The translations under genes were made by a program, and so were the position numbers. Under the pieces are notes generated by a model. The model was not told the DNA's origin, ran no database searches, and was given only the letters and a program-made list of their open reading frames with translations. Positions 1 through 64,000 of a stretch of DNA of 64,000 nucleotides are shown here, piece by piece. The DNA comes from Holosporales bacterium (GTDB lineage: Bacteria; Pseudomonadota; Alphaproteobacteria; JAJTHO01): positions 30,060 through 94,059 of the forward strand of contig JBKCUA010000006.1 in NCBI GenBank assembly GCA_046318675.1, given 5' to 3'. Every line of letters begins with the position of its first letter. Position 1 is the stretch's first letter.

Positions 1-1
1 G

Positions 2-2152
2 AGCGCCGACGACTGGCAGTTCATCGTCACCGAATACAAGGCTAAAGTGGCCTCCATCCTCGGCAAACCCTTCCCTCAGGACGTTCATGAACAGCTGTGG
101 AGTGCCATTGAAGCGGTTTTTGCCAGTTGGATGAACCAGAGGGCCATTGTCTATCGTCAACTCCACGGTATCAGTGCCGATGGCGGCACCGCCGTCAATA
201 TTCAGGCCATGGTTTTCGGCAACCGGGGCGACGATTGTGCCACGGGTGTGGCCTTCACCCGCAACCCTTCCACCGGAGCAAAAGAGCTCTACGGCGAGTT
301 TCTCATCAACGCCCAGGGCGAAGACGTAGTGGCCGGTATTCGCACGCCCCAGCCTATGACGCGGTTAGCTGCTATTACTGCCAAATCTACGCTCCCCAGC
401 ATGGAAGACGCCATGCTGGAGGTATTCCAGCAGTTTGTCCAAGTGGCTGCAACACTGGAAAATCATTTCCGCGACATGCAGGACATTGAATTTACAGTAC
501 AGCACAACAAGCTATGGATGCTGCAAACCCGTAATGGCAAACGTACTACGGCAGCAGCACTTCGCATTGCCATTGCCATGGCCGAAGAAGGCCTTATCAG
601 CAAGGAGGAAGCTGTCCGCCGCATCAACCCGGCGAGCCTTGATCAACTGCTCCACCCCGGCCTTGATCCAAAAGCCCCCCGGCAACGCCTCACCAAAGCC
701 CTCCCCGCTAGCCCCGGCGCGGCCAGCGGCGCGGCAGTTTTCGATGCCGACACGGCCACCGACTGGGCCAAACGCGGCCAAGCCGTTATCCTAGTCCGCG
801 CAGAAACCAGCCCGGAAGATATCCACGGTATGCATGCCGCCAAGGGCATTCTCACCAGTCGGGGCGGGATGACCAGCCACGCCGCCGTGGTTGCCCGCGG
901 CATGGGCCGCCCCTGCGTTGTTGGTGCCACAGACCTCAAGATTGACAGCCAAAAACGGACTTTAACCCTCGGCAACACTATTTGCCGAGAGGGCGATAAA
1001 ATTACCTTAGACGGCTCTACCGGCGAAGTATTCCTCGGCGAAGTTCCCACCATTGAGCCAAAATTATCCGGCGATTTTGCCATATTGATGCAGTGGGCTG
1101 ATACCTGCCGCACCCTCAAAATCTTCACCAACGCCGAAACCCCCCACGATGCTCGCGTCGCCCGCCAGTTCGGTGCCGAAGGCATTGGCCTATGCCGTAC
1201 GGAACATATGTTCTTTCATGAGGATCGTATTCTTGCCGTGCGGATGATGATTTTTGCAAGGGAAGAAGGCCAGCGTCAAGCTGCCCTAGCCCTGCTTCTT
1301 CCCATGCAGCGGGATGATTTCACAGAGTTGTTCCGAATTATGGGTGAATTACCCGTGATGGTGCGCCTGCTTGATCCGCCGCTGCACGAATTTTTACCGC
1401 CCACCGATAAAGAATTAGAGGAGGTAGCCCGCGCCTGTTCTATCAGCCTCACCGAAGCCCGCCAGCGCACTGCTGAGTTGCACGAAACAAATCCGATGTT
1501 AGGGCATCGCGGCTGTCGCCTTGGCATCACCTACCCGGAAATCTACGCCATGCAAATCCGGGCGATTTTTGAGGCGCAACAAATTGTTCGCAAGGAAACC
1601 GGCCAGAACATCATCCCGCAAATCATGATCCCCCTCATTCACGGCAAGCCGGAAATGGTGCTGCTCGAAAAACAGGTAGCCCGCATTGCCGCCGATGTTG
1701 AAGCCGAACATCAAACAAAGCTGCCCTATATTTTGGGTACCATGATTGAGCTGCCCCGAGCTGCCCTCAAGGCCGGCGAGATTGCCGAACACGCTGAGTT
1801 TTTCAGCTTTGGCACCAACGATTTAACCCAAACTACCTTGGGTCTGTCCCGAGACGATGCCGCCAGCTTCCTTGGTACATACCAAGAGCTTGGCCTGCTG
1901 GAGCACGATCCTTTTGTCACCCTCGACATCGGCGGGGTGGGCGAGCTCATCAAAATAGCCTCTGAGCGTGGCCGCGCCACCCGCCCCGACATCAAGATTG
2001 GTATCTGCGGTGAGCACGGCGGCGATCCGGCCTCCATCGCCTTCTGCCAGCAGGTGGGCATGGATTACGTCTCGTGCAGCCCCTACCGCGTGCCTATTGC
2101 TAGGCTTGCGGCGGCCCAAGCGGCCTTGGCATTGAAAAAAGCCTCAGCATAA
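2..2152 (+). CDS. ppdK: pyruvate, phosphate dikinase, C-terminal ~716 aa (5' end lies upstream of the window)
   Basis: Frame is open from nt 2 with no stop before the listed ORF at 47. Phosphohistidine swivel motif GGMTSHAAVVARGMG. PEP-utilising barrel motifs GLCRTEHMF and FFSFGTNDLTQ. Confidence 0.93.
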   Translation, partial: SADDWQFIVTEYKAKVASILGKPFPQDVHEQLWSAIEAVFASWMNQRAIVYRQLHGISADGGTAVNIQAMVFGNRGDDCATGVAFTRNPSTGAKELYGEFLINAQGEDVVAGIRTPQPMTRLAAITAKSTLPSMEDAMLEVFQQFVQVAATLENHFRDMQDIEFTVQHNKLWMLQTRNGKRTTAAALRIAIAMAEEGLISKEEAVRRINPASLDQLLHPGLDPKAPRQRLTKALPASPGAASGAAVFDADTATDWAKRGQAVILVRAETSPEDIHGMHAAKGILTSRGGMTSHAAVVARGMGRPCVVGATDLKIDSQKRTLTLGNTICREGDKITLDGSTGEVFLGEVPTIEPKLSGDFAILMQWADTCRTLKIFTNAETPHDARVARQFGAEGIGLCRTEHMFFHEDRILAVRMMIFAREEGQRQAALALLLPMQRDDFTELFRIMGELPVMVRLLDPPLHEFLPPTDKELEEVARACSISLTEARQRTAELHETNPMLGHRGCRLGITYPEIYAMQIRAIFEAQQIVRKETGQNIIPQIMIPLIHGKPEMVLLEKQVARIAADVEAEHQTKLPYILGTMIELPRAALKAGEIAEHAEFFSFGTNDLTQTTLGLSRDDAASFLGTYQELGLLEHDPFVTLDIGGVGELIKIASERGRATRPDIKIGICGEHGGDPASIAFCQQVGMDYVSCSPYRVPIARLAAAQAALALKKASA

Positions 2153-2208
2153 ACCCCGTTGCTTTTCGCGCTAGGACTGATACACATGCGCCCCAGAAGG
2201 GTTGTGTT

Positions 2209-5538
<3,330 letters not shown>

Positions 5539-5542
<4 letters not shown>

Positions 5543-5661
5543 GCCTTGATCCCCATCTCCAACGGCAACGGCGCAAGAACTGGACAGTGCTGGCCATTCT
5601 TATCATCACTATTGCTTTAATCTACGGAATAAGCATTGTAAAACAACTGCCCCCGGCATAG
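5539..5661 (+). CDS. small single-TM membrane protein (40 aa) following ctaB
   Basis: ATGA overlap with the ctaB stop. Sequence MSLDPHLQRQRRKNWTVLAILIITIALIYGISIV has a basic N-terminus followed by one hydrophobic helix. A small ORF at this position is typical of alphaproteobacterial cta clusters. Confidence 0.45.
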
Positions 5662-5674
5662 GAGCCACGCATCC

Positions 5675-6088
5675 ATGCGCATCACCGACAACACCCCCGT
5701 CACCAAAACCCTTAGCCCCAGCGGCAAACCCAAGAGCAGCGGCGGCACCTTCAGCCTTGGCGGCGATACCAACGCACCCTCCTCTTCTTCCCCCTCCGTT
5801 GCTGCCGCCAGCCTTACCCCCATGGGCGCTATTCTAGCGATGCAGGAGGTCGGCGACGCGCTAGAATCCAAGCGCCGCGCCGTCCGCCGCGGTCACACCA
5901 TGCTGGACACGCTGGAGGCTCTGCGCCGGGATTTGCTCATAGGCGGCATCCCTAAAGACAGGCTCCTGAACCTAGAAAAAATGGTCAAAAACCAGAAAGA
6001 ACAGTGCAGCGATCCCCTGCTGCTGGAAGTGCTGGGGGATATTGAGCTGCGGGTGAAGGTGGAATTGGCGAAGCATTTGCGAGAATAG
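5675..6088 (+). CDS. fliX: FliX-like class II flagellar assembly regulator
   Basis: 137 aa. S/G/P-rich N-terminus followed by AILAMQEV...ESKRRAVRRGHTMLDTLEALRRDLL...DPLLLEVLGDIELRVKVELAKHL, which matches the FliX family pattern. Confidence 0.65.
   Translation: MRITDNTPVTKTLSPSGKPKSSGGTFSLGGDTNAPSSSSPSVAAASLTPMGAILAMQEVGDALESKRRAVRRGHTMLDTLEALRRDLLIGGIPKDRLLNLEKMVKNQKEQCSDPLLLEVLGDIELRVKVELAKHLRE
6059..6081 (+). repeat. left copy of a 23-bp perfect direct repeat (29 bp with 2 mismatches) inside the fliX 3' end
   Basis: gtggaattggcgaagcatttgcg recurs at 9876..9898. Confidence 0.9.
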
Positions 6089-6089
6089 C

Positions 6090-7772
6090 TTAGCGAACCA
6101 GCCGGGTATAAACAATCTTATCCAGCTGATTCAGCATAATATCCTTAAATTTCGCGGTACTAACACTAATATCAAATAATTCTTGATAGTGTTCCTCAGT
6201 GCTGGCGCAGCCCTTCAGTATCTCAACTTGATGGGGAAGTAATCTAGGATTGCTATTAACAACAAACACCGCAATACCTTCACCTTTGTACTGCACTTGC
6301 TTAATTTTAGTACAAGCGTCTTTAGTAACCTCAACCAGCTGGGACGCTTTAGGATGCTCAGAATACGCAGTAGCGTCCAGCAAGCTCAGCGCAACCTGCA
6401 CCTTGTCCGGATTAACTTGATCGACAAAGCCGGCGGCGAATAAACTAATAATTTTTTTGCGCTCATCATCGATAGCAACCTTACCCCCAGGTTGGCCAAA
6501 ATTTGGGTGAACGCCTTTACCCGACCATGATTTGTAATCAGGTAACGCACTATACCCTGTCCAGACCCCATCCCACTTTGGAGAGACAAGACGATGACAC
6601 CATGCAAGCCCTTCAACAAAAATAGGTTTCTGATCGAATTGAATGGGACTACCACCCACAGAACTGATATCAACATTCCACATCTTGACAGGCTGCATGT
6701 CAGGTAACTGGCCGTAAAGTGCATCTCCAGGACGCATTAACGGAAGTGCCGGCGGCAGGCAGAACATATGCCCACTGGAACAACCTGTTTCAAAAAAAGT
6801 TATCATTGGCGTAAATCTTTCAACCTGAGGTGAAGCATCATTGCTATAATTATCAGATAGAAGACGTTCTTTGGTACACCCGATTGATTTTCCTTTATCT
6901 ATACCGAATTTTCCCTGTTGATACAACGTCAAAAAGTCTTCCCAACACCCAGGACTTGCACCCTTCCAACACCCAGGCGCGCTGAGACAATTCGGTGAAC
7001 AAGAAGGGGGCACACAACCATTACAACTGGCGGCGAAAGTGTCATATTTCCGGTCAATGTAAATTGGCCCTTTCGTCATCTCATCCTCATGGCTCAGGCC
7101 ATCACTGCGCGGGGACATTATCGCATCCATGTTATACACGCCGACGTTCACACTATTGCCATATGGTGCAACAGCATAAGAAATCTTTTTTTTGTAGGTA
7201 TTGTTTTTATTAATGTTGTTTATCCAGGCAATCAACTCTCGGACGATGTCACCAGAGTTGCCGCGTACCGCGCTGTTGGACGACCCCAGAAAAGCAGAAT
7301 TTGTCGGATTTGTTGCAAGCTCCGTGCTTAAATCAATACCAACGCACCAATCAACATCGGGAAACACCAGTTCAGCGGTCGCCTCCGCGTTTACCTGCCC
7401 GGCAAGCGGCTTAGTTATATTTGCATTAGGGGTGGTGGTACCACCAAGGCGCACCTGCACTCTCAGAGTGCCCCAATCAACATTCGTCGCAATACTGACA
7501 TTCCCTGTATTGGTGCCATCTTTAACAAAATTAGCGTTCACATAGTCCGTTACTTTTTGCTCGATAACAGCAGTGTTTTCACTCTCAAGATTACGAAACA
7601 TCTCCCGCGCACCCGCCAAGGCAGCAGCGTCGGCGTTTTGCTGCAAGGAAGAAGCATTCCTTGCCGTAGACGCCAGTTGCAACCCACCAAAAGCAAAGAA
7701 CGCAAGCACAGCCAACGCCAGTGCCATCATAATGATAATGCTGCCACTATTGTTACGTCTTAAATTTTTCAT
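6090..7772 (-). CDS. TadG-like Flp-pilus assembly protein with a Cys-rich C-terminal region
   Basis: N-terminus RRNNSGSIIIMMALALAVLAFFAFGGLQLASTARNASSLQQNADAAALAGA is the TadE/G-like pseudopilin prefix. A degenerate vWA/MIDAS-like GIDLSTE follows. The segment is AT-rich by eye. Confidence 0.72.
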   Translation of the reverse strand: MKNLRRNNSGSIIIMMALALAVLAFFAFGGLQLASTARNASSLQQNADAAALAGAREMFRNLESENTAVIEQKVTDYVNANFVKDGTNTGNVSIATNVDWGTLRVQVRLGGTTTPNANITKPLAGQVNAEATAELVFPDVDWCVGIDLSTELATNPTNSAFLGSSNSAVRGNSGDIVRELIAWINNINKNNTYKKKISYAVAPYGNSVNVGVYNMDAIMSPRSDGLSHEDEMTKGPIYIDRKYDTFAASCNGCVPPSCSPNCLSAPGCWKGASPGCWEDFLTLYQQGKFGIDKGKSIGCTKERLLSDNYSNDASPQVERFTPMITFFETGCSSGHMFCLPPALPLMRPGDALYGQLPDMQPVKMWNVDISSVGGSPIQFDQKPIFVEGLAWCHRLVSPKWDGVWTGYSALPDYKSWSGKGVHPNFGQPGGKVAIDDERKKIISLFAAGFVDQVNPDKVQVALSLLDATAYSEHPKASQLVEVTKDACTKIKQVQYKGEGIAVFVVNSNPRLLPHQVEILKGCASTEEHYQELFDISVSTAKFKDIMLNQLDKIVYTRLVR

Positions 7773-8476
7773 GGCACGCGTTCCTTAACATCGTTTTTAT
7801 AAAATTCAAATCGTGCCGCTTTTATATCATCGTAAAAAGCCGTATCATTCTGCATCATACCAAGCAGCACAAACGCAAGATCACGCCCACCGTTGACATC
7901 GTCTTGATAATGAAGACCAGCAATCCGGCGGCGGGCGGCAATAGCAGATGCCTGCGCAAAAGCGGGGCGCCGCCATTCAGGATTGACCATCCCTAAAACA
8001 GCGGCAAGGGCAAAGCATACCGCGCCATGCGCCGCAGGAAATGAACTTTTCTCAGGTGGGACGCTGTTTTTTGGCGAGGCCAGATCCTTTATGAGATCAT
8101 TTTGTTCAAATGGCCGCTGTTGCGGCCAGAACTGCCGTGCGCCACTTATACCGGCAGCGGCTGTTGCCCATGTTCGCTCTAACACATGCAGCAACGCTTT
8201 ATTTTCAGGTGCGTTAAGCGCAATATTGAGCTGGTCTGTCATCAACTCAATGCGAACCGCATCCTCACGGCGCAGCTGTTCCAACGCCGCCAGAGACAGC
8301 CCAGCCTGAGCGGCTATAATAGCCTTTTCATCTGTTACGCGTGTTTTGGAATCGACGCTCCCCGCCAAAACACCATACAACGGCGTGCGTACCAACGTGT
8401 ACGGCTCAACAGCAACCGCGCAATCACCAGCCGAGAGGAAAAAAGCAACAAACATCGATGTTAGGATAGCGCGCAC
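7769..8476 (-). CDS. PAP2 / class A acid phosphatase-like protein with variant catalytic motifs
   Basis: Signal peptide. RQFWPQQRP (K/RX6RP), SFPAAHG (in place of PSGH) and RRRIAGLHYQDD (RX5HX3D). ATGA overlap with the downstream TadG-like gene. Confidence 0.55.
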   Translation of the reverse strand: MRAILTSMFVAFFLSAGDCAVAVEPYTLVRTPLYGVLAGSVDSKTRVTDEKAIIAAQAGLSLAALEQLRREDAVRIELMTDQLNIALNAPENKALLHVLERTWATAAAGISGARQFWPQQRPFEQNDLIKDLASPKNSVPPEKSSFPAAHGAVCFALAAVLGMVNPEWRRPAFAQASAIAARRRIAGLHYQDDVNGGRDLAFVLLGMMQNDTAFYDDIKAARFEFYKNDVKERVP

Positions 8477-8651
8477 ACTCTAACTTATCATAAAGGACTA
8501 AGCCCCGTCAATTACCGCCCAAAATCTACGTTTTGCATTAACCCTATATCATAGGCTCCCTGCAATAGTTAACTAGTTTTTAAAAATTTGATGTAAGCCT
8601 CAATAAGTTCTTTTAACTTACTCAAAATAACCACGATAAGGAAAAGTTATA

Positions 8652-9215
8652 ATGAAAAATACGAAAACAATCCTAGAGCAGGGAGCGCGATGTCGTCGCG
8701 GCGTGACGGTACTAGAATTTGCCCTGGTGGCACCATTTTTCTTTGTTTTATTAATTGGATCTATAGAAATAGCTGTCATTATTGTAAAAAATGTCCTCGC
8801 AGAAAATGCGATGCAAGTTGCCAGTCGCAACGCTATTCTGAACGCTGAAAATGCCAGCAACGGTAAGATAAGCGACCTTATCAATAAAAATACGTTGCAT
8901 CTCATTGATGATATCCAGGTAGTTAATTCGGGCTGCAACGATTCTGAGGAGCGCAATTGTCTGTGCATCGTTGCTTTTGCCAACGCTACCGCGCTTATGA
9001 ATATACAAACTGAAGCGGCTACACAATGCCCCACTGGAGATGGTACACTAACGACTGCACCGGATGCGCTAGTACTGTACCAATTACGCTATCGCCATAA
9101 TTTCTTTTCACCGCTGGGGGCATTATTGCAATTGATCGGCGATAAAGAGTCCGATTTTTCTAAAGGTCGGCTTGATTTTTTCACCAATACCATTGTCAAA
9201 AATGAACCATTTTGA
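8652..9215 (+). CDS. TadE-like pseudopilin
   Basis: N-terminus RRGVTVLEFALVAPFFFVLLIGSIEIAV matches the TadE-like domain signature. Confidence 0.75.
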   Translation: MKNTKTILEQGARCRRGVTVLEFALVAPFFFVLLIGSIEIAVIIVKNVLAENAMQVASRNAILNAENASNGKISDLINKNTLHLIDDIQVVNSGCNDSEERNCLCIVAFANATALMNIQTEAATQCPTGDGTLTTAPDALVLYQLRYRHNFFSPLGALLQLIGDKESDFSKGRLDFFTNTIVKNEPF

Positions 9216-9221
9216 GGTTTT

Positions 9222-9860
9222 ATGCTGCTTATAATAAGGCGTTTTCAAAAAGATAAATCTGGAACTCAAATGATTGAGTTTGTCATGATTGCGCCCATTT
9301 TGATAATCTTGATACTGGGGACTATTGAAATCGGTCGATATATTTTAATACACCAAAAAGTTAGCAGAACTGCCTACACGCTGGGCAATTTAGTGACGCA
9401 ATTGGATCCGCTGTCGCGCCAAGATGTCTCAGACATGTTCACCATTGCCAACAACACACTGTCCCCATTTGACATCACACCAAATCAATTAATCCAGCGC
9501 TCCGTTTTTTATATCACCGCCGTCAATTATCCCAGTGGGGGCACTGGCGCAACGCGTCAATGGAGCTGTTCTTTAGGCGACTCCACGCTGGTAGCAAATC
9601 CAGGGCAAAACATCATTTCAGGCAAGGCATTGACGCTACAGCCAAAAGAGGGGGCCTATTCGGTGGAAGTTGTGTACAATTACACTCCGATTTTTGTACC
9701 GTCCCAATACAATGGCTACTTTCGTGATACGCAATTGCTGGCCATCCGCTCTAGCACCGTTATCCGTCCACGGCGTAGCAGTTTAACGCCAGCGTGGACA
9801 TTATTTCAAACAACGCCGCTGCCACGAGGGTTTGCACCTGGAGTGCATTGCTCTAATTAA
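9222..9860 (+). CDS. TadE/TadF-like pseudopilin
   Basis: N-terminus DKSGTQMIEFVMIAPILIILILGTIEIGRY. It follows the TadE-like gene after a 6-nt gap. Confidence 0.7.
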   Translation: MLLIIRRFQKDKSGTQMIEFVMIAPILIILILGTIEIGRYILIHQKVSRTAYTLGNLVTQLDPLSRQDVSDMFTIANNTLSPFDITPNQLIQRSVFYITAVNYPSGGTGATRQWSCSLGDSTLVANPGQNIISGKALTLQPKEGAYSVEVVYNYTPIFVPSQYNGYFRDTQLLAIRSSTVIRPRRSSLTPAWTLFQTTPLPRGFAPGVHCSN

Positions 9861-9875
9861 AAACTAACTGTAAAA

Positions 9876-9898
9876 GTGGAATTGGCGAAGCATTTGCG
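9876..9898 (+). repeat. right copy of the 23-bp direct repeat (duplicated fliX terminus)
   Basis: In context, gta aaa gtg gaa ttg gcg aag cat ttg cgg ggg taa reads VKVELAKHLRG-stop. The fliX terminus reads VKVELAKHLRE-stop. Confidence 0.9.
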
Positions 9899-9991
9899 GG
9901 GGTAAAGAATGATCTCCATCAACATAAATAAGAAAAACAAAAAATAATTTGATAGTTTTTTATTAATATAGTACATAGATGACAGGGGGAA

Positions 9992-10780
9992 GTGCCCATG
10001 CCATCAGCCAAGAACCTTGAAAAAATCTATTTCTATTGTTCCTTGTCGAGTGTTCTTGGGCTTATTGCCATGCTGATCGTGAGCCAGATTCCCCTCAACG
10101 TCCGCATTGGCGGCTGCCTGTTGATCGCTTTGTGGGTCATCAAGAACTACCCTGCTATGAGCAGCCACCTCAACGCCCTAGGCTGGTCAGCAGGGCGCGC
10201 CATTTCCGGCCTCAACATCGCCGCCTGCCTCGTCATGGGCGGAGCCGCCGCCCACGATCTCATTGCCCTGCCCGAAGCCTCCGCCGCCCTGCAGTGCAAG
10301 CTGGCGGCCAATATTCTATGGCTGAGCATCGCCGTCAGCGCGAAACACGAACACCTCCTAAACACCTCCGCCGCCTTGGTTTTCCTCATCATGACCGTGC
10401 TCCTCCACGATCCGTTGCTGGTCTATATCGGCGTCACCGGGTTAATGACGGCCGTCTTGGGTTGGGCGACAACCTCTCTACAAAATAAACCGGCTCAAAT
10501 CCGTGTTCTTGGCCAAAGCCGCCAGATTCTCCTCCACCATGGCCACGGTGACGGTGATGGTCTCCCCTTTACGTTCCGAGGCATCAAAGCTAACGGTATC
10601 CAGCAGGCGTTCGAGCACGGTGTGCAGGCGCCGCGCGCCGATGTTCTCCACCGTCTCGTTCAGATGCGCCGCCAGGTGGGCGAGGCGATCCACCGCCGCC
10701 TCATCAAAGCGCAGGGTCACGCCTTCGGTGCCCAGCAACGCCTCATACTGGCGCAGCAGCGAGGCATGGGGTTCGGTTAA
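9992..10780 (+). CDS. hypothetical polytopic membrane protein (3' end uncertain)
   Basis: About 160 aa of hydrophobic helices in a normal-GC segment. The ORF then runs about 300 nt antisense into hslU with non-protein-like composition. Confidence 0.4.
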
Positions 10781-11794
10781 AATCCTTCGAAAATCAGCGG
10801 CAGCAAGAGGCTTTAACTCAACCCGAATGGGCAGGCGTCCCTGCAACTCCGGCAGCATATCCGACGGCTTGGCCATGTGAAACGCACCAGAACAGATGAA
10901 CAAGATGTGGTCGGTCTTAATCGCCCCATGCTTGGTGGCCACGGTGGTGCCTTCAATAAGGGGCAGAAGGTCACGCTGAACCCCTTCCCGGCTGACGTCG
11001 CCGCCGCCGTGATAATCGCTGCGGGCGCAGATTTTATCGATCTCATCAATAAAGACGATGCCGTTTTCTTGGACACTATGCAGGGCGTTATTGATAATGG
11101 TGTCGTTATCCAAAAGCTTTTCGGTCTCATCCGCAATAAGGGCGTCGAGGGCTTCGGGCACGGGCAGCTTGCGCCGCTTGGTTTTCTGCATCCCCATGGC
11201 TTTACCGAACATCTCACCGACGTTGATCATCCCCATTTGTGCCCCCGGCATTCCGGGAATATCAAAGGTGGGAAAGCCCGAACCGCTGGCATCGGCGACG
11301 TCAATTTCCACCTCGCGCTCATCAAGCTTGCCGGCATGGAGCATATCCTTGAACCGGGCCTTGGTCTCCTCACTGGCATCCTCGCCCACCAGAGCCACAA
11401 TCAGGCGATCCTCGGCGGTCTGGCCAGCGGCTTTTTCCACGTCCTTGCGGCTGGCCTCCCGCGCCAAATGGATGGCGTTTTCCACCAGATCACGAATGAT
11501 GGAATCCACGTCCCGGCCGACATAGCCGACTTCAGTAAATTTGGTGGCCTCAACTTTGAGGAACGGTGCCCCGGCCAGCTTGGCGAGACGACGAGAAATC
11601 TCGGTTTTTCCCACCCCCGTGGGGCCAATCATAAGGATGTTTTTGGGCAGAACTTCCTCGCGCAAGTCGGCCTCCAGCTGCAGGCGGCGCCAGCGATTGC
11701 GTAAGGCGACGGCGACGGCGCGCTTGGCGTCTTTCTGGCCGATGATGTGGCGGTCAAGCTCGGCAACGATGGCTTGAGGCGTAAGGTTTTCCAT
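10478..11794 (-). CDS. hslU: ATP-dependent protease ATPase subunit HslU
   Basis: Start trimmed to [37 protein letters not shown]. Walker A is [10 protein letters not shown]. 438 aa. Confidence 0.95.
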
Positions 11795-11798
11795 AGGT

Positions 11799-12317
11799 TT
11801 AGAGCTTTTCCAGAACAACAGTGTGGTTGGTATAAACGCAAATATCGGCGGCAATGTCGAGGGCGCGCTGGGCAATGGTTTCGGCATCCAGACGCTCATC
11901 GGGGTACAAGGCGCGGGCGGCAGCCAGGGCGTAGTTACCGCCACTGCCAATGGCAATGACGCCCTCTTCGGGTTCAACCACGTCGCCGGTGCCGCTGAGC
12001 AGCAGGGTATCCTTGGCGTCGGAAACGATCATCATCGCCTCCAGCCGCCGCAAGTAGCGATCCGTGCGCCAGTCCTTGGCCAGCTCGACACAGGCGCGCA
12101 TCAACTGCCCCTGATATTTTTCCAGCTTGCCTTCCAGGCGATCAAACAACGTAAAGGCATCGGCAGTGGCACCGGCAAACCCGGCAATTACCTTGCCATC
12201 GGCCAGGCGGCGGACTTTTTTGGCGTTGGTTTTGAGCACCGTCGGCCCCTGGCTGACCTGACCGTCACCGGCGAGGACAACCGCGCCGTTTTTACGAACA
12301 GCAACAATCGTGGTCAT
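11799..12317 (-). CDS. hslV: ATP-dependent protease subunit HslV
   Basis: [11 protein letters not shown]... with the N-terminal Thr nucleophile. Lies directly upstream of hslU. Confidence 0.95.
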
Positions 12318-12841
12318 GGGATGTTATATGGGGCATCCGAAGGATAAGAACAAGAGGGTGCGCAGAAAATAAGTATTTTATTAAAATTTTATGTATTGAA
12401 CCAAGCCTTCCCCGCCGCGCAAGGGGCGGGGGGAAGGGGGGATCAATGCCCGCGGTTAGCGAAGAACCGGGGCTCCCGTTGTTTGAATGAACCTGCTTTC
12501 CCTAAAGGAAGCTTTTTTACTGCCTGCAATCACAAGGGGGAGGGAGAACCTTTTTCCCTCCCGAATCTTGCGTCTCACTTACAAAAGGTGCCTTCCTGGA
12601 AGGGCTTTTGAAAGCCTGTCCACCGCCCCCGATTTTTTCTTCCCCGTTGTCTTGGTTGGAAGGAAGAAAAAGCGAAGAGCGGTAAAGCACCGGTGCCTGG
12701 CCAGGTCTTTGATGCTGATGATCACTGTATCAACAGGATAGATCAAAGTCAAGACGTCGGCTGCGCTTTTTTTATTTACCTGTCAATAGTTTTTTTATGT
12801 ACTTTATATTAAAAAAATTTTATCAAAAGTGATGACAATCA

Positions 12842-13258
12842 ATGCAGCGCAGCGCAGCGCAGCGCAGCGCAGCGCATAATGGGGGCATGAATTTTTTGTT
12901 TGTCAAAAACTTTTTTGATAAACTCAGCCCCAGCACCCCTGAAAAGGTGCGACGGCGATACATCAAAAGGTTTGAGAAAACGAAAAATTCTTTTCTTATA
13001 ATCTTATACCGTCTGAAACCAGACGAGCCAAAAATGGATGAACGCTTGATCCGAATCTTCCTGTTAATAAGCTTAGAGACTGTCACGTGTAAAGGCTCTC
13101 CCCTAGAGCCAGAAGCTTTAGAAAATGTTGCGAAGATTCTAGAGGAAAACTTCGAAGGCGCATCTCTTAAAAAGATCGCGCTCATAATGGCAGAAGCACT
13201 GCCTGAAAGCCACCACAAGACAATCGTTAAGCAGTATCTAATCCAAAGATACTGCTAA
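12842..13258 (+). CDS. hypothetical small protein in an AT-rich segment (alternative start ATG 12887)
   Basis: 138-aa ORF ending 1 nt before a strong terminator. The first 11 codons are the pentamer repeat. No recognisable family. Confidence 0.4.
   Translation: MQRSAAQRSAAHNGGMNFLFVKNFFDKLSPSTPEKVRRRYIKRFEKTKNSFLIILYRLKPDEPKMDERLIRIFLLISLETVTCKGSPLEPEALENVAKILEENFEGASLKKIALIMAEALPESHHKTIVKQYLIQRYC
12844..12876 (+). repeat. pentanucleotide tandem repeat (GCAGC) x6.6
   Basis: Direct reading gives atg(cagcg)6ca. The tract begins immediately after an ATG. Confidence 0.95.
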
Positions 13259-13295
13259 GAAGAAAGTCCCCTAACAGGGGACTTTCTTCTTTTCT
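13259..13295 (+). terminator. rho-independent terminator (13-bp perfect stem, 5-nt loop, T-rich tail)
   Basis: gaagaaagtcccc-taaca-ggggactttcttc followed by ttttct. Sits between the convergent 138-aa ORF and sucA. Confidence 0.8.
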
Positions 13296-13311
13296 CCCGT
13301 ACTTCACCCCC

Positions 13312-16188
13312 CTACCTCCCCAACGCCTCCGCCACCAGTTTTTCCTGCTCAGCGTTGTGGCGTGCATAGGAGCCTGTCGCCGGAGAAGCCGCTTCCACCC
13401 GTCCGGCGTAAACAGGGCGCTTGGCCTTGCCGCCCACCGTGGTCAGCACATCCTCCAAGCGGCGATCGACAAAGAACCACGCCCCCATGTTCTGGGGTTC
13501 TTCTTGGCACCAGACGACCTCGGCATTTTTGTAGCGGCCGAGTTGATCCACCAGCGACTGTTTCGGGAACGGATAAAACTGCTCCAACCTTAATAGCACC
13601 ACGTCGTTGATATTCTTGGCCGCTCTAGCTTCTAACAGGTCATAATATACCTTACCGCTGCACACCACAACCCGGCGGATTTTTCGATCCTCAGCGAGGC
13701 CTGTGTTCGTCTCTGGCAGTACCCGGTGGAAGGTGGTGTTAATGGCCATCTCTGCCAAGGATGACACGCACAGCTTATGCCGCAGCAGCGACTTGGGTGT
13801 TACCAGCACCAGCGGCTTGCGGAAATTGCGCCGCATCTGTCGCCGCAGGATATGAAAATAATTGGCCGGGGTGGAACAGTTGGCCACCTGCCAGTTATCC
13901 TCGGCCGCCAGTTGCAAAAACCGCTCCAGCCGCGCCGAGGAATGCTCGGGCCCCTGACCCTCAAACCCGTGGGGCAGCAGCAGCACCAGCCCCGACATCC
14001 GCAGCCATTTGGTCTCCGCGCTGGAAATAAACTGGTCTATCATCACCTGGGCACCGTTGACAAAATCGCCAAACTGCCCCTCCCAACACACCAACGTCCC
14101 GGGATCAGCAAGGGAATAGCCGTAATCAAAGCCCATCACCGCCGCCTCGGACAGGGGGCTGTCGATCACTTCAAAATTCCCCTGCCCCGCCCAGAGGTTT
14201 TTCAGGGGGATGTATTTATTTTCATTGGTCTGATCCGTGAACACCGCGTGGCGTTGCGAGAACGTGCCCCGGCCGCAATCCTGCCCCGACAGGCGCACGC
14301 AGGAGCCTTCCGCCAGAAGCGTGCCAAAGGCCAACGCCTCTGCCGTTGCCCAATCCACCCCCTGACCACTGGTGAACATCTGGGCTTTCGCCTCCAACTG
14401 GCGGCGGATTTTAGCATTCAGATCAAAAGCAGCGGGGGCAACAACCAACCGTTCGCCCACCTGACGCAGCAACTCGATGCTCACCCCGGTGCGCCCCTTG
14501 CGATCATCCCCCGTTGCTGTTTCCAGCCCTGTCCACGCCCCCTCCAGCCAGTCGGCCTTGCTGGGCTTATAGGTTTTGCCCACAGTAAAAGCACGTTCGA
14601 GTTCATCGGTATAGGCCTTGACCACCACTGCGCTTTCCTCAGCCGTCTGCACGCCCACGTCGGCCAGTTGCTTGCTGTACAGCGTGCACGGCGTCGGATG
14701 AGTGGCAATAGTCTTGTACATGATGGGCTGGGTAAAGGCCGGCTCATCACTTTCATTATGACCGTGGCGACGATAGCAGATAATGTCCACCACCACATCG
14801 GTAGCGAAGGTGGCGCGAAACTCGGCGGCAAGGCGGCTCACGAACGTTACCGCCTCGGGATCATCGCCATTAACATGAAAAATCGGCGCCTGCACCATGC
14901 GGGCAATGTCCGAACAATACGGGCTGGAACGGGAATTTGATGGATTGGTGGTAAAACCAATCTGGTTATTGATGACAAGGTGGAATGTACCGCCGGTCTT
15001 GTATCCGTCCAAGTCCGAAAGCATCAGGGTTTCGGCGACAATCCCCTGCCCCGCGAAGGCCGCATCGCCGTGGATGAGAATCCCCATCACCCTCTTGCGC
15101 TCTATATCTTTCAGGCGATCTTGCTTCGCCCTGACCTTGCCCACCACCACGGGATTCACGGCCTCCAGGTGGGAAGGGTTAGCCGTCAATGAAATATGCA
15201 CCTTATGCCCACCAACAAGACGATCGTTGCTGGTTCCCATGTGGTATTTCACGTCGCCACTGCCCTGGACATCCTCGGGGTTGGCTGGAGTACCTTGAAA
15301 CTCGGAGAAAACCGCCGCAAAAGGCTTGCCCACAAAATTGCACAACACGTTAAGGCGTCCCCGGTGTGCCATGCCCAGAACGATATCCTGCACCCCATTT
15401 TTTGCCGACACTAACAGGGCTTCTTCCAAGGAGGCCAGCGTCGCCTCCCCACCTTCAAGGCCGAAACGCTTGGTACCTGTGTATTTCAGCTGCAAAAATT
15501 TCTCAAAATTCTCCGCCCGTACCAAATGGCTGAACAAGGTTTTTTTCTCATCACTGGTCAGGACTTGGCGGACGTTGGCTCTCTCTACCTTCTCCTGAAT
15601 CCAAGCTTTTTGCGCTGGGTCTTGAATGTGCATGAATTCCACACCCACGGTACCGGCATAGGTATCATCAAGCCTGGCAACAATCTGGCGCAAGGTTGGA
15701 TTAGCAAGCCCCAGAACATTATCAATAAAAATGGTTTTATCCAAATCGGCATCGGTAAAACCATAGGTGCGATAGTCTAACTCCGGGTGCTGTCCCTTAG
15801 GCGTTAAACCCAACGGATCAAGGTTAGCGGCCAAATGCCCCCGCACCCGATACGCCCGGATAAGCATCAAGGCACGCAGGGAATCTTGCACCATCGCCCG
15901 GGCATGTTCGACACTAAATTCCCCGGAAACGGGTTTGGCCTCAGCCTTACCGGTTTTTTTAACAACCACCCCGCCCACGTCTAAATCGTTGGCATTAGCG
16001 GCAATGGGGCGCGCCCACGATGCCCCCCGGGTCGCCCCCGGCGTCAGCCCGGCATCATGCAAATCCGCAAAGAACGCCTGCCATTCCGGCGAGACGCTCA
16101 GCGGTGCCTCTAGATACTTTCCATATAAATCAGCAATAAAAGCGGCATTGCCGCCATAAAGAAAGCCAGATGCTGCAAGAGTTGACAT
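13312..16188 (-). CDS. sucA: 2-oxoglutarate dehydrogenase E1 component
   Basis: 958 aa counted from MSTLAASGFLYGGNAAFIADLYGKYL. Typical E1o motifs include GDAAFAGQG and RRHGHNE. Confidence 0.95.
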   Translation of the reverse strand: MSTLAASGFLYGGNAAFIADLYGKYLEAPLSVSPEWQAFFADLHDAGLTPGATRGASWARPIAANANDLDVGGVVVKKTGKAEAKPVSGEFSVEHARAMVQDSLRALMLIRAYRVRGHLAANLDPLGLTPKGQHPELDYRTYGFTDADLDKTIFIDNVLGLANPTLRQIVARLDDTYAGTVGVEFMHIQDPAQKAWIQEKVERANVRQVLTSDEKKTLFSHLVRAENFEKFLQLKYTGTKRFGLEGGEATLASLEEALLVSAKNGVQDIVLGMAHRGRLNVLCNFVGKPFAAVFSEFQGTPANPEDVQGSGDVKYHMGTSNDRLVGGHKVHISLTANPSHLEAVNPVVVGKVRAKQDRLKDIERKRVMGILIHGDAAFAGQGIVAETLMLSDLDGYKTGGTFHLVINNQIGFTTNPSNSRSSPYCSDIARMVQAPIFHVNGDDPEAVTFVSRLAAEFRATFATDVVVDIICYRRHGHNESDEPAFTQPIMYKTIATHPTPCTLYSKQLADVGVQTAEESAVVVKAYTDELERAFTVGKTYKPSKADWLEGAWTGLETATGDDRKGRTGVSIELLRQVGERLVVAPAAFDLNAKIRRQLEAKAQMFTSGQGVDWATAEALAFGTLLAEGSCVRLSGQDCGRGTFSQRHAVFTDQTNENKYIPLKNLWAGQGNFEVIDSPLSEAAVMGFDYGYSLADPGTLVCWEGQFGDFVNGAQVMIDQFISSAETKWLRMSGLVLLLPHGFEGQGPEHSSARLERFLQLAAEDNWQVANCSTPANYFHILRRQMRRNFRKPLVLVTPKSLLRHKLCVSSLAEMAINTTFHRVLPETNTGLAEDRKIRRVVVCSGKVYYDLLEARAAKNINDVVLLRLEQFYPFPKQSLVDQLGRYKNAEVVWCQEEPQNMGAWFFVDRRLEDVLTTVGGKAKRPVYAGRVEAASPATGSYARHNAEQEKLVAEALGR

Positions 16189-16241
16189 AAAAATTCCCGA
16201 TGCTATGCACAATCATCTATTCAATATGGCGGCAAAAAGCA

Positions 16242-16904
16242 ATGCAGACTTCCGGTCGTCTACCCCCGATTAACCCTCTTGAGGGCGAAGCCATCTGGCG
16301 TGAGGCTGCCTCAGACGTGCAGCAAGAGCGTCTCAATGCCTTCGTGCAAAAATATGGCAGCATCCTGGCCGGGGTCGCACTGGCTCTAATTCTCAGCGTC
16401 GCTGGCTGGCAAGGCTTTGCCCATTGGCAAACCCGTCAGGAAGAAAAGAATACCGCCGCCTTGGCCGCCGTTATCAATACTCAAAATACCGATGCGCTGG
16501 AGGCCATTGCCCTCCAGCGCCGTGGGGGTGCCTCGGCCTTGGCTGCCCTGCGCCATGCAGCCTCCCTTGAAAAAGACAAGGCAGTTGAAGCACTTATTGC
16601 GGTATCTGCCACCAAAGATTATGATGCGGTGGCTCGTGATGCCGCCTTGGTGGCCGCCGGGTTGCGGCAACTGGCACTGTCTGCTCTTCCGGCTGCACTG
16701 GAGGAATCCATTCAATTGCTGGCAAAAAGCTCCTCTACTTTTCGTTTTGCCGCCGCAGAAGTGCTGGCGTTGAACACCTTGAGCAAAGGCGATAAAGCTG
16801 AGGCCATCAACCAGCTTACCACACTGTCCCAGCAAGCCGCCGCCCCCGAACCACTTCGCAACCGGGCGGATGCCCTCCTTGTCGTGCTGACCAACCAACA
16901 ATGA
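16242..16904 (+). CDS. YfgM-like TPR-like membrane-anchored protein
   Basis: One N-terminal TM helix followed by a helical Ala-rich domain. It sits upstream of bamB-der, as in yfgM-bamB-der synteny. Confidence 0.6.
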   Translation: MQTSGRLPPINPLEGEAIWREAASDVQQERLNAFVQKYGSILAGVALALILSVAGWQGFAHWQTRQEEKNTAALAAVINTQNTDALEAIALQRRGGASALAALRHAASLEKDKAVEALIAVSATKDYDAVARDAALVAAGLRQLALSALPAALEESIQLLAKSSSTFRFAAAEVLALNTLSKGDKAEAINQLTTLSQQAAAPEPLRNRADALLVVLTNQQ

Positions 16905-18214
16905 CCATCACCAGGCACTGGCTTTTGCTTTTTCCCATTGCGGCGCTGCTAACCGGGTGCAGCGGCGATGCCAAAAAAACAACCATAGCCAAAGAAGGTC
17001 GTATTTCTGTTCTCCAATTTGAACAAATCCTGCGCCCGGATATAAAACCGGGAGAGGAAGCCGTCGCCCTGCCCACCCCCGTTGCCAACGCCGCGTGGCT
17101 CAGCTCCGGCGGGAACCCAACCCACGTCAACGGCCATTTGGCGTTAGGGGCTTCCATTAAGAAAATCTGGCGCATCTCCTTAAGTGAAAGCGGCGAACGA
17201 GCGGCTCCCTTGTCACAACCTATTGTTGTTGACGATCGCTTATTTGCCCTAGATGCTGCTGCAACATTGTACTCCATAAATAAAGAGGATGGCAGTGTCA
17301 CTTGGAAAGTGTCTTTGCTGCCGGATGTACAAGAAATACCCACGATTCTTGGCGGTTTAGCCTTTAGCGGCAATGCTATCTTGGCCACCGTCGGTACGGC
17401 GGAACTGATTGCCGTTCGGCCGGATACCGGCGCGGTCTTATGGCGTGCCCCCCTGCCCGCTCCGGCGCGCAGTGCACCCACCGCCTTCAAAGGCCAAGCC
17501 TACGTCACCACAAACGATAATGAGTTGATTGCCTTCGACAGCCGCACAGGGGTCAGGGCGTGGAGCCATATTGGCCTAACGGGGGGAGCTATCCTGCTCG
17601 GCTCGGCCAGCCCCGCCGCCGCCGATGGCATTGTGGTTGCGGCCTACTCCTCCGGGGAACTTGTCGCCCTGCGCCCTGAAAATGGCCGGCCGTTGTGGGG
17701 CGTCTCTCTTGCCGGCATCAACCGCACGGATCCTATTGCCGCCATTGCCGATATCATTGCCCATCCCCTTATTGATAATGAAAAAGTTATTGCCCTAGGC
17801 AACGCCGGGCGCATGGTCGCGCTGAACACCGCCACCGGGACGCCGGTCTGGGAACGGGACATCGGCGGCACGGAAACCCCTTGGTTGGTAGGCAAGTATT
17901 TATACGTGGTCAGCAATGATAACCGCCTCCTCTGTATGCGCCATCATGATGGCAAAATTGTCTGGATCACCGATCTGGCGAAGTATGAAAATCCCGAAGA
18001 CAAGGAAACCCCGATTTTGTGGAGCAGCCCCCTCGTCGCCGGGGATCGCCTTCTCATCGCCGGAACCCACCGCAAGCTGCTCAGCGTTTCTCCTTACACC
18101 GGCGCCATTCTTGGGGAGGTCGCCAGCAGTGACGTGGTGCTCACCCCACCGCTGGTGGTTGGACAGACCTTGTATATTCTAAGCCAGGACGCCGTCCTGA
18201 CGGCTTACCGGTGA
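16901..18214 (+). CDS. bamB: outer membrane protein assembly factor BamB (PQQ-like beta-propeller lipoprotein)
   Basis: Lipobox LLTGCSG, repeated propeller blades, and position upstream of der. Confidence 0.85.
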   Translation: MTITRHWLLLFPIAALLTGCSGDAKKTTIAKEGRISVLQFEQILRPDIKPGEEAVALPTPVANAAWLSSGGNPTHVNGHLALGASIKKIWRISLSESGERAAPLSQPIVVDDRLFALDAAATLYSINKEDGSVTWKVSLLPDVQEIPTILGGLAFSGNAILATVGTAELIAVRPDTGAVLWRAPLPAPARSAPTAFKGQAYVTTNDNELIAFDSRTGVRAWSHIGLTGGAILLGSASPAAADGIVVAAYSSGELVALRPENGRPLWGVSLAGINRTDPIAAIADIIAHPLIDNEKVIALGNAGRMVALNTATGTPVWERDIGGTETPWLVGKYLYVVSNDNRLLCMRHHDGKIVWITDLAKYENPEDKETPILWSSPLVAGDRLLIAGTHRKLLSVSPYTGAILGEVASSDVVLTPPLVVGQTLYILSQDAVLTAYR

Positions 18215-19542
18215 GGCCACCGCGCTGGGTTCTGGTGGGGCGTCCTAATGTTGGTAAGTCCACCTTGTTCAACCGCCTCGTCGGCAAACGCCACGCCATC
18301 GTGGCCGATGCGCCGGGAACAACAAGGGACTGGAAAGACGCCCCCATTGAGACCGATGCTGGTTCCCTCATCCTCACCGACACCCCAGGGATACTTGATG
18401 GCGACGGCGCACCCTTGGCCGCCGAACTGCGCACCGTTACAGAACGCGCCGTAGGCGGAGCCGACGCCGCCCTCCTTATCATGGACGGCACGGCGGGCAT
18501 CACCCCCGATGATGAGGTCACCGCCCGCTGGCTGCGCAAGCAAGGCAAGCCGGTTTTGGTCGTCGTCACCAAGGCCGATCGCAAGGGCGCCGCCCACGCC
18601 GAAAGCGAGGCCGCCCGCCTCGGCTTTGGCGAAGCCCTTGCCGTCTCCGGCCGGGAAGGGCTTGGGATGAGCGAATTACTAACGGCGATGATCGAACGCA
18701 CCCCTCCCGTACCTGCCGCCAGCACGAAAGCCCCCATCAGCCTCGCCCTCGTCGGTCGCCCCAACGTCGGCAAATCCAGCCTCCTCAACGCTCTTGTCGG
18801 CGAAGAACGAGTGCTCACCGGCCCCATGTCAGGCCTCACCCGCGACGCTATCCGTATACGGTGGGAGCATCAGGGCACGGCCTACCAACTGGTGGATACC
18901 GCCGGGCTGCGCCGCAAGGCCAACGTCACCGAAGCCGCCGAACAGGCCGCCGCCGGGGACACGAGGCAGGCCATCGTCCTTGCCGCCGTGTGCATTTTGG
19001 TCGTGGACGCCAGCGCCCAGATGGACAAACAGGATTTCACCATCGGCTCCACCATCGCCGATGAGGGCCGGGCCATCGTCATCGCCCTCAACAAATGGGA
19101 CACCCTAACCCAAAAGCAACAGCCCGACGTCCTGAAAACCCTGCGCCAGCAAGTTGATCACGCCCTGCCCCAGTGTCGGGGCGTTGATCTCATCCCCGTC
19201 TCCGCCATCAAGAAAAGGGGCCTCGACGATCTCTTAAGAGCCGTCACCGCCGCCCAGAAACGCTGGGCCACCCGCATTCCGACGCACAAGCTCAACAGCT
19301 GGCTCGAGGCCGCCCTCCACCACCACCCCGAACCGATGGTCAAGGGCCGCCGGGTGCGCCTGCGCTACGCCACCCAGGTCAAATCAAGGCCCCCCACCAT
19401 CGCCCTGTTCACCAGCCGCCCCGACGCCCTCCCCGGGCATTATGTGCGGTATCTGGAAAACAGCCTTCGGGAGGCGTTTGATTTGCCGGGGGTTCCAATT
19501 CGAATGGTGCTAAGGAAAAGTGAGAATCCGTATGTGGACTAG
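18211..19542 (+). CDS. der: ribosome biogenesis GTPase Der (EngA)
   Basis: Two G domains (GRPNVGKSTLFN and GRPNVGKSSLLN) plus a KH-like C-terminus. GTGA overlap with bamB. Confidence 0.95.
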   Translation: MRPPRWVLVGRPNVGKSTLFNRLVGKRHAIVADAPGTTRDWKDAPIETDAGSLILTDTPGILDGDGAPLAAELRTVTERAVGGADAALLIMDGTAGITPDDEVTARWLRKQGKPVLVVVTKADRKGAAHAESEAARLGFGEALAVSGREGLGMSELLTAMIERTPPVPAASTKAPISLALVGRPNVGKSSLLNALVGEERVLTGPMSGLTRDAIRIRWEHQGTAYQLVDTAGLRRKANVTEAAEQAAAGDTRQAIVLAAVCILVVDASAQMDKQDFTIGSTIADEGRAIVIALNKWDTLTQKQQPDVLKTLRQQVDHALPQCRGVDLIPVSAIKKRGLDDLLRAVTAAQKRWATRIPTHKLNSWLEAALHHHPEPMVKGRRVRLRYATQVKSRPPTIALFTSRPDALPGHYVRYLENSLREAFDLPGVPIRMVLRKSENPYVD

Positions 19543-19557
19543 GCATAGTTTCGGGTT

Positions 19558-20118
19558 TTATACTCCAAGTATATTCTGCAAAATAAACTCTGCTCGTTGC
19601 TCAACAGCAAGCTTTGGAACTTCAATAAGACAATAACCACATTGTTCATAAGATTTTGAAATACTATTAAAAGTCTTGATCGCTTCCTGAAAGTCCTGTT
19701 TTCTTTCAGAATCATTTTTATAAATTTCACGCCATGGCGGCATAATAAATACCTTAGGATTATACGAATATTCTTGAACAGCATTAATAAGGCTTTGAGG
19801 AATTTCAATTCCTGTAGCTTCACAATATCCAATAAGCTCAGGGATGCCTCTATCAAAAAAGACGACCTCGCGCGTTATCTTCATCACCCCTCTATAAGCA
19901 TCAATAGAATGCTCAAGCATCAAATTCATAAATTTTTTCTTATTTTTCCAGTGCGTAGCGTCTCCATTAATCAAGTTTTGCTCCTTAATAATCTGACGTG
20001 CAACCTCCGGCACGCACACAAAACCCTTCTTTGCAAGAGCATCAATGACTGTTGATTTCCCAGAACCTGGACCACCCGTCAGTATGTAAAAATTCGACAC
20101 CATTATTTCACAAGACAT
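19558..20118 (-). CDS. AAA_28-type P-loop ATPase/kinase-like protein
   Basis: YILTGGPGSGKSTVIDAL Walker A, FFDRG motif, about 186 aa. Markedly AT-rich by eye. Confidence 0.65.
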   Translation of the reverse strand: MSCEIMVSNFYILTGGPGSGKSTVIDALAKKGFVCVPEVARQIIKEQNLINGDATHWKNKKKFMNLMLEHSIDAYRGVMKITREVVFFDRGIPELIGYCEATGIEIPQSLINAVQEYSYNPKVFIMPPWREIYKNDSERKQDFQEAIKTFNSISKSYEQCGYCLIEVPKLAVEQRAEFILQNILGV

Positions 20119-20121
20119 TCT

Positions 20122-20364
20122 TCACCCCCACAAATTAGACATGGGGATAGCCCATAAATTCTTGCCGAAAGGCACCACCTCCCGTCCCCGATAGAGCACC
20201 ACGCCACAGGCAAAGTCTGTACCGGTCAGCGTTTGCAGCTCCATCAGCCCTTTAAAATCATCCCGATCAACACGATCGTGTTTTTTCACTTCAATGCCGG
20301 CTAGGTGGCCGCTGGGTTGCTCAAGAACAAAATCGACTTCCTTGTTATCGCCCGTTCTAAAATG
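20122..20364 (-). pseudogene. C-terminal remnant of a DUF4143-type AAA ATPase gene
   Basis: My own minus-strand translation gives HFRTGDNKEVDFVLEQPSGHLAGIEVKKHDRVDRDDFKGLMEL...VVLYRGREVVPFGKNLWAIPMSNLWG-stop. There is no start codon, and an in-frame TAG lies immediately upstream. Only about 80 of an expected ~400 aa remain. Confidence 0.6.
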
Positions 20365-20451
20365 CTATCTTTACAGCGAACTATAAGTCTCTTTTATAAA
20401 TTGTAAAACCAACTTTTATAATTGCAAGACCACTCTACGGGAAAGTAACAA

Positions 20452-20814
20452 TCAACCCTTCCCCAGCATCGACCCCAGCTTCCTGCCCCCAAACAGATGC
20501 ACATGAAAATGCGGCACTTCCTGGCCGCCGTTGCTGCCGACATTGGCCAGGGCGCGGTAGCCTGCCTCGACGAGGCCAAGCTGCTCCGCAACGGTGGCGA
20601 CGGCGCGGAAAAAGCCGGTGAGTTCCTCAGGGCTGGCGGTAGCCGCAAAATCCTGCAACGACACATAAGCCCCCTTGGGGATCACCAACACATGCACCGG
20701 TGCCTGGGGGTGGATGTCATGAAACGCCAAAGCGTGGTCGCTCTCCAACACCTTCTTACAGGGAATCTCCCCACGCAGGATACGGGCGAAAATGTTTTGC
20801 GAATCATAGGTCAT
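20452..20814 (-). CDS. HIT family (HinT-like) nucleotide hydrolase
   Basis: Start trimmed to MTYDSQNIFARILRGEIP. Histidine triad is VPHFHVHLFGG. Confidence 0.85.
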   Translation of the reverse strand: MTYDSQNIFARILRGEIPCKKVLESDHALAFHDIHPQAPVHVLVIPKGAYVSLQDFAATASPEELTGFFRAVATVAEQLGLVEAGYRALANVGSNGGQEVPHFHVHLFGGRKLGSMLGKG

Positions 20815-20827
20815 CAAGGCCTCCCGA

Positions 20828-21658
20828 TTACAAGCGCAGCAGCTCATTAATCCCGGTCTTTGAGCGCGTCCGGGCATCGACTTTTTTGACAATCACGGCG
20901 CAGTACAACGACGGGTTGACGCCGTTGGCCGCCGGCTTTTCCCCCGGCAAGGCCCCGGCCACCACCACGGAAAACGGGGGCACAACACCTGTCATAATCT
21001 CCCCTGTCGCCCGATCGACGATCTTCGTGGACGCGCCAAGGTACACCCCCATGCCGATGACCGCGCCTTCGCAGACCCGCACGCCTTCGGCCACTTCGGC
21101 CCGCGCGCCAATGAAGCAGTTATCCTCAATAATCACCGGATCGGCCTGAAGCGGCTCCAGCACCCCGCCGATCCCCGCGCCGCCGGAAATGTGGCAGTTC
21201 TTGCCAATCTGGGCGCAGCTGCCCACCGTTGCCCACGTATCCACCATCGTGCCGCTGTCCACATAGGCCCCGACGTTAACAAAGCTGGGCATTAGGATCA
21301 CACCGGGGGCAATATAGGCCGAACGGCGCACGACGCTGCCCGGCACGGCGCGAAACCCCGCGTTACCAAAATCTGCTTCACTCCACGCGGCGGTTTTCAG
21401 GGGCACTTTATCCCAGGCGGTCTCACCCATGCGCTCATTATTGCTCAAGCGGAACGACAACAGCACGGCTTTTTTCAGCCACTGGTGTACCTGCCAGCCA
21501 TCACTGGCTTTCTCCGCCACCCGCAGCGCGCCGTTGTCCAGTGCCTCCAGTACTGAGGCCACTGCTATGCGGGTTTCCTCAGGCGCATCATGAGGACGAA
21601 GGGACTCGCGCTGCTCCCACGCAGCGTCAATCAGGGGCTGAAGATGAGAAAAAGACAT
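20828..21658 (-). CDS. dapD: 2,3,4,5-tetrahydropyridine-2,6-dicarboxylate N-succinyltransferase
   Basis: Start trimmed to [15 protein letters not shown]. Hexapeptide-repeat left-handed beta-helix region and typical DapD length. Confidence 0.92.
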
Positions 21659-21732
21659 GGGAGGGGTGTAAAAGGAAACACCTTCCCTGGGCAAGCAATG
21701 TTTATAGGGCGCAACATCAGAATTTAAAAAAT

Positions 21733-21760
21733 TTGACTTTCAACAAAAAAATGTTAATAT
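21733..21760 (+). promoter_or_regulatory. sigma70-like promoter candidate (TTGACT-16 nt-TAATAT)
   Basis: Direct reading. The second ATG of the ATPase ORF (21768) lies 8 nt after the -10 element, so a leaderless transcript is possible. Confidence 0.35.
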
Positions 21761-22976
21761 GGCACTTATGATCCATAAAATCACCATTGAAAACTTCTCA
21801 TCCATCGCAGAAAGACAAGAAATTGATTTTACCGTCAATAAGAATGTCCCTGCGCTTCCCTGTTTCCAGCCCTCAAGGGCCAACCCCGCTATCCGCCTGC
21901 CCACCACGGTGGGTTTTTATGGGGCCAACGCCAGCGGCAAAACCACCATCCTCCGGGCAGTATGGCAAGCCGCCCAATTTGTCTGCCATAGCGTGAAGCT
22001 CGCACCCACCGATAATATCCCCTTCTTCCAACCCCACATGGGGGAATTATGGGCACGCAAACCAGCGATTATTATAGTGGATTTTGATGGCCAGTTAGCT
22101 CCCATTTCGCAGCAAATAGAGCCGCAATACCTTTTCCGCTATGAACTGCACGTTGCACCCGCCGACGCCTCGCAAAAAACCGGCAATAGCGTTGCTTATG
22201 AAGCCCTCTTCTACCGCCCGAAAACGAAGCTTCAGATACTATTTGAGCGCAAAGGCCAAGAGTTTCGGTTCGGCAAGGATTTTGATGTCCCCGCGAATGA
22301 TTCCCGTCTCCCATTCGTGAGCAGCAACCGCAGCACCCTAAGCGTCTTTGCTCATTTTAATCACCCCCTGTCCATGAACCTGTGCGCTCTTATTGGCTCT
22401 CTTATGACCAATCTGGACGGCTTTGATAAAAGCAGCGTTCCCACGCAAAATCTTTTAACTCATTATAAAAATTATCCCGCCGACCATCAACGCCTCAACG
22501 ACGTTTTGAGCCGTATTGATGTTGGTCTGCACGAGATGACTATCCATGAAGGGCCAAGTGGACTATATGCTAAATTTTCTCATGACGGCCTCACTGCGCC
22601 AATTTTTTGGCACGAAGAATCCGCCGGCACTAGAAAGTTTATTGAAATATTTGCCAAACTGCACTGGGCACTCGATACGGGCGGGGTAGTCCTTATTGAT
22701 GAAATTGATAACGACCTGCATCCGGCATTGTTGTCAGAAATTCTTGGTTGGTTTTACGATCCCAAACGCAACCCGCGCAGAGCACAATTATTGTTTACCG
22801 CCCACAACCCGGCCTTACTGAACGATCTGGAAAAAGAGCAGGTTTTTTTCACCACAAAAGCCAACGGCAAAACAACCGTGTATGCCGCAAGTGCCATCCA
22901 AGGACTGCGCCGCGAACCACAGCTCATGAAAAAATACCTTAACGGCACCTTGGGCGCCGTGCCGTTGATGGGATAA
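21759..22976 (+). CDS. AAA_21-type (ABC/SMC-like) ATPase, AbiLi-like
   Basis: IHKITIENFSSI N-terminus. Walker A GANASGKTT. ESAGTRKF signature-like segment. Walker B VVLIDEIDNDLHP. FTAHNP H-loop. Confidence 0.8.
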   Translation: MALMIHKITIENFSSIAERQEIDFTVNKNVPALPCFQPSRANPAIRLPTTVGFYGANASGKTTILRAVWQAAQFVCHSVKLAPTDNIPFFQPHMGELWARKPAIIIVDFDGQLAPISQQIEPQYLFRYELHVAPADASQKTGNSVAYEALFYRPKTKLQILFERKGQEFRFGKDFDVPANDSRLPFVSSNRSTLSVFAHFNHPLSMNLCALIGSLMTNLDGFDKSSVPTQNLLTHYKNYPADHQRLNDVLSRIDVGLHEMTIHEGPSGLYAKFSHDGLTAPIFWHEESAGTRKFIEIFAKLHWALDTGGVVLIDEIDNDLHPALLSEILGWFYDPKRNPRRAQLLFTAHNPALLNDLEKEQVFFTTKANGKTTVYAASAIQGLRREPQLMKKYLNGTLGAVPLMG

Positions 22977-22978
22977 CA

Positions 22979-23467
22979 ATGACAAAGCTCCATATTCAGC
23001 AATACAGACGTTTCTTTTTGGCCGTCGAAGGCCAAGATGAGGTATCCCTGTTTAAATGGTTGCAAAAAGCAGCAGAAAAACAGAAAAAGTTCCTTCATCT
23101 GGATTGCCACAATCTCAGAGGCGGCGGCTACCAGAGCATGGTGGATACTGCCATCCAGCTACACAAAAAGAAGAAACAACAATACGGTCGCTATGTTGGC
23201 GCGTTTCTCATTGTTGATGCCGATCGACTGACCAAAGTGAAAAACGAAATGACAGAACAAGCCTTGCGCAAGCAGGCTAAAGAGGCTGGTCTTACCTTGT
23301 GCCTGCAAGACCCGAACCTTGAAGGGGTGTTGCGTCCTCTGAAGAAAAAAATTCAAACTCCTATTACCGCCGCTGACAAATTAGATCTTACTTGGGAGGA
23401 TGTACGTCGCTTGGCAGAACGTGATGCAGAGTACCGCAAGCTTTTAAAAGCCTTGACGCTGCTTTAG
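22979..23467 (+). CDS. RloB-like / TOPRIM-like small partner protein
   Basis: FFLAVEGQDEVSLF (TOPRIM Glu), FLIVDADRL (DxD), LTLCLQDPNLEGVL. Starts 2 nt after the ATPase gene. Confidence 0.55.
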   Translation: MTKLHIQQYRRFFLAVEGQDEVSLFKWLQKAAEKQKKFLHLDCHNLRGGGYQSMVDTAIQLHKKKKQQYGRYVGAFLIVDADRLTKVKNEMTEQALRKQAKEAGLTLCLQDPNLEGVLRPLKKKIQTPITAADKLDLTWEDVRRLAERDAEYRKLLKALTLL

Positions 23468-23538
23468 TGCATTGCCCCCACGCAAGGGCTTTGCTTACAG
23501 AATAAACTATGCTAACGCCCTCTCACCAAGAGGCCATC

Positions 23539-24324
23539 ATGTCCGATACCCACACGCAAAAACACCCCTATCACCTTGTTGATCCAAGCCCTTGGCCGTT
23601 GTTGTCATCATTTGCCGCTGGCTTGTTAGCCGTGGGTGCCGTGTTATATATGCATGGGCATGGGGCGTGGGTGCTCAAAGCTGGCACCCTGTCCGTGGTT
23701 GCCTGCATGGCGTTCTGGTGGCGCAGCGTCCTGCGCGAGGCCAACGTCGGCAAGCACCATACCCCCGTGGTGCAAATCGGTCTGCGTTACGGCATGGTGC
23801 TGTTCATAGCCTCGGAAGTAATGTTTTTCGTGGCTTTTTTCTGGGCATATTTTGATAACGCAATTTTTCCCAAGGGCGGCATTTGGCCACCCAAAGGTAT
23901 TATTCCTTTTGATCCCTTTGACCTACCTTTCCTTAATACCATGATTTTGCTCCTTTCTGGTACCACCGTGACCTGGGCGCACCATGCCCTGCTTCACGGC
24001 GATCGTAAGGGCACGATCAACGGCCTGGCCGCCACCGTCGGGCTTGGGGTATTATTTTTGTTCTGCCAAGCCTTTGAATACAGCCATGCTGCTTTTGGCC
24101 TCAAAGACGGCATTTACGCCAGCACGTTTTACCTTGCCACCGGCTTTCACGGCTTTCACGTGTTTGTAGGCACGGTGTTTTTGGCTGTATGCTGGTATCG
24201 CGCTGCCAAGGGAGAATTTACACCCACTCAACACGTTGGCTTTGAATCTGCTGCGTGGTACTGGCACTTTGTGGACGTAGTGTGGTTGTTCCTGTTCCTT
24301 GGCGTTTATGTGTTTGGCTCGTGA
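23539..24324 (+). CDS. ctaE: cytochrome c oxidase subunit III
   Basis: Start trimmed to MSDTHTQKHPYHLVDPSPWP. Seven TM helices and GFHGFHV motif. Confidence 0.93.
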   Translation: MSDTHTQKHPYHLVDPSPWPLLSSFAAGLLAVGAVLYMHGHGAWVLKAGTLSVVACMAFWWRSVLREANVGKHHTPVVQIGLRYGMVLFIASEVMFFVAFFWAYFDNAIFPKGGIWPPKGIIPFDPFDLPFLNTMILLLSGTTVTWAHHALLHGDRKGTINGLAATVGLGVLFLFCQAFEYSHAAFGLKDGIYASTFYLATGFHGFHVFVGTVFLAVCWYRAAKGEFTPTQHVGFESAAWYWHFVDVVWLFLFLGVYVFGS

Positions 24325-24989
24325 AGCGTTTTTTAGGGATTGTCCTGATTAGCAGCGTTTTTTTGACGCTGTGCGGTCTTAGTGCGTGGCAATTTCAGCG
24401 GCGGGAATGGAAAAGCCAACTGCTGGAGACCCTTGCGATAAACAGCACGAAGCCCACGTTATCTTTGGGCGATCTCTTGTCTCTTCCCAAGGAACAGCAA
24501 TGGTACCGCCCGGTGACGCTGGAAGGTCATCTGCTGTGGGACAAGAGCCTGCGCGTTGGTCTGCGCCAACAAGACGGACAGGCGGGGTATTGGATTGTGA
24601 CCCCGATGCAGCTCACCGAAGGATATGCGTTGATCGCCACCGGCTTTCTGCCCATGTCCGCAAGCGGTTCTTGGGTGCCGCCCGCAATAGGGGCAGAAAC
24701 ACTCACCGCTAAAGCTCTACCCCTTGCGTCCCCAACCTGGTTCACCCCAAAAAACAAGCCTGAACACGGCATTTGGCATACCCTGAGCAGCAGTGAAATG
24801 GCGAGATTCTTACAGCTAAAACCCGTGCTGCCTTTGGTTTTTGTTGCGGGCACTAAAACAGCAGCAGGCTTGTCGGCGGTGGAGGCAACACCCGCCCTGC
24901 GCAACGATCATCTACAGTACGCCCTTACATGGGCGTCATTGGCATTCGCATTGATTATATTTATATTTTTTTACAATCGACGGTCTTGA
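24321..24989 (+). CDS. SURF1 family cytochrome oxidase biogenesis protein
   Basis: GTG start overlapping the ctaE stop (GTGA). AWQFQRREWK motif, terminal TM helices, NDHLQYALTW. Confidence 0.8.
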   Translation: MKRFLGIVLISSVFLTLCGLSAWQFQRREWKSQLLETLAINSTKPTLSLGDLLSLPKEQQWYRPVTLEGHLLWDKSLRVGLRQQDGQAGYWIVTPMQLTEGYALIATGFLPMSASGSWVPPAIGAETLTAKALPLASPTWFTPKNKPEHGIWHTLSSSEMARFLQLKPVLPLVFVAGTKTAAGLSAVEATPALRNDHLQYALTWASLAFALIIFIFFYNRRS

Positions 24990-25059
24990 CGCCCCTAGAT
25001 TTTCGTTTATTTTACAAGGCAGGGGATAAACTTTTTTCGTATTCAAGGATACCTGATAT

Positions 25060-25701
25060 ATGCGTCTTTCTCGTTTTTTCGTTGCCGCCCTTTGCATTGG
25101 TGCGCTCGCTGGCTGTGCCAAGGATTTGAGCGGCAACCGCTATAGTGCCAAAACCGCCGCTGTCCCCACCACTACCTACCAGGCTGTGGTGCTCAGTGCC
25201 CGGGATATTACCATCACCAGCGGCGATCAACTGGACGATAACGGCTGGGGCATGGTGCTCGGCGGCGTGGGCGGCGGCCTTGCTGGCAATCTTGTCGGTC
25301 AAGGCAAAGGCAACACTATTGCCACCGTTGGCGGCGTCGTTGCCGGGGCGGCTTTGGGTGCCCTGGCGCAACAATCCCTTGGCGAACAGCCGGGCGTTGA
25401 ATATGTCGTCAAATACTGGGAAGTTGAAACCGGCACCGTTACCAATTATGACTATGCTAAAGACTCCTGCAAGCACGGCAAAACAGAATGCCTGACCCAG
25501 CGCAGCAGCGTCGCCGCACAGGAAAAAATCGTCACCCTCGTACAAGGGGTTGATCCTCGCCTTGCCCCTGGCCAGAAGGCGTTCCTGATGGTTTCCAGCC
25601 AAGGCCGCTCCCGCCTTGTTCCCGATGCCAGTGCCGCCCAGCAGATTAACCAAGACGCCATTGACACCGCCACGTCGGCAAGGCGGAAAAAGCGTAGCTA
25701 A
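25060..25701 (+). CDS. glycine-zipper (SlyB/Pcp-like) outer membrane lipoprotein
   Basis: Lipobox ALAGC. GMVLGGVGGGLAGNLVGQG...VGGVVAGAALGAL glycine zipper. Confidence 0.7.
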   Translation: MRLSRFFVAALCIGALAGCAKDLSGNRYSAKTAAVPTTTYQAVVLSARDITITSGDQLDDNGWGMVLGGVGGGLAGNLVGQGKGNTIATVGGVVAGAALGALAQQSLGEQPGVEYVVKYWEVETGTVTNYDYAKDSCKHGKTECLTQRSSVAAQEKIVTLVQGVDPRLAPGQKAFLMVSSQGRSRLVPDASAAQQINQDAIDTATSARRKKRS

Positions 25702-25732
25702 TACATCTGTTTTTACAAAGAAAAATACACGC

Positions 25733-25767
25733 GCCACGGGCATTATAGTGATGCCCGTGGTTTTTTG
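25733..25767 (+). terminator. rho-independent terminator
   Basis: ccacgggca-ttatagtga-tgcccgtgg followed by tttttt. Confidence 0.7.
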
Positions 25768-25802
25768 TTGAAAATTTCGATAAAATACATATAATATGCT
25801 TT

Positions 25803-26663
25803 ATGTCCCAGAATACAGCAACATCATCGTCCTTTCGACCTTCGTGGCTCAACACAGCGCGAGAGTATCTTGGCACCACAGAAGATCGGCGACCCGGCAA
25901 AGATAATAAAGATATTATCAAGTTTTTAAAAAGCACTGATCTACCGGAAAATCTCACCAACACTGATGAGACTGCTTGGTGTGCAGCTTTTATAGCCTTT
26001 TGTCTCAAAAACGCAGGAATATCCCCCCCCCCCCAATCTGCCACCGTTAAGGCATACGAAAATTTTGGCAACAAAATTCCAATTGAAAAAACCCAACCTG
26101 GTGATATAGTTTTATTCGCACGCGTGCAGGGGTTCCCTTGGCTGCCTCTTGGTGCTAGTCATGTTGGGTTCGTATCTAGTGCGCCAAAAAATGGCAAAAT
26201 TACCATAATTGCGGGAAATAACGGCAAACTAGGATCTGTAGAAGAAGTTACACTTCCCCTATCCTACTTCGTCGGAGCTCGACGACCTAAAACAACAACA
26301 CAACCACAACTTCTCTCCGACGCTGCCCCTCCCCTCACACTTGCGGCCACCGCAACAACTGGTTCCGCTAGCCCCACTCCAAAGAAAAATAGTAATAATA
26401 AGAGTCATGGAAGCCAGATACCAGCATCAGTCCTAGACAATCTTACTGGGGTTGCTGCATCTACCCCTGTCAGCTCTCCCACCTCCCCACCACCATCGTC
26501 TTCATCATCAACTACAGCATCATTGACCACTCGCAATGTCTTACAGCTTGCCTCTGCCTTAAGTTCCTTTCAACCAGATAGATTATCAGATAGATCGTCA
26601 TCGTTGTCATCTCCACAGCCTTCGGAAAACAATTCCTCTGTGTTTAACCTAGCTAGCAGTTAG
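25803..26663 (+). CDS. TIGR02594-like CHAP/NlpC-P60-type peptidoglycan hydrolase with an S/T/P-rich C-terminal tail
   Basis: DETAWCAAFIAFCLKNAG (Cys nucleophile context), PGDIVLF, SHVGFV, IIAGNNG. The last ~120 aa are low-complexity Ser/Thr/Pro. Confidence 0.65.
   Translation: MSQNTATSSSFRPSWLNTAREYLGTTEDRRPGKDNKDIIKFLKSTDLPENLTNTDETAWCAAFIAFCLKNAGISPPPQSATVKAYENFGNKIPIEKTQPGDIVLFARVQGFPWLPLGASHVGFVSSAPKNGKITIIAGNNGKLGSVEEVTLPLSYFVGARRPKTTTQPQLLSDAAPPLTLAATATTGSASPTPKKNSNNKSHGSQIPASVLDNLTGVAASTPVSSPTSPPPSSSSSTTASLTTRNVLQLASALSSFQPDRLSDRSSSLSSPQPSENNSSVFNLASS
26023..26034 (+). repeat. homopolymeric C12 tract inside the hydrolase CDS
   Basis: Direct count of 12 consecutive C, encoding S-P-P-P-Q. 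Confidence 0.95.
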
Positions 26664-26740
26664 CTGCGCCGCACCTATCGTGTGCGTTTTATCACCAGCC
26701 AATTGCACCCCTGCCCTAACCGTGCTATGGCACAACCACC

Positions 26741-28516
26741 ATGGCTGAGACTAAGATTATCCCGCGCAAGCGCTTTAGCCTGCAAACCCTGTCTTATGCG
26801 GTGACGGGGATTGTTGTGGCGTTCCTAGCCGGGCTTTCGTTTCTGGTGGCCAGCCATCTGGCACAGCTTCAACACATCGCCGAAGAATCCCGAACCGTCA
26901 CTATACCCCTTGCCCTCACCCAAAGCGAGACGGAGCAAATTCTTCGGCAAATCTCCTTGCTGGCCGAACTTATCGCCAACAACCCCAGTGCCCAGGACAG
27001 AACAAGGGCCAGCCGCGACGCCCTGCGCCTTCTGCGTACGCTTGCAGCCCGTTCTGACCTTGAAACAAAAACATCTCTCAAAGAAATCTTCCGCCTGACC
27101 CAACAGTTATCTGTATTGACGGAAAGGCTTTTCAAAAATAAAGAAAATTTAACACTGTACCTGCAAGAACTCGACATCAACCGTCCTGAAAAAAAATTCT
27201 TAAAGGAATCCTTGGATGCGTTGCAATTACACCTTTATCTCTCCACGATTCCAGCTATCGCCAGCTCTGCGCGGTTAACACAAGCCGAAAAAGCCTACAC
27301 CCAGTTACTCACGACCGCAGCCCCAGCCACCAAGGGCTTTTTTCAACAATATACACGCTTGTTCCGCCAGCAGGAGGCAATCCTCGCCCTTCATGCTCAA
27401 AGCGATCGCCTGACACTGGAAATTCACCAGAAACTCGCCCTAGCTGGCCTTGCATCATCCGGGAATGCTGCCCTAGTGGCCAGCAATGCCGCCGCCGCCA
27501 TTGCCGAACGCGCCCGCACCGCCCGCACCGCCGCTTTGGCTGGGTTTGGCATCCTTGCCGCCGCCTTTTTTTTCCTTGGCCTAGCCATCCGCAAGGAAGT
27601 GGTCAAACCGGCCTTAGAGGCGGGCAATGCCCTCTTTGCCCTCTCTCGAGGCAAAGACATTGGCAGCCTCGCCCGTTCCGACCTGCGGGAAATTGATGCC
27701 ATCAGCCAAGCCGTCCGCCGTATGGCCGCCGCCCTCGCCGAAACCGAAGCCGCCAACCAACGCCTTATCGCCATGGCGCAGATGAAAACCAATTTTACCA
27801 GCAGCGTCAGCCACGAATTACGCACCCCCCTCACCTCTATTAGGGGCTTTATCAAACTCATCCGCCGGGACGTGGAACGATTGTTCGCCGGACAGGACGA
27901 CAATGAAAAAGTCCGTCGTATCCTTGATAACCTTAATATTATCAGCGGCGAAAGCGTACGTTTAAGTATGCTTATTGATGATGTGCTCGACATCGCCAAA
28001 ATTGAATCCGGGCGCATGGCCTGGCGCGATACCCCCACGGATATTGCCGATGTCATCCGCCGCACCGAACAAGCGATTATGGGCGAATTTGCCCTGCGCC
28101 CTGAGGTGCACCTGAACATTGAGATCGCCTCCCCCCTGCCTCTTCTTGTCCTTGACGGGCACCGGTTGCAGCAAGTTCTTCTTAATCTTCTTAATAACAG
28201 CATTAAATTCACCCAAGCTGGGCAGGTCACCCTCTCCGCCCACCAAGACAACAATGCCATTATTGTGGAAGTAGCCGACACCGGCATCGGTATTCGTCCC
28301 GAAGATGTGGAGCGTATTTTCGAAAAATTTCAGCAGGGAAGTGCCCCTGTCATGACCGATAAACCCCGGGGCACAGGTCTTGGGCTAGCCATCTGCAAGC
28401 AAATTGTTGAGCATTACGGTGGCCATATCGAGGTAATATCCACCCCCGGAAATGGCAGTCGTTTCCGGGTCTTTCTTCCCTTATCCTTAAACTATCGAGA
28501 ACCCCATGATGCCTAA
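26741..28516 (+). CDS. sensor histidine kinase (two TM helices, helical periplasmic domain, HAMP, HisKA, HATPase_c)
   Basis: H-box FTSSVSHELRTPLTSIRGF, N-box LLNLLNNSIKFT, G-boxes DTGIGI and GTGLGLAICK. Confidence 0.9.
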   Translation: MAETKIIPRKRFSLQTLSYAVTGIVVAFLAGLSFLVASHLAQLQHIAEESRTVTIPLALTQSETEQILRQISLLAELIANNPSAQDRTRASRDALRLLRTLAARSDLETKTSLKEIFRLTQQLSVLTERLFKNKENLTLYLQELDINRPEKKFLKESLDALQLHLYLSTIPAIASSARLTQAEKAYTQLLTTAAPATKGFFQQYTRLFRQQEAILALHAQSDRLTLEIHQKLALAGLASSGNAALVASNAAAAIAERARTARTAALAGFGILAAAFFFLGLAIRKEVVKPALEAGNALFALSRGKDIGSLARSDLREIDAISQAVRRMAAALAETEAANQRLIAMAQMKTNFTSSVSHELRTPLTSIRGFIKLIRRDVERLFAGQDDNEKVRRILDNLNIISGESVRLSMLIDDVLDIAKIESGRMAWRDTPTDIADVIRRTEQAIMGEFALRPEVHLNIEIASPLPLLVLDGHRLQQVLLNLLNNSIKFTQAGQVTLSAHQDNNAIIVEVADTGIGIRPEDVERIFEKFQQGSAPVMTDKPRGTGLGLAICKQIVEHYGGHIEVISTPGNGSRFRVFLPLSLNYREPHDA

Positions 28517-28904
28517 ACGCCCTACCTCCATCCTGGTTGTGGATGATGAACCCCATATTCGCACCCTGCTGCAGCAAACACTGGAAGACCTCGGCAGCGA
28601 GGTCGAGATTACCTTAGCCAAAGACGGGCGAGAAGGGCTTCATCAGGCACTCTTGCTGCAACCAATATTGATTTTTCTTGATATTATGATGCCTCATCTC
28701 AACGGGTTCGAAGTTTGTCAACGCCTTCGCCAGTCACCAGAGATGAAGGACACCGTTATTGTCCTCCTCACCGCACGAGGACAAGAAGTTGACCGCCAAG
28801 CGGGGCTTGAGGCCGGGGCAAACCACTATATCACCAAACCTTTTGATCCCGATGCTGTCTTGGCTCTGGCACGCCAAGTATTGGAGGCCAAGCATCATGC
28901 CTGA
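28506..28904 (+). CDS. single-domain response regulator (CheY-like receiver)
   Basis: ILVVDDEP, FLDIMMP (phospho-acceptor Asp), LLTARG, KPF. Overlaps the kinase gene by 11 nt. Confidence 0.9.
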   Translation: MMPKRPTSILVVDDEPHIRTLLQQTLEDLGSEVEITLAKDGREGLHQALLLQPILIFLDIMMPHLNGFEVCQRLRQSPEMKDTVIVLLTARGQEVDRQAGLEAGANHYITKPFDPDAVLALARQVLEAKHHA

Positions 28905-30120
28905 TATTACGCAACGCGCTTTAGCAGTAGTGCAACGCTTATTACACAGCCTGAGCCGCGATAAACTCCTCCCCGCCGAGGCTGCCATCGTTTTACAGGC
29001 CGGGGTCTTGCGCCTTGATGGCGTTAAAGACTCCTTAGCCGCAATTCTAACCCCCTTGCTCAATGCTTTGTTTGAGACAAAAATCACCGAACGCGCCCTC
29101 GCCACGGAAACCCTGTCCTTATACCGAGAAAGTGCCGTCGTGCTCAAAACTGCACTTGCCTGCGCTGGAAGCACCGACCCGCACACCATTGCCCAAAGCC
29201 TTATCGCTGGCCTCCCTAAAGCCAGCAGTACCGGGGTTATCAGCCGCACGGGCAAAACCCTTGCAGCGCAAGGCACCCTGCCCCCGCTTGAGGCATTAAC
29301 CCCGTTTCTTGCCCCCGCCGCACACCTGCATAATGCCGTACCAACCTTGGACGGGCACGATCTCCTTGTCTGTCCTCTTGGTACTAGGGACGAATGGTAT
29401 GCTGTAGCCTTAACCGCCACGGATCATGGTTTTGACAGCAGCGATTTATCCCTTGCCACGACACTGTCTAGTATTGCCGCCGCCGCCCTAGCAAACGCCT
29501 ACCAGATAGCAGCGCAGCAAACCCTTGCCCGCTATTTGCCGCCCATGGTGGTACACAAACTCCTCAGTGAGGATACAAGCCGCCTAGGGGGCGTGGAGCT
29601 AACAGCCACCATTCTTGTCCTCGACATCCGCGGTTTTACTGCCATGACCAGCCGCCTTGGCGCGGCGGAAACCGTAAGCTTGCTAAACCGCTTTTTTGCC
29701 TGCATCGCGCCGCTCATACGAGAAAAAGGCATTATTGATAAATATCTCGGCGATGGCCTACTGGCTGTATGGGGGGTGCCGTATCCCGATCCCGACAGTG
29801 CCCTCCACGCCGTTACGGCGGCTAGGCGTATTTTGGCTGCTGCTGCCGAGTTCCTTCCAGCTCTCACCATCGGCATTGGTATCACCCACGGTTCGGTCAT
29901 TGCCGGCAACATCGGCATTGAATCACGGATGGATTACACCGTCATCGGCAGCCCTGTAAATGAGGCGGCAAAATTGGAAAAACGCACCAAGGATTTTAAC
30001 ATACCGCTACTGCTAACGACCCAAGCTTATAAAGCATTACCAGCACAAGAGCAGCATAATTTTCAACAAGTTCAAGTTAATGAAGGAATTTGGGGTCTTA
30101 AAAAGACTGTAAAAACCTGA
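28897..30120 (+). CDS. class III adenylate/guanylate cyclase with an uncharacterised N-terminal domain
   Basis: Start trimmed to MPDITQRAL, overlapping the receiver gene by 8 nt. ILVLDIRGFT, DKYLGDGLLAVWG, MDYTVIGSPVNEAAKLE. Confidence 0.85.
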   Translation: MPDITQRALAVVQRLLHSLSRDKLLPAEAAIVLQAGVLRLDGVKDSLAAILTPLLNALFETKITERALATETLSLYRESAVVLKTALACAGSTDPHTIAQSLIAGLPKASSTGVISRTGKTLAAQGTLPPLEALTPFLAPAAHLHNAVPTLDGHDLLVCPLGTRDEWYAVALTATDHGFDSSDLSLATTLSSIAAAALANAYQIAAQQTLARYLPPMVVHKLLSEDTSRLGGVELTATILVLDIRGFTAMTSRLGAAETVSLLNRFFACIAPLIREKGIIDKYLGDGLLAVWGVPYPDPDSALHAVTAARRILAAAAEFLPALTIGIGITHGSVIAGNIGIESRMDYTVIGSPVNEAAKLEKRTKDFNIPLLLTTQAYKALPAQEQHNFQQVQVNEGIWGLKKTVKT

Positions 30121-30931
30121 GCACGGCCTCCGCGCCCTCGCTTTTATTCAGGGTGTAAAAATGAATTTCTTCAAAGCCTTCCTCTAGGAGGATTTGGCAT
30201 TGCCGCATCGCAAACAAGGTGCCCATATGCGCCGCCGTGGCGGCATCGGCACCCTCAAAAAGCCGCGCCACCGCCGCAGGAATTGTTGTCCCACACAGCC
30301 CGGCAAACCGCACCGTCTGAGTAAAATTCGTTATCAGCAATACCCCGGGCACCACCGGTTTGGTAATTCCAGCCCCGACACAAGCCTCCCGAAAACGCAG
30401 GTAGGCATCTGTATCCATACAAAATTGTGTAATAGCTCGATGCGCCCCGGCATCAAGCTTGCGCCGCAGGTTTTCCAGATCAAAGGCCTGGCTTGGTGCT
30501 TGGGGGTGCCCTTCGGGGTAGGCGGCCACGCTAATATCAAAAGGATGCAAATCAACAAGCCCCGCCACCAAATCGGCAGCATAAGCATAACCGCCCTGAT
30601 GAGGGATGTATTCCCCCGCGTGCCCTGGCATATCCCCGCGCAAGGCCACCAGACGATGAATGCCGGCCTGCCAATACTGTTGCGCCAACACGTTGATACT
30701 TAACTTATCCGCACCAACACAGGTCAAGTGCGCCGCCACAGGAATATGGGTATCGTGCTGAATCTTTGTCACTGTTTCTAATGTCGCATTTTGGGTGCTT
30801 CCCCCGGCACCGTATGTCACCGAGAAAAACGTAGGCTTTAACGCCGCCAGCCGTGCCGCCGCCGTGTACAACCGCCCCTGCAACTCAGGCGTTTTGGCAG
30901 GAAAAAATTCAAAGGAAAACTTCAAACGCAC
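30098..30931 (-). CDS. metF: methylenetetrahydrofolate reductase
   Basis: FSFEFFPAKT...FFSVTYGAGGST is the typical MetF N-terminus. 277 aa. Confidence 0.9.
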   Translation of the reverse strand: MRLKFSFEFFPAKTPELQGRLYTAAARLAALKPTFFSVTYGAGGSTQNATLETVTKIQHDTHIPVAAHLTCVGADKLSINVLAQQYWQAGIHRLVALRGDMPGHAGEYIPHQGGYAYAADLVAGLVDLHPFDISVAAYPEGHPQAPSQAFDLENLRRKLDAGAHRAITQFCMDTDAYLRFREACVGAGITKPVVPGVLLITNFTQTVRFAGLCGTTIPAAVARLFEGADAATAAHMGTLFAMRQCQILLEEGFEEIHFYTLNKSEGAEAVLRFLQSF

Positions 30932-30999
30932 TACACATTCGCCTTATTGTCTTTGTGGGGCTTAAAAGCTTTTGCGAAGCCACGCAAATAAAAAATAGC

Positions 31000-32754
31000 C
31001 TATCCCGACGCTGCTACCTGCTCAGTCCACTCCAATGCCTCGCCTTGTTGATAACCAACAGCATAGGCGGCATTCATAGTGCGACGACCTGTTGCTGCTT
31101 TTGTAGTCAGTGTTAACCCCAACCGCTCCATCTCTTCTTCTACGGCTGTTTTCTTGAGTATAACCAAGTCTGTACCACTAATGCTCTTCAAAGTACGATT
31201 TTTCCGCAAGGCTTGCAGTTTGCTGTTAATGCCCGAGCAAAGGCCATCTTGAAACGATGTTGTGGCACTGCGGCGGTGGCCTTGATCGCCTTTAAGATAC
31301 AAAGATGATTGTTTAAAATTTTTTGCTTCTGTTTCAAAGGCCTCACACACTCGTTCATAAAGATAGTGTGCAGCCGCCACATCCGCCGGCAGGCCAAAGA
31401 CTATGTGCCGATGCGTACCATCGGCTTGGACTTCGTACCAAGTCCGGCAATCGCAAAACTCCGCCACCGCACGGAGGGCGGAATCCAAGGCTCCCAGACG
31501 CTTTCGCCCCGTATCGATACCTTGTCCCGTGCACGTTTGTTCTTTGAAAGCACTCTCATCAAGGGATAAACCATACTTATCGAGCAATTCGGCCACTTTT
31601 TTTGCGGCCAGCATCGCTTCTTCTTCAGTGCAGCCTTGCTCCACGGTTTTGCTCCGCAACGCCTTGATCCGCAACACCACTTTATCGAGTTCATCGGCAG
31701 ATGATTTTTTATTACTATTTTCTGCTGCAATGGCCGCCTTGGCACGGCTTGCCGCCGCTTCAAACCGCACCATCACACTGGATGGTACATCACCGGTATC
31801 AATCTGACGCCGCAAGACGGCCTTAACAGTCTCAATGGATTCATGATGCACGCGAATCCCGGCCACGGTACGGCGATGCACCGTCTCAAGCTGGATGGCT
31901 AGAATACGTTCGTAAGCCGCCACAAGAGAGGATTTTCTGGCATTCTCTGCTTTAAAAGCTTGGTACAATACGTCCTCGATTGCCTCCGTGTTGGACAATT
32001 GCCGAATGGCGTCCATGTCCTTTGCGCTTGGCTCAGGAAGCTGAGAAAGCTTTGCCCACACCAAAGCAATACAATCCAAAGGGCCGCCCTCGTCCTCTTC
32101 GTCTTCCATGAGCCTATCAAGGCCCATGCGCAACGACACGGAACACAATGTTTCGGCAAAACGCCGGGCATCCTTTAGATTTACAGAAGACGGCGTCGCC
32201 ACTGACGAAGAAAAAGAAGGAAAGACAATATTATTGGCATCAAGGCTCACCGGGGCACCGATAAGAAAATGCACACCTTCCGCATGAACCAATCGCATCC
32301 CGCAAACGCCCCCAGCAAGGGGAGCGAGCATCTCATCAACCCACAAGGAAATCTTCTCTCCCGATGGTGCAAACTGCGCCGTACACACAGTGTTTGCCTT
32401 TAAAATGTCCGGCAGATGCACCACGCGCAAGGATGCAGCCCCCAGCATATTCTGAATATCAATCTTTTGCGCAGGAGAGCACTGGGTATTTTGCAAGACC
32501 CGATGCAGTGCTGTCTTGCCCATCACTGAGGGGGTGAAAATCATAATATCAACAGCATATCCTACAGCTGTCATCAAAAAATCATTGGCTAAAGACTTAT
32601 CCATCGAATGAACATCTATACCCTCAAGCAATTTTGAAGCCAGCTCATGCACCTTAACAGTCGGGGTATAATGCTGCGCCACCTGCATCAAATGATCCAG
32701 GCTTTTTGCCTTTTCCTTCAACGTCGCCATGGTTGCCACGAACAATAATCCCAA
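31000..32754 (-). CDS. hypothetical 584-aa protein with a DUF2786-like segment in its C-terminal half
   Basis: ELDKVVLRIKALRSKTVEQGCTEEEAMLAAKKVAELLDKYGL resembles the DUF2786 helix pair. The N-terminal ~350 aa are unrecognised. Starts 3 nt after gap. Confidence 0.5.
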   Translation of the reverse strand: MGLLFVATMATLKEKAKSLDHLMQVAQHYTPTVKVHELASKLLEGIDVHSMDKSLANDFLMTAVGYAVDIMIFTPSVMGKTALHRVLQNTQCSPAQKIDIQNMLGAASLRVVHLPDILKANTVCTAQFAPSGEKISLWVDEMLAPLAGGVCGMRLVHAEGVHFLIGAPVSLDANNIVFPSFSSSVATPSSVNLKDARRFAETLCSVSLRMGLDRLMEDEEDEGGPLDCIALVWAKLSQLPEPSAKDMDAIRQLSNTEAIEDVLYQAFKAENARKSSLVAAYERILAIQLETVHRRTVAGIRVHHESIETVKAVLRRQIDTGDVPSSVMVRFEAAASRAKAAIAAENSNKKSSADELDKVVLRIKALRSKTVEQGCTEEEAMLAAKKVAELLDKYGLSLDESAFKEQTCTGQGIDTGRKRLGALDSALRAVAEFCDCRTWYEVQADGTHRHIVFGLPADVAAAHYLYERVCEAFETEAKNFKQSSLYLKGDQGHRRSATTSFQDGLCSGINSKLQALRKNRTLKSISGTDLVILKKTAVEEEMERLGLTLTTKAATGRRTMNAAYAVGYQQGEALEWTEQVAASG

Positions 32755-32757
32755 TAT

Positions 32758-33762
32758 TTACAGTCTTCCAAAAACAGCAGTGGTATCCAACATCCGGTTG
32801 GAAAATCCCCATTCGTTATCGTACCAAGCTAACACCCGGCAGAATGTTCCATCAATAACCTGTGTTCCCGTAGCATCAAAATTAGTGGAGAACGGTTCAT
32901 GATTAAAATCAATAGAAACAAGAGGCGTTGCGGTATAACTGATAATCCCTTTAAGATCACCTTCGGCAACTTTAAGCATCGCGTCATTAATCGCCGCCGC
33001 CGTGGTAGGCTTTTCCGCCACAAATTTAAAGTCCACCAAGGAGACGTTGGGAGTCGGCACGCGAATCGCCGTACCGTCCAGTTTCCCTTTTAATTCTGGT
33101 AATACCAAGCCAACAGCCTTAGCCGCCCCGGTGGATGTCGGTATCATGGAGACCGCCGCCGCACGGGCACGACGCAAGTCCTTATGCACTGTATCTACTA
33201 ATTTTTGATCGCCGGTATAACTATGGATTGTAGTCATGTAACCATGACGAATGCCCACCAACCGGTGCAACACAAACGCCAGCGGTGCTAAGCAATTCGT
33301 GGTGCACGAAGCATTAGAAATAACGGTATCCTGAGTCGTCAAAGCTGTATGATTTACCCCATACACAATGGTTCGATCCACGCCATCCGCCGGGGCAGAA
33401 ATCACCACCTTACGGGCACCAGCAGCAATATGTTTAGATGCACTGGCCTTATCCGTAAACCGCCCCGTGCATTCCAGCACCACATCAATTTTATGCTCTT
33501 TCCACGGCAACTTATCGGGGTTAGCCTCGGCACTAAAAGCAATAGTTCTGCCGCCTACCACTAAATTCTTTCCAGAGACCGAAACAGGTACAGGCAAGCG
33601 GCCATGCACAGAATCGTATTGCAGCAAGTACGCCGCCGTCTCCACCGCATCAAGGTCGTTTACCGCCACCACCTCAATGTCCGTACGCTTAGATTCCACC
33701 AATGCCCGAAAAACCAACCGGCCAATACGGCCAAACCCATTAATTGCTACCCGAACAATCAT
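32758..33762 (-). CDS. gap: glyceraldehyde-3-phosphate dehydrogenase
   Basis: Start trimmed to MIVRVAINGFGRIGRLV. Active site SNASCTTNCLAP. Confidence 0.95.
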   Translation of the reverse strand: MIVRVAINGFGRIGRLVFRALVESKRTDIEVVAVNDLDAVETAAYLLQYDSVHGRLPVPVSVSGKNLVVGGRTIAFSAEANPDKLPWKEHKIDVVLECTGRFTDKASASKHIAAGARKVVISAPADGVDRTIVYGVNHTALTTQDTVISNASCTTNCLAPLAFVLHRLVGIRHGYMTTIHSYTGDQKLVDTVHKDLRRARAAAVSMIPTSTGAAKAVGLVLPELKGKLDGTAIRVPTPNVSLVDFKFVAEKPTTAAAINDAMLKVAEGDLKGIISYTATPLVSIDFNHEPFSTNFDATGTQVIDGTFCRVLAWYDNEWGFSNRMLDTTAVFGRL

Positions 33763-33860
33763 TTTAATCCCCATACGCTATAAAAGTGGAACAATTTAGC
33801 CGCCCACTCCGATGCGCGTCAACCCTTGACGCGGCCATACTCTTAAGGGTACCGCAAGGT

Positions 33861-34367
33861 ATGCGCGTTATTTTAATCCTGATACTATGCTTAGCGTGCG
33901 CCACGCTAGCGACGGCCACGGAAAGCAGCCCAAAAAAAGAAACAGTGGGTAGCGTTACAGGCCTAACTTTACCGCGTTTTGCCTCCCTCAAAAACAGTCA
34001 AGTCAACATTCGCACCGGCCCCGGCAAACGCTATCCCATTGACTGGGTCATAGTACGAAAGGGAATGCCCGTTGAAATAATTGCCGAACATGATGTCTGG
34101 CGCAAAATTCGTGACTGGCAAGGTACCGAAGGCTGGGTGCACCACGCCATGCTCTCTGGTCGTCGTTCGATACTTATCATTGGTGACAATGTGATCATGC
34201 GTAAAAAACCCACCGCCGATGCCGCTCCAGTAATAAAACTTGCCCCTATGGTCGCCGCTTTTGTTGAAAGCTGTACCAACGATTGGTGCAAAATAGAAGC
34301 CGATAACTTTAAAGGTTGGATCATGATACACAATACTTGGGGTATTAAAGGCGGAGAAATCTTCTAG
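33861..34367 (+). CDS. SH3_4 (DUF1058) bacterial SH3-like domain protein
   Basis: Signal peptide, then LPRFASLKNSQVNIRTGPGKRYPIDWV...WRKIRDWQGTEGWVHHAMLSGRR...WCKIEADNFKGW. Confidence 0.78.
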   Translation: MRVILILILCLACATLATATESSPKKETVGSVTGLTLPRFASLKNSQVNIRTGPGKRYPIDWVIVRKGMPVEIIAEHDVWRKIRDWQGTEGWVHHAMLSGRRSILIIGDNVIMRKKPTADAAPVIKLAPMVAAFVESCTNDWCKIEADNFKGWIMIHNTWGIKGGEIF

Positions 34368-35317
34368 AAAACCAAAAAACGCTCCCATAGTGCTATGGCT
34401 AGGCCGCTGTCCTGCTTGCTGCGACGTTCCAGCTCAAGCAGTCGGCGCAACATTCCCTGCAACTGAAGCGTTGACCAGCGCCCTAACACTTGAGTGTAAA
34501 GACCCTCCACCTTAAAAAATACCGGAGGAGTAAGACGCTGCATTGCCGTTTTAAGGGCAAGACCACTTTCCGTTGCCATTTTAAGATTTAACAGTCGCAG
34601 CACCAGCCACGATGTTAAGCGCAACCGCATAATAATCTCATTCGGTGTCACCGCCGCCAATATTGCCCCAGCCTGAGCATCAGCAAGCAACCAACGCAAG
34701 AGTGCTGTCTCATCGGCATCGCTTACCTCCGGGAGAGCCGCCGCCACCGTCTCTTCTGTGATCTCTCCTCCTTGCCCCGCAAATGTTGCCAACCGTAACG
34801 CCTCTGTTCGCAGCCGAAGCCTATCCCCGGCTAGCATTTGCCCTAACATGGTGACGACCGTCTGGCTAACCCTAATATTTTCATTAGCAAAGATGGTTTT
34901 CAGCAACGCCGCAGCAAGACCCGGATCATCCGCGTAACATGGCACCGCAACAAGATGCGGTGCTTCCTCGAATAGCTTGAGCAATGAAGAACTCTTGCGC
35001 AGCTCCGGCGCACAAATAACAACTCGACCATCCCCTGTCCATGCATCAGATAACAAAGGCTTTAAGGCCGCCGTCTGACCGTCTCCGGCATCACTAATAA
35101 ACGCCAGCGGCGCGCCGCCAAACAATGCTGATGTTGTCAGTGCCTCCACCAAGCGGTGAGGGTGTTCTTTAATTTCCTTTCCGGTAAGTGCTACCAGTGC
35201 CAACGTATCCCCGCCCGTCCACGCCTTACGTACCGCCGCTGCACGTTCGGCAATCAAACCGCCATCATAACCAAACAACAGCACCCCGCGCCAAGCAGGC
35301 AACGGTGCCGCACACAA
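34364..35317 (-). CDS. holA: DNA polymerase III subunit delta (probable)
   Basis: Size, GVLLFGYDGGLI N-terminus and a helical C-terminal domain. TTG start with an in-frame stop shortly upstream. Confidence 0.6.
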   Translation of the reverse strand: MCAAPLPAWRGVLLFGYDGGLIAERAAAVRKAWTGGDTLALVALTGKEIKEHPHRLVEALTTSALFGGAPLAFISDAGDGQTAALKPLLSDAWTGDGRVVICAPELRKSSSLLKLFEEAPHLVAVPCYADDPGLAAALLKTIFANENIRVSQTVVTMLGQMLAGDRLRLRTEALRLATFAGQGGEITEETVAAALPEVSDADETALLRWLLADAQAGAILAAVTPNEIIMRLRLTSWLVLRLLNLKMATESGLALKTAMQRLTPPVFFKVEGLYTQVLGRWSTLQLQGMLRRLLELERRSKQDSGLAIALWERFLVF

Positions 35318-35498
35318 GCGATCAGCATCAGTTGCATTAATCTTAATACAACATTCTCCTTAAACATGTATAGGGAACGATTGGTTCTCTGTTTTTATTT
35401 TATAAGAAAGTATCTTATAAAAATTAAATGAGAAACATACACCCAGTACTCACTTACTATTGCGCGCCTAGCATGGCAATGCTAAGATTAGAGACACT

Positions 35499-36221
35499 AT
35501 GAATATTTCCCTAGGGCATATTGTCCGCGCCTATGATGAAGAATTAACACAACTCACCCTCTGCACCATCCGCATGGGAAGCAAGGTTGAGGAATTACTA
35601 AGCCATGCCTTGCGTTCCCTACATACCCGAGACAACGACCTTGCCGCGGCGACCTATGAAGACGATAATACCGTTGATGCCCTAGAAGTTGAGGTCAACG
35701 ATCAAATTTTGCAAATTCTTGCCTTGCGTCAGCCCATGGCCTCAGATTTACGTCTCATAGTTGGGAGTATGAGGATTGCCCGAGATTTAGAACGCATCGG
35801 CGACTATGCTGCCAATTTTGCAAAGCGCGCATATTACCTCAATGGTCAACCAAAGATTGAGCCCATCTCATCGCTGCTCCGGCTAGGTGGCTTAGTTCTG
35901 CCCATTTTGGGCGAGGCTCTGCAATCATATGCTGAACGCAGTATTGTTCATGCTGATACCGCCTGCGCTGGTGACGATGCTGTTGATGCGGCTTATGAAG
36001 AACTGTTCGCCCAGACTATTGAAGCCATGGAGCGCGATCCTAGCAATGCTGCTTCTTACGTTCATATACTTTTCATGGGAAAAAATATGGAGCGCATCGG
36101 CGACCGAGCCACCAACATTGCTGAAACCGTTCATTTCATCGTCCACGGTTCTCTCCCCCGTGTACCACGACGCCCCAATATTGCGGCCGCTCTTAAAACA
36201 AAGCATTTCCCCCAAGCATGA
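35499..36221 (+). CDS. phoU: phosphate signalling complex protein PhoU
   Basis: Two PhoU repeats with the ARDLERIGDYA and GKNMERIGDRA motifs. Confidence 0.93.
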   Translation: MNISLGHIVRAYDEELTQLTLCTIRMGSKVEELLSHALRSLHTRDNDLAAATYEDDNTVDALEVEVNDQILQILALRQPMASDLRLIVGSMRIARDLERIGDYAANFAKRAYYLNGQPKIEPISSLLRLGGLVLPILGEALQSYAERSIVHADTACAGDDAVDAAYEELFAQTIEAMERDPSNAASYVHILFMGKNMERIGDRATNIAETVHFIVHGSLPRVPRRPNIAAALKTKHFPQA

Positions 36222-36931
36222 CTACCCGCCCCTTGGTGCTGATTGCAGAAGACGAATCGGCTATTGCTACCTTGCTACGCTATAATCTTGAACAGGCCGG
36301 ATTCACTATTGAACATTGTACCGATGGTGATACGGCATTAAAAAAAGCCCGAACCATAGAACCTGATTTAGTCATTTTAGACTGGATGTTGCCGATTATG
36401 TCGGGGCTTGAAGTATGCCGTCAATTACGGGGCTTTGCCGAGACTGAACGCCTGCCGGTCATCATGCTCACCGCCCGCACCGAAGAAAGTGACCGCGTTC
36501 GTGGTCTTACCTTCGGCGCAGATGATTATATCACCAAGCCTTTTTCACCAGCAGAACTCGTTGCCAGAGTTCGCGGTCTTCTCCGGCGCAGCGGTACAGC
36601 CACTCCGGGTTCGGGACTACTCACCTGCGGTGATTTAAGCATTGATACTAATCGCCATCATGTCCAGCGAAGCAGCCGTATCGTGCACTTAGCTCCAACT
36701 GAATACAAGATCCTACTATTCTTAATGCAGCAGCCAGGCAAGGTTTTCTCCCGTGATGAAGTACTAAGCGGGGTTTGGGGAGATGCCATTCATGTCGAAG
36801 AGCGCACGATTGATGTGCACATTCGCCGTTTACGGCGCGCTCTAAACGAGGGAGGCGAACCTGATTTAGTACGAACCGTTCGCGCCGCTGGATATGCTAT
36901 CACGCCACCTTCTTTAACCGCAACCGACTAG
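36218..36931 (+). CDS. phoB: phosphate regulon response regulator PhoB (OmpR family)
   Basis: Receiver (VLIAEDE, LDWMLP, LTAR, KPF) plus a winged-helix domain (TIDVHIRRLRRAL, VRAAGY). ATGA overlap with phoU. Confidence 0.9.
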   Translation: MTTRPLVLIAEDESAIATLLRYNLEQAGFTIEHCTDGDTALKKARTIEPDLVILDWMLPIMSGLEVCRQLRGFAETERLPVIMLTARTEESDRVRGLTFGADDYITKPFSPAELVARVRGLLRRSGTATPGSGLLTCGDLSIDTNRHHVQRSSRIVHLAPTEYKILLFLMQQPGKVFSRDEVLSGVWGDAIHVEERTIDVHIRRLRRALNEGGEPDLVRTVRAAGYAITPPSLTATD

Positions 36932-36945
36932 CAGGATATTTCATC

Positions 36946-37812
36946 ATGGGAAAAAAAATTGGCATTATCGGGGGCAGCGGCCTTTACGCCCTAGAGGGAA
37001 TCTCATCCTTAGAATGGCGGGATATAAAAACTCCCTTTGGCGATCCTTCCGATGCCATTGGCGCAGCACAATTAGGTGCAGCAGAATTGTTTTTCCTCCC
37101 CCGTCATGGCCGAGGTCATCGCCATAATCCTTCGGAGATTAATTATCGTGCTAATATTGCCGCCCTTAAAATGCTGGGTGTTACCGACGTTATTTCTGTT
37201 AGTGCGGTAGGATCGCTCCGCGAGGATCGCGCCCCCGGCAGTTTGGTGTTTGTGGATCAATTTATCGATCGTACCATTAATCGTGCCAAAACCTTTTTTA
37301 CCAGTGGCTGCGTTGCCCATGTATCTATGGCCGAACCAATATGCACAACATTAAGCCGTTTTTTATTTGAACAAGCCAAACGCCTTGGCTTGAACGCTAC
37401 CTTTGGTGGCACCTACTTAGCCATGGAAGGACCGCAATTTTCATCTCTTGCCGAATCTAAGCTCTATCGATCATGGGGGTGCGATGTCATTGGCATGACC
37501 AATATGCCAGAAGCCAAATTAGCGCGCGAAGCAGAACTTGCTTATGCCAGCATTGCCTGCGTCACGGATTATGACTGCTGGCACCAAGATCATGGCCATG
37601 TTAATGTCGAAGCAGTTCTTAAAACATTGAGCACCAATATCAACAATAGTCAAAAGCTGCTGGCCACAAGCCTACCTCTATGGGCTGAATATGATTATAA
37701 GGACGACCAAGGATGCTACCGGGCTCTCGACAATGCTATCATAACCGCCCCGCAAGCACGAGATTTACAATTAGTGGATCGCCTGCGCCCAATTGCTGGG
37801 CGCGTTCTTTGA
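36946..37812 (+). CDS. mtnP: S-methyl-5'-thioadenosine phosphorylase
   Basis: IGIIGGSGLY, FLPRHGRGH, VIGMTNMPEAKLAREAE. Confidence 0.88.
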   Translation: MGKKIGIIGGSGLYALEGISSLEWRDIKTPFGDPSDAIGAAQLGAAELFFLPRHGRGHRHNPSEINYRANIAALKMLGVTDVISVSAVGSLREDRAPGSLVFVDQFIDRTINRAKTFFTSGCVAHVSMAEPICTTLSRFLFEQAKRLGLNATFGGTYLAMEGPQFSSLAESKLYRSWGCDVIGMTNMPEAKLAREAELAYASIACVTDYDCWHQDHGHVNVEAVLKTLSTNINNSQKLLATSLPLWAEYDYKDDQGCYRALDNAIITAPQARDLQLVDRLRPIAGRVL

Positions 37813-38430
37813 TTCTGCTCCGGACATTGCTACAATATCAATGGTCACCTTCTGACCATTCACGCCCAAAATCAATGAATCTTGACCATCTGTTACCTCA
37901 TCGTGCTGAATGCTGACCATTCCCGCCACCACATCACGATAGGTAAAGGTGTCCCCTGGACGAAGCACCAACGCATCACATAATACAAAACAATTCTCAG
38001 GAGCTTGCTCGAGAAAAAAATCCAAATCAAGAGCTTGTGTCTGCGTACTCTCCACCAAAGGTAAAATATGTTCCTGATTAAGGAAGGCTGAAGTACCCCA
38101 GGCAACTTGTACTACCCTGTCATTATATTCGTTATTTTTAACAACAGGCTTATTTGCTAACATAGCGCGTGCAAAAGCCCCGGTTAAAACATCTACTTCA
38201 GAGCGCTCAAGGCTCCGCCCGTTTTTATCGATAAGGATAGGACTTTTGTCATTATAATACCCTGTGACTAAGACCGAAATATCATCCGCAAAAGTAATAA
38301 GCAAATCAGGCTTAGCCGGCAAAAAATGGGCTGTTACGATATCGCCGCCCACGACTACTTGCTCATGTCCTTTACCATCGATAATGGATATCATATCTGT
38401 CTGCTGCACGATAGGATTTGGCAATTTCAT
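37771..38430 (-). CDS. hypothetical 219-aa protein with adhesin-module-like segments
   Basis: AT-rich ORF. PDLLITFADDISVLVTGYY and FTYRDVVAGMVSIQHDEVTDGQDSLILGVNG resemble motifs of large repetitive adhesins. Its 3' end overlaps mtnP convergently by 42 nt. Confidence 0.4.
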   Translation of the reverse strand: MKLPNPIVQQTDMISIIDGKGHEQVVVGGDIVTAHFLPAKPDLLITFADDISVLVTGYYNDKSPILIDKNGRSLERSEVDVLTGAFARAMLANKPVVKNNEYNDRVVQVAWGTSAFLNQEHILPLVESTQTQALDLDFFLEQAPENCFVLCDALVLRPGDTFTYRDVVAGMVSIQHDEVTDGQDSLILGVNGQKVTIDIVAMSGAESKNAPSNWAQAIH

Positions 38431-38539
38431 GTGGCATTCCTCCCATGAGGACTTGTGTTATGTTAAGTGATTAATATCACACTCACACACACTTTTCAAG
38501 GATTTTGTTTATCAAAAAATATAATTAAAACAATTATTT

Positions 38540-41062
38540 CTACCTTATAAACGCATTTTCGCGCATCAAGATTCCTCTTTGTAATAAAAAAACAGCAAAC
38601 TTCTTATCCGCTAAACTAACGCGCGGGGCATTCCACCGACCGCTAAAATCAAGTGCCAACGGCGGTGCTTCTGGATACGCAGCAAACCGCAATGCGGCTC
38701 GGCCATTTATCAGCCCATCACGTATTTGGTACTGACCGCTAGCTGCCAGTACTCCCCCCGTAAAATGCCCCGTTAGGTTATTCACATCGAGGCGTCCTGA
38801 CGCCAAGCGTCCAGACATCTCTGCATCACCTAGAATTAATGCCCCATCCCCTGATTTTTGGTTATTGCGCATCAGGCTCAATAAATTCTGTAATGCCAGC
38901 CCACGCACAGCCACACCCTGAGCCGTCAAAGCAATCTTTCCCACACCAATATCAAGCATATCTGCCAAACAGGTTGCTGCCCCAGTCAATGTCACCGCCC
39001 CACTCAAGGTTGCTCGACCAACGCCCACCTCAGCGGGTATATTCCTCAACCGCAAGGCCACCACTAATTGCGGCACCCCTCCTTGTGCCGAAGGATTAAG
39101 TCGTACGGAAGATTCCACTAACCCTTTATCATAATTAGCTTTTATATTAAAGTTTATTCCCTTCTCTGTCCCTCCCCCTTCCATGATAACATTACGCCAC
39201 ATCCGTACACCGCTCATCTCCGCAAGACGCAACGAAACCTGCCAAGGTTTACTGACCAATAAACTGTTTAATGGTATTGTTGTTACCGTCTCTCCGGCCA
39301 ATGCTGGGCATTTTGTTCCTGCCACAGGTGCTGAAATCGGTAACAACCCAGCCACATCCCTTGCTGACAGTCGGCCTGCTGTACCCGAAATAACTAACGG
39401 CTTATCCACCGTCCATGGCATATTAATGTCAAGATGCAGTGGCTGTCCTTCGATAGTTCCTTGCACCGATCCAACTTGTATTCCTTCACTGGTTATCTGC
39501 ACCGAACCCTGTAGGCTTAGAATCGGTGCCATAGAACGCTGTGCAGCCAGCATACCACTAAACGTAGGCTGACTACGCCCAACATCGAGTGTCCCCTTAA
39601 TCGTTGTTTGAGAAGCTTCATTAGTCCACATCAAGCTCACAGGTACCTGCGGCAAACTACCTTGCATTTCAGCAAGGACATTCCCCTGCCCCAAGGCAAG
39701 GGGCAACGAACCACCTGACAAAGCAGCGAGAACGCTCGCCTCACCCTCCATACGAGCGGCAACCTTTGGCACCAACCGATCCACATCAACGCCAATATAC
39801 CCTTGAATCCTATCTTCCCCATTTTTATCAACCACCACCAACGGGTTTACCTCAAACCGCCGTGAACCCAGCGTCGCTGTACCCCGTATCAATGCCAATG
39901 AACGCCCAGCCAATATAGTATCATTAAAATGAAAGTGGACTGTTACCGGATCCGCAGCATCACGCAGCCGCTGCCAGATGCCCACTGGTTCGGCATCTGG
40001 AATAGGCCAAGTTTTCCAGCCCTGCCCCACCACCGTGACACTCGTCGCCTTATCTTTTTTGACGGCACTGATTGTGATCTCCTCCGTGCCAAGAATAAGG
40101 GAGGCATCGCGCACCTGCCACTGATCCAGTCCTCCCTCCACCACTGCCCTTGCCGTTATCTCTCCTTGAGGGGCACGCCCCTGACCAATAACCAGCAACG
40201 GCTGATCCGGTCGCATCTGTATCTCAAGGCTGGCGTCTTTTAATGGTGGCATATCTATCCCCACCCGCACCCGGCCAGACAATGCCGCTCCACTCAAAAA
40301 CTCTGCCATCGCCATGGCATCACGAAACTCAAAAAAACCTTTTTCTTTAGTTGATATCATTTGATCATTTTTATAATGCAACGATCCGTCAATCAATACG
40401 ATATCGTTACTATCTTCAAGACGCAGAGTACCCGTCACGACTCCACCTGGAAACACCCCTTCACTCAATTTTGCCACTATCACCGAACCTTGCCAAAGTG
40501 CTGCCCCCACCAACCGCACGGCTATCGCACGCCCTACAAAAGGCGATGCCGTGAATGCAAATTGTAACGCGCGATGTTCGGGAAAAAATTTCAGTGCCAT
40601 ATCGTAACGATAGCGGCGTTCTGCCCAACGATAGGCTCCCACCACCGCTAACTGATCCACTGCCTGTCGCGTCAAGGCAACACCCATGTCCTCCATAACA
40701 GTAAGACTATTGCCCACCTTTATCTCGACTTTAGGAATAGTAACCTCCACCCCGGCTCCACCCCAGCGCAGCAATCGCCACCAGGTCAAAAACACCTCCG
40801 GCCGATGCGCCATTACAGTAGCCTTCATTCCCGTCGGATGCACCTGCACCGCATCCAACAGCACCACCATCCCCGTTAATCCGGGGCGCAGACGCGGCTC
40901 GCCCTCAATCTCTACTTGCAAGGGCATCCCGGCCACCATGCGCTGCACCTGCCCTGTCACCACGGCTTGCCACGGCAACACCCACACAACACCCACCCAC
41001 AATATCAGCACCAAGCCTATAACTATGCTCAGCCTCTTGCCCCAACGCGGCCATTGTTTCAT
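38540..41062 (-). CDS. AsmA family outer-membrane biogenesis protein
   Basis: Start trimmed to MKQWPRWGKRLSIVIGLVLILWV (single N-terminal TM helix). Long beta-rich body. C-terminal AsmA-like GRLDVNNLTGHFTGGVLAASGQY. Confidence 0.72.
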   Translation of the reverse strand: MKQWPRWGKRLSIVIGLVLILWVGVVWVLPWQAVVTGQVQRMVAGMPLQVEIEGEPRLRPGLTGMVVLLDAVQVHPTGMKATVMAHRPEVFLTWWRLLRWGGAGVEVTIPKVEIKVGNSLTVMEDMGVALTRQAVDQLAVVGAYRWAERRYRYDMALKFFPEHRALQFAFTASPFVGRAIAVRLVGAALWQGSVIVAKLSEGVFPGGVVTGTLRLEDSNDIVLIDGSLHYKNDQMISTKEKGFFEFRDAMAMAEFLSGAALSGRVRVGIDMPPLKDASLEIQMRPDQPLLVIGQGRAPQGEITARAVVEGGLDQWQVRDASLILGTEEITISAVKKDKATSVTVVGQGWKTWPIPDAEPVGIWQRLRDAADPVTVHFHFNDTILAGRSLALIRGTATLGSRRFEVNPLVVVDKNGEDRIQGYIGVDVDRLVPKVAARMEGEASVLAALSGGSLPLALGQGNVLAEMQGSLPQVPVSLMWTNEASQTTIKGTLDVGRSQPTFSGMLAAQRSMAPILSLQGSVQITSEGIQVGSVQGTIEGQPLHLDINMPWTVDKPLVISGTAGRLSARDVAGLLPISAPVAGTKCPALAGETVTTIPLNSLLVSKPWQVSLRLAEMSGVRMWRNVIMEGGGTEKGINFNIKANYDKGLVESSVRLNPSAQGGVPQLVVALRLRNIPAEVGVGRATLSGAVTLTGAATCLADMLDIGVGKIALTAQGVAVRGLALQNLLSLMRNNQKSGDGALILGDAEMSGRLASGRLDVNNLTGHFTGGVLAASGQYQIRDGLINGRAALRFAAYPEAPPLALDFSGRWNAPRVSLADKKFAVFLLQRGILMRENAFIR

Positions 41063-41074
41063 ATTCCCATAGCC

Positions 41075-41761
41075 ATGCGGTGCTTGATTCACTCTTCCCC
41101 CTCCCCTAATGCTGATGCGCGGCGATTGCCTATCTCCATGCTGGTGCTGCACTATACCGGAATGCCCAGCGGCGTGGAAGCCCTTGCCCGCCTGAGGGAT
41201 CCAGCCAGTAAAGTCAGCGCCCATTACCTCATTGACGACGAAGGCACCATCCATGGATTAGTGGCCGAGGATCGCCGTGCCTGGCACGCTGGGGTTGGCT
41301 TCTGGAGGGGCGTCACCGACATTAACAGTGCCAGCATCGGCATTGAGCTGGTCAACCCCGGCCACACCTGGGGCTATCGCCCCTTCCCCTCCGGGCAAAT
41401 TGAGGCATTATTGGAACTGCTTCAAGACATCACCCAACGCCACACCATCCCCGCCCACCACATCATCGCCCACAGCGATCTTGCCCCCGCCCGCAAGCAA
41501 GACCCCGGGGAGCTGTTTCCTTGGAAGTACTTGGCAAACAAGGGCTTTGGCCTCTGGCCGGATGACAGAACCCCGCCCGGTGATCCCAATGCGTTGATCA
41601 GCCTCCTCCACGCCCTTGGCTACGATCCCGCCGCCGATCCCGATGCGGTGATCACGGCCTTCTGCCGCCACTTCGCCCCGGAGCAGTTGGCAATGCGGGA
41701 TAGGGAGATTTTAGCGGGACTGGCCGCCAGTCTAAGAAATATCTCGTCAAGCCCCCGTTGA
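41075..41761 (+). CDS. N-acetylmuramoyl-L-alanine amidase (Amidase_2, AmpD-like)
   Basis: Start trimmed to MRCLIHSSPSPN. LVLHYTGM, SAHYLID, AWHAGVGFWRG, IGIELVNPGH, HSDLAP. The start position is tentative. Confidence 0.78.
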   Translation: MRCLIHSSPSPNADARRLPISMLVLHYTGMPSGVEALARLRDPASKVSAHYLIDDEGTIHGLVAEDRRAWHAGVGFWRGVTDINSASIGIELVNPGHTWGYRPFPSGQIEALLELLQDITQRHTIPAHHIIAHSDLAPARKQDPGELFPWKYLANKGFGLWPDDRTPPGDPNALISLLHALGYDPAADPDAVITAFCRHFAPEQLAMRDREILAGLAASLRNISSSPR

Positions 41762-42711
41762 ATAATATTCCTTTCAACCCTATAACCAGCCTCATGATTG
41801 GAGTCGTGGCCGCAATTGGGAATTTTGACGGGTTGCACTGCGGCCATCGCCAGGTATTGGAGGTGACACGGCGGGAGGCTGAACGCCTGGGAGCCAAGCC
41901 CGCGGTCATTACTTTTAACCCCCACCCCCGGCGGTTTTTGTGCCCCGACTGCGCCCCGTTTCAGTTGTTTGATGAAATCGACAAGCGATTGTTCCTCAAA
42001 GAAGAAGGCATTGAAACCATCATCGTCCTGCCCTTCGGCAAGGCGTTGGCCAGCCTCACCCCGGAACAGTTTGTGGATCAAGTCCTCATTGCCGCCGCCA
42101 AGGCCAAAGGCGTGGTGGTAGGCTCAGATTTTGTCTTCGGGGCCGGGCGCAAGGGGCATGTTGAGCACCTCAAGGAATTCGGCGCGGCCAAGGGCTTTGC
42201 CGTCACCGTCCTGCCCGACTACCATGCCCCTTCCGGGGTACGCGCAGGCAGTTCCGCCGTACGGGTCGCCCTAAAAAAAGGCGACGTGGCCACCGCCGCC
42301 CAGATTCTCGGCCGCCCTTGGCGCATCAGCGGTATTGTCCAACACGGCGCAAACCAAGGGCACGCCCTAGGCTTTCCTACCCTCAATATACCTTTGGGGG
42401 AGTACCTTCGCCCGCATTTTGGCGTCTATGCGGTGCGGGTGCACACCCCAGGGGGGAATTTTCACGGCATTGCCAACATCGGCGTGCGCCCCACGGTCAA
42501 CCACAGCGACGAAGCGTTAGTTGAGGCACATCTTTTTGATTATAATGGCGATCTTTACGGCGTTCGGGTGTCGGTGGATATCCTGCGCCTTGTGCGGGAC
42601 GAACGCCGCTTTGAAGATATGCAGGCTCTGCAAACACAAATTGCCGCCGATGTTGCCTTTGTCCGGGGATTGTTTCAAGATGTCCCTTTGCCTGAGGCTG
42701 CCACCGGATGA
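41758..42711 (+). CDS. ribF: bifunctional riboflavin kinase / FAD synthetase
   Basis: GNFDGLHCGH, GSDFVFG, and the riboflavin kinase C-terminus GFPTLN...EAHLFDY. Confidence 0.93.
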   Translation: MNNIPFNPITSLMIGVVAAIGNFDGLHCGHRQVLEVTRREAERLGAKPAVITFNPHPRRFLCPDCAPFQLFDEIDKRLFLKEEGIETIIVLPFGKALASLTPEQFVDQVLIAAAKAKGVVVGSDFVFGAGRKGHVEHLKEFGAAKGFAVTVLPDYHAPSGVRAGSSAVRVALKKGDVATAAQILGRPWRISGIVQHGANQGHALGFPTLNIPLGEYLRPHFGVYAVRVHTPGGNFHGIANIGVRPTVNHSDEALVEAHLFDYNGDLYGVRVSVDILRLVRDERRFEDMQALQTQIAADVAFVRGLFQDVPLPEAATG

Positions 42712-45524
42712 CCAAAGACTACCCCGTTTTCCTACCCAAAACCGATTTTCCCATGCGCGGCGATCTGCCTAAGCGTGAGCCGGACATTGCCAAAAACTGG
42801 CAGAGTTTAAGTCAAAAAGATTTAGAAAATCAAAAAGATCAAGAATGTTTTATCCTCCACGATGGTCCCCCCTACGCCAACGGCGCCATTCACATTGGCC
42901 ATGCCCTTAACAAGATTCTCAAAGACGTTATCAACCGTACCCAGCGGATGTTGGGCAAGAAGGTGGTCTTTATCCCCGGCTGGGACTGCCACGGCCTGCC
43001 CATCGAATGGAAAATCGAGGAAGACTATCGCAAGGCCAAAAAAGCCAAGACTGACAATGTGCTGGCCTTTCGCGAAGAGTGCCGCCGCTACGCCGCCGAA
43101 TGGATTGAGAAGCAAAAGGAAGATTTTAAGCGCCTCGGCATTGATGCCCTCTGGGACAAGCCTTACGTCACCATGGATAAGCATATCGAGGCTCAAATTG
43201 CCGGCGAAATCCTCACGGTTTATGAAAAAGGCCTACTGTACCCCGGGTTTCGCCCCATCTTATGGTCGGTGATTGAGCAAACCGCCCTAGCCGAGGCCGA
43301 GGTGGAATACCACCCCCACACCTCCACCGCTGTGTACGTTGCTTTCCCCGTTATTCATAGTCCTCTGGCGGCACTGGCCAATGCCGAGGTAGTTATCTGG
43401 ACCACCACGCCGTGGACGTTGCCCGCCAACGCTGCCCTTGCCGCCAACCCGGCGCTGGACTATGTGCTGGTGGAGGCTGAGGGTCGCCGCTTGATACTGG
43501 CCGAGGCACTGGCGGAAAAAACCCTCGCCGTTCTTGGCCTGCAAGGAACACTTAAAGAACGCTTTCCTGGCACGGCCTTGGCGGGTCTTGTGGCCGCCCA
43601 TCCTCTGGCAGCGCAAGGATATACTGGCCAGAGGCCGTTGATCCTCGCCGATTTTGTCACCGCTGATACCGGCACCGGCTTTGTCCATATTGCCCCCGCC
43701 CACGGCGAGGACGATTTTGCTTGCTTTCCCAAAGGACAGGATTTCCCCCAAGTGGTGCGGGGTGATGGCACCTATACCGCCACCACGCCCCTGTTTGCCG
43801 GCCAGCATATTTTTAAGGTCAAGACAGCTATTTTGGAGGCTCTGGGGGCTGCGGGTGCTCTGCTCCATGCTGCCGATTTTGAGCATTCCTACCCCCATTC
43901 CTGGCGATCCAAAGCACCGCTGATTTACCTCGCCACGCCGCAATGGTTCATCAACCTTAACACCGGCGTCCGGCAAGAGGCACTGGACGCCTGCGAGCAG
44001 GTTAAATTTTTCCCCGAAGAAGGCAAAAAACGCCTCACCTCCACCATTGCCGCCCGGCCAGACTGGTGCGTCTCCCGCCAGCGGACTTGGGGCGTACCCA
44101 TCCCATTGTTTGTCCATCGTGATACGGGGGAACCGCTGCTGCCCATCACAGAGTCGCTGAGAAAAAAGCTGAGAGAACAGATTCTGGATTCTTTTCACAA
44201 TGAGGGTGCCGACGCGTGGTGGACAAAGGATGTCCATTTTTACCTGAACGAGATCGTCAATAATCCCGCCGACTATCAAAAAGTCACCGATATTCTCGAT
44301 GTCTGGTTCGATAGTGGTGCCAGCCACAGTTACGTGTTCCCCGATAAAAAGGACAGCGACTATCCCGTTGCCGATCTCTACCTTGAAGGCTCGGATCAGC
44401 ATCGCGGCTGGTTTCAAGCCTCCCTTCTCGAATCCGTCGCCACGAGAGAAAAAGCGCCCTTCCGGCAAGTCCTCACCCACGGTTTTGTCCTTGATGAAGC
44501 CGGGCGGAAGATGTCCAAGTCCTTGGGCAACGTTATCTCGCCCCAAGAAGTGGTGGACAAATACGGCGCGGATGTCCTGCGCCTGTGGGTCATCACCCAA
44601 GACTATGAAAACGATCTGCGCATCGGCAAAGGCATCTTAGAGCAAACCGCCGAAAAATACCGCCAGTTCCGCAATACCCTGCGCTATCTTTTAGGTGCCA
44701 CGGCAGGGTATGATGCGGAAAAAGAAGCGATTAAGGATGGAGAACAGATTCCCGACCTTGAACAATATGTTGACCTGCAACTGGACACCCTAAAACAATC
44801 CGCCCAACGCCTAGGCATTACTTATGACTTCCGCAGATTTTATAACGATCTTCACGCGTTTTGCGTGGATGATTTATCTGCGTTTTATCTCGATATCCGC
44901 AAAGACGCCCTGTACTGCGATGCCCCGGACTCGCTGCGCCGCCGGGCGTGCCGGGGGTTATTGGTAGAGCTGCTGCATTGCCTCAATACCTTACTCGCAC
45001 CCATATTACCGTTTACCGCAGAAGAAGCATGGGTAGCACGGGGAAAAGACGGCTCTATTCATCAGCAATTCTTCCAAGATCCAAGCCATAGAAGTTATTC
45101 AAAAGGATTTTTTGGTGCGGATATTAAAGATCTCAGCAAGGATTCTTTCTATGCCTTCCGTCGGGGAGGCACACTGCGAACTATCCGCCGCGTTGTTCTT
45201 GGCGCACTCGAGAAAGCCCGCGCCGCCAAGGAAATAGGCTCCAGCCTGCAGGCCGCCATCACGCTGTATATGCCACAGAATCCAGCCCCTACCGCTAACT
45301 GGGCCGAGATATGCATCGTCTCCAAGGCAGAAGTAACAACAGATATCCCCCCTGCTGACGCCTTCCGCCTCGCCGACGTGCCCGACGTGGCCGTGGTGGT
45401 CACCCGGGCCGAAGGCGAGAAATGCCCCCGCTGCTGGCAGGTCGGGGCGGCCGGCATGGGCAGCGATGCCAACCATCCCGAACTGTGTGGCCGCTGCGCC
45501 GAGGCGGTAAAAGAATATGCGTAA
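42708..45524 (+). CDS. ileS: isoleucine--tRNA ligase
   Basis: HIGH (PYANGAIHIGHAL) and KMSKS motifs. C-terminal Zn finger CPRCW...CGRC. 938 aa. Confidence 0.97.
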   Translation: MTKDYPVFLPKTDFPMRGDLPKREPDIAKNWQSLSQKDLENQKDQECFILHDGPPYANGAIHIGHALNKILKDVINRTQRMLGKKVVFIPGWDCHGLPIEWKIEEDYRKAKKAKTDNVLAFREECRRYAAEWIEKQKEDFKRLGIDALWDKPYVTMDKHIEAQIAGEILTVYEKGLLYPGFRPILWSVIEQTALAEAEVEYHPHTSTAVYVAFPVIHSPLAALANAEVVIWTTTPWTLPANAALAANPALDYVLVEAEGRRLILAEALAEKTLAVLGLQGTLKERFPGTALAGLVAAHPLAAQGYTGQRPLILADFVTADTGTGFVHIAPAHGEDDFACFPKGQDFPQVVRGDGTYTATTPLFAGQHIFKVKTAILEALGAAGALLHAADFEHSYPHSWRSKAPLIYLATPQWFINLNTGVRQEALDACEQVKFFPEEGKKRLTSTIAARPDWCVSRQRTWGVPIPLFVHRDTGEPLLPITESLRKKLREQILDSFHNEGADAWWTKDVHFYLNEIVNNPADYQKVTDILDVWFDSGASHSYVFPDKKDSDYPVADLYLEGSDQHRGWFQASLLESVATREKAPFRQVLTHGFVLDEAGRKMSKSLGNVISPQEVVDKYGADVLRLWVITQDYENDLRIGKGILEQTAEKYRQFRNTLRYLLGATAGYDAEKEAIKDGEQIPDLEQYVDLQLDTLKQSAQRLGITYDFRRFYNDLHAFCVDDLSAFYLDIRKDALYCDAPDSLRRRACRGLLVELLHCLNTLLAPILPFTAEEAWVARGKDGSIHQQFFQDPSHRSYSKGFFGADIKDLSKDSFYAFRRGGTLRTIRRVVLGALEKARAAKEIGSSLQAAITLYMPQNPAPTANWAEICIVSKAEVTTDIPPADAFRLADVPDVAVVVTRAEGEKCPRCWQVGAAGMGSDANHPELCGRCAEAVKEYA

Positions 45525-46002
45525 ACACCGCGCCCTGACCCTGGGGTTTATTGTCGCCCTGATCATCCTCGCGGCGGATCAGGCCAGCAAAGCCTTTCTC
45601 CTACCCCTGCTAACCGAACCGTGGCGGCAAATTCCCCTCACCTCGTTTTTCAACCTCACCCCGGTATGGAACCACGGGGTGAGTTTTGGCCTGTTCAAGG
45701 CCGATAGTGCCGCCCATGTCTGGGCTCTGATTGGCGTGGCCTTGGCGTTGGTTGGCGTGGTGACGTGGTGGCTGTTAAAGGCGACCGATCGCCTGCATGT
45801 TGTCTGTTACGGGGCGATTATCGGCGGCGCACTGGGCAATATTATTGATCGGCTTCGGTTTGGTGCTGTCTTTGATTTTCTTGATTTTTACATAGGAAAT
45901 TGGCATTACCCCGCCTTCAATGTTGCCGATAGTGCTATTGTGTGCGGGGTTATTGGCTTGTTGTTCTTGACGCTGCGAACACCATCTGGTCATAAGAAGT
46001 AA
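45517..46002 (+). CDS. lspA: lipoprotein signal peptidase (signal peptidase II)
   Basis: 161 aa, four TM helices, NHGVSFG and FNVADSAI motifs. Confidence 0.93.
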   Translation: MRKHRALTLGFIVALIILAADQASKAFLLPLLTEPWRQIPLTSFFNLTPVWNHGVSFGLFKADSAAHVWALIGVALALVGVVTWWLLKATDRLHVVCYGAIIGGALGNIIDRLRFGAVFDFLDFYIGNWHYPAFNVADSAIVCGVIGLLFLTLRTPSGHKK

Positions 46003-46013
46003 GGGAGAATATC

Positions 46014-46565
46014 ATGCGGCGGTTAATGATTTCAGGAATGCTCTTGGCTCTCACCGGGTGCGGCGGCGATGTCCGCCAGGCCTTAGGCATCGATCGCACC
46101 GCCCCCGATGAATTTCAGGTCGTGACCCGCGCGCCGCTCAGCGTCCCGCCCACCTATGACCTTCGCCCGCCCCGCCCCGGCGCGCCGCGGCCGCAAGAGG
46201 CCACTGCCAGCTCCACCGCAGAAGCGGCTCTTTTCGGTATAACCGGGGCACCGATTGCCTCTGCATCAAGTGGCTCCTTAGCAGAAAATATGCTATTGCA
46301 GAAAACCAATGCCGCCGCGGCCTCACCCAGTATCCGCGCCCAGCTCGACGCGGAAAATGAAGCCCGCCGCAAAGCCGCCGCACAACCTATTGATACCATT
46401 CTCCCATCTTCAGACAAAACCGGAGAACGCCTTATCGATCCCGATGCCGAAGCCAAACGTGTCCGTACTGCTAAAGATAAGAAAGAAAAGATTACAGGCA
46501 CCGATGCCGCCACAACAGAACCCGAGCAACCCAACTTATGGCAGCGTATCGGTGATCTTTTTTAA
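46014..46565 (+). CDS. DUF3035 (BamF-like) lipoprotein
   Basis: Lipobox LALTGCG, then RTAPDEFQVVTRAPLSVPPTYDLRPPRPGAPRPQE, typical of the family. Confidence 0.78.
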   Translation: MRRLMISGMLLALTGCGGDVRQALGIDRTAPDEFQVVTRAPLSVPPTYDLRPPRPGAPRPQEATASSTAEAALFGITGAPIASASSGSLAENMLLQKTNAAAASPSIRAQLDAENEARRKAAAQPIDTILPSSDKTGERLIDPDAEAKRVRTAKDKKEKITGTDAATTEPEQPNLWQRIGDLF

Positions 46566-46612
46566 GTGTTTCCTTTGACCTGATGAATGAGTTAGGCTAG
46601 ACAATCCTCCGG

Positions 46613-46689
46613 CGGGGTGTAGCGCAGCCTGGTAGCGCGCCAGTTTTGGGTACTGGATGTCGGGGGTTCGAATCCCTCCACCCCGACCA
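46613..46689 (+). tRNA. tRNA-Pro (anticodon UGG)
   Basis: Manual cloverleaf. Acceptor CGGGGTG/CACCCCG, D arm GCGC..GCGC, anticodon stem CCAGT/ACTGG with loop TT-TGG-GT, T arm GGGGG-TTCGAAT-CCCTC, encoded CCA. Confidence 0.93.
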
Positions 46690-46707
46690 CGTTTGGGAGA
46701 ATACGCC

Positions 46708-47001
46708 ATGCAGGTTCGCATTTACCAACCCGCTAAAACCGCGATGCAATCCGGCCTTGCCAAAACAAAACAATGGCTTCTGGAAACAGTCCCCGCCGTG
46801 CGGCAAGAACCCGATCCCCTCATGGGCTGGAACGGCGGCACCCCCACCACGATGCAAGTGCGCCTGAGCTTCCCAAGCCAAGAGGAGGCCATTGCCTACG
46901 CGACAAAACACGACCTAGACTACACCGTGCAAACGCCCCATGCCAAGGCACTAAAACCCAAAAGCTACGCCGATAATTTTGCTTTTAAAGCAAATCTTTA
47001 G
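46708..47001 (+). CDS. NDUFS4-like ETC complex I subunit conserved-region protein
   Basis: Start trimmed to MQVRIYQPAKTAMQSG so the CDS no longer overlaps the tRNA. PLMGW...F.S.EEAIAYA pattern. Confidence 0.8.
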   Translation: MQVRIYQPAKTAMQSGLAKTKQWLLETVPAVRQEPDPLMGWNGGTPTTMQVRLSFPSQEEAIAYATKHDLDYTVQTPHAKALKPKSYADNFAFKANL

Positions 47002-48964
47002 CTTTAGCCGCCACCGCCGCTGAGGTAAAACCAAACTGGCGGAACAGCTCATCCCCCGGCGCGCTGGCACCAAAGCTCTGCATCGTTACCGTTGCCATCG
47101 ATCCGCGAATAAGGTCACCCCAACCAAAGGTACTGGCCGCCTCAATCACCACCGTAGGCCTTGTTGCCGGCAAAACAGCGGCACGATAGGCCGCTGGCTG
47201 CTCCAAAAATAGTTCCCGCGACGGCATGGAGACAACACTAGCACTAATATCATCTTGCGCCAGCATATCCTGTGCGGCAATGGCAAGTGCCACTTCCGAG
47301 CCCGTCGCCGCCAAGGTAACCTTGGCATTGACAGCCTCTCGCAACACATACGCGCCTAAAGCACTACGGTTTTGGACGTCGCTATCATTGCGCAGCGTTG
47401 GCAACGCCTGCCGGGTTAATGCCAACACCGAGGGGTGGCGAGTATCGCTCAGTGCTAAAGCCCAGCATTCCGCCGTCTCCACGGCATCCGCCGGGCGAAA
47501 CACCCGAAGGCCGGGGACGGAGCGCAGCATGGGCAGATGCTCAATAGGCTGGTGCGTCGGGCCGTCTTCACCCACACCAATAGAATCGTGGGTAAGAACA
47601 TAAATCACCCGTTGGCGCATCAATGCCGACAAGCGCAACGCAGGCTTCAAATAATCAGCAAAAACCAAAAACGTGCCGCCAAAGGGAATCAGGCCGCCAT
47701 GCACGGCAACACCATTCATAATCGCCGCCATGGCGTGCTCACGAACACCATAATGCAGGTAATTGCCACGATAATCACTGGCATTAAAAATATTGGTAGC
47801 CTTCGCTTTAGTATTGTTTGAACCCGACAAATCCGCCGATCCCCCCAAAACTTCCGGCAAATGGGGCACCACGGCATCCAACACCTCCCCCGAGGCCTGA
47901 CGACTGGCAATATTAGGTTGATTGTTCAAAAACTGTGTCTTGATATTGGATAAGGCTTGTAGCGCACCTTCGGGCAATTCCCCCGCCAAGCGACGAGTAA
48001 AAGCCATTTGAATATCCGCCGGAGCGGCTTCAAAACGTTGCTTCCATGCCGCGAATGTCTTTTCATGCCGCCGTCCTGCCTCCCGCCAAGCAGCAATCAG
48101 AGAGACTGGAATCTCAAAGGCTGGGTATGGCCAATGCAGCGCAGTCTTAGCAGCAGCAAGCTCTTCGGAACCCAAGGGCGAGCCATGAATCCCAGCTGTT
48201 CCTGCCTTTTTCGGGGCACCAAAACCAATGATGGTACGACAGGCAATAAGACTAGGCTTATCAAAAGACTGCTGTGCCCACGTCAATGCTTCGGCTAATG
48301 CCGCCATATCATGACCATCCACCACACGGGTACGCCAACCAGCTGCAGCAAACCGCTCTATCTGATTTTCCGAGGTAGATAATGATACTCTACCATCAAT
48401 GGAAATCCCATTATCGTCCCACAAGACCGTGAGTTTGCCCAACTTCAGATGTCCCGCCAGAGCCGCAGCCTCATAGGAGATTCCCTCCATAAGACAACCA
48501 TCCCCCGCCAAGACCCAAGTACGATGATCCACCAAGTCATCACCAAATTCGGCATTGAGCCGCCGCTCCGCAATCGCCATCCCCACAGCATTGGCAAACC
48601 CCTGCCCCAACGGACCAGTGGTTGTCTCAACACCTATCTCAGGATGATGCTCTGGGTGACCTGGGGTAATACTTCCCCACTGGCGAAAATTCTTAACCTG
48701 AGCTAACGACATTTCGTCATAACCCAACAAATAAGCAACGCTGTACAACAACATTGACCCATGCCCGGCGGACAGCACAACCCGATCCCGATCCGGCCAT
48801 AGCGGCTGGTTAGCTAGAAGTTTTGCTGCCTGAGCAAACAGCACGGCCGCAATCTCCGCGCAGCCCATGGGCATACCGGGATGCCCGGAACGAGCCGCTT
48901 CCACAGCATCGGCGGCTAAAAAACGTACAGCATTAGAAAAATCAGTAATAACGGGAGCAGACAT
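46985..48964 (-). CDS. tkt: transketolase
   Basis: Start trimmed to MSAPVITDFSNAVRFLAADAVE. SGHPGMPMG and GDGCLMEGISYEA thiamine-diphosphate motifs. Confidence 0.95.
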   Translation of the reverse strand: MSAPVITDFSNAVRFLAADAVEAARSGHPGMPMGCAEIAAVLFAQAAKLLANQPLWPDRDRVVLSAGHGSMLLYSVAYLLGYDEMSLAQVKNFRQWGSITPGHPEHHPEIGVETTTGPLGQGFANAVGMAIAERRLNAEFGDDLVDHRTWVLAGDGCLMEGISYEAAALAGHLKLGKLTVLWDDNGISIDGRVSLSTSENQIERFAAAGWRTRVVDGHDMAALAEALTWAQQSFDKPSLIACRTIIGFGAPKKAGTAGIHGSPLGSEELAAAKTALHWPYPAFEIPVSLIAAWREAGRRHEKTFAAWKQRFEAAPADIQMAFTRRLAGELPEGALQALSNIKTQFLNNQPNIASRQASGEVLDAVVPHLPEVLGGSADLSGSNNTKAKATNIFNASDYRGNYLHYGVREHAMAAIMNGVAVHGGLIPFGGTFLVFADYLKPALRLSALMRQRVIYVLTHDSIGVGEDGPTHQPIEHLPMLRSVPGLRVFRPADAVETAECWALALSDTRHPSVLALTRQALPTLRNDSDVQNRSALGAYVLREAVNAKVTLAATGSEVALAIAAQDMLAQDDISASVVSMPSRELFLEQPAAYRAAVLPATRPTVVIEAASTFGWGDLIRGSMATVTMQSFGASAPGDELFRQFGFTSAAVAAKAKDLL

Positions 48965-49059
48965 AACCCCGGATGTAGCAAGCCCGGCTGAAAAAAAAAA
49001 CCAAAAACACGCCAAAAACGCGATTGACGCTACTAATAAGCTGGCCTAGCGTAAAATTC

Positions 49060-49317
49060 ATGGCGGGAAATAACCTTCTACAATCCTTAACCCAGGCCTT
49101 AGATGCCTTGGAAGATGCTTTTTTTAGCCTTGAGCGTGCCTTGGCCAGCCGCCTGCAGGCAGAGGGGCATCGCTACGATCTGCTGGTCGAGGAATACCAA
49201 GAAGTACAACGGGATTATCTGGCCCTACAAGACGCAACCCTCTCGCTTTCCGAACGCCTTGAAGCTGCCATTGCCGATGTTGATCGTCATATCGAGGTTG
49301 CCCGTGCCGCCGCTTGA
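49060..49317 (+). CDS. DUF4164-like coiled-coil protein preceding zapA
   Basis: 85-aa helical protein. Lies immediately upstream of zapA and overlaps it. Confidence 0.5.
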   Translation: MAGNNLLQSLTQALDALEDAFFSLERALASRLQAEGHRYDLLVEEYQEVQRDYLALQDATLSLSERLEAAIADVDRHIEVARAAA

Positions 49318-49642
49318 TATTGCCATCAATGGTCGCCCCTACACCGTAGCGTGTGAACAGGGGCAGGAAGAACGTCTGCACCATATTTCTGGCGAACTCT
49401 CCGTCCGCGCTAAACAGATTAGCGATGCCTTGGGCGCGCTGCCGGACAGTAAGCTTTTTTTGCTATTAAGCCTTATGCTGATGGATGAGCATCTTGATGA
49501 GAAACAGCGTCTTGCCGAACGTGTCCAGCGCCGCCGCGAAGCCGTTGAGGCAACCTTAGCGGAAGATATCCGCACCGTCAGCAACCGGATTATCACCCTC
49601 GCCGGGCGGGTAAAGAGCTTAGCGGAACGAGTAGCGGCGTAA
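49304..49642 (+). CDS. zapA: cell division protein ZapA
   Basis: GTG start. VPPLDIAINGRPYTVACEQGQEERLHHISGEL followed by a coiled coil. Confidence 0.8.
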   Translation: MPPLDIAINGRPYTVACEQGQEERLHHISGELSVRAKQISDALGALPDSKLFLLLSLMLMDEHLDEKQRLAERVQRRREAVEATLAEDIRTVSNRIITLAGRVKSLAERVAA

Positions 49643-49691
49643 GGCGTTTACCGGTGCACCTGAGAATGGCAGCCCGCATTTTTTCAAAAAA

Positions 49692-50228
49692 TCAATTTGT
49701 ATTAATGATAAAATCTTGTTTTTTATCACAATAATTAAATAGCATTGTATGAGGATAGTCATTTGCAGCAGTCTCAAGCACTTTAATTACCTCTGAAACA
49801 GGTATACGATACACGTATTTTTGACGCTCATAATCAGAACACACCTTCACTCCATCCCAGTTTCGATTTTTGTCACGATATGCATACATTACTCCACTAT
49901 GTATCAATTGATTACAAACGAATATAGTATTTTGCGCGACCATCTCTTCTCTTTTAAAATCGTATAGAGCATCAATTGAGCATCGATTCAGATTACTGAC
50001 TTTTCCGATGCAGGGGCTTCTAAATATTTGCAAACTCAGCTTTATAGTATTTGATGACAACTTGTATCTTTCTGCAAGCCAACGAACCATAAACATACTA
50101 ATAACTATATCTTTTTCGAAGTTTATTTCACTTCGCTCACTCCACCGTGGCGGCTTGGTTTTATGTTTAAATTTCTTTGCGTACTGAGCAAGAGTCTCTT
50201 TCCAATAACATGACTCAACATGTATCAT
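49692..50228 (-). CDS. hypothetical 178-aa protein in an AT-rich segment
   Basis: Long ORF in a clearly AT-rich stretch. Its ATG overlaps the stop of the upstream nucleotidase gene (ATGA). No recognisable family. Confidence 0.45.
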   Translation of the reverse strand: MIHVESCYWKETLAQYAKKFKHKTKPPRWSERSEINFEKDIVISMFMVRWLAERYKLSSNTIKLSLQIFRSPCIGKVSNLNRCSIDALYDFKREEMVAQNTIFVCNQLIHSGVMYAYRDKNRNWDGVKVCSDYERQKYVYRIPVSEVIKVLETAANDYPHTMLFNYCDKKQDFIINTN

Positions 50229-50905
50229 ATATAATCATTTTTTCTAAAAAGTTTAAAATTTCTCTCCTCCAACCACACCCCCGGACACGCCGCCACGTGG
50301 TGAATATAGTGTTTATTAACAAAATCTTCGCCATTTCCATCGGGCGTAATCAGCACCGTCTGCATCCCCAAAGCATGAGCCGGGGCAAGGTTTTGCGGCA
50401 AATCCTCAAACATCACCGCCTTGGTAGGATTCACCCGGCACGCGGCCAGCATCGCCTGATAGGTCTGGATATCCGGCTTGGGGCGATACCCTGCCTGATG
50501 AATATCAAAGATTGCATCCATATGATCAATCAAGTTCAGTGCCTTTAAAATATTTTCCGCATGCCGCCGCGAACCATTGGTAAAAACCACCCGTCGCCCG
50601 GTAAAGTTTGCCAAGTACCGGCGCAATACCGGGTTATCGGGAATACTACCTGTATCAACATCATGAACATAATCCATAAAATGGTGCGGATCAACGCGGT
50701 GGTTACGCATTAACCCGATCAGGGTCGTCCCATAGTCCAAAAAATACTGTTTTTGCAAAGCAAACGCCGCCGCCCGTTCCAACTTCAGCAACGCCTGAAC
50801 ATACGCCGTCATCCGCTCTTCTACCGCGGCAAAAAAAGAACAACTAGCTGGATACAATGTGTTATCCAAATCAAAAACCAACGCGCTGGGCAGAAAATTT
50901 GTCAT
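50225..50905 (-). CDS. HAD-superfamily pyrimidine 5'-nucleotidase-like hydrolase
   Basis: FDLDNTLY (DxDxT), VFTNG, FEDLPQNL. Confidence 0.8.
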   Translation of the reverse strand: MTNFLPSALVFDLDNTLYPASCSFFAAVEERMTAYVQALLKLERAAAFALQKQYFLDYGTTLIGLMRNHRVDPHHFMDYVHDVDTGSIPDNPVLRRYLANFTGRRVVFTNGSRRHAENILKALNLIDHMDAIFDIHQAGYRPKPDIQTYQAMLAACRVNPTKAVMFEDLPQNLAPAHALGMQTVLITPDGNGEDFVNKHYIHHVAACPGVWLEERNFKLFRKNDYI

Positions 50906-50941
50906 TTATTAAACCTATAAGACCATAATGGCTAGCAGTCT

Positions 50942-51826
50942 ATGAGTGCCAAGTCAAAACCAGATGCCGTTAACGCTTACGCCCAAGCTAGGCAACTAGC
51001 GTTCTCCGCCTTAGTCGAGGAGCGTCTGCGTGCCGCCAGTGCCGCCGGTGCGCCGCCGGAAATCCTCTATCTCCTTGCCCGGGATCCCAACGCCGCCGTG
51101 CGCCGCGCTGTGGCCAAAAATACCGTAGCACCCCACCACGCTGATCTTCTCTTGGCCAAGGATAAGGATGAACACACTAGAGAAGCTCTCATGGATAAAA
51201 CCCTGAACCGATTTGATAGCCTCCCAAACCCTGCCCCCGTGCCCAGCTTTATCAGCGAATTACTGCACATTTTTGTCAAAGAACCATTGCGCCGCCTGCG
51301 TATCCGTTTGGCCGAAGCTCTTGCCGACAGTCACAATACCCCCCGCGATATTGCCCGTGATCTAGCACTTGACCCCGATGAAGCGGTGGCGCGCCCTATT
51401 GTTCAACGCTCCCCCGTTCTGATTGATGCCGATTTTGAAGTTATCGCCACCAAAAATCCCAACATAGCCAATGCCCGAACACCCAACCCCCGCGCCACTG
51501 CCCAGCCCCAGGGGATGAGCGAAGAAACCATCCTCCGTGCTATCATTGCCAGGGATAAAATAATTGTTATAAAAGAGATTAGCGAGCGGACTCGCATCAC
51601 TCCTTCAAGCATTGAACGCCTAATCGCCAGTGGCCAAGCTAAAACCATCACCGCCCTATGCTGGAAAGCCGGGCTCAGTGCCACCACCGCCCTACAGCTG
51701 CAACGTCATATCGCCCGTCTTGCCCCCAAAGAAAGCATCCGTCCCCGGCAAAGTGGCGGCTACGCCCTATCGGATAAGGAATGCCGAACGCTGTTGAACA
51801 TTCTTATTCCTGGGGCGGGGGATTGA
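50942..51826 (+). CDS. DUF2336-like helical repeat protein
   Basis: LLARDPNAAVRRAVAKNTVAP...LLLAKDKDEHTREAL repeats typical of alphaproteobacterial DUF2336. Confidence 0.5.
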   Translation: MSAKSKPDAVNAYAQARQLAFSALVEERLRAASAAGAPPEILYLLARDPNAAVRRAVAKNTVAPHHADLLLAKDKDEHTREALMDKTLNRFDSLPNPAPVPSFISELLHIFVKEPLRRLRIRLAEALADSHNTPRDIARDLALDPDEAVARPIVQRSPVLIDADFEVIATKNPNIANARTPNPRATAQPQGMSEETILRAIIARDKIIVIKEISERTRITPSSIERLIASGQAKTITALCWKAGLSATTALQLQRHIARLAPKESIRPRQSGGYALSDKECRTLLNILIPGAGD

Positions 51827-51838
51827 ACAACCAATAAT

Positions 51839-52504
51839 TTATCGAATTGTACTAGGCAATTGCGCGGCCGCCAGGCGCAGTTCATACAAAAGACCTTCCA
51901 CCCGGCCGCCGCTGCGCTGAATCGTTGCGCCATACTGATTACGTAGCACCGCCACCATGCTAAAGCCCTCAATTTCCATATCTAAAACACGCAACCCAGC
52001 CCGATCGCGAGCCACGCGCCAACCCACCTGGATAATTCGCCCGGTCACTGGGTTTGTCACCACCGACAACACCCGTACCTGATCCGTTGCTAACGGCAAC
52101 GATCCAAGCACCTGCAACGTGTGCCCACGATAACGCCGCAGGCGTTCCCGATAATTCAGCATATTGGCGTACTCAAAAAGACGCACGAATTCCTGTTGCT
52201 GCTGATACGTGGCAATAGACCAATACCGCCCCAGCACCAAGGGGGCAATCCGCTGTACATCAAAATGGCCACGGTAGATTTGCTGAAAACGCTTCAAGCG
52301 TTGCTCTTCTGGAATATTTTGATTAGTCAGCTCTCGGATGGCAGCTTGAGCAAGGGAATCAACAAACGCCTCGGCTTGCTTGGGAAACGATGCTACTGGT
52401 GCCACCCCCGGCTGAGGCGATGCAGATTGTTGCGCCCAAACTGGCCGCGCAAACAGACATAAAACCAACCAAACAAACAGCCTAGTTTTTCGCCGCCTCT
52501 CCAT
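51839..52504 (-). CDS. MlaC/Ttg2D-like phospholipid-binding periplasmic protein (copy 2)
   Basis: Start trimmed to MERRRKTRLFVWLV. DVQRIAPLVLGRYW...QQQEFVRLF...WRVARDRAGLRVLDMEIEGFSM. Confidence 0.75.
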   Translation of the reverse strand: MERRRKTRLFVWLVLCLFARPVWAQQSASPQPGVAPVASFPKQAEAFVDSLAQAAIRELTNQNIPEEQRLKRFQQIYRGHFDVQRIAPLVLGRYWSIATYQQQQEFVRLFEYANMLNYRERLRRYRGHTLQVLGSLPLATDQVRVLSVVTNPVTGRIIQVGWRVARDRAGLRVLDMEIEGFSMVAVLRNQYGATIQRSGGRVEGLLYELRLAAAQLPSTIR

Positions 52505-53120
52505 AGGTTTTGCGCCGCATCTCCTCCAGCAGTGGGGCCACTTTTCCGCCATTACGCTCAATCACCGCAGCATACTCCGACCGCAAGGTCAAGATCATGC
52601 TTATTCCCTCCACACCAACATCCACAATCCGAAACATCCCATCTGAACCCTTTTGCACGCGCCACTCCAACGCTACTGCCTCATTGGAGACGGGATCGAT
52701 GACTCGACTGTCCACCAAAACATATTGACCCGTTCCATCGAGACGGGAGCTAACAACCTGCAACTTCTGGCCACGATAATTTTTCAATTTATTTCGGTAC
52801 AACCGCATATTGGATTCCTTGAACAGCTCGACAAAATCACGCTGCTCCAACGGCGTAGCAACATTCCAGTACCGCGCCAGCACTAGGCGGGGAATACGTT
52901 GACTGTCAAAATTTTCCGCATAAGCCTTGGCAAAAGTATCCAGCCGCGCCTGCTCCGCCACGGCGGGATCATTGAGTTGGTTAATAACCCGATCGGCAAG
53001 ACTGGCAATAAATGCTTCGGCAACCGCCCGTCGCTGAGGATCATCCTGTGTTTCTTGCGCCAACACAGGCAAGGACACACACAACAACCAAACGAAAAAA
53101 AAGATGAATTTACGCATCAT
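52482..53120 (-). CDS. MlaC/Ttg2D-like phospholipid-binding periplasmic protein (copy 1)
   Basis: Signal peptide. DSQRIPRLVLARYW...EQRDFVELF...WRVQKGSDGMFRIVDVGVEGISM. Confidence 0.8.
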   Translation of the reverse strand: MMRKFIFFFVWLLCVSLPVLAQETQDDPQRRAVAEAFIASLADRVINQLNDPAVAEQARLDTFAKAYAENFDSQRIPRLVLARYWNVATPLEQRDFVELFKESNMRLYRNKLKNYRGQKLQVVSSRLDGTGQYVLVDSRVIDPVSNEAVALEWRVQKGSDGMFRIVDVGVEGISMILTLRSEYAAVIERNGGKVAPLLEEMRRKTYGEAAKN

Positions 53121-53938
53121 TAAAAATCCTCAAAGGCCTCATCATCGCTTCGGGTGACGGCGTCCCCCGGCTTGCGATTATCAATAAGATAGGTGCGATT
53201 CTGATAGTACAAGCTCCGAATGGAGGCATAGTAATCCAAACTATCACGGCGCAGATCGTTTATAATCTCCAGTCTCTCCTCCCGTGTTGCCAGCGCATCC
53301 GCCGGGTATTGACCATACATTACTTCATCGTACATTGATGCTTTATCAAAGCGATTGGTCACCAACCGCACAGGGTCTAACACCCAATCTACAATCCGGC
53401 CAACGGTATCACGAGCATTAGAGGGCCCAAAAAACGGGAGCATGGTATAAGGTCCCTCTCCCGCACCCCACACGGCCAAGGTCTGGCCAAAATCTTCTGA
53501 TTGCCACGCCACGCCCTCATCCCCAGCAACATCAAAAAGCCCAAGTACACCAAACGTGCTGTTAATCGTAAATCGGGTCAGGGCATCCCCCGCCGTCCGC
53601 AATTCCCCTTGCAACAAGGCGTTCACAAACACCTGCGGCTCACTTAAATTACTCAACACACCCCGTACGCTGTGCCGGATAGGCAGGGTGGTAACAGAGC
53701 GATAGCCCCTAGCCGCAGGCTCAAGAATATAATCATCAAGGCCAAGATTAAAAGAAAAAATACCCCGGTTCACCGACTCCCACGGATCGCTCACCGCACG
53801 GGCATCGGCCATGGGCGGCACCGGCCTCGTCAGCAATGGAGTGGTCGCCGAATAGGAAGGCCGCTGCGCCGCAATGGCCGCAACAGAAACCAAGCTAAAC
53901 CCCAACATCAACGCAATAAACAACCGCATGGCCACCAC
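53120..53938 (-). CDS. mlaA: MlaA/VacJ family lipoprotein
   Basis: DPWESVNRGIFSFNLGLDDYILEPAARGYR is the VacJ signature. TAATG junction with the downstream mlaC-like gene. Confidence 0.88.
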   Translation of the reverse strand: MVAMRLFIALMLGFSLVSVAAIAAQRPSYSATTPLLTRPVPPMADARAVSDPWESVNRGIFSFNLGLDDYILEPAARGYRSVTTLPIRHSVRGVLSNLSEPQVFVNALLQGELRTAGDALTRFTINSTFGVLGLFDVAGDEGVAWQSEDFGQTLAVWGAGEGPYTMLPFFGPSNARDTVGRIVDWVLDPVRLVTNRFDKASMYDEVMYGQYPADALATREERLEIINDLRRDSLDYYASIRSLYYQNRTYLIDNRKPGDAVTRSDDEAFEDF

Positions 53939-54261
53939 TTTCTATCAGGTAAAATGTACCCGGCAATGAAAAAAGAGTTCTGTAAAACACAAAGGTTAAA
54001 AAGTTCCTAAGAACAACGGCGTGCACTGAAATTCCAGCGCACCATACGATGAGCGATGAGCAATAAATTAAACAACCGTACGCTGTTCGTGTCCTCGGCC
54101 ATGGGATCGATTTTCATCGCCTTTGTGCCTTCCCACCCTAATGATAGGACGATTATTATGGCCAGAAAAAGATCGGCAAAAGGTTTCTGTTGAGATAAAA
54201 TATTGTTCTTAAATGTTTTTTTCTTATAAAGAATTTTTAAAAAAATTTTCACAAAAATGAT

Positions 54262-54279
54262 GCACGGCACGGCACGGCA
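54262..54279 (+). repeat. pentanucleotide tandem repeat (GCACG) x3.6
   Basis: Direct reading: gcacg gcacg gcacg gca. Confidence 0.9.
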
Positions 54280-54311
54280 TAATCGGGGCATACTCTTTAT
54301 TGATTTTCAAC

Positions 54312-54542
54312 ATGAAAATTTCAGTTCATGCCTTGGTTCTGGCTTTAGTTTTTTCAGCACCCCTTGGTGCTTGCGCAGCAAAAGAAGAGGAGCCTCCAGC
54401 TCCCATCGCTCCCCCAGCTCCCCCTACCGGGGAGCGAGTGTGCAAAATACAGAAAAAAAAGGAATGCTTTAACATTCCCGCCCCCTCACCCTCCCCCTGC
54501 GGGGATTGGGGGGGAGATTGCAAACCAAAACCAACTAACTAG
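54312..54542 (+). CDS. small Cys-containing putative lipoprotein (76 aa)
   Basis: MKISVHALVLALVFSAPLGAC (lipobox-like LGAC), a Pro-rich linker, then four further Cys. Confidence 0.45.
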   Translation: MKISVHALVLALVFSAPLGACAAKEEEPPAPIAPPAPPTGERVCKIQKKKECFNIPAPSPSPCGDWGGDCKPKPTN

Positions 54543-54552
54543 TTAGTTGGTT
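54529..54552. repeat. 24-bp perfect palindrome spanning the stop codon of the small lipoprotein ORF
   Basis: aaccaactaact/agttagttggtt, checked base by base. Confidence 0.9.
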
Positions 54553-54556
54553 AGTC

Positions 54557-54598
54557 CCCCCCAAGCGACCCTAAAAAGTCTCTTGGGGGGCAATATTT
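54557..54598. terminator. hairpin (9-bp G/C-rich stem, 16-nt loop) between convergent genes
   Basis: ccccccaag...cttgggggg followed by caatatttt. Lies between the small ORF and the end of the T1SS operon. Confidence 0.45.
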
Positions 54599-54692
54599 TA
54601 TGCGTCCCGCACAACCCCACGAACCATTTCGCGCACCAGAGCAAAGAAAAAGCATCCTTTGCAGTCCAAAAGACAAGGATTGTTAACAGGCC

Positions 54693-56060
54693 CTAATCTC
54701 GCAATGCTCTCTTCTGTATATCACTGATGGGTCGCGTAAGGTAACTAAGCACCGATCTTTTACTCCCTAAAATACCAATATCCGCCGTCATACCGGGAAC
54801 AATCCGCATATCCGCCCGGATAGTGGTAGGATCAATGCCAACAACAACCTTATAATAGAGTTGTCCGGTACGCTCATCGGCAAAACTGTCGGCACTAATC
54901 GTATCAAGTTTACCCTCTAAGGTGCCATAACGGGAATAATCCCACGCCGTAAGCCGCACTTCAGCCTTAAGACCTGGCCAAATTTTACTGCGATCTCGAT
55001 CTGGAATCCTGCCCTCAATCACTACACGCCCCCCCGTAGGAGTAATCTCAGCAATAGTCTCCCCAGGTTTTATGACACCACCCAAAGTATGAATGTTGAG
55101 TTTGTTGACAATACCAGTGTCTGGACTAACGACCTCGGTGCGTTGAACCCTATCTGCCTCAAGCTTTTGCCGCTGTTCCAACTGGGCGAGATTTATTTGT
55201 GTTGTTACCAATTCTTCCCGCGCTTCTTTTTGATAGCGCGACCACGCTTCAGCTTTCTGGCTTTCAACTTCTTTAGCCTCCGCTTCCGCAATCTGAATTG
55301 CTCCAGCAGCGTTATCTTTATCTACTGAAAGCTGACTGGCGCGATTCCGAGCATCGAGCAACCGATTACGGGATGTAGCTCCAGCAGCGAATAGTTCTTG
55401 CATATTTTTCAATTGCTCATTGGCAATAGCCAACTGCCCCGTCAACCCAAGCAGACGCGCCTTATTCGTTTCAATAGAGACTTGTTTTTGACGATAGCGC
55501 TCTTCTAGCGTATTAATTGTTTGCATCATCAAATCACGTTTTGTTTGAAAAGCTTGTTCTTCTGTACGTGCTAAATCACCCGTTGCCAGACGAACATCAT
55601 CGGGAATAATGAATGTTTCGAGGTTTTCTGCTTCTGCGGTAAGGCGCAAGATTTTAAGCCGCAGTCCGGCCACATTACCTTCATTTTCCATCAAGGCACT
55701 GGCCGCCGCCTGATTGCGAATCCGAAACAACACATCGCCCGCCTGTACAACACTGCCTTCCGTTACTAAAATATCTTCTACTAAGCCGCCTTCAAGATGC
55801 TGAATAACCTTGTTTTGTCCTGCGGGAATGGTTTTACCGGCACCATGCACGGTCTCATGCACTTTAGCCAGCGCAGCCCACAACAATATCGTCACCAACA
55901 TCGCACTAAAAAGAAGAATAATAGACTCGGCATCCGTGCGCGGTTTACGCCAGAACCGCAACCATTCCCGATAGGCAAAGACACCATGCTTCTTCGTAAG
56001 AAGAATGCACTTGTGTGCAAGAATAGCATGACGCTGAACTAGAGGCATTAGTCGCTTCAT
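54693..56060 (-). CDS. HlyD family type I secretion membrane fusion protein
   Basis: One N-terminal TM helix, lipoyl-like VQAGDVLFRI, long coiled coil, and a C-terminal beta-barrel (IVPGMTADIGILG). Confidence 0.9.
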   Translation of the reverse strand: MKRLMPLVQRHAILAHKCILLTKKHGVFAYREWLRFWRKPRTDAESIILLFSAMLVTILLWAALAKVHETVHGAGKTIPAGQNKVIQHLEGGLVEDILVTEGSVVQAGDVLFRIRNQAAASALMENEGNVAGLRLKILRLTAEAENLETFIIPDDVRLATGDLARTEEQAFQTKRDLMMQTINTLEERYRQKQVSIETNKARLLGLTGQLAIANEQLKNMQELFAAGATSRNRLLDARNRASQLSVDKDNAAGAIQIAEAEAKEVESQKAEAWSRYQKEAREELVTTQINLAQLEQRQKLEADRVQRTEVVSPDTGIVNKLNIHTLGGVIKPGETIAEITPTGGRVVIEGRIPDRDRSKIWPGLKAEVRLTAWDYSRYGTLEGKLDTISADSFADERTGQLYYKVVVGIDPTTIRADMRIVPGMTADIGILGSKRSVLSYLTRPISDIQKRALRD

Positions 56061-57778
56061 GATGCACCTGCCGAAGCAGTCAACCGCCGCAACACCTCAT
56101 CCTTACCACCATCAGCAGTGATCTGCCCGCGATCTAACACTAAAATACGCTGGGTTAAATCCAATACCGGCAACCGGTGGCTCACCGTAATCAAAGTTTT
56201 AGTCGCTAGGATAGGAGCCAAATTGCGTAGCACATGAAGCTCCAAAAACTGATCCATATCCGAAGTGAACTCATCCATAATCAATAAATCGGGGTTATGT
56301 ATCAAAGCGCGCGCCAGAGCGATCATCTGTCGCTGCCCCCCGGAGATATTCTGACCATCCTCCGCAATGGGCAAATAAACTCCTGTTCCACTACTCCCAA
56401 TCCAAGCGGTAATCCCCGTCAGGTGTAAAATCTGATTTAGCCACGCAGTATCGGGCATCTCCCGATAAAAAAGAATATTATCTTTCAAAGTACCCCGAAT
56501 AAAATTGGGATATTGAGGCACAACCCCAAGACGAGCATTAAACAACGATGGCGGAACATAGCGAAGATCATAGCCATCCACCAACACTCTCCCCTCTGCT
56601 GGAGTCACCACACCAGACAAAAGACGCAACAGCGTCGTCTTCCCGCTCCCCGATGCTCCAACAATTCCGACTTTCTGTTGCGGAGCAATGATCAGACGGG
56701 GAATACGGAGCGCATCAACGGCACTCATCCCATAACGACACCGAATATCTTCAGCAACCATAACCCCGATAGTCAAAGGGGTATCAGCAGGAATCTGCCT
56801 GTTTTTATTATCATAAAGGGTGGGGCGTTTCTGGAGATCATCAATACTTTTCAATGCAGCTCGCACCATGGGCAAAGCAGAGATTACTTGAGCCACCCCC
56901 ATTGCCGTGGCCATGGTGCGTCCCGCAAGAATATTAATCGCTATTAACCCCCCCACGGTCAACGCCCGCGCCTGCACTTCCCATACCCCTATGCATAAAA
57001 TCAGCACCGCACCCACCTGTACCAGCAATTGTTGGGTTGACGCGCTCAAAGCATTCAGATGATTCTTATGAAAAATTATTTTCTGCAAATCGGCCACAGC
57101 TTTAGAAAGTTTACGCCGAGGCTCTTGTGCCGCATTATACAATCGAAAACTTTCTTGATTACGGAGAAATTCCAACACCTGCTCATCATGTATTTTTTGT
57201 GTCTTATCTTGGTTTTGTGCCCAGCGCAAGCCGCGCTCCTGCCAATTGTATGATAGTATTATCATCATCGCAGCCATAATAAGCGGCACCAAGGCCAGCA
57301 CCGGGCAAATAAAAAATATTACCAATAAGAACAATAATAGAAAAGGAATATCAACCAACACGGGTAAAAACCGCTGACAATAAAAATCCCGTACTAAATC
57401 CACTTCCCGAAAAAAATACTGTTGCCTACTAATAGAATAAGGCAAACTATCCAAACGTAACGATAATAGCGTATCAAATAACTTACCCTCCAACGCTGCC
57501 CCTGTCCGCAACGTCTGGCGGTCAATCGTTCGATGCCTCGCCAAGCGCAAAGCAAGTTCAAACCCCAGTGCAATCAACATCCCCAACGTCAACGCCGTTA
57601 AGCTATCAAGAGCAAAATAAGGAATCACCCGATCATATACCGCCCGAGTGTAAAGGGGTAGAGCCAACGTCAACGTATTAATGGTAAATGAGGCAAGCAA
57701 CACGTACCAAGCACGCGAACGATTATCCCATAGCGGCTCCCAAAAGGAACCCATTTTATTTTGTAACCACTCCCACAT
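56057..57778 (-). CDS. type I secretion system permease/ATPase (PrtD class, no C39 domain)
   Basis: Six-helix TMD. Walker A GASGSGKTT, signature ISGGQRQ, Walker B LLIMDE, H-loop VSHR. 4-nt overlap with the MFP gene. Confidence 0.92.
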   Translation of the reverse strand: MWEWLQNKMGSFWEPLWDNRSRAWYVLLASFTINTLTLALPLYTRAVYDRVIPYFALDSLTALTLGMLIALGFELALRLARHRTIDRQTLRTGAALEGKLFDTLLSLRLDSLPYSISRQQYFFREVDLVRDFYCQRFLPVLVDIPFLLLFLLVIFFICPVLALVPLIMAAMMIILSYNWQERGLRWAQNQDKTQKIHDEQVLEFLRNQESFRLYNAAQEPRRKLSKAVADLQKIIFHKNHLNALSASTQQLLVQVGAVLILCIGVWEVQARALTVGGLIAINILAGRTMATAMGVAQVISALPMVRAALKSIDDLQKRPTLYDNKNRQIPADTPLTIGVMVAEDIRCRYGMSAVDALRIPRLIIAPQQKVGIVGASGSGKTTLLRLLSGVVTPAEGRVLVDGYDLRYVPPSLFNARLGVVPQYPNFIRGTLKDNILFYREMPDTAWLNQILHLTGITAWIGSSGTGVYLPIAEDGQNISGGQRQMIALARALIHNPDLLIMDEFTSDMDQFLELHVLRNLAPILATKTLITVSHRLPVLDLTQRILVLDRGQITADGGKDEVLRRLTASAGAS

Positions 57779-57795
57779 ATTTTCCCTTAAACAGG

Positions 57796-59646
57796 CTAAA
57801 GTTGCCCAGATTGTTCTGTTAGACTAAAACCAAGACTTTGCAGAATATTCCGTCGAGCGGATGAATCATCACCGCGCAGATAAGGCTCAGCCTGCCCTGC
57901 CTGCGACAAAAGATCAACAATGGCAAACGCATAATCACTGCGCAATCCAACCCGACGCAGGGATGCCTGCTGAATTTTTTCAACATTATCAGCAATAACA
58001 ATCAAATCAAGCTCACCAAGCTTAAATTGACGCTCATACGCTGCATAAAGCTTAATATGTGTCTCGTATTCTTTATCAGCTAGGCGAATCTGCTCTGTTA
58101 AGCTCTCCAAATCCGAAAGCCCCTTACGTACAGATTGGAGCATATCTTGGCGTTTGATATCAAGATCAAATCGAGCACTGCGAATCTGGCTAAGCAACTT
58201 TCGTTGTCCAGCACTATTCAAACCCCCGTCATAAAGACGGTAACTAAGCTGCAAACGTGCCGCTGCTGACTTAACAATACCTGTATCACCACCAACATCA
58301 CGGGACTGATCTCCATCAAGCAATGCATCCAAACTTGGTAGACTTTTGCCGTACTCAGCCCGCTTGCGTCGCTCTAAAACCTCAATTTCACCCTTAGCTA
58401 TTTTTAAATCAAAGTTGTTTTGCTCAGCAGCACGAATGAGATTATCCTGCATCATCAGCGTATCCGGTATAGTAATACTATACATATCGTCAGGGAGTAT
58501 CGATTTAATCCGTCGCTGTACCCCCGTGTACCGCCCCAAAGCAATCCAAGCTTCCTCAAGACTTGCCTGAGCCGTTTTGATTTGCTGCGAGAGGCCAAGG
58601 ATACGCCCCTCCATATATGTCGCCTCTGCCTTACTGGCATCACCTTTTTTGACCCTAGATTGCAAAATTGCGTGCAAATGCTCAAGCCTACTGCGATTTT
58701 CTTCAAGAAAACCTATTTGCCCCTGCAGTCGCCAGCTATTAATGTAGGCGGCAGTTGTGCGCACCACCACTTCCTGATTGATTTTGTCACGACTAAATTG
58801 AGTTACTTCTTCGGCCTTTTTTCGCTCAGCAAAGGCGGCTGATTTACTGCCCCCATCATAAATATTCTGTCTGGCATTAAATGTTGCCTGACCAGAATTA
58901 TTATACCCAGAACCTGAAAAAGTATCCGTACCGCTGCTCGACCGCGTGCGAAACGGGCTGTTATATTCTCGAGATAAAACACCCCGTATATCCGCCGTTG
59001 GCCGATAAGCAGCACGGGCTTCATCTACACCCGCACGCGCTTCTTCAAGGCGTTCCCGGGCAATGGCTACCTCCGGCATTGCCGCCATTGCATCTTCTAG
59101 AATAAGATGCAATGATACCACCTCACCATCAGCCCCACGCGGCGGCACCGTTGCTGCCTCGGCAGAACTCGACTTCGCAGGCTCAGGAGCAGACTCAGGA
59201 GCAGTAACTGCCACCGCCACTGCCTCAACCGGGGCAGCTTCACGAGGGGCTTCTGCCACTGCCTCAGGAGAACTGTCGGGCACAGCTTCTGCAGGGGCAG
59301 GGACTTCAGATGCCTGAACCGCTTGAGTCAGTTCCTCTTCAACTGTTCCCGGCGTTGTCACGGGCACGGATGGTGCCGCAGTGACAATTTGAGGTTTTTC
59401 TGCAACAGGTTCTGTAACAACAGCAGATGCAGGTACAGCAGCCGGCACCGGGGTAGCGACCGCAGCACTTTCGCCTTCTTCGGGGATTTTATCAGGCGCA
59501 GGTGCCACAGGATAAGCACCAATAAGACCCCATATATCCTGAGCTGGCTGTTCTTGAGCGGCAACCAGCATTGGCTGTGCCAGCCCCAACAATACCGCTA
59601 CCATAAGGGTTTTATTGTGAAACACAAATCGCCCCCATACTCCCAA
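57796..59646 (-). CDS. TolC family outer membrane channel with an N-terminal Pro/Ala/Glu/Val-rich extension (alternative ATG start at 59604)
   Basis: From about residue 185 the two TolC repeat halves are recognisable (LEDAMAAMPEVAIARERLEEARAGVDEARAAYRPT...). The preceding ~150 aa are low complexity. Confidence 0.82.
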   Translation of the reverse strand: MGVWGRFVFHNKTLMVAVLLGLAQPMLVAAQEQPAQDIWGLIGAYPVAPAPDKIPEEGESAAVATPVPAAVPASAVVTEPVAEKPQIVTAAPSVPVTTPGTVEEELTQAVQASEVPAPAEAVPDSSPEAVAEAPREAAPVEAVAVAVTAPESAPEPAKSSSAEAATVPPRGADGEVVSLHLILEDAMAAMPEVAIARERLEEARAGVDEARAAYRPTADIRGVLSREYNSPFRTRSSSGTDTFSGSGYNNSGQATFNARQNIYDGGSKSAAFAERKKAEEVTQFSRDKINQEVVVRTTAAYINSWRLQGQIGFLEENRSRLEHLHAILQSRVKKGDASKAEATYMEGRILGLSQQIKTAQASLEEAWIALGRYTGVQRRIKSILPDDMYSITIPDTLMMQDNLIRAAEQNNFDLKIAKGEIEVLERRKRAEYGKSLPSLDALLDGDQSRDVGGDTGIVKSAAARLQLSYRLYDGGLNSAGQRKLLSQIRSARFDLDIKRQDMLQSVRKGLSDLESLTEQIRLADKEYETHIKLYAAYERQFKLGELDLIVIADNVEKIQQASLRRVGLRSDYAFAIVDLLSQAGQAEPYLRGDDSSARRNILQSLGFSLTEQSGQL

Positions 59647-60226
59647 ACAGTGCCTCTGTGCTGGCGTCCGCCTGTGTTTTGATTTTTATTTTATTGGCTG
59701 GGAACCCTGTTTCCAGAGCAAAGTTTCTCAACACCAAGGTGCGCTGCAATTGTATCTCTCGCCCCCAGCCGTACATATTAATCCGCTCCGCTACCGATGC
59801 CGTAATGGCCAGAACCCCACGGCATGTTTTAGAAAAACCTTTAAAATATTCCATAATTACGACTTTATTTTCTTCTGTAGGAACAGAACCAAAATCCTCA
59901 AACACGACACGCAACACACCGCCATCTGTCGTCACGGTCTGTTTTGACGAAGGCATAACAACCGCCTTGATATTCTGCAGCAATTTTGTCATGCTTTCAA
60001 TTTCTTCCGCGACTTGAGAACGTTGCTGCTCTAAAAGACTAATTGTTGAATCGGCTTTTTTTGCTTCAGCAATAGCTTCTTGAGCCGCACGCACATAATT
60101 AGTCCCCATATAAAACACGATCATAGAAACAATCATCATGAAAAATACGAAGACAATCAGCACCGTGGATAAAATATCCACAAACCCAGGCCACGGCACC
60201 TCATCAGTATCATCAGAACCAGCCAT
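59612..60226 (-). CDS. MotB/ExbD/TolR-like (SiiA-like) single-pass protein with a degenerate OmpA-like C-terminus
   Basis: WPGFVDILSTVLIVFVFFMMIV has an Asp at the cytoplasmic edge of the single TM helix, as in MotB-type stator plugs. A coiled-coil linker follows. The C-terminal QLQRTLVLRNFALETGFPANKIKI resembles the OmpA_C tail. Confidence 0.6.
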   Translation of the reverse strand: MAGSDDTDEVPWPGFVDILSTVLIVFVFFMMIVSMIVFYMGTNYVRAAQEAIAEAKKADSTISLLEQQRSQVAEEIESMTKLLQNIKAVVMPSSKQTVTTDGGVLRVVFEDFGSVPTEENKVVIMEYFKGFSKTCRGVLAITASVAERINMYGWGREIQLQRTLVLRNFALETGFPANKIKIKTQADASTEALFGSMGAICVSQ

Positions 60227-60231
60227 AATAC

Positions 60232-61686
60232 CTACTCCTGCACTTTATCTGCTGAGCTTAAAATAATTCCTCCGGAAACAGCTTTATCGATAGAAGCCAA
60301 ATGCGCTCTTAAATCAGAAAAACCTTTTTCTATATCAAACCGCTCAGTATCAACACTGTTCGCTGTGGTCATTACCAATGCCTCAATTTGACTGAGCAAA
60401 ATATCACGTTCTTGCGTCCGAGCACTCTCAATAGTCAGAATATAATATTGAAACACACCAATAAGCGTTGCGAAACGATTAACCCCATTTTTTATTTCTC
60501 TTGTGTTATCAATAATATGTGCAAATTGTGGGCCAAAATTTTCTTTTAATGCCTGCTCTAACAACCCAACAATTTGTTCGAGATTCTTGTTAAGATTTTT
60601 CTGTAAATCTGCAAAGATAGCCCGCACCGTACTTTCAATAGCACGCTGCACCCCAGCTTCAATCGCATCAATAATTTGAACAGCCGCCGCATTACTACTA
60701 CTATGCAAAGCTGCTTCAATACGGGTGCCACTGTCTTCCAGATGCCGCTCTAGATTTTTCGCCATACTGGCCACCACAGAAAGATTGGTGCTGTGTGCGC
60801 CTAGATGCTGCTCTAGGCTTTTTGTTAGTTCCGTCACAGCGTTCGCTGTAGGATTAGAAGAAATCGCCTCTTTATAGGTGGGCGCATTATCAATATGATC
60901 ATCAATCCAAACACTGAGGTCTTCAACAAAACGATCTTGAATTTTTGAAAACAGAACCCCCATGAGCCCCAGAATTAAAGACCCACAAAGACCAAACAAC
61001 GAGGCGCTAAAAGCAATTCCCATCCCCTGCAATGGGGCAGAAACAGACCCCAAAAAGTCAATAAACATCTTATCTGCTGATTGCGCTTTTTCTATGGGAT
61101 CGACATCGTTGTTCCCTTTTTGCGTTGCTTTATCCATGGTTTCCACCACGGCATGCATCGCATCGCCCACCGAATTAATTGTCTCTAGCAGCCCCCAAAA
61201 TGTCCCTATAAGACCCAACATAATCAATGTTGCCGTCATATAAGAAACTCGCCCCCTCAATCGTCCGAGCCGGGCACCGAGTTTTGTTTTAATGAGGCGA
61301 GCCTCAGTATCCGTAAAACCTATTTTTCGATTCTTCTTTGCACGTTCAATAACCGCACGCATTTGCGTGCTACGCAGAATACCCGTATCAGCTAATTCTA
61401 CAATTTCTTGAACAGCTAAAGGATCGATACTTCCCATCTCCACCACACGCTGCCATAAGGTGATCGATCTTGCCGTGCGAGCCACGTGCCACCAATTAAG
61501 GCTCGCCAACACCAATCCTAAAAAAAATGTTGCAATAATAAAACTATTCAATCCAGGATGCGCCATAAAGCGCAGGACAATTTCATCGCGCAACGAGAAA
61601 CAAAAAAATGCTATGGCAACTAGCGCAACGCTTGGCACAATAGGTCGGTACGATGTGTTCATAAAAGTCTTATCCATCAAGTGCAA
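60232..61686 (-). CDS. MotA/TolQ/ExbB family proton-channel protein with a ~230-aa helical C-terminal extension (SiiB-like)
   Basis: TM pair at the N-terminus. MLGLIGTFWGLLETI resembles the GLxGTVWGI motif of TolQ/ExbB. A second TM helix is GMGIAFSASLFGLCGSLILGL. A long predicted helical tail follows. Confidence 0.7.
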   Translation of the reverse strand: MHLMDKTFMNTSYRPIVPSVALVAIAFFCFSLRDEIVLRFMAHPGLNSFIIATFFLGLVLASLNWWHVARTARSITLWQRVVEMGSIDPLAVQEIVELADTGILRSTQMRAVIERAKKNRKIGFTDTEARLIKTKLGARLGRLRGRVSYMTATLIMLGLIGTFWGLLETINSVGDAMHAVVETMDKATQKGNNDVDPIEKAQSADKMFIDFLGSVSAPLQGMGIAFSASLFGLCGSLILGLMGVLFSKIQDRFVEDLSVWIDDHIDNAPTYKEAISSNPTANAVTELTKSLEQHLGAHSTNLSVVASMAKNLERHLEDSGTRIEAALHSSSNAAAVQIIDAIEAGVQRAIESTVRAIFADLQKNLNKNLEQIVGLLEQALKENFGPQFAHIIDNTREIKNGVNRFATLIGVFQYYILTIESARTQERDILLSQIEALVMTTANSVDTERFDIEKGFSDLRAHLASIDKAVSGGIILSSADKVQE

Positions 61687-61778
61687 TCCATTACGATGAG
61701 CCGTATTTCACAATAGTAAAAAAATCGTTACGGCCGTTGCAGCACGCAACTGCTTGGCAAGCTATTAAGCTGTGGCGG

Positions 61779-61790
61779 AGAGAGAGAGAG
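61779..61790. repeat. (AG)6 dinucleotide repeat in the divergent intergenic region
   Basis: Direct reading: ggagagagagagagcc. Confidence 0.9.
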
Positions 61791-61897
61791 CCGGATTCTA
61801 TTCCGTCAGAATAACCGCGATATGTTTTTAAAACCACCCCCACCCCCCTTTCTCCCCTGTTGCCCTTCGCCCTACGCCCCTCTAATCTGCCCCCACC

Positions 61898-63124
61898 ATG
61901 CAGACCGATTTTCACCGTATTTCCCGCCTGCCGCCTTATGTTTTTGCGGAGGTTAACCGCCTCAAATTGGTTTCCCGCCAAGCCGGGCGTGACGTGATTG
62001 ACTTCGGTATGGGCAACCCAGATTCGGCCTCGCCGCCCCACGTGGTACAAAAACTTATTGAAACCGTAGGTGATGCCCGCACCCACCGTTATTCTGTTTC
62101 CCGGGGGATTCACGGCCTGCGCAAGGCTCAAGCGGCCTATTACCAGCGGCGGTTTAACGTCGATCTTGATCCTGATAAAGAAATTGTCGCTACCTTGGGA
62201 AGCAAAGAAGGCCTCGTCAACCTCGCCCAAGCCATCACCAGCCCCGGCGATGTGATTTTAGCCCCCAACCCCTGTTACCCCATTCACAGCTTCGGGTTTA
62301 TGCTTGCTGGTGGCTCAATACGCCATCTACCCGTTGATTTTGAATCTGATTTTACCGTACGTCTCATTGAACAAATCAAGCGCGCTATCCGCCATTCGGT
62401 GCCCAAACCCACGTTATTAGTTGTTAGCTACCCCAGCAACCCAACCGCACAGATAGTTTCTCTTGACTTTTATGAAGAAATAGTTAAAATTTGCAAATAT
62501 CACAACCTTTTTATTTTATCGGATCTTGCTTATGCTGAAATATACTTTGATTCATCTCGAAAGCCAAAATCTCTACTTGAAGTGCCGGGAAGCCGGGAAA
62601 TCGCTGTTGAATTTACGACTCTTAGCAAAACCTACTCAATGCCCGGCTGGCGTGTTGGCTTTGCGGTTGGCAGTCCAGTCCTCATAGGGGCACTGACAAA
62701 AATAAAGTCGTACGTTGATTACGGCGGCTTTACCCCGGTTCAGGTTGCCGCCGCTGCCGCGCTCAACGGCCCACAAGATTACGTGGACGAGATGCGGGCA
62801 TTGTACAAAGAACGCCGCGACACTCTGGTTCAGGGTCTGCGAGCAGCAGGGTGGGAGGTTCCCCTCCCCGATGCCTCCATGTTTGTCTGGGCACCCATTC
62901 CCCCCGCCTTTCGATCCCTTGGATCACTTGCCTTTTCGAAACTTTTACTCCGCCATGCCGACGTGGCTGTGGCTCCCGGCATTGGCTTTGGTGAATATGG
63001 CGACTGCTATGTGCGTATCGCCCTCGTCGAGAACACCCAGCGCATCCGCCAAGCTGTTCGTAATATCAAAGAATTCCTCCGCCGTGATCCCGCGGCCTTG
63101 GCTGCCGAGGTCACGTTATTATGA
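61898..63124 (+). CDS. class I/II PLP-dependent aminotransferase (alanine/LL-DAP aminotransferase-like)
   Basis: RLPPYVFAEVN N-terminus, SKTYSMPGWRVG (PLP Lys), 408 aa. Confidence 0.88.
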   Translation: MQTDFHRISRLPPYVFAEVNRLKLVSRQAGRDVIDFGMGNPDSASPPHVVQKLIETVGDARTHRYSVSRGIHGLRKAQAAYYQRRFNVDLDPDKEIVATLGSKEGLVNLAQAITSPGDVILAPNPCYPIHSFGFMLAGGSIRHLPVDFESDFTVRLIEQIKRAIRHSVPKPTLLVVSYPSNPTAQIVSLDFYEEIVKICKYHNLFILSDLAYAEIYFDSSRKPKSLLEVPGSREIAVEFTTLSKTYSMPGWRVGFAVGSPVLIGALTKIKSYVDYGGFTPVQVAAAAALNGPQDYVDEMRALYKERRDTLVQGLRAAGWEVPLPDASMFVWAPIPPAFRSLGSLAFSKLLLRHADVAVAPGIGFGEYGDCYVRIALVENTQRIRQAVRNIKEFLRRDPAALAAEVTLL

Positions 63125-64000
63125 ACACATCTACTCCCCTTCGCCTCGGCATTGCCGGGGCTGGTACTGTTGGCGGCGCAGTGGTGCGCCTGCTGCTGGA
63201 ACGAAGCGATGCCCTTGCCCAACGAGCCGGACGTCCCTTGGTCATCGCCGCCATTGCCACCCGCAGCCCAGACAGAATCAAGGGCTTAAATACACAGGGC
63301 ATTCGTGTATTTACTAACCCCCTTGAACTGCCTACGCTTTCTGATATTGATGCCGTGGTCGAAGTTATCGGCGGCGCGGACGGTACCGCAAAAACTCTTG
63401 TAGAAAATTCCCTAAAAGCCGGAAAACACGTTATTACAGCTAACAAAGCTCTACTTGCTCATCATGGCTATGATCTGGCAGTACTGGCGGAGAAAAACAC
63501 GGTTAGCCTAGCGTTTGAAGCCGCCGTCGCCGGCGGCGTGCCCATCCTCAAAGCCCTGCGCGAAGGGGCAGTAGCCAACGCCATCCCCCGCATTTTTGGC
63601 ATTTTAAACGGCACTTGTAATTATATCCTCACTAAAAGCCGTCAATTGGGATTACCTTTTGCCGACATTCTCAAGGAAGCGCAGCAACTTGGCTATGCCG
63701 AAGCCGATCCAGCGGCCGATGTAGACGGCCTAGATACCGGGCATAAGCTCAGCATTTTAGCCAGCTTGGCATTTTCTAACCGTATTTCCTTCACAAACGT
63801 CCGCATTGCAGGCATCAGAGCACTGGAACCTCTGGATCACCACTACGCGGCAGAGCTGGGATATGCGATAAAGCTCCTTGGCTACGCTGAACACCGAAAT
63901 AATACTGTTTTACAACGCGTAAGTCCTTTTTTTGTGCCGTTATCTTTAGCCATCGGTCATGTAGAGGATGTCTTTAATGCTGTTGTTTTTGAAGGGGATG
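63121..64000 (+). CDS. hom: homoserine dehydrogenase (N-terminal ~293 aa; continues beyond the window)
   Basis: My own translation gives MNTSTPLRLGIAGAGTVGGAVVRLL...HVITANKALLAHHG...FEAAVAGGVPILKALREG. ATGA overlap with the aminotransferase stop. Absent from the ORF track because the frame has no stop within the window. Confidence 0.9.
   Translation, partial: MNTSTPLRLGIAGAGTVGGAVVRLLLERSDALAQRAGRPLVIAAIATRSPDRIKGLNTQGIRVFTNPLELPTLSDIDAVVEVIGGADGTAKTLVENSLKAGKHVITANKALLAHHGYDLAVLAEKNTVSLAFEAAVAGGVPILKALREGAVANAIPRIFGILNGTCNYILTKSRQLGLPFADILKEAQQLGYAEADPAADVDGLDTGHKLSILASLAFSNRISFTNVRIAGIRALEPLDHHYAAELGYAIKLLGYAEHRNNTVLQRVSPFFVPLSLAIGHVEDVFNAVVFEGD

What the first reader, a model, noticed from the sequence alone, without database searches (positions are those of the whole stretch)
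54693..61686. Type I secretion operon led by a MotA/ExbB-like and MotB-like proton-channel pair, with no substrate gene in cis
Five same-strand genes are tightly packed, with gaps of 5 and 17 nt, a 4-nt overlap, and a fourth junction that is either a 35-nt overlap or a 7-nt gap depending on the TolC start. (1) A 484-aa protein carries a TolQ/ExbB-type TM core (LGLIGTFWGLL, GMGIAFSASLFGLCGSL) and a ~230-aa helical tail. (2) A 204-aa single-pass protein has an Asp at the inner edge of its TM helix (FVDILSTVL) and a degenerate OmpA-like end. (3) TolC. (4) A PrtD-class ABC exporter. (5) A HlyD adaptor. Canonical T1SS are powered by ATP alone. The only described parallel I know is Salmonella SPI-4, where SiiB (MotA-like, ~460 aa) and SiiA (MotB-like, ~210 aa) accompany SiiCDF and the giant adhesin SiiE. 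Here the sizes match but the gene order differs. The host looks alphaproteobacterial, no giant adhesin or RTX gene is adjacent, and the TolC carries an unusual extension. This may be an uncharacterised PMF-assisted T1SS variant. Alternatively the stator-like pair could be a Zorya-type or other motor module that is merely co-located.
Basis: partly seen in the sequence, partly recalled or inferred. Interest (0 to 1): 0.8.

Follow-up and report, generated by a model that had tools for sequence, protein, structure and literature searches.

The report
Stator-coupled type I secretion operon
This is an intact type I protein-secretion operon fused to a proton-channel "stator" pair, and it belongs to a previously undescribed alphaproteobacterial family. 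In almost every other member the operon sits beside a giant calcium-binding RTX surface protein, much like the single known Salmonella SiiAB case.

Summary
Five tightly packed minus-strand genes (54693-61686) encode a MotA/ExbB/ZorA-fold protein (484 aa), a MotB-like protein (204 aa), TolC, an ABC exporter and a HlyD adaptor. The MotB-like protein has an invariant transmembrane Asp and a compact OmpA-like domain.

The pairing is not chance co-location. In 22 distantly related loci (about 24-40% identity; Micavibrio-like, Rickettsiales and other alphaproteobacterial MAGs) the MotA-like, MotB-like and TolC genes are always contiguous. The LssB-clade ABC and HlyD genes lie directly downstream, directly upstream, or divergent. 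In 21 of these 22 loci a giant RTX protein (1351-2594 aa) is adjacent.

The window and its closest relative, a Holosporales MAG, are the exceptions with no RTX gene nearby. None occurs anywhere in the 64 kb. All five genes are nevertheless under purifying selection (dN/dS 0.04-0.12).

The predicted B-subunit domain superposes best on Salmonella SiiA (TM 0.85, rmsd 2.3 Å). The A subunit matches ZorA, TolQ and ExbB folds weakly but consistently. No Zorya partner genes are present.

Best reading: a SiiAB-like, proton-driven accessory motor of a giant-RTX-protein T1SS. I call it a new variant of a known kind. Its function is inferred and was not tested.

The parts
60232..61686 (-). A subunit: MotA/ExbB/ZorA-like proton-channel protein (484 aa). 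It has four TM segments (about 16-36, 46-68, 149-170 and 222-246), a basic 77-aa cytoplasmic loop, an acidic 47-aa periplasmic loop, and a roughly 236-aa helical cytoplasmic tail.
   Evidence: ORF. Pfam MotA_ExbB 21.4 bits, E 2e-4. PADLOC ZorA1 2e-12. 24 of 27 homologues hit MotA_ExbB. AF2 model pLDDT 66 with Foldseek top hits ZorA, TolQ and ExbB. Hydropathy and charge. Invariant GLIGTFWG and PLQGMGIAFSASLFG core.
59612..60226 (-). B subunit: MotB/SiiA-like protein (204 aa). It has a single N-terminal TM helix with invariant Asp17 (WPGFVDILS), a helical linker, and a compact OmpA-like C-terminal domain with invariant R162, R167 and N168.
   Evidence: ORF. Alignments. NCBIfam PRK09039 N-terminus 5.6e-8 and PADLOC ZorB1 3.5e-4. 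Profile against PDB: best hit C. jejuni MotB, 9e-4. AF2 pLDDT 77. Foldseek: OmpA-like, PomB and MotB domains, with the best superposition on SiiA-PD 6qvp (TMt 0.85, rmsd 2.3 Å).
57796..59646 (-). TolC-family outer-membrane channel (616 aa from the TTG at 59646; alternative starts at 59625 and 59604). It has a signal peptide and a roughly 150-aa A/P/V/E-rich N-terminal extension.
   Evidence: Pfam OEP 5e-35, two stretches. TIGR01844 4.8e-37, below its cut-off. N-terminal sequence and composition. A public gene call at 59468 would remove the signal peptide.
56057..57778 (-). T1SS ABC exporter (573 aa) of the LssB/LapB sequence clade, lacking the roughly 140-aa N-terminal C39-like domain. Walker A, signature and Walker B motifs are intact.
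   Evidence: TIGR03375 3.8e-144 (481.6 bits, model positions 140-694), HlyB 283 bits, PrtD 250 bits. Pfam ABC_membrane and ABC_tran. Motifs are visible in the translation. Only 17 nt separate it from the tolC stop, so an N-terminal domain cannot be hidden upstream.
54693..56060 (-). HlyD-family T1SS membrane-fusion (adaptor) protein, 455 aa.
   Evidence: TIGR01843 8.4e-103, 344.6 bits, above the 208.65 cut-off. Pfam HlyD_3 and HlyD_D23. One N-terminal TM segment at 47-65.
61687..61897 (.). 211-bp divergent intergenic region between the motA-like gene and an aminotransferase gene. It is the presumed promoter region of the five-gene operon (inferred only).
   Evidence: Gene layout. The consensus promoter scan was uninformative, with site counts at chance level.
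54529..54552 (.). Perfect 10-bp-stem palindrome about 140 nt downstream of hlyD. It is a terminator-like candidate for the 3' end of the operon.
   Evidence: This is a consensus match only, not evidence of function.

Best explanation
The five genes form one operon for a type I secretion system (TolC, LssB-clade ABC, HlyD) with a built-in stator-type ion channel.

The channel most likely has five copies of the 484-aa A subunit around two copies of the 204-aa B subunit, as in MotAB, ExbBD and ZorAB. Protons would pass via the invariant Asp17 of the B subunit. The B subunit would be fixed to peptidoglycan through its compact OmpA-like domain. The long cytoplasmic helical tail of the A subunit would reach the cytoplasmic face of the secretion machine.

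Across the family the cognate cargo is a giant RTX protein with a conserved N-terminal domain of about 110 aa. By analogy with Salmonella SiiAB, the motor most likely does not drive translocation, which the ABC ATPase does. Instead it would couple proton-motive force to a late step at the TolC end: holding the giant protein on the cell surface versus releasing it.

In this Holosporales-type lineage the cargo gene is not linked to the operon.

Shown here: gene content, folds, conserved residues, conserved synteny and purifying selection. Inferred: 5:2 stoichiometry, proton flow, peptidoglycan binding, co-transcription and the retention/release role.
For: Folds and motifs:
- The A subunit gives MotA_ExbB near threshold, ZorA1 at 2e-12, and Foldseek top hits of ZorA, TolQ and ExbB with probability 0.97-0.99.
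- The B subunit has an invariant WPGFVDILS Asp plus R162, R167 and N168. Its profile hits C. jejuni MotB. Its model superposes best on the SiiA PG-binding domain.

Synteny:
- In 22 distant loci plus the close relative L001, the motA-like, motB-like and tolC genes are always contiguous.
- ABC and HlyD are always nearby, and a giant RTX gene is adjacent in 21 of the 22 distant loci.
- The RTX proteins share conserved N- and C-termini.

Selection and inheritance:
- dN/dS is 0.04-0.12 for all five genes against the Holosporales relative.
- IleRS (81% identity) lies on the same relative contig as the operon, so inheritance is vertical and chromosomal.

SiiAB precedent:
- SiiAB form a proton channel; Asp13 and Arg162/Arg167 are functional residues.
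- SiiAB are not needed for secretion but control SiiE retention and release.
- PMF raises retention, SiiB binds the ABC protein SiiF, and the SiiE N-terminus governs retention.
Against: - No substrate gene lies in the window or next to the operon in the closest relative.
- A pattern scan with the class-1 RTX N-terminal domain found no copy in the Holosporales reference genome, though that method has low sensitivity.
- No significant sequence similarity to SiiA was found: 6qvp is absent from PDB sequence hits at E <= 10. SiiB could not be compared at all.
- A-subunit evidence is individually weak: Pfam is below the gathering score, Foldseek E is about 0.06, and the model pLDDT is 66.
- The window's B subunit lacks the Asp of the SDNP motif that class-2 relatives keep, so PG binding may be altered.
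- Co-transcription and any effect on secretion are untested, and the promoter/terminator scan was uninformative.
Confidence: 0.72

Rival explanations
1. The stator pair actively energises export itself. PMF-driven rotation or pulling would help thread or unfold a megadalton-scale substrate through the ABC-MFP-TolC conduit, so secretion would fail without it.
For: There is strict co-occurrence with very large (1351-2594 aa) RTX substrates. In class 1, which includes the window, the pair sits in the same operon as an ABC that has lost its N-terminal substrate-handling domain, so a compensating function is conceivable. The A-subunit tail is cytoplasmic, where the unfolded substrate enters.
Against: In the only studied parallel, SiiE is still secreted without SiiAB. 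Many giant RTX adhesins are exported by ATP-only T1SS (general knowledge of the LapA and HlyA systems). The invariant adjacency is to tolC, not to the ABC or substrate genes.
Confidence: 0.15
2. The pair is a Zorya-type anti-phage module, or another independent ZorAB-like membrane sensor, that merely lies next to a T1SS.
For: The best profile matches for the A subunit are ZorA models (PADLOC ZorA1 2e-12; NCBIfam ZorA_2 weak), and the B subunit hits ZorB1 at 3.5e-4. The top Foldseek hits are ZorA structures. The A subunit has a ZorA-like long helical C-terminal tail.
Against: No ZorC, D, E, F or G-like gene is present: the flanks are an aminotransferase and tolC. The NCBIfam ZorA score is 13.5 against a cut-off of 100. 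The tail is about 236 aa, whereas the PADLOC ZorA profiles it matched are mostly about 680-1060 positions long. Linkage to TolC, T1SS and RTX genes is conserved in 22 distant loci, which a mobile defence island would not show. The context is housekeeping and syntenic with the relative.
Confidence: 0.03
3. The pair is a Tol/Ton-like envelope-maintenance motor that serves TolC generally, for example in outer-membrane tethering or efflux, in bacteria with reduced envelopes. It would have no specific link to the RTX cargo.
For: The trio motA-like, motB-like and tolC is the invariant unit, and ABC, HlyD and RTX can sit in a separate transcription unit. The operon persists under purifying selection in the Holosporales lineage without an adjacent RTX gene. 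mlaA and mlaC envelope genes lie just downstream in the window.
Against: LssB-type ABC and HlyD genes, and in 21 of the 22 distant loci an RTX giant, always lie within a few kb. No TonB- or TolA-like transducer is encoded. The related short paralogue pairs that lack T1SS genes also lack tolC.
Confidence: 0.08

Closest known systems
Salmonella enterica SPI-4 SiiA/SiiB accessory pair of the SiiCDF-SiiE type I secretion system
   Same: A MotB-like subunit of about 200-210 aa with an N-terminal TM Asp and a compact OmpA-like domain: the window protein is 204 aa with Asp17, SiiA is 210 aa with Asp13. The predicted domain superposes on SiiA-PD at TM 0.85 and rmsd 2.3 Å. An Arg-x4-Arg pair sits at residues 162 and 167 in both proteins. 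The MotA-like partner is about 460-480 aa. In both systems the pair is encoded immediately before the TolC-like gene of a T1SS that, across the family, exports a giant Ca-binding surface protein with a functionally important or conserved N-terminus.
   Different: No significant sequence similarity to SiiA was detected, and SiiB could not be compared. The gene order is A-B here and B-A (siiA then siiB) in SPI-4. The cargo in relatives is an RTX-repeat protein, not a BIg-repeat adhesin. The hosts are Alphaproteobacteria (Holosporales, Micavibrio-like, Rickettsiales MAGs), not Enterobacteriaceae. The window's ABC lacks the C39-like domain that SiiF has. No cargo gene is in cis in this genome.
ZorAB core of Zorya anti-phage systems
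   Same: ZorAB gives the best profile and fold matches for the A subunit. Both have a long helical cytoplasmic tail after the last TM helix, and a B subunit with a TM Asp and a PG-binding domain.
   Different: No ZorC to ZorG partner genes are present. Scores fall far below the NCBIfam cut-off (13.5 against 100). The tail is shorter. The conserved neighbours are TolC, ABC, HlyD and RTX.
LapB/LssB-type T1SS for giant RTX adhesins (Pseudomonas LapA-LapBCE, Legionella RtxA-LssBD)
   Same: The ABC belongs to the TIGR03375 LssB clade, and class-2 relatives pass the curated cut-off at full length (701 bits). The adaptor is a HlyD-type MFP. The cargo in relatives is a giant RTX protein with a distinct N-terminal domain.
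   Different: These described systems have no stator pair. No conserved LapG- or LapD-like neighbour was found. The window's ABC lacks the N-terminal C39-like domain.
Alphaproteobacterial MotA/TolQ/ExbB-like + PRK09039-type 'peptidoglycan-binding protein' pairs of unknown function
   Same: They have the same A-subunit core (28-46% identity over the channel region). In 24 of 56 loci the same B-subunit signature WPGFVDALS lies just downstream. They look like the sequence family from which the T1SS-linked pair derives.
   Different: The A subunit is short (about 320-380 aa) and lacks the long tail. No TolC, HlyD, LssB or RTX genes are nearby.

Membership tests
SiiAB-type T1SS accessory proton channel | B subunit of about 210 aa with one N-terminal TM helix carrying a conserved Asp | tested here: met
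   The protein is 204 aa with one TM segment (22-40 at its core). Asp17 is invariant in 30 of 30 and 23 of 23 aligned homologues. SiiA is 210 aa, with a TM at 14-38 and Asp13.
SiiAB-type T1SS accessory proton channel | B-subunit periplasmic domain with the compact OmpA-like fold of SiiA-PD | tested here: met
   The AF2 model has pLDDT 84-91 over residues 95-204. Foldseek against 6qvp gives TMt 0.85-0.86 and rmsd 2.3-2.4 Å over 104-110 residues, the best superposition among the OmpA-like hits. This rests on a predicted, not a solved, structure.
SiiAB-type T1SS accessory proton channel | Detectable sequence homology to SiiA and SiiB | tested here: inconclusive
   The profile of 30 B-subunit homologues did not list SiiA-PD among PDB hits at E <= 10. 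The SiiB sequence could not be obtained. SiiA itself shares only 6-13% identity with other OmpA-like domains, so absence of a hit does not exclude homology.
SiiAB-type T1SS accessory proton channel | Encoded with TolC-like, MFP and ABC genes and a giant secreted surface protein | tested here: met
   The TolC, ABC and HlyD genes are in the same operon. A giant RTX gene is adjacent in 21 of 22 distant relatives. The cargo gene is absent from this window and from the closest relative's locus.
SiiAB-type T1SS accessory proton channel | Proton conduction and control of cargo retention and release | not testable with these tools
   This needs pH-reporter, mutant and surface-retention assays like those done for SiiAB.
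MotA/TolQ/ExbB proton channel family (Pfam PF01618) | Score at or above the Pfam gathering threshold | tested here: not met
   The score is 21.4 bits against a cut-off of 22.9, and only residues 147-180 align. Support for the fold comes from elsewhere: 24 of 27 homologues hit the model at E <= 0.01, and ZorA, TolQ and ExbB are the top Foldseek matches.
MotA/TolQ/ExbB proton channel family (Pfam PF01618) | Paired downstream gene for a single-pass protein with a TM Asp (MotB/ExbD/TolR/ZorB type) | tested here: met
   There is a 5-nt gap to the 204-aa gene, and the pairing is kept in all 23 other loci that reach that far.
Zorya anti-phage system | ZorA and ZorB above curated thresholds | tested here: not met
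   NCBIfam ZorA_2 scores 13.5 bits against a cut-off of 100. The PADLOC ZorA1 2e-12 and ZorB1 3.5e-4 matches are partial.
Zorya anti-phage system | Adjacent ZorC/ZorD, ZorE or ZorF/ZorG effector genes | tested here: not met
   The neighbours are an aminotransferase upstream and tolC, ABC and hlyD downstream. TolC has no PADLOC match; the ABC and HlyD proteins match only non-Zorya models (generic ATPase-type families and a very weak PbeC match).
Type I secretion system (ABC-MFP-OMF) | HlyD-family T1SS adaptor | tested here: met
   TIGR01843 scores 344.6 bits against a cut-off of 208.65.
Type I secretion system (ABC-MFP-OMF) | T1SS-type ABC permease/ATPase | tested here: inconclusive
   The best model is TIGR03375 (LssB) at 481.6 bits, below the 693.1 cut-off because model positions 1-139 are absent. 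The TMD and NBD are full length and the Walker A, signature and Walker B motifs are intact. A class-2 relative passes the cut-off.
Type I secretion system (ABC-MFP-OMF) | TolC-family outer-membrane factor | tested here: met
   Pfam OEP scores 121.5 bits against a cut-off of 22, with two repeats. TIGR01844 scores 127.9 bits, below its 225 cut-off.
Type I secretion system (ABC-MFP-OMF) | Identifiable substrate (RTX or C-terminal-signal protein) in the genome | tested here: not met
   None lies in the 64-kb window. The rest of the genome was not available: only a 7.1-kb public copy of the locus could be fetched.
Flagellar stator MotAB | Match to MotA and MotB family models, and flagellar gene context | tested here: not met
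   No NCBIfam MotA or MotB model matched at E <= 1. No flagellar genes are in the window. The cytoplasmic loop is only 77 aa.
Lap-type adhesin T1SS (LapBCE with LapG/LapD) | ABC with an N-terminal C39-like domain, plus LapG protease and LapD regulator | tested here: not met
   The N-terminal domain is absent from the window's ABC. No further gene family is conserved beside the loci, apart from an uncharacterised protein of about 345 aa in nine class-2 loci.

The most novel reading that the evidence does not exclude
The pair is a PMF-driven 5:2 rotary motor physically built into the T1SS. The B subunit would be anchored in peptidoglycan beside TolC, and the pentameric A-subunit tail would engage the ABC/MFP base. 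The motor would act as a clutch or winch that holds, tensions or releases a giant surface protein used by predatory and endosymbiotic Alphaproteobacteria to grip prey or host cells. In Holosporales the motor-equipped T1SS would have been kept for an unlinked, possibly non-RTX cargo. On this reading, stator-coupled T1SS would be an ancient and widespread mechanistic class, with Salmonella SiiAB as just one instance.
Probability: 0.25. Interest if true: 0.8.

Novelty: new variant of a known kind. Interest (0 to 1): 0.62.

Why it matters
What SiiAB actually do for a type I secretion system has been open since 2014. It has been studied in one organism and with one cargo.

This finding adds a second family. 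By sequence it is not detectably related to SiiA; SiiB could not be compared. The family has about 90 clusters at 50% identity with the long-tailed A subunit. It is seen here in at least 24 loci from Micavibrio-like, Holosporales, Rickettsiales-like and other alphaproteobacterial MAGs.

Three features are conserved across the family:
- the invariant motA-like, motB-like, tolC trio;
- the conserved N-terminal domain of the RTX cargo;
- the presence or absence of the ABC N-terminal domain.

These are testable clues to where the motor acts. Some members belong to culturable predators (Micavibrio), so the question becomes experimentally approachable outside Salmonella. The family also extends the list of jobs done by 5:2 ion-driven motors.

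Tried and rejected
1. Zorya or another co-located motor module. Rejected because there are no partner genes, scores are sub-threshold, and T1SS linkage is conserved.

2. Chance adjacency. Rejected because of synteny in 22 loci at 24-40% identity.

3. Looking for the substrate.
- tblastn of two neighbour RTX proteins and GGxGxD counting over the window found nothing.
- Pfam on the five longest window ORFs gave housekeeping enzymes and one 904-aa ORF with no hit.
- A pattern scan of reference genomes with the class-1 RTX N-terminal domain returned only the known loci plus one Micavibrio, with none in the Holosporales MAG. The wider 13-sequence alignment was too divergent to scan.

4. Extending beyond the window. 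The aminotransferase is not on record, and the only retrievable copy of the locus is a 7.1-kb contig.

5. Direct comparison with SiiA and SiiB. Two exact-pattern scans of reference genomes, built from published siiA mutagenesis primers, found nothing. The primers may target a recoded construct, or the reference strain may differ.

6. The PDB sequence search with the full A-subunit profile was dominated by coiled-coil noise from the tail.

7. The promoter/terminator scan was at chance level for promoters and does not resolve the transcription unit.

8. Legionella lssXYZABD was considered as a parallel. The papers read describe no MotA/B-like components there.

9. EHEC OI-28 and the Micavibrio genome paper describe RTX T1SS loci without mentioning a stator pair.

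Full report
**Observation.** The junctions are a 5-nt gap, a 35-nt overlap, a 17-nt gap and a 4-nt overlap. The overlap becomes a 7-nt gap if tolC starts at the ATG at 59604, and a GTG at 59625 is also possible. Upstream and divergent lie an aminotransferase and a homoserine dehydrogenase. Downstream lie mlaA, two mlaC paralogues and a HAD hydrolase. The rest of the window is housekeeping: 2-oxoglutarate dehydrogenase E1, IleRS, transketolase, PPDK and one tRNA-Pro. No giant ORF or RTX-repeat ORF occurs anywhere in the 64 kb.

**What the proteins are.**
- HlyD: a T1SS adaptor above the curated cut-off (TIGR01843, 344.6 bits).
- ABC: a full TMD plus NBD with intact ATPase motifs. Its best model is the LssB clade (TIGR03375, 481.6 bits, against HlyB 283 and PrtD 250). 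It begins at model position 140, so it lacks the C39-like N-terminal domain. Only 17 nt separate it from tolC, so nothing is hidden upstream.
- TolC: two OEP repeats (Pfam 5e-35). After a signal peptide it has a roughly 150-aa extension rich in A, P, V and E.
- The 484-aa protein has four hydrophobic segments. A basic 77-aa loop between the second and third segments is presumably cytoplasmic. An acidic 47-aa loop between the third and fourth is presumably periplasmic. A 236-aa helical tail follows. It scores just under the Pfam MotA_ExbB threshold (21.4 against 22.9 bits), matches PADLOC ZorA1 at 2e-12, and 24 of 27 homologues hit MotA_ExbB individually. The AlphaFold model (pLDDT 66; core 74-89, tail low) finds ZorA, TolQ and ExbB chains as its best PDB matches. 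Probabilities are 0.97-0.99, but E-values are weak (about 0.06) and TM-scores are 0.4-0.5.
- The 204-aa protein has one TM helix with an Asp in the motif WPGFVDILS. That motif is invariant in every homologue examined. A helical linker follows, then an alpha/beta domain with invariant R162, R167 and N168. Its family profile hits Campylobacter MotB best in the PDB (9e-4). Its model (pLDDT 77, domain 84-91) matches OmpA-like PG-binding domains. The tightest superposition is on the Salmonella SiiA periplasmic domain (6qvp, TM 0.85-0.86, rmsd 2.3-2.4 Å).

The stated refutation condition ('not MotA/MotB-fold proteins') is therefore not met.

**Is the co-location meaningful?** A search of one genome per species with the A-subunit profile returned 80 loci. 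tblastn of the window's proteins against these loci, followed by ORF calling and clustering, shows the following.
- The long-tailed A subunit (429-640 aa) occurs in 24 loci, counting the window.
- Wherever the contig allows, it is followed directly by the B subunit and then by tolC.
- An LssB-clade ABC and a HlyD gene are always nearby.
- In 21 of 22 distant loci a giant protein of 1351-2594 aa with 9-31 GGxGxD motifs is adjacent. Two that were tested gave Pfam HemolysinCabind at 1e-70 to 1e-80.
- No other gene family is conserved around these loci. The one exception is an uncharacterised protein of about 345 aa in nine of them.

Identities to the window are only 24-40%, so this is conserved functional linkage.

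Two layouts exist.
- Class 1 (the window, L001, L003-L005, L012, L013, L021) has a single operon, motA-like, motB-like, tolC, ABC, hlyD. Its ABC is short (548-574 aa).
- Class 2 (Micavibrio-like and others) has a unit of RTX, ABC (688-744 aa, full-length LssB at 701 bits) and HlyD. That unit lies divergent from, or adjacent to, motA-like, motB-like and tolC.

The trio of stator pair plus tolC is the invariant unit.

**The neighbouring RTX proteins.** They share a conserved N-terminal domain of about 110 aa with no Pfam model, and a conserved C-terminal region. I infer that they are orthologous cargo co-evolving with the machine.

**The lineage of the window.** The closest genome is a Holosporales MAG (JBKDWF01). 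It has the same five-gene order at 82-93% identity. Its IleRS is 81% identical and lies on the same contig, while the next-best IleRS hits are 52% or lower. Inheritance is therefore vertical and chromosomal. Neither the window nor that relative has an RTX gene next to the operon. Even so, dN/dS between them is 0.04-0.12 for all five genes, with dS around 1, so the whole system is maintained. A low-sensitivity pattern scan with the class-1 RTX N-terminal domain found no copy in the reference Holosporales genome. The rest of the source genome could not be reached. So 'no substrate in cis' is real, but it is a peculiarity of this lineage and not a property of the system.

**Origin.** Shorter A-subunit paralogues (about 320-380 aa, without the tail) occur in many Hyphomicrobiales, Rhodomicrobium and other alphaproteobacterial loci. 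In 24 of 56 of these, WPGFVDALS is encoded just downstream. None has TolC, HlyD or LssB genes. The window's B subunit also gives its best NCBIfam hit to the N-terminus of these PRK09039-type 'peptidoglycan-binding proteins'. I infer that the T1SS-linked pair is a tailed offshoot of that family. An exhaustive search with the 270-aa core found 1205 representatives at E <= 1e-3 and 398 at E <= 1e-10. About 90 are long proteins scoring at E <= 1e-23.

**Mechanism (inferred).** The parts list matches a 5:2 ion-driven motor: an A pentamer around a B dimer, proton passage via the B-subunit Asp, and the B subunit fixed to peptidoglycan. The only described T1SS with such a pair is Salmonella SPI-4. The papers read report the following for that system.
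- SiiAB conduct protons, and Asp13 is needed.
- SiiA binds peptidoglycan through Arg162 and Arg167.
- SiiB binds the ABC protein SiiF.
- SiiE is still secreted without SiiAB, but surface retention and adhesion are lost.
- Raising the PMF increases retention.
- The SiiE N-terminus controls retention and release.

The present family parallels this in subunit sizes and in the TM Asp. It also shares an Arg-x4-Arg pair at the same residue numbers, read from published siiA primers. The pair is likewise placed before the tolC gene, and the cargo is a giant protein with a conserved N-terminal domain. I therefore favour a role in PMF-dependent control of cargo retention versus release at the TolC end (confidence about 0.7 for a SiiAB-like accessory motor of the T1SS). 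Direct energisation of export (0.15), a general TolC or envelope role (0.08) and Zorya-type defence (0.03) are less likely.

**Comparison with the known and novelty.** Functionally and architecturally this is a SiiAB-type, stator-coupled T1SS. Membership in the SiiAB family by sequence could not be shown. SiiA-PD is not among the PDB sequence hits, and SiiB could not be retrieved. The closest sequence and fold relatives of the A subunit are ZorA proteins, but no Zorya effector genes are present and curated thresholds are missed by a wide margin. Full-text searches found SiiAB as the only T1SS-linked stator pair. These included reviews of T1SS, of 5:2 motors and of MotAB evolution, the Micavibrio genome paper and Legionella lss papers. 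None of the papers read mentions this alphaproteobacterial family. I class it as a new variant of a known kind.

**Limits.** Structures are predictions, and the A-subunit model is only moderately confident. Stoichiometry, proton flow, PG binding, co-transcription and any secretion phenotype are untested. The window's B subunit lacks the Asp of the OmpA-like SDNP motif that class-2 relatives keep. The cargo of this particular system is unknown.

Noticed in passing
window 54300-54542 (+) and 54529-54552: An 80-aa ORF with a lipoprotein-type signal peptide (…APLGAC) and a Pro-rich tail lies between hlyD and mlaA. It has no Pfam hit. A perfect 10-bp-stem palindrome sits at its 3' end and could be a bidirectional terminator.
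   Followed up: partly
window 38540-41254 (-): A 904-aa ORF with one N-terminal hydrophobic segment and no Pfam match at E <= 1e-3. It is not RTX-like. Its function is unknown.
   Followed up: partly
window 51839-53938 (-): mlaA is followed by two tandem mlaC paralogues (42% identical to each other), directly downstream of the secretion operon.
   Followed up: partly
L006 13618-14661 and equivalents in L009, L010, L014-L016, L018, L020, L026: A conserved ORF, about 345 aa in most of these loci, with no Pfam hit follows tolC in nine class-2 loci. It may be a further component of that variant, and it is absent from the window.
   Followed up: partly
L003 9440-9829, L006 9362-9751 and 17 other loci: The giant RTX proteins beside the stator/T1SS share a conserved N-terminal domain of about 110 aa (…VDILG.D…FPGLGLILFSE..AP…LLSKIG.VQNIT.KD..SFTS…). 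No Pfam model covers it. It is a candidate retention or recognition module.
   Followed up: partly
L002 (CAIOHY010000205.1, 2.9 kb): A contig binned as 'Cellvibrio sp.' carries copies of the window's motA-like gene (92% identical) and aminotransferase gene (98% identical) in the same arrangement. It is most likely a mis-binned contig from the window's lineage.
   Followed up: no
window 59468-59646; L081: A public gene call for the identical locus starts tolC at 59468 (553 aa), which would remove the signal peptide. The longer start is supported by conservation of the N-terminus in L001.
   Followed up: partly
L012 10439-12013, L013 2550-4046 versus window 57796-59646: The TolC N-termini differ by lineage. 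L012 and L013 have a lipobox Cys. The window, L001 and L003-L005 have a 100-150 aa low-complexity A/P-rich extension. L021 and class 2 have neither.
   Followed up: partly
window 49500-50500: A local GC dip (0.43, against about 0.52 in the flanks) covers a 178-aa ORF (49692-50228, minus strand) that has no Pfam hit.
   Followed up: no
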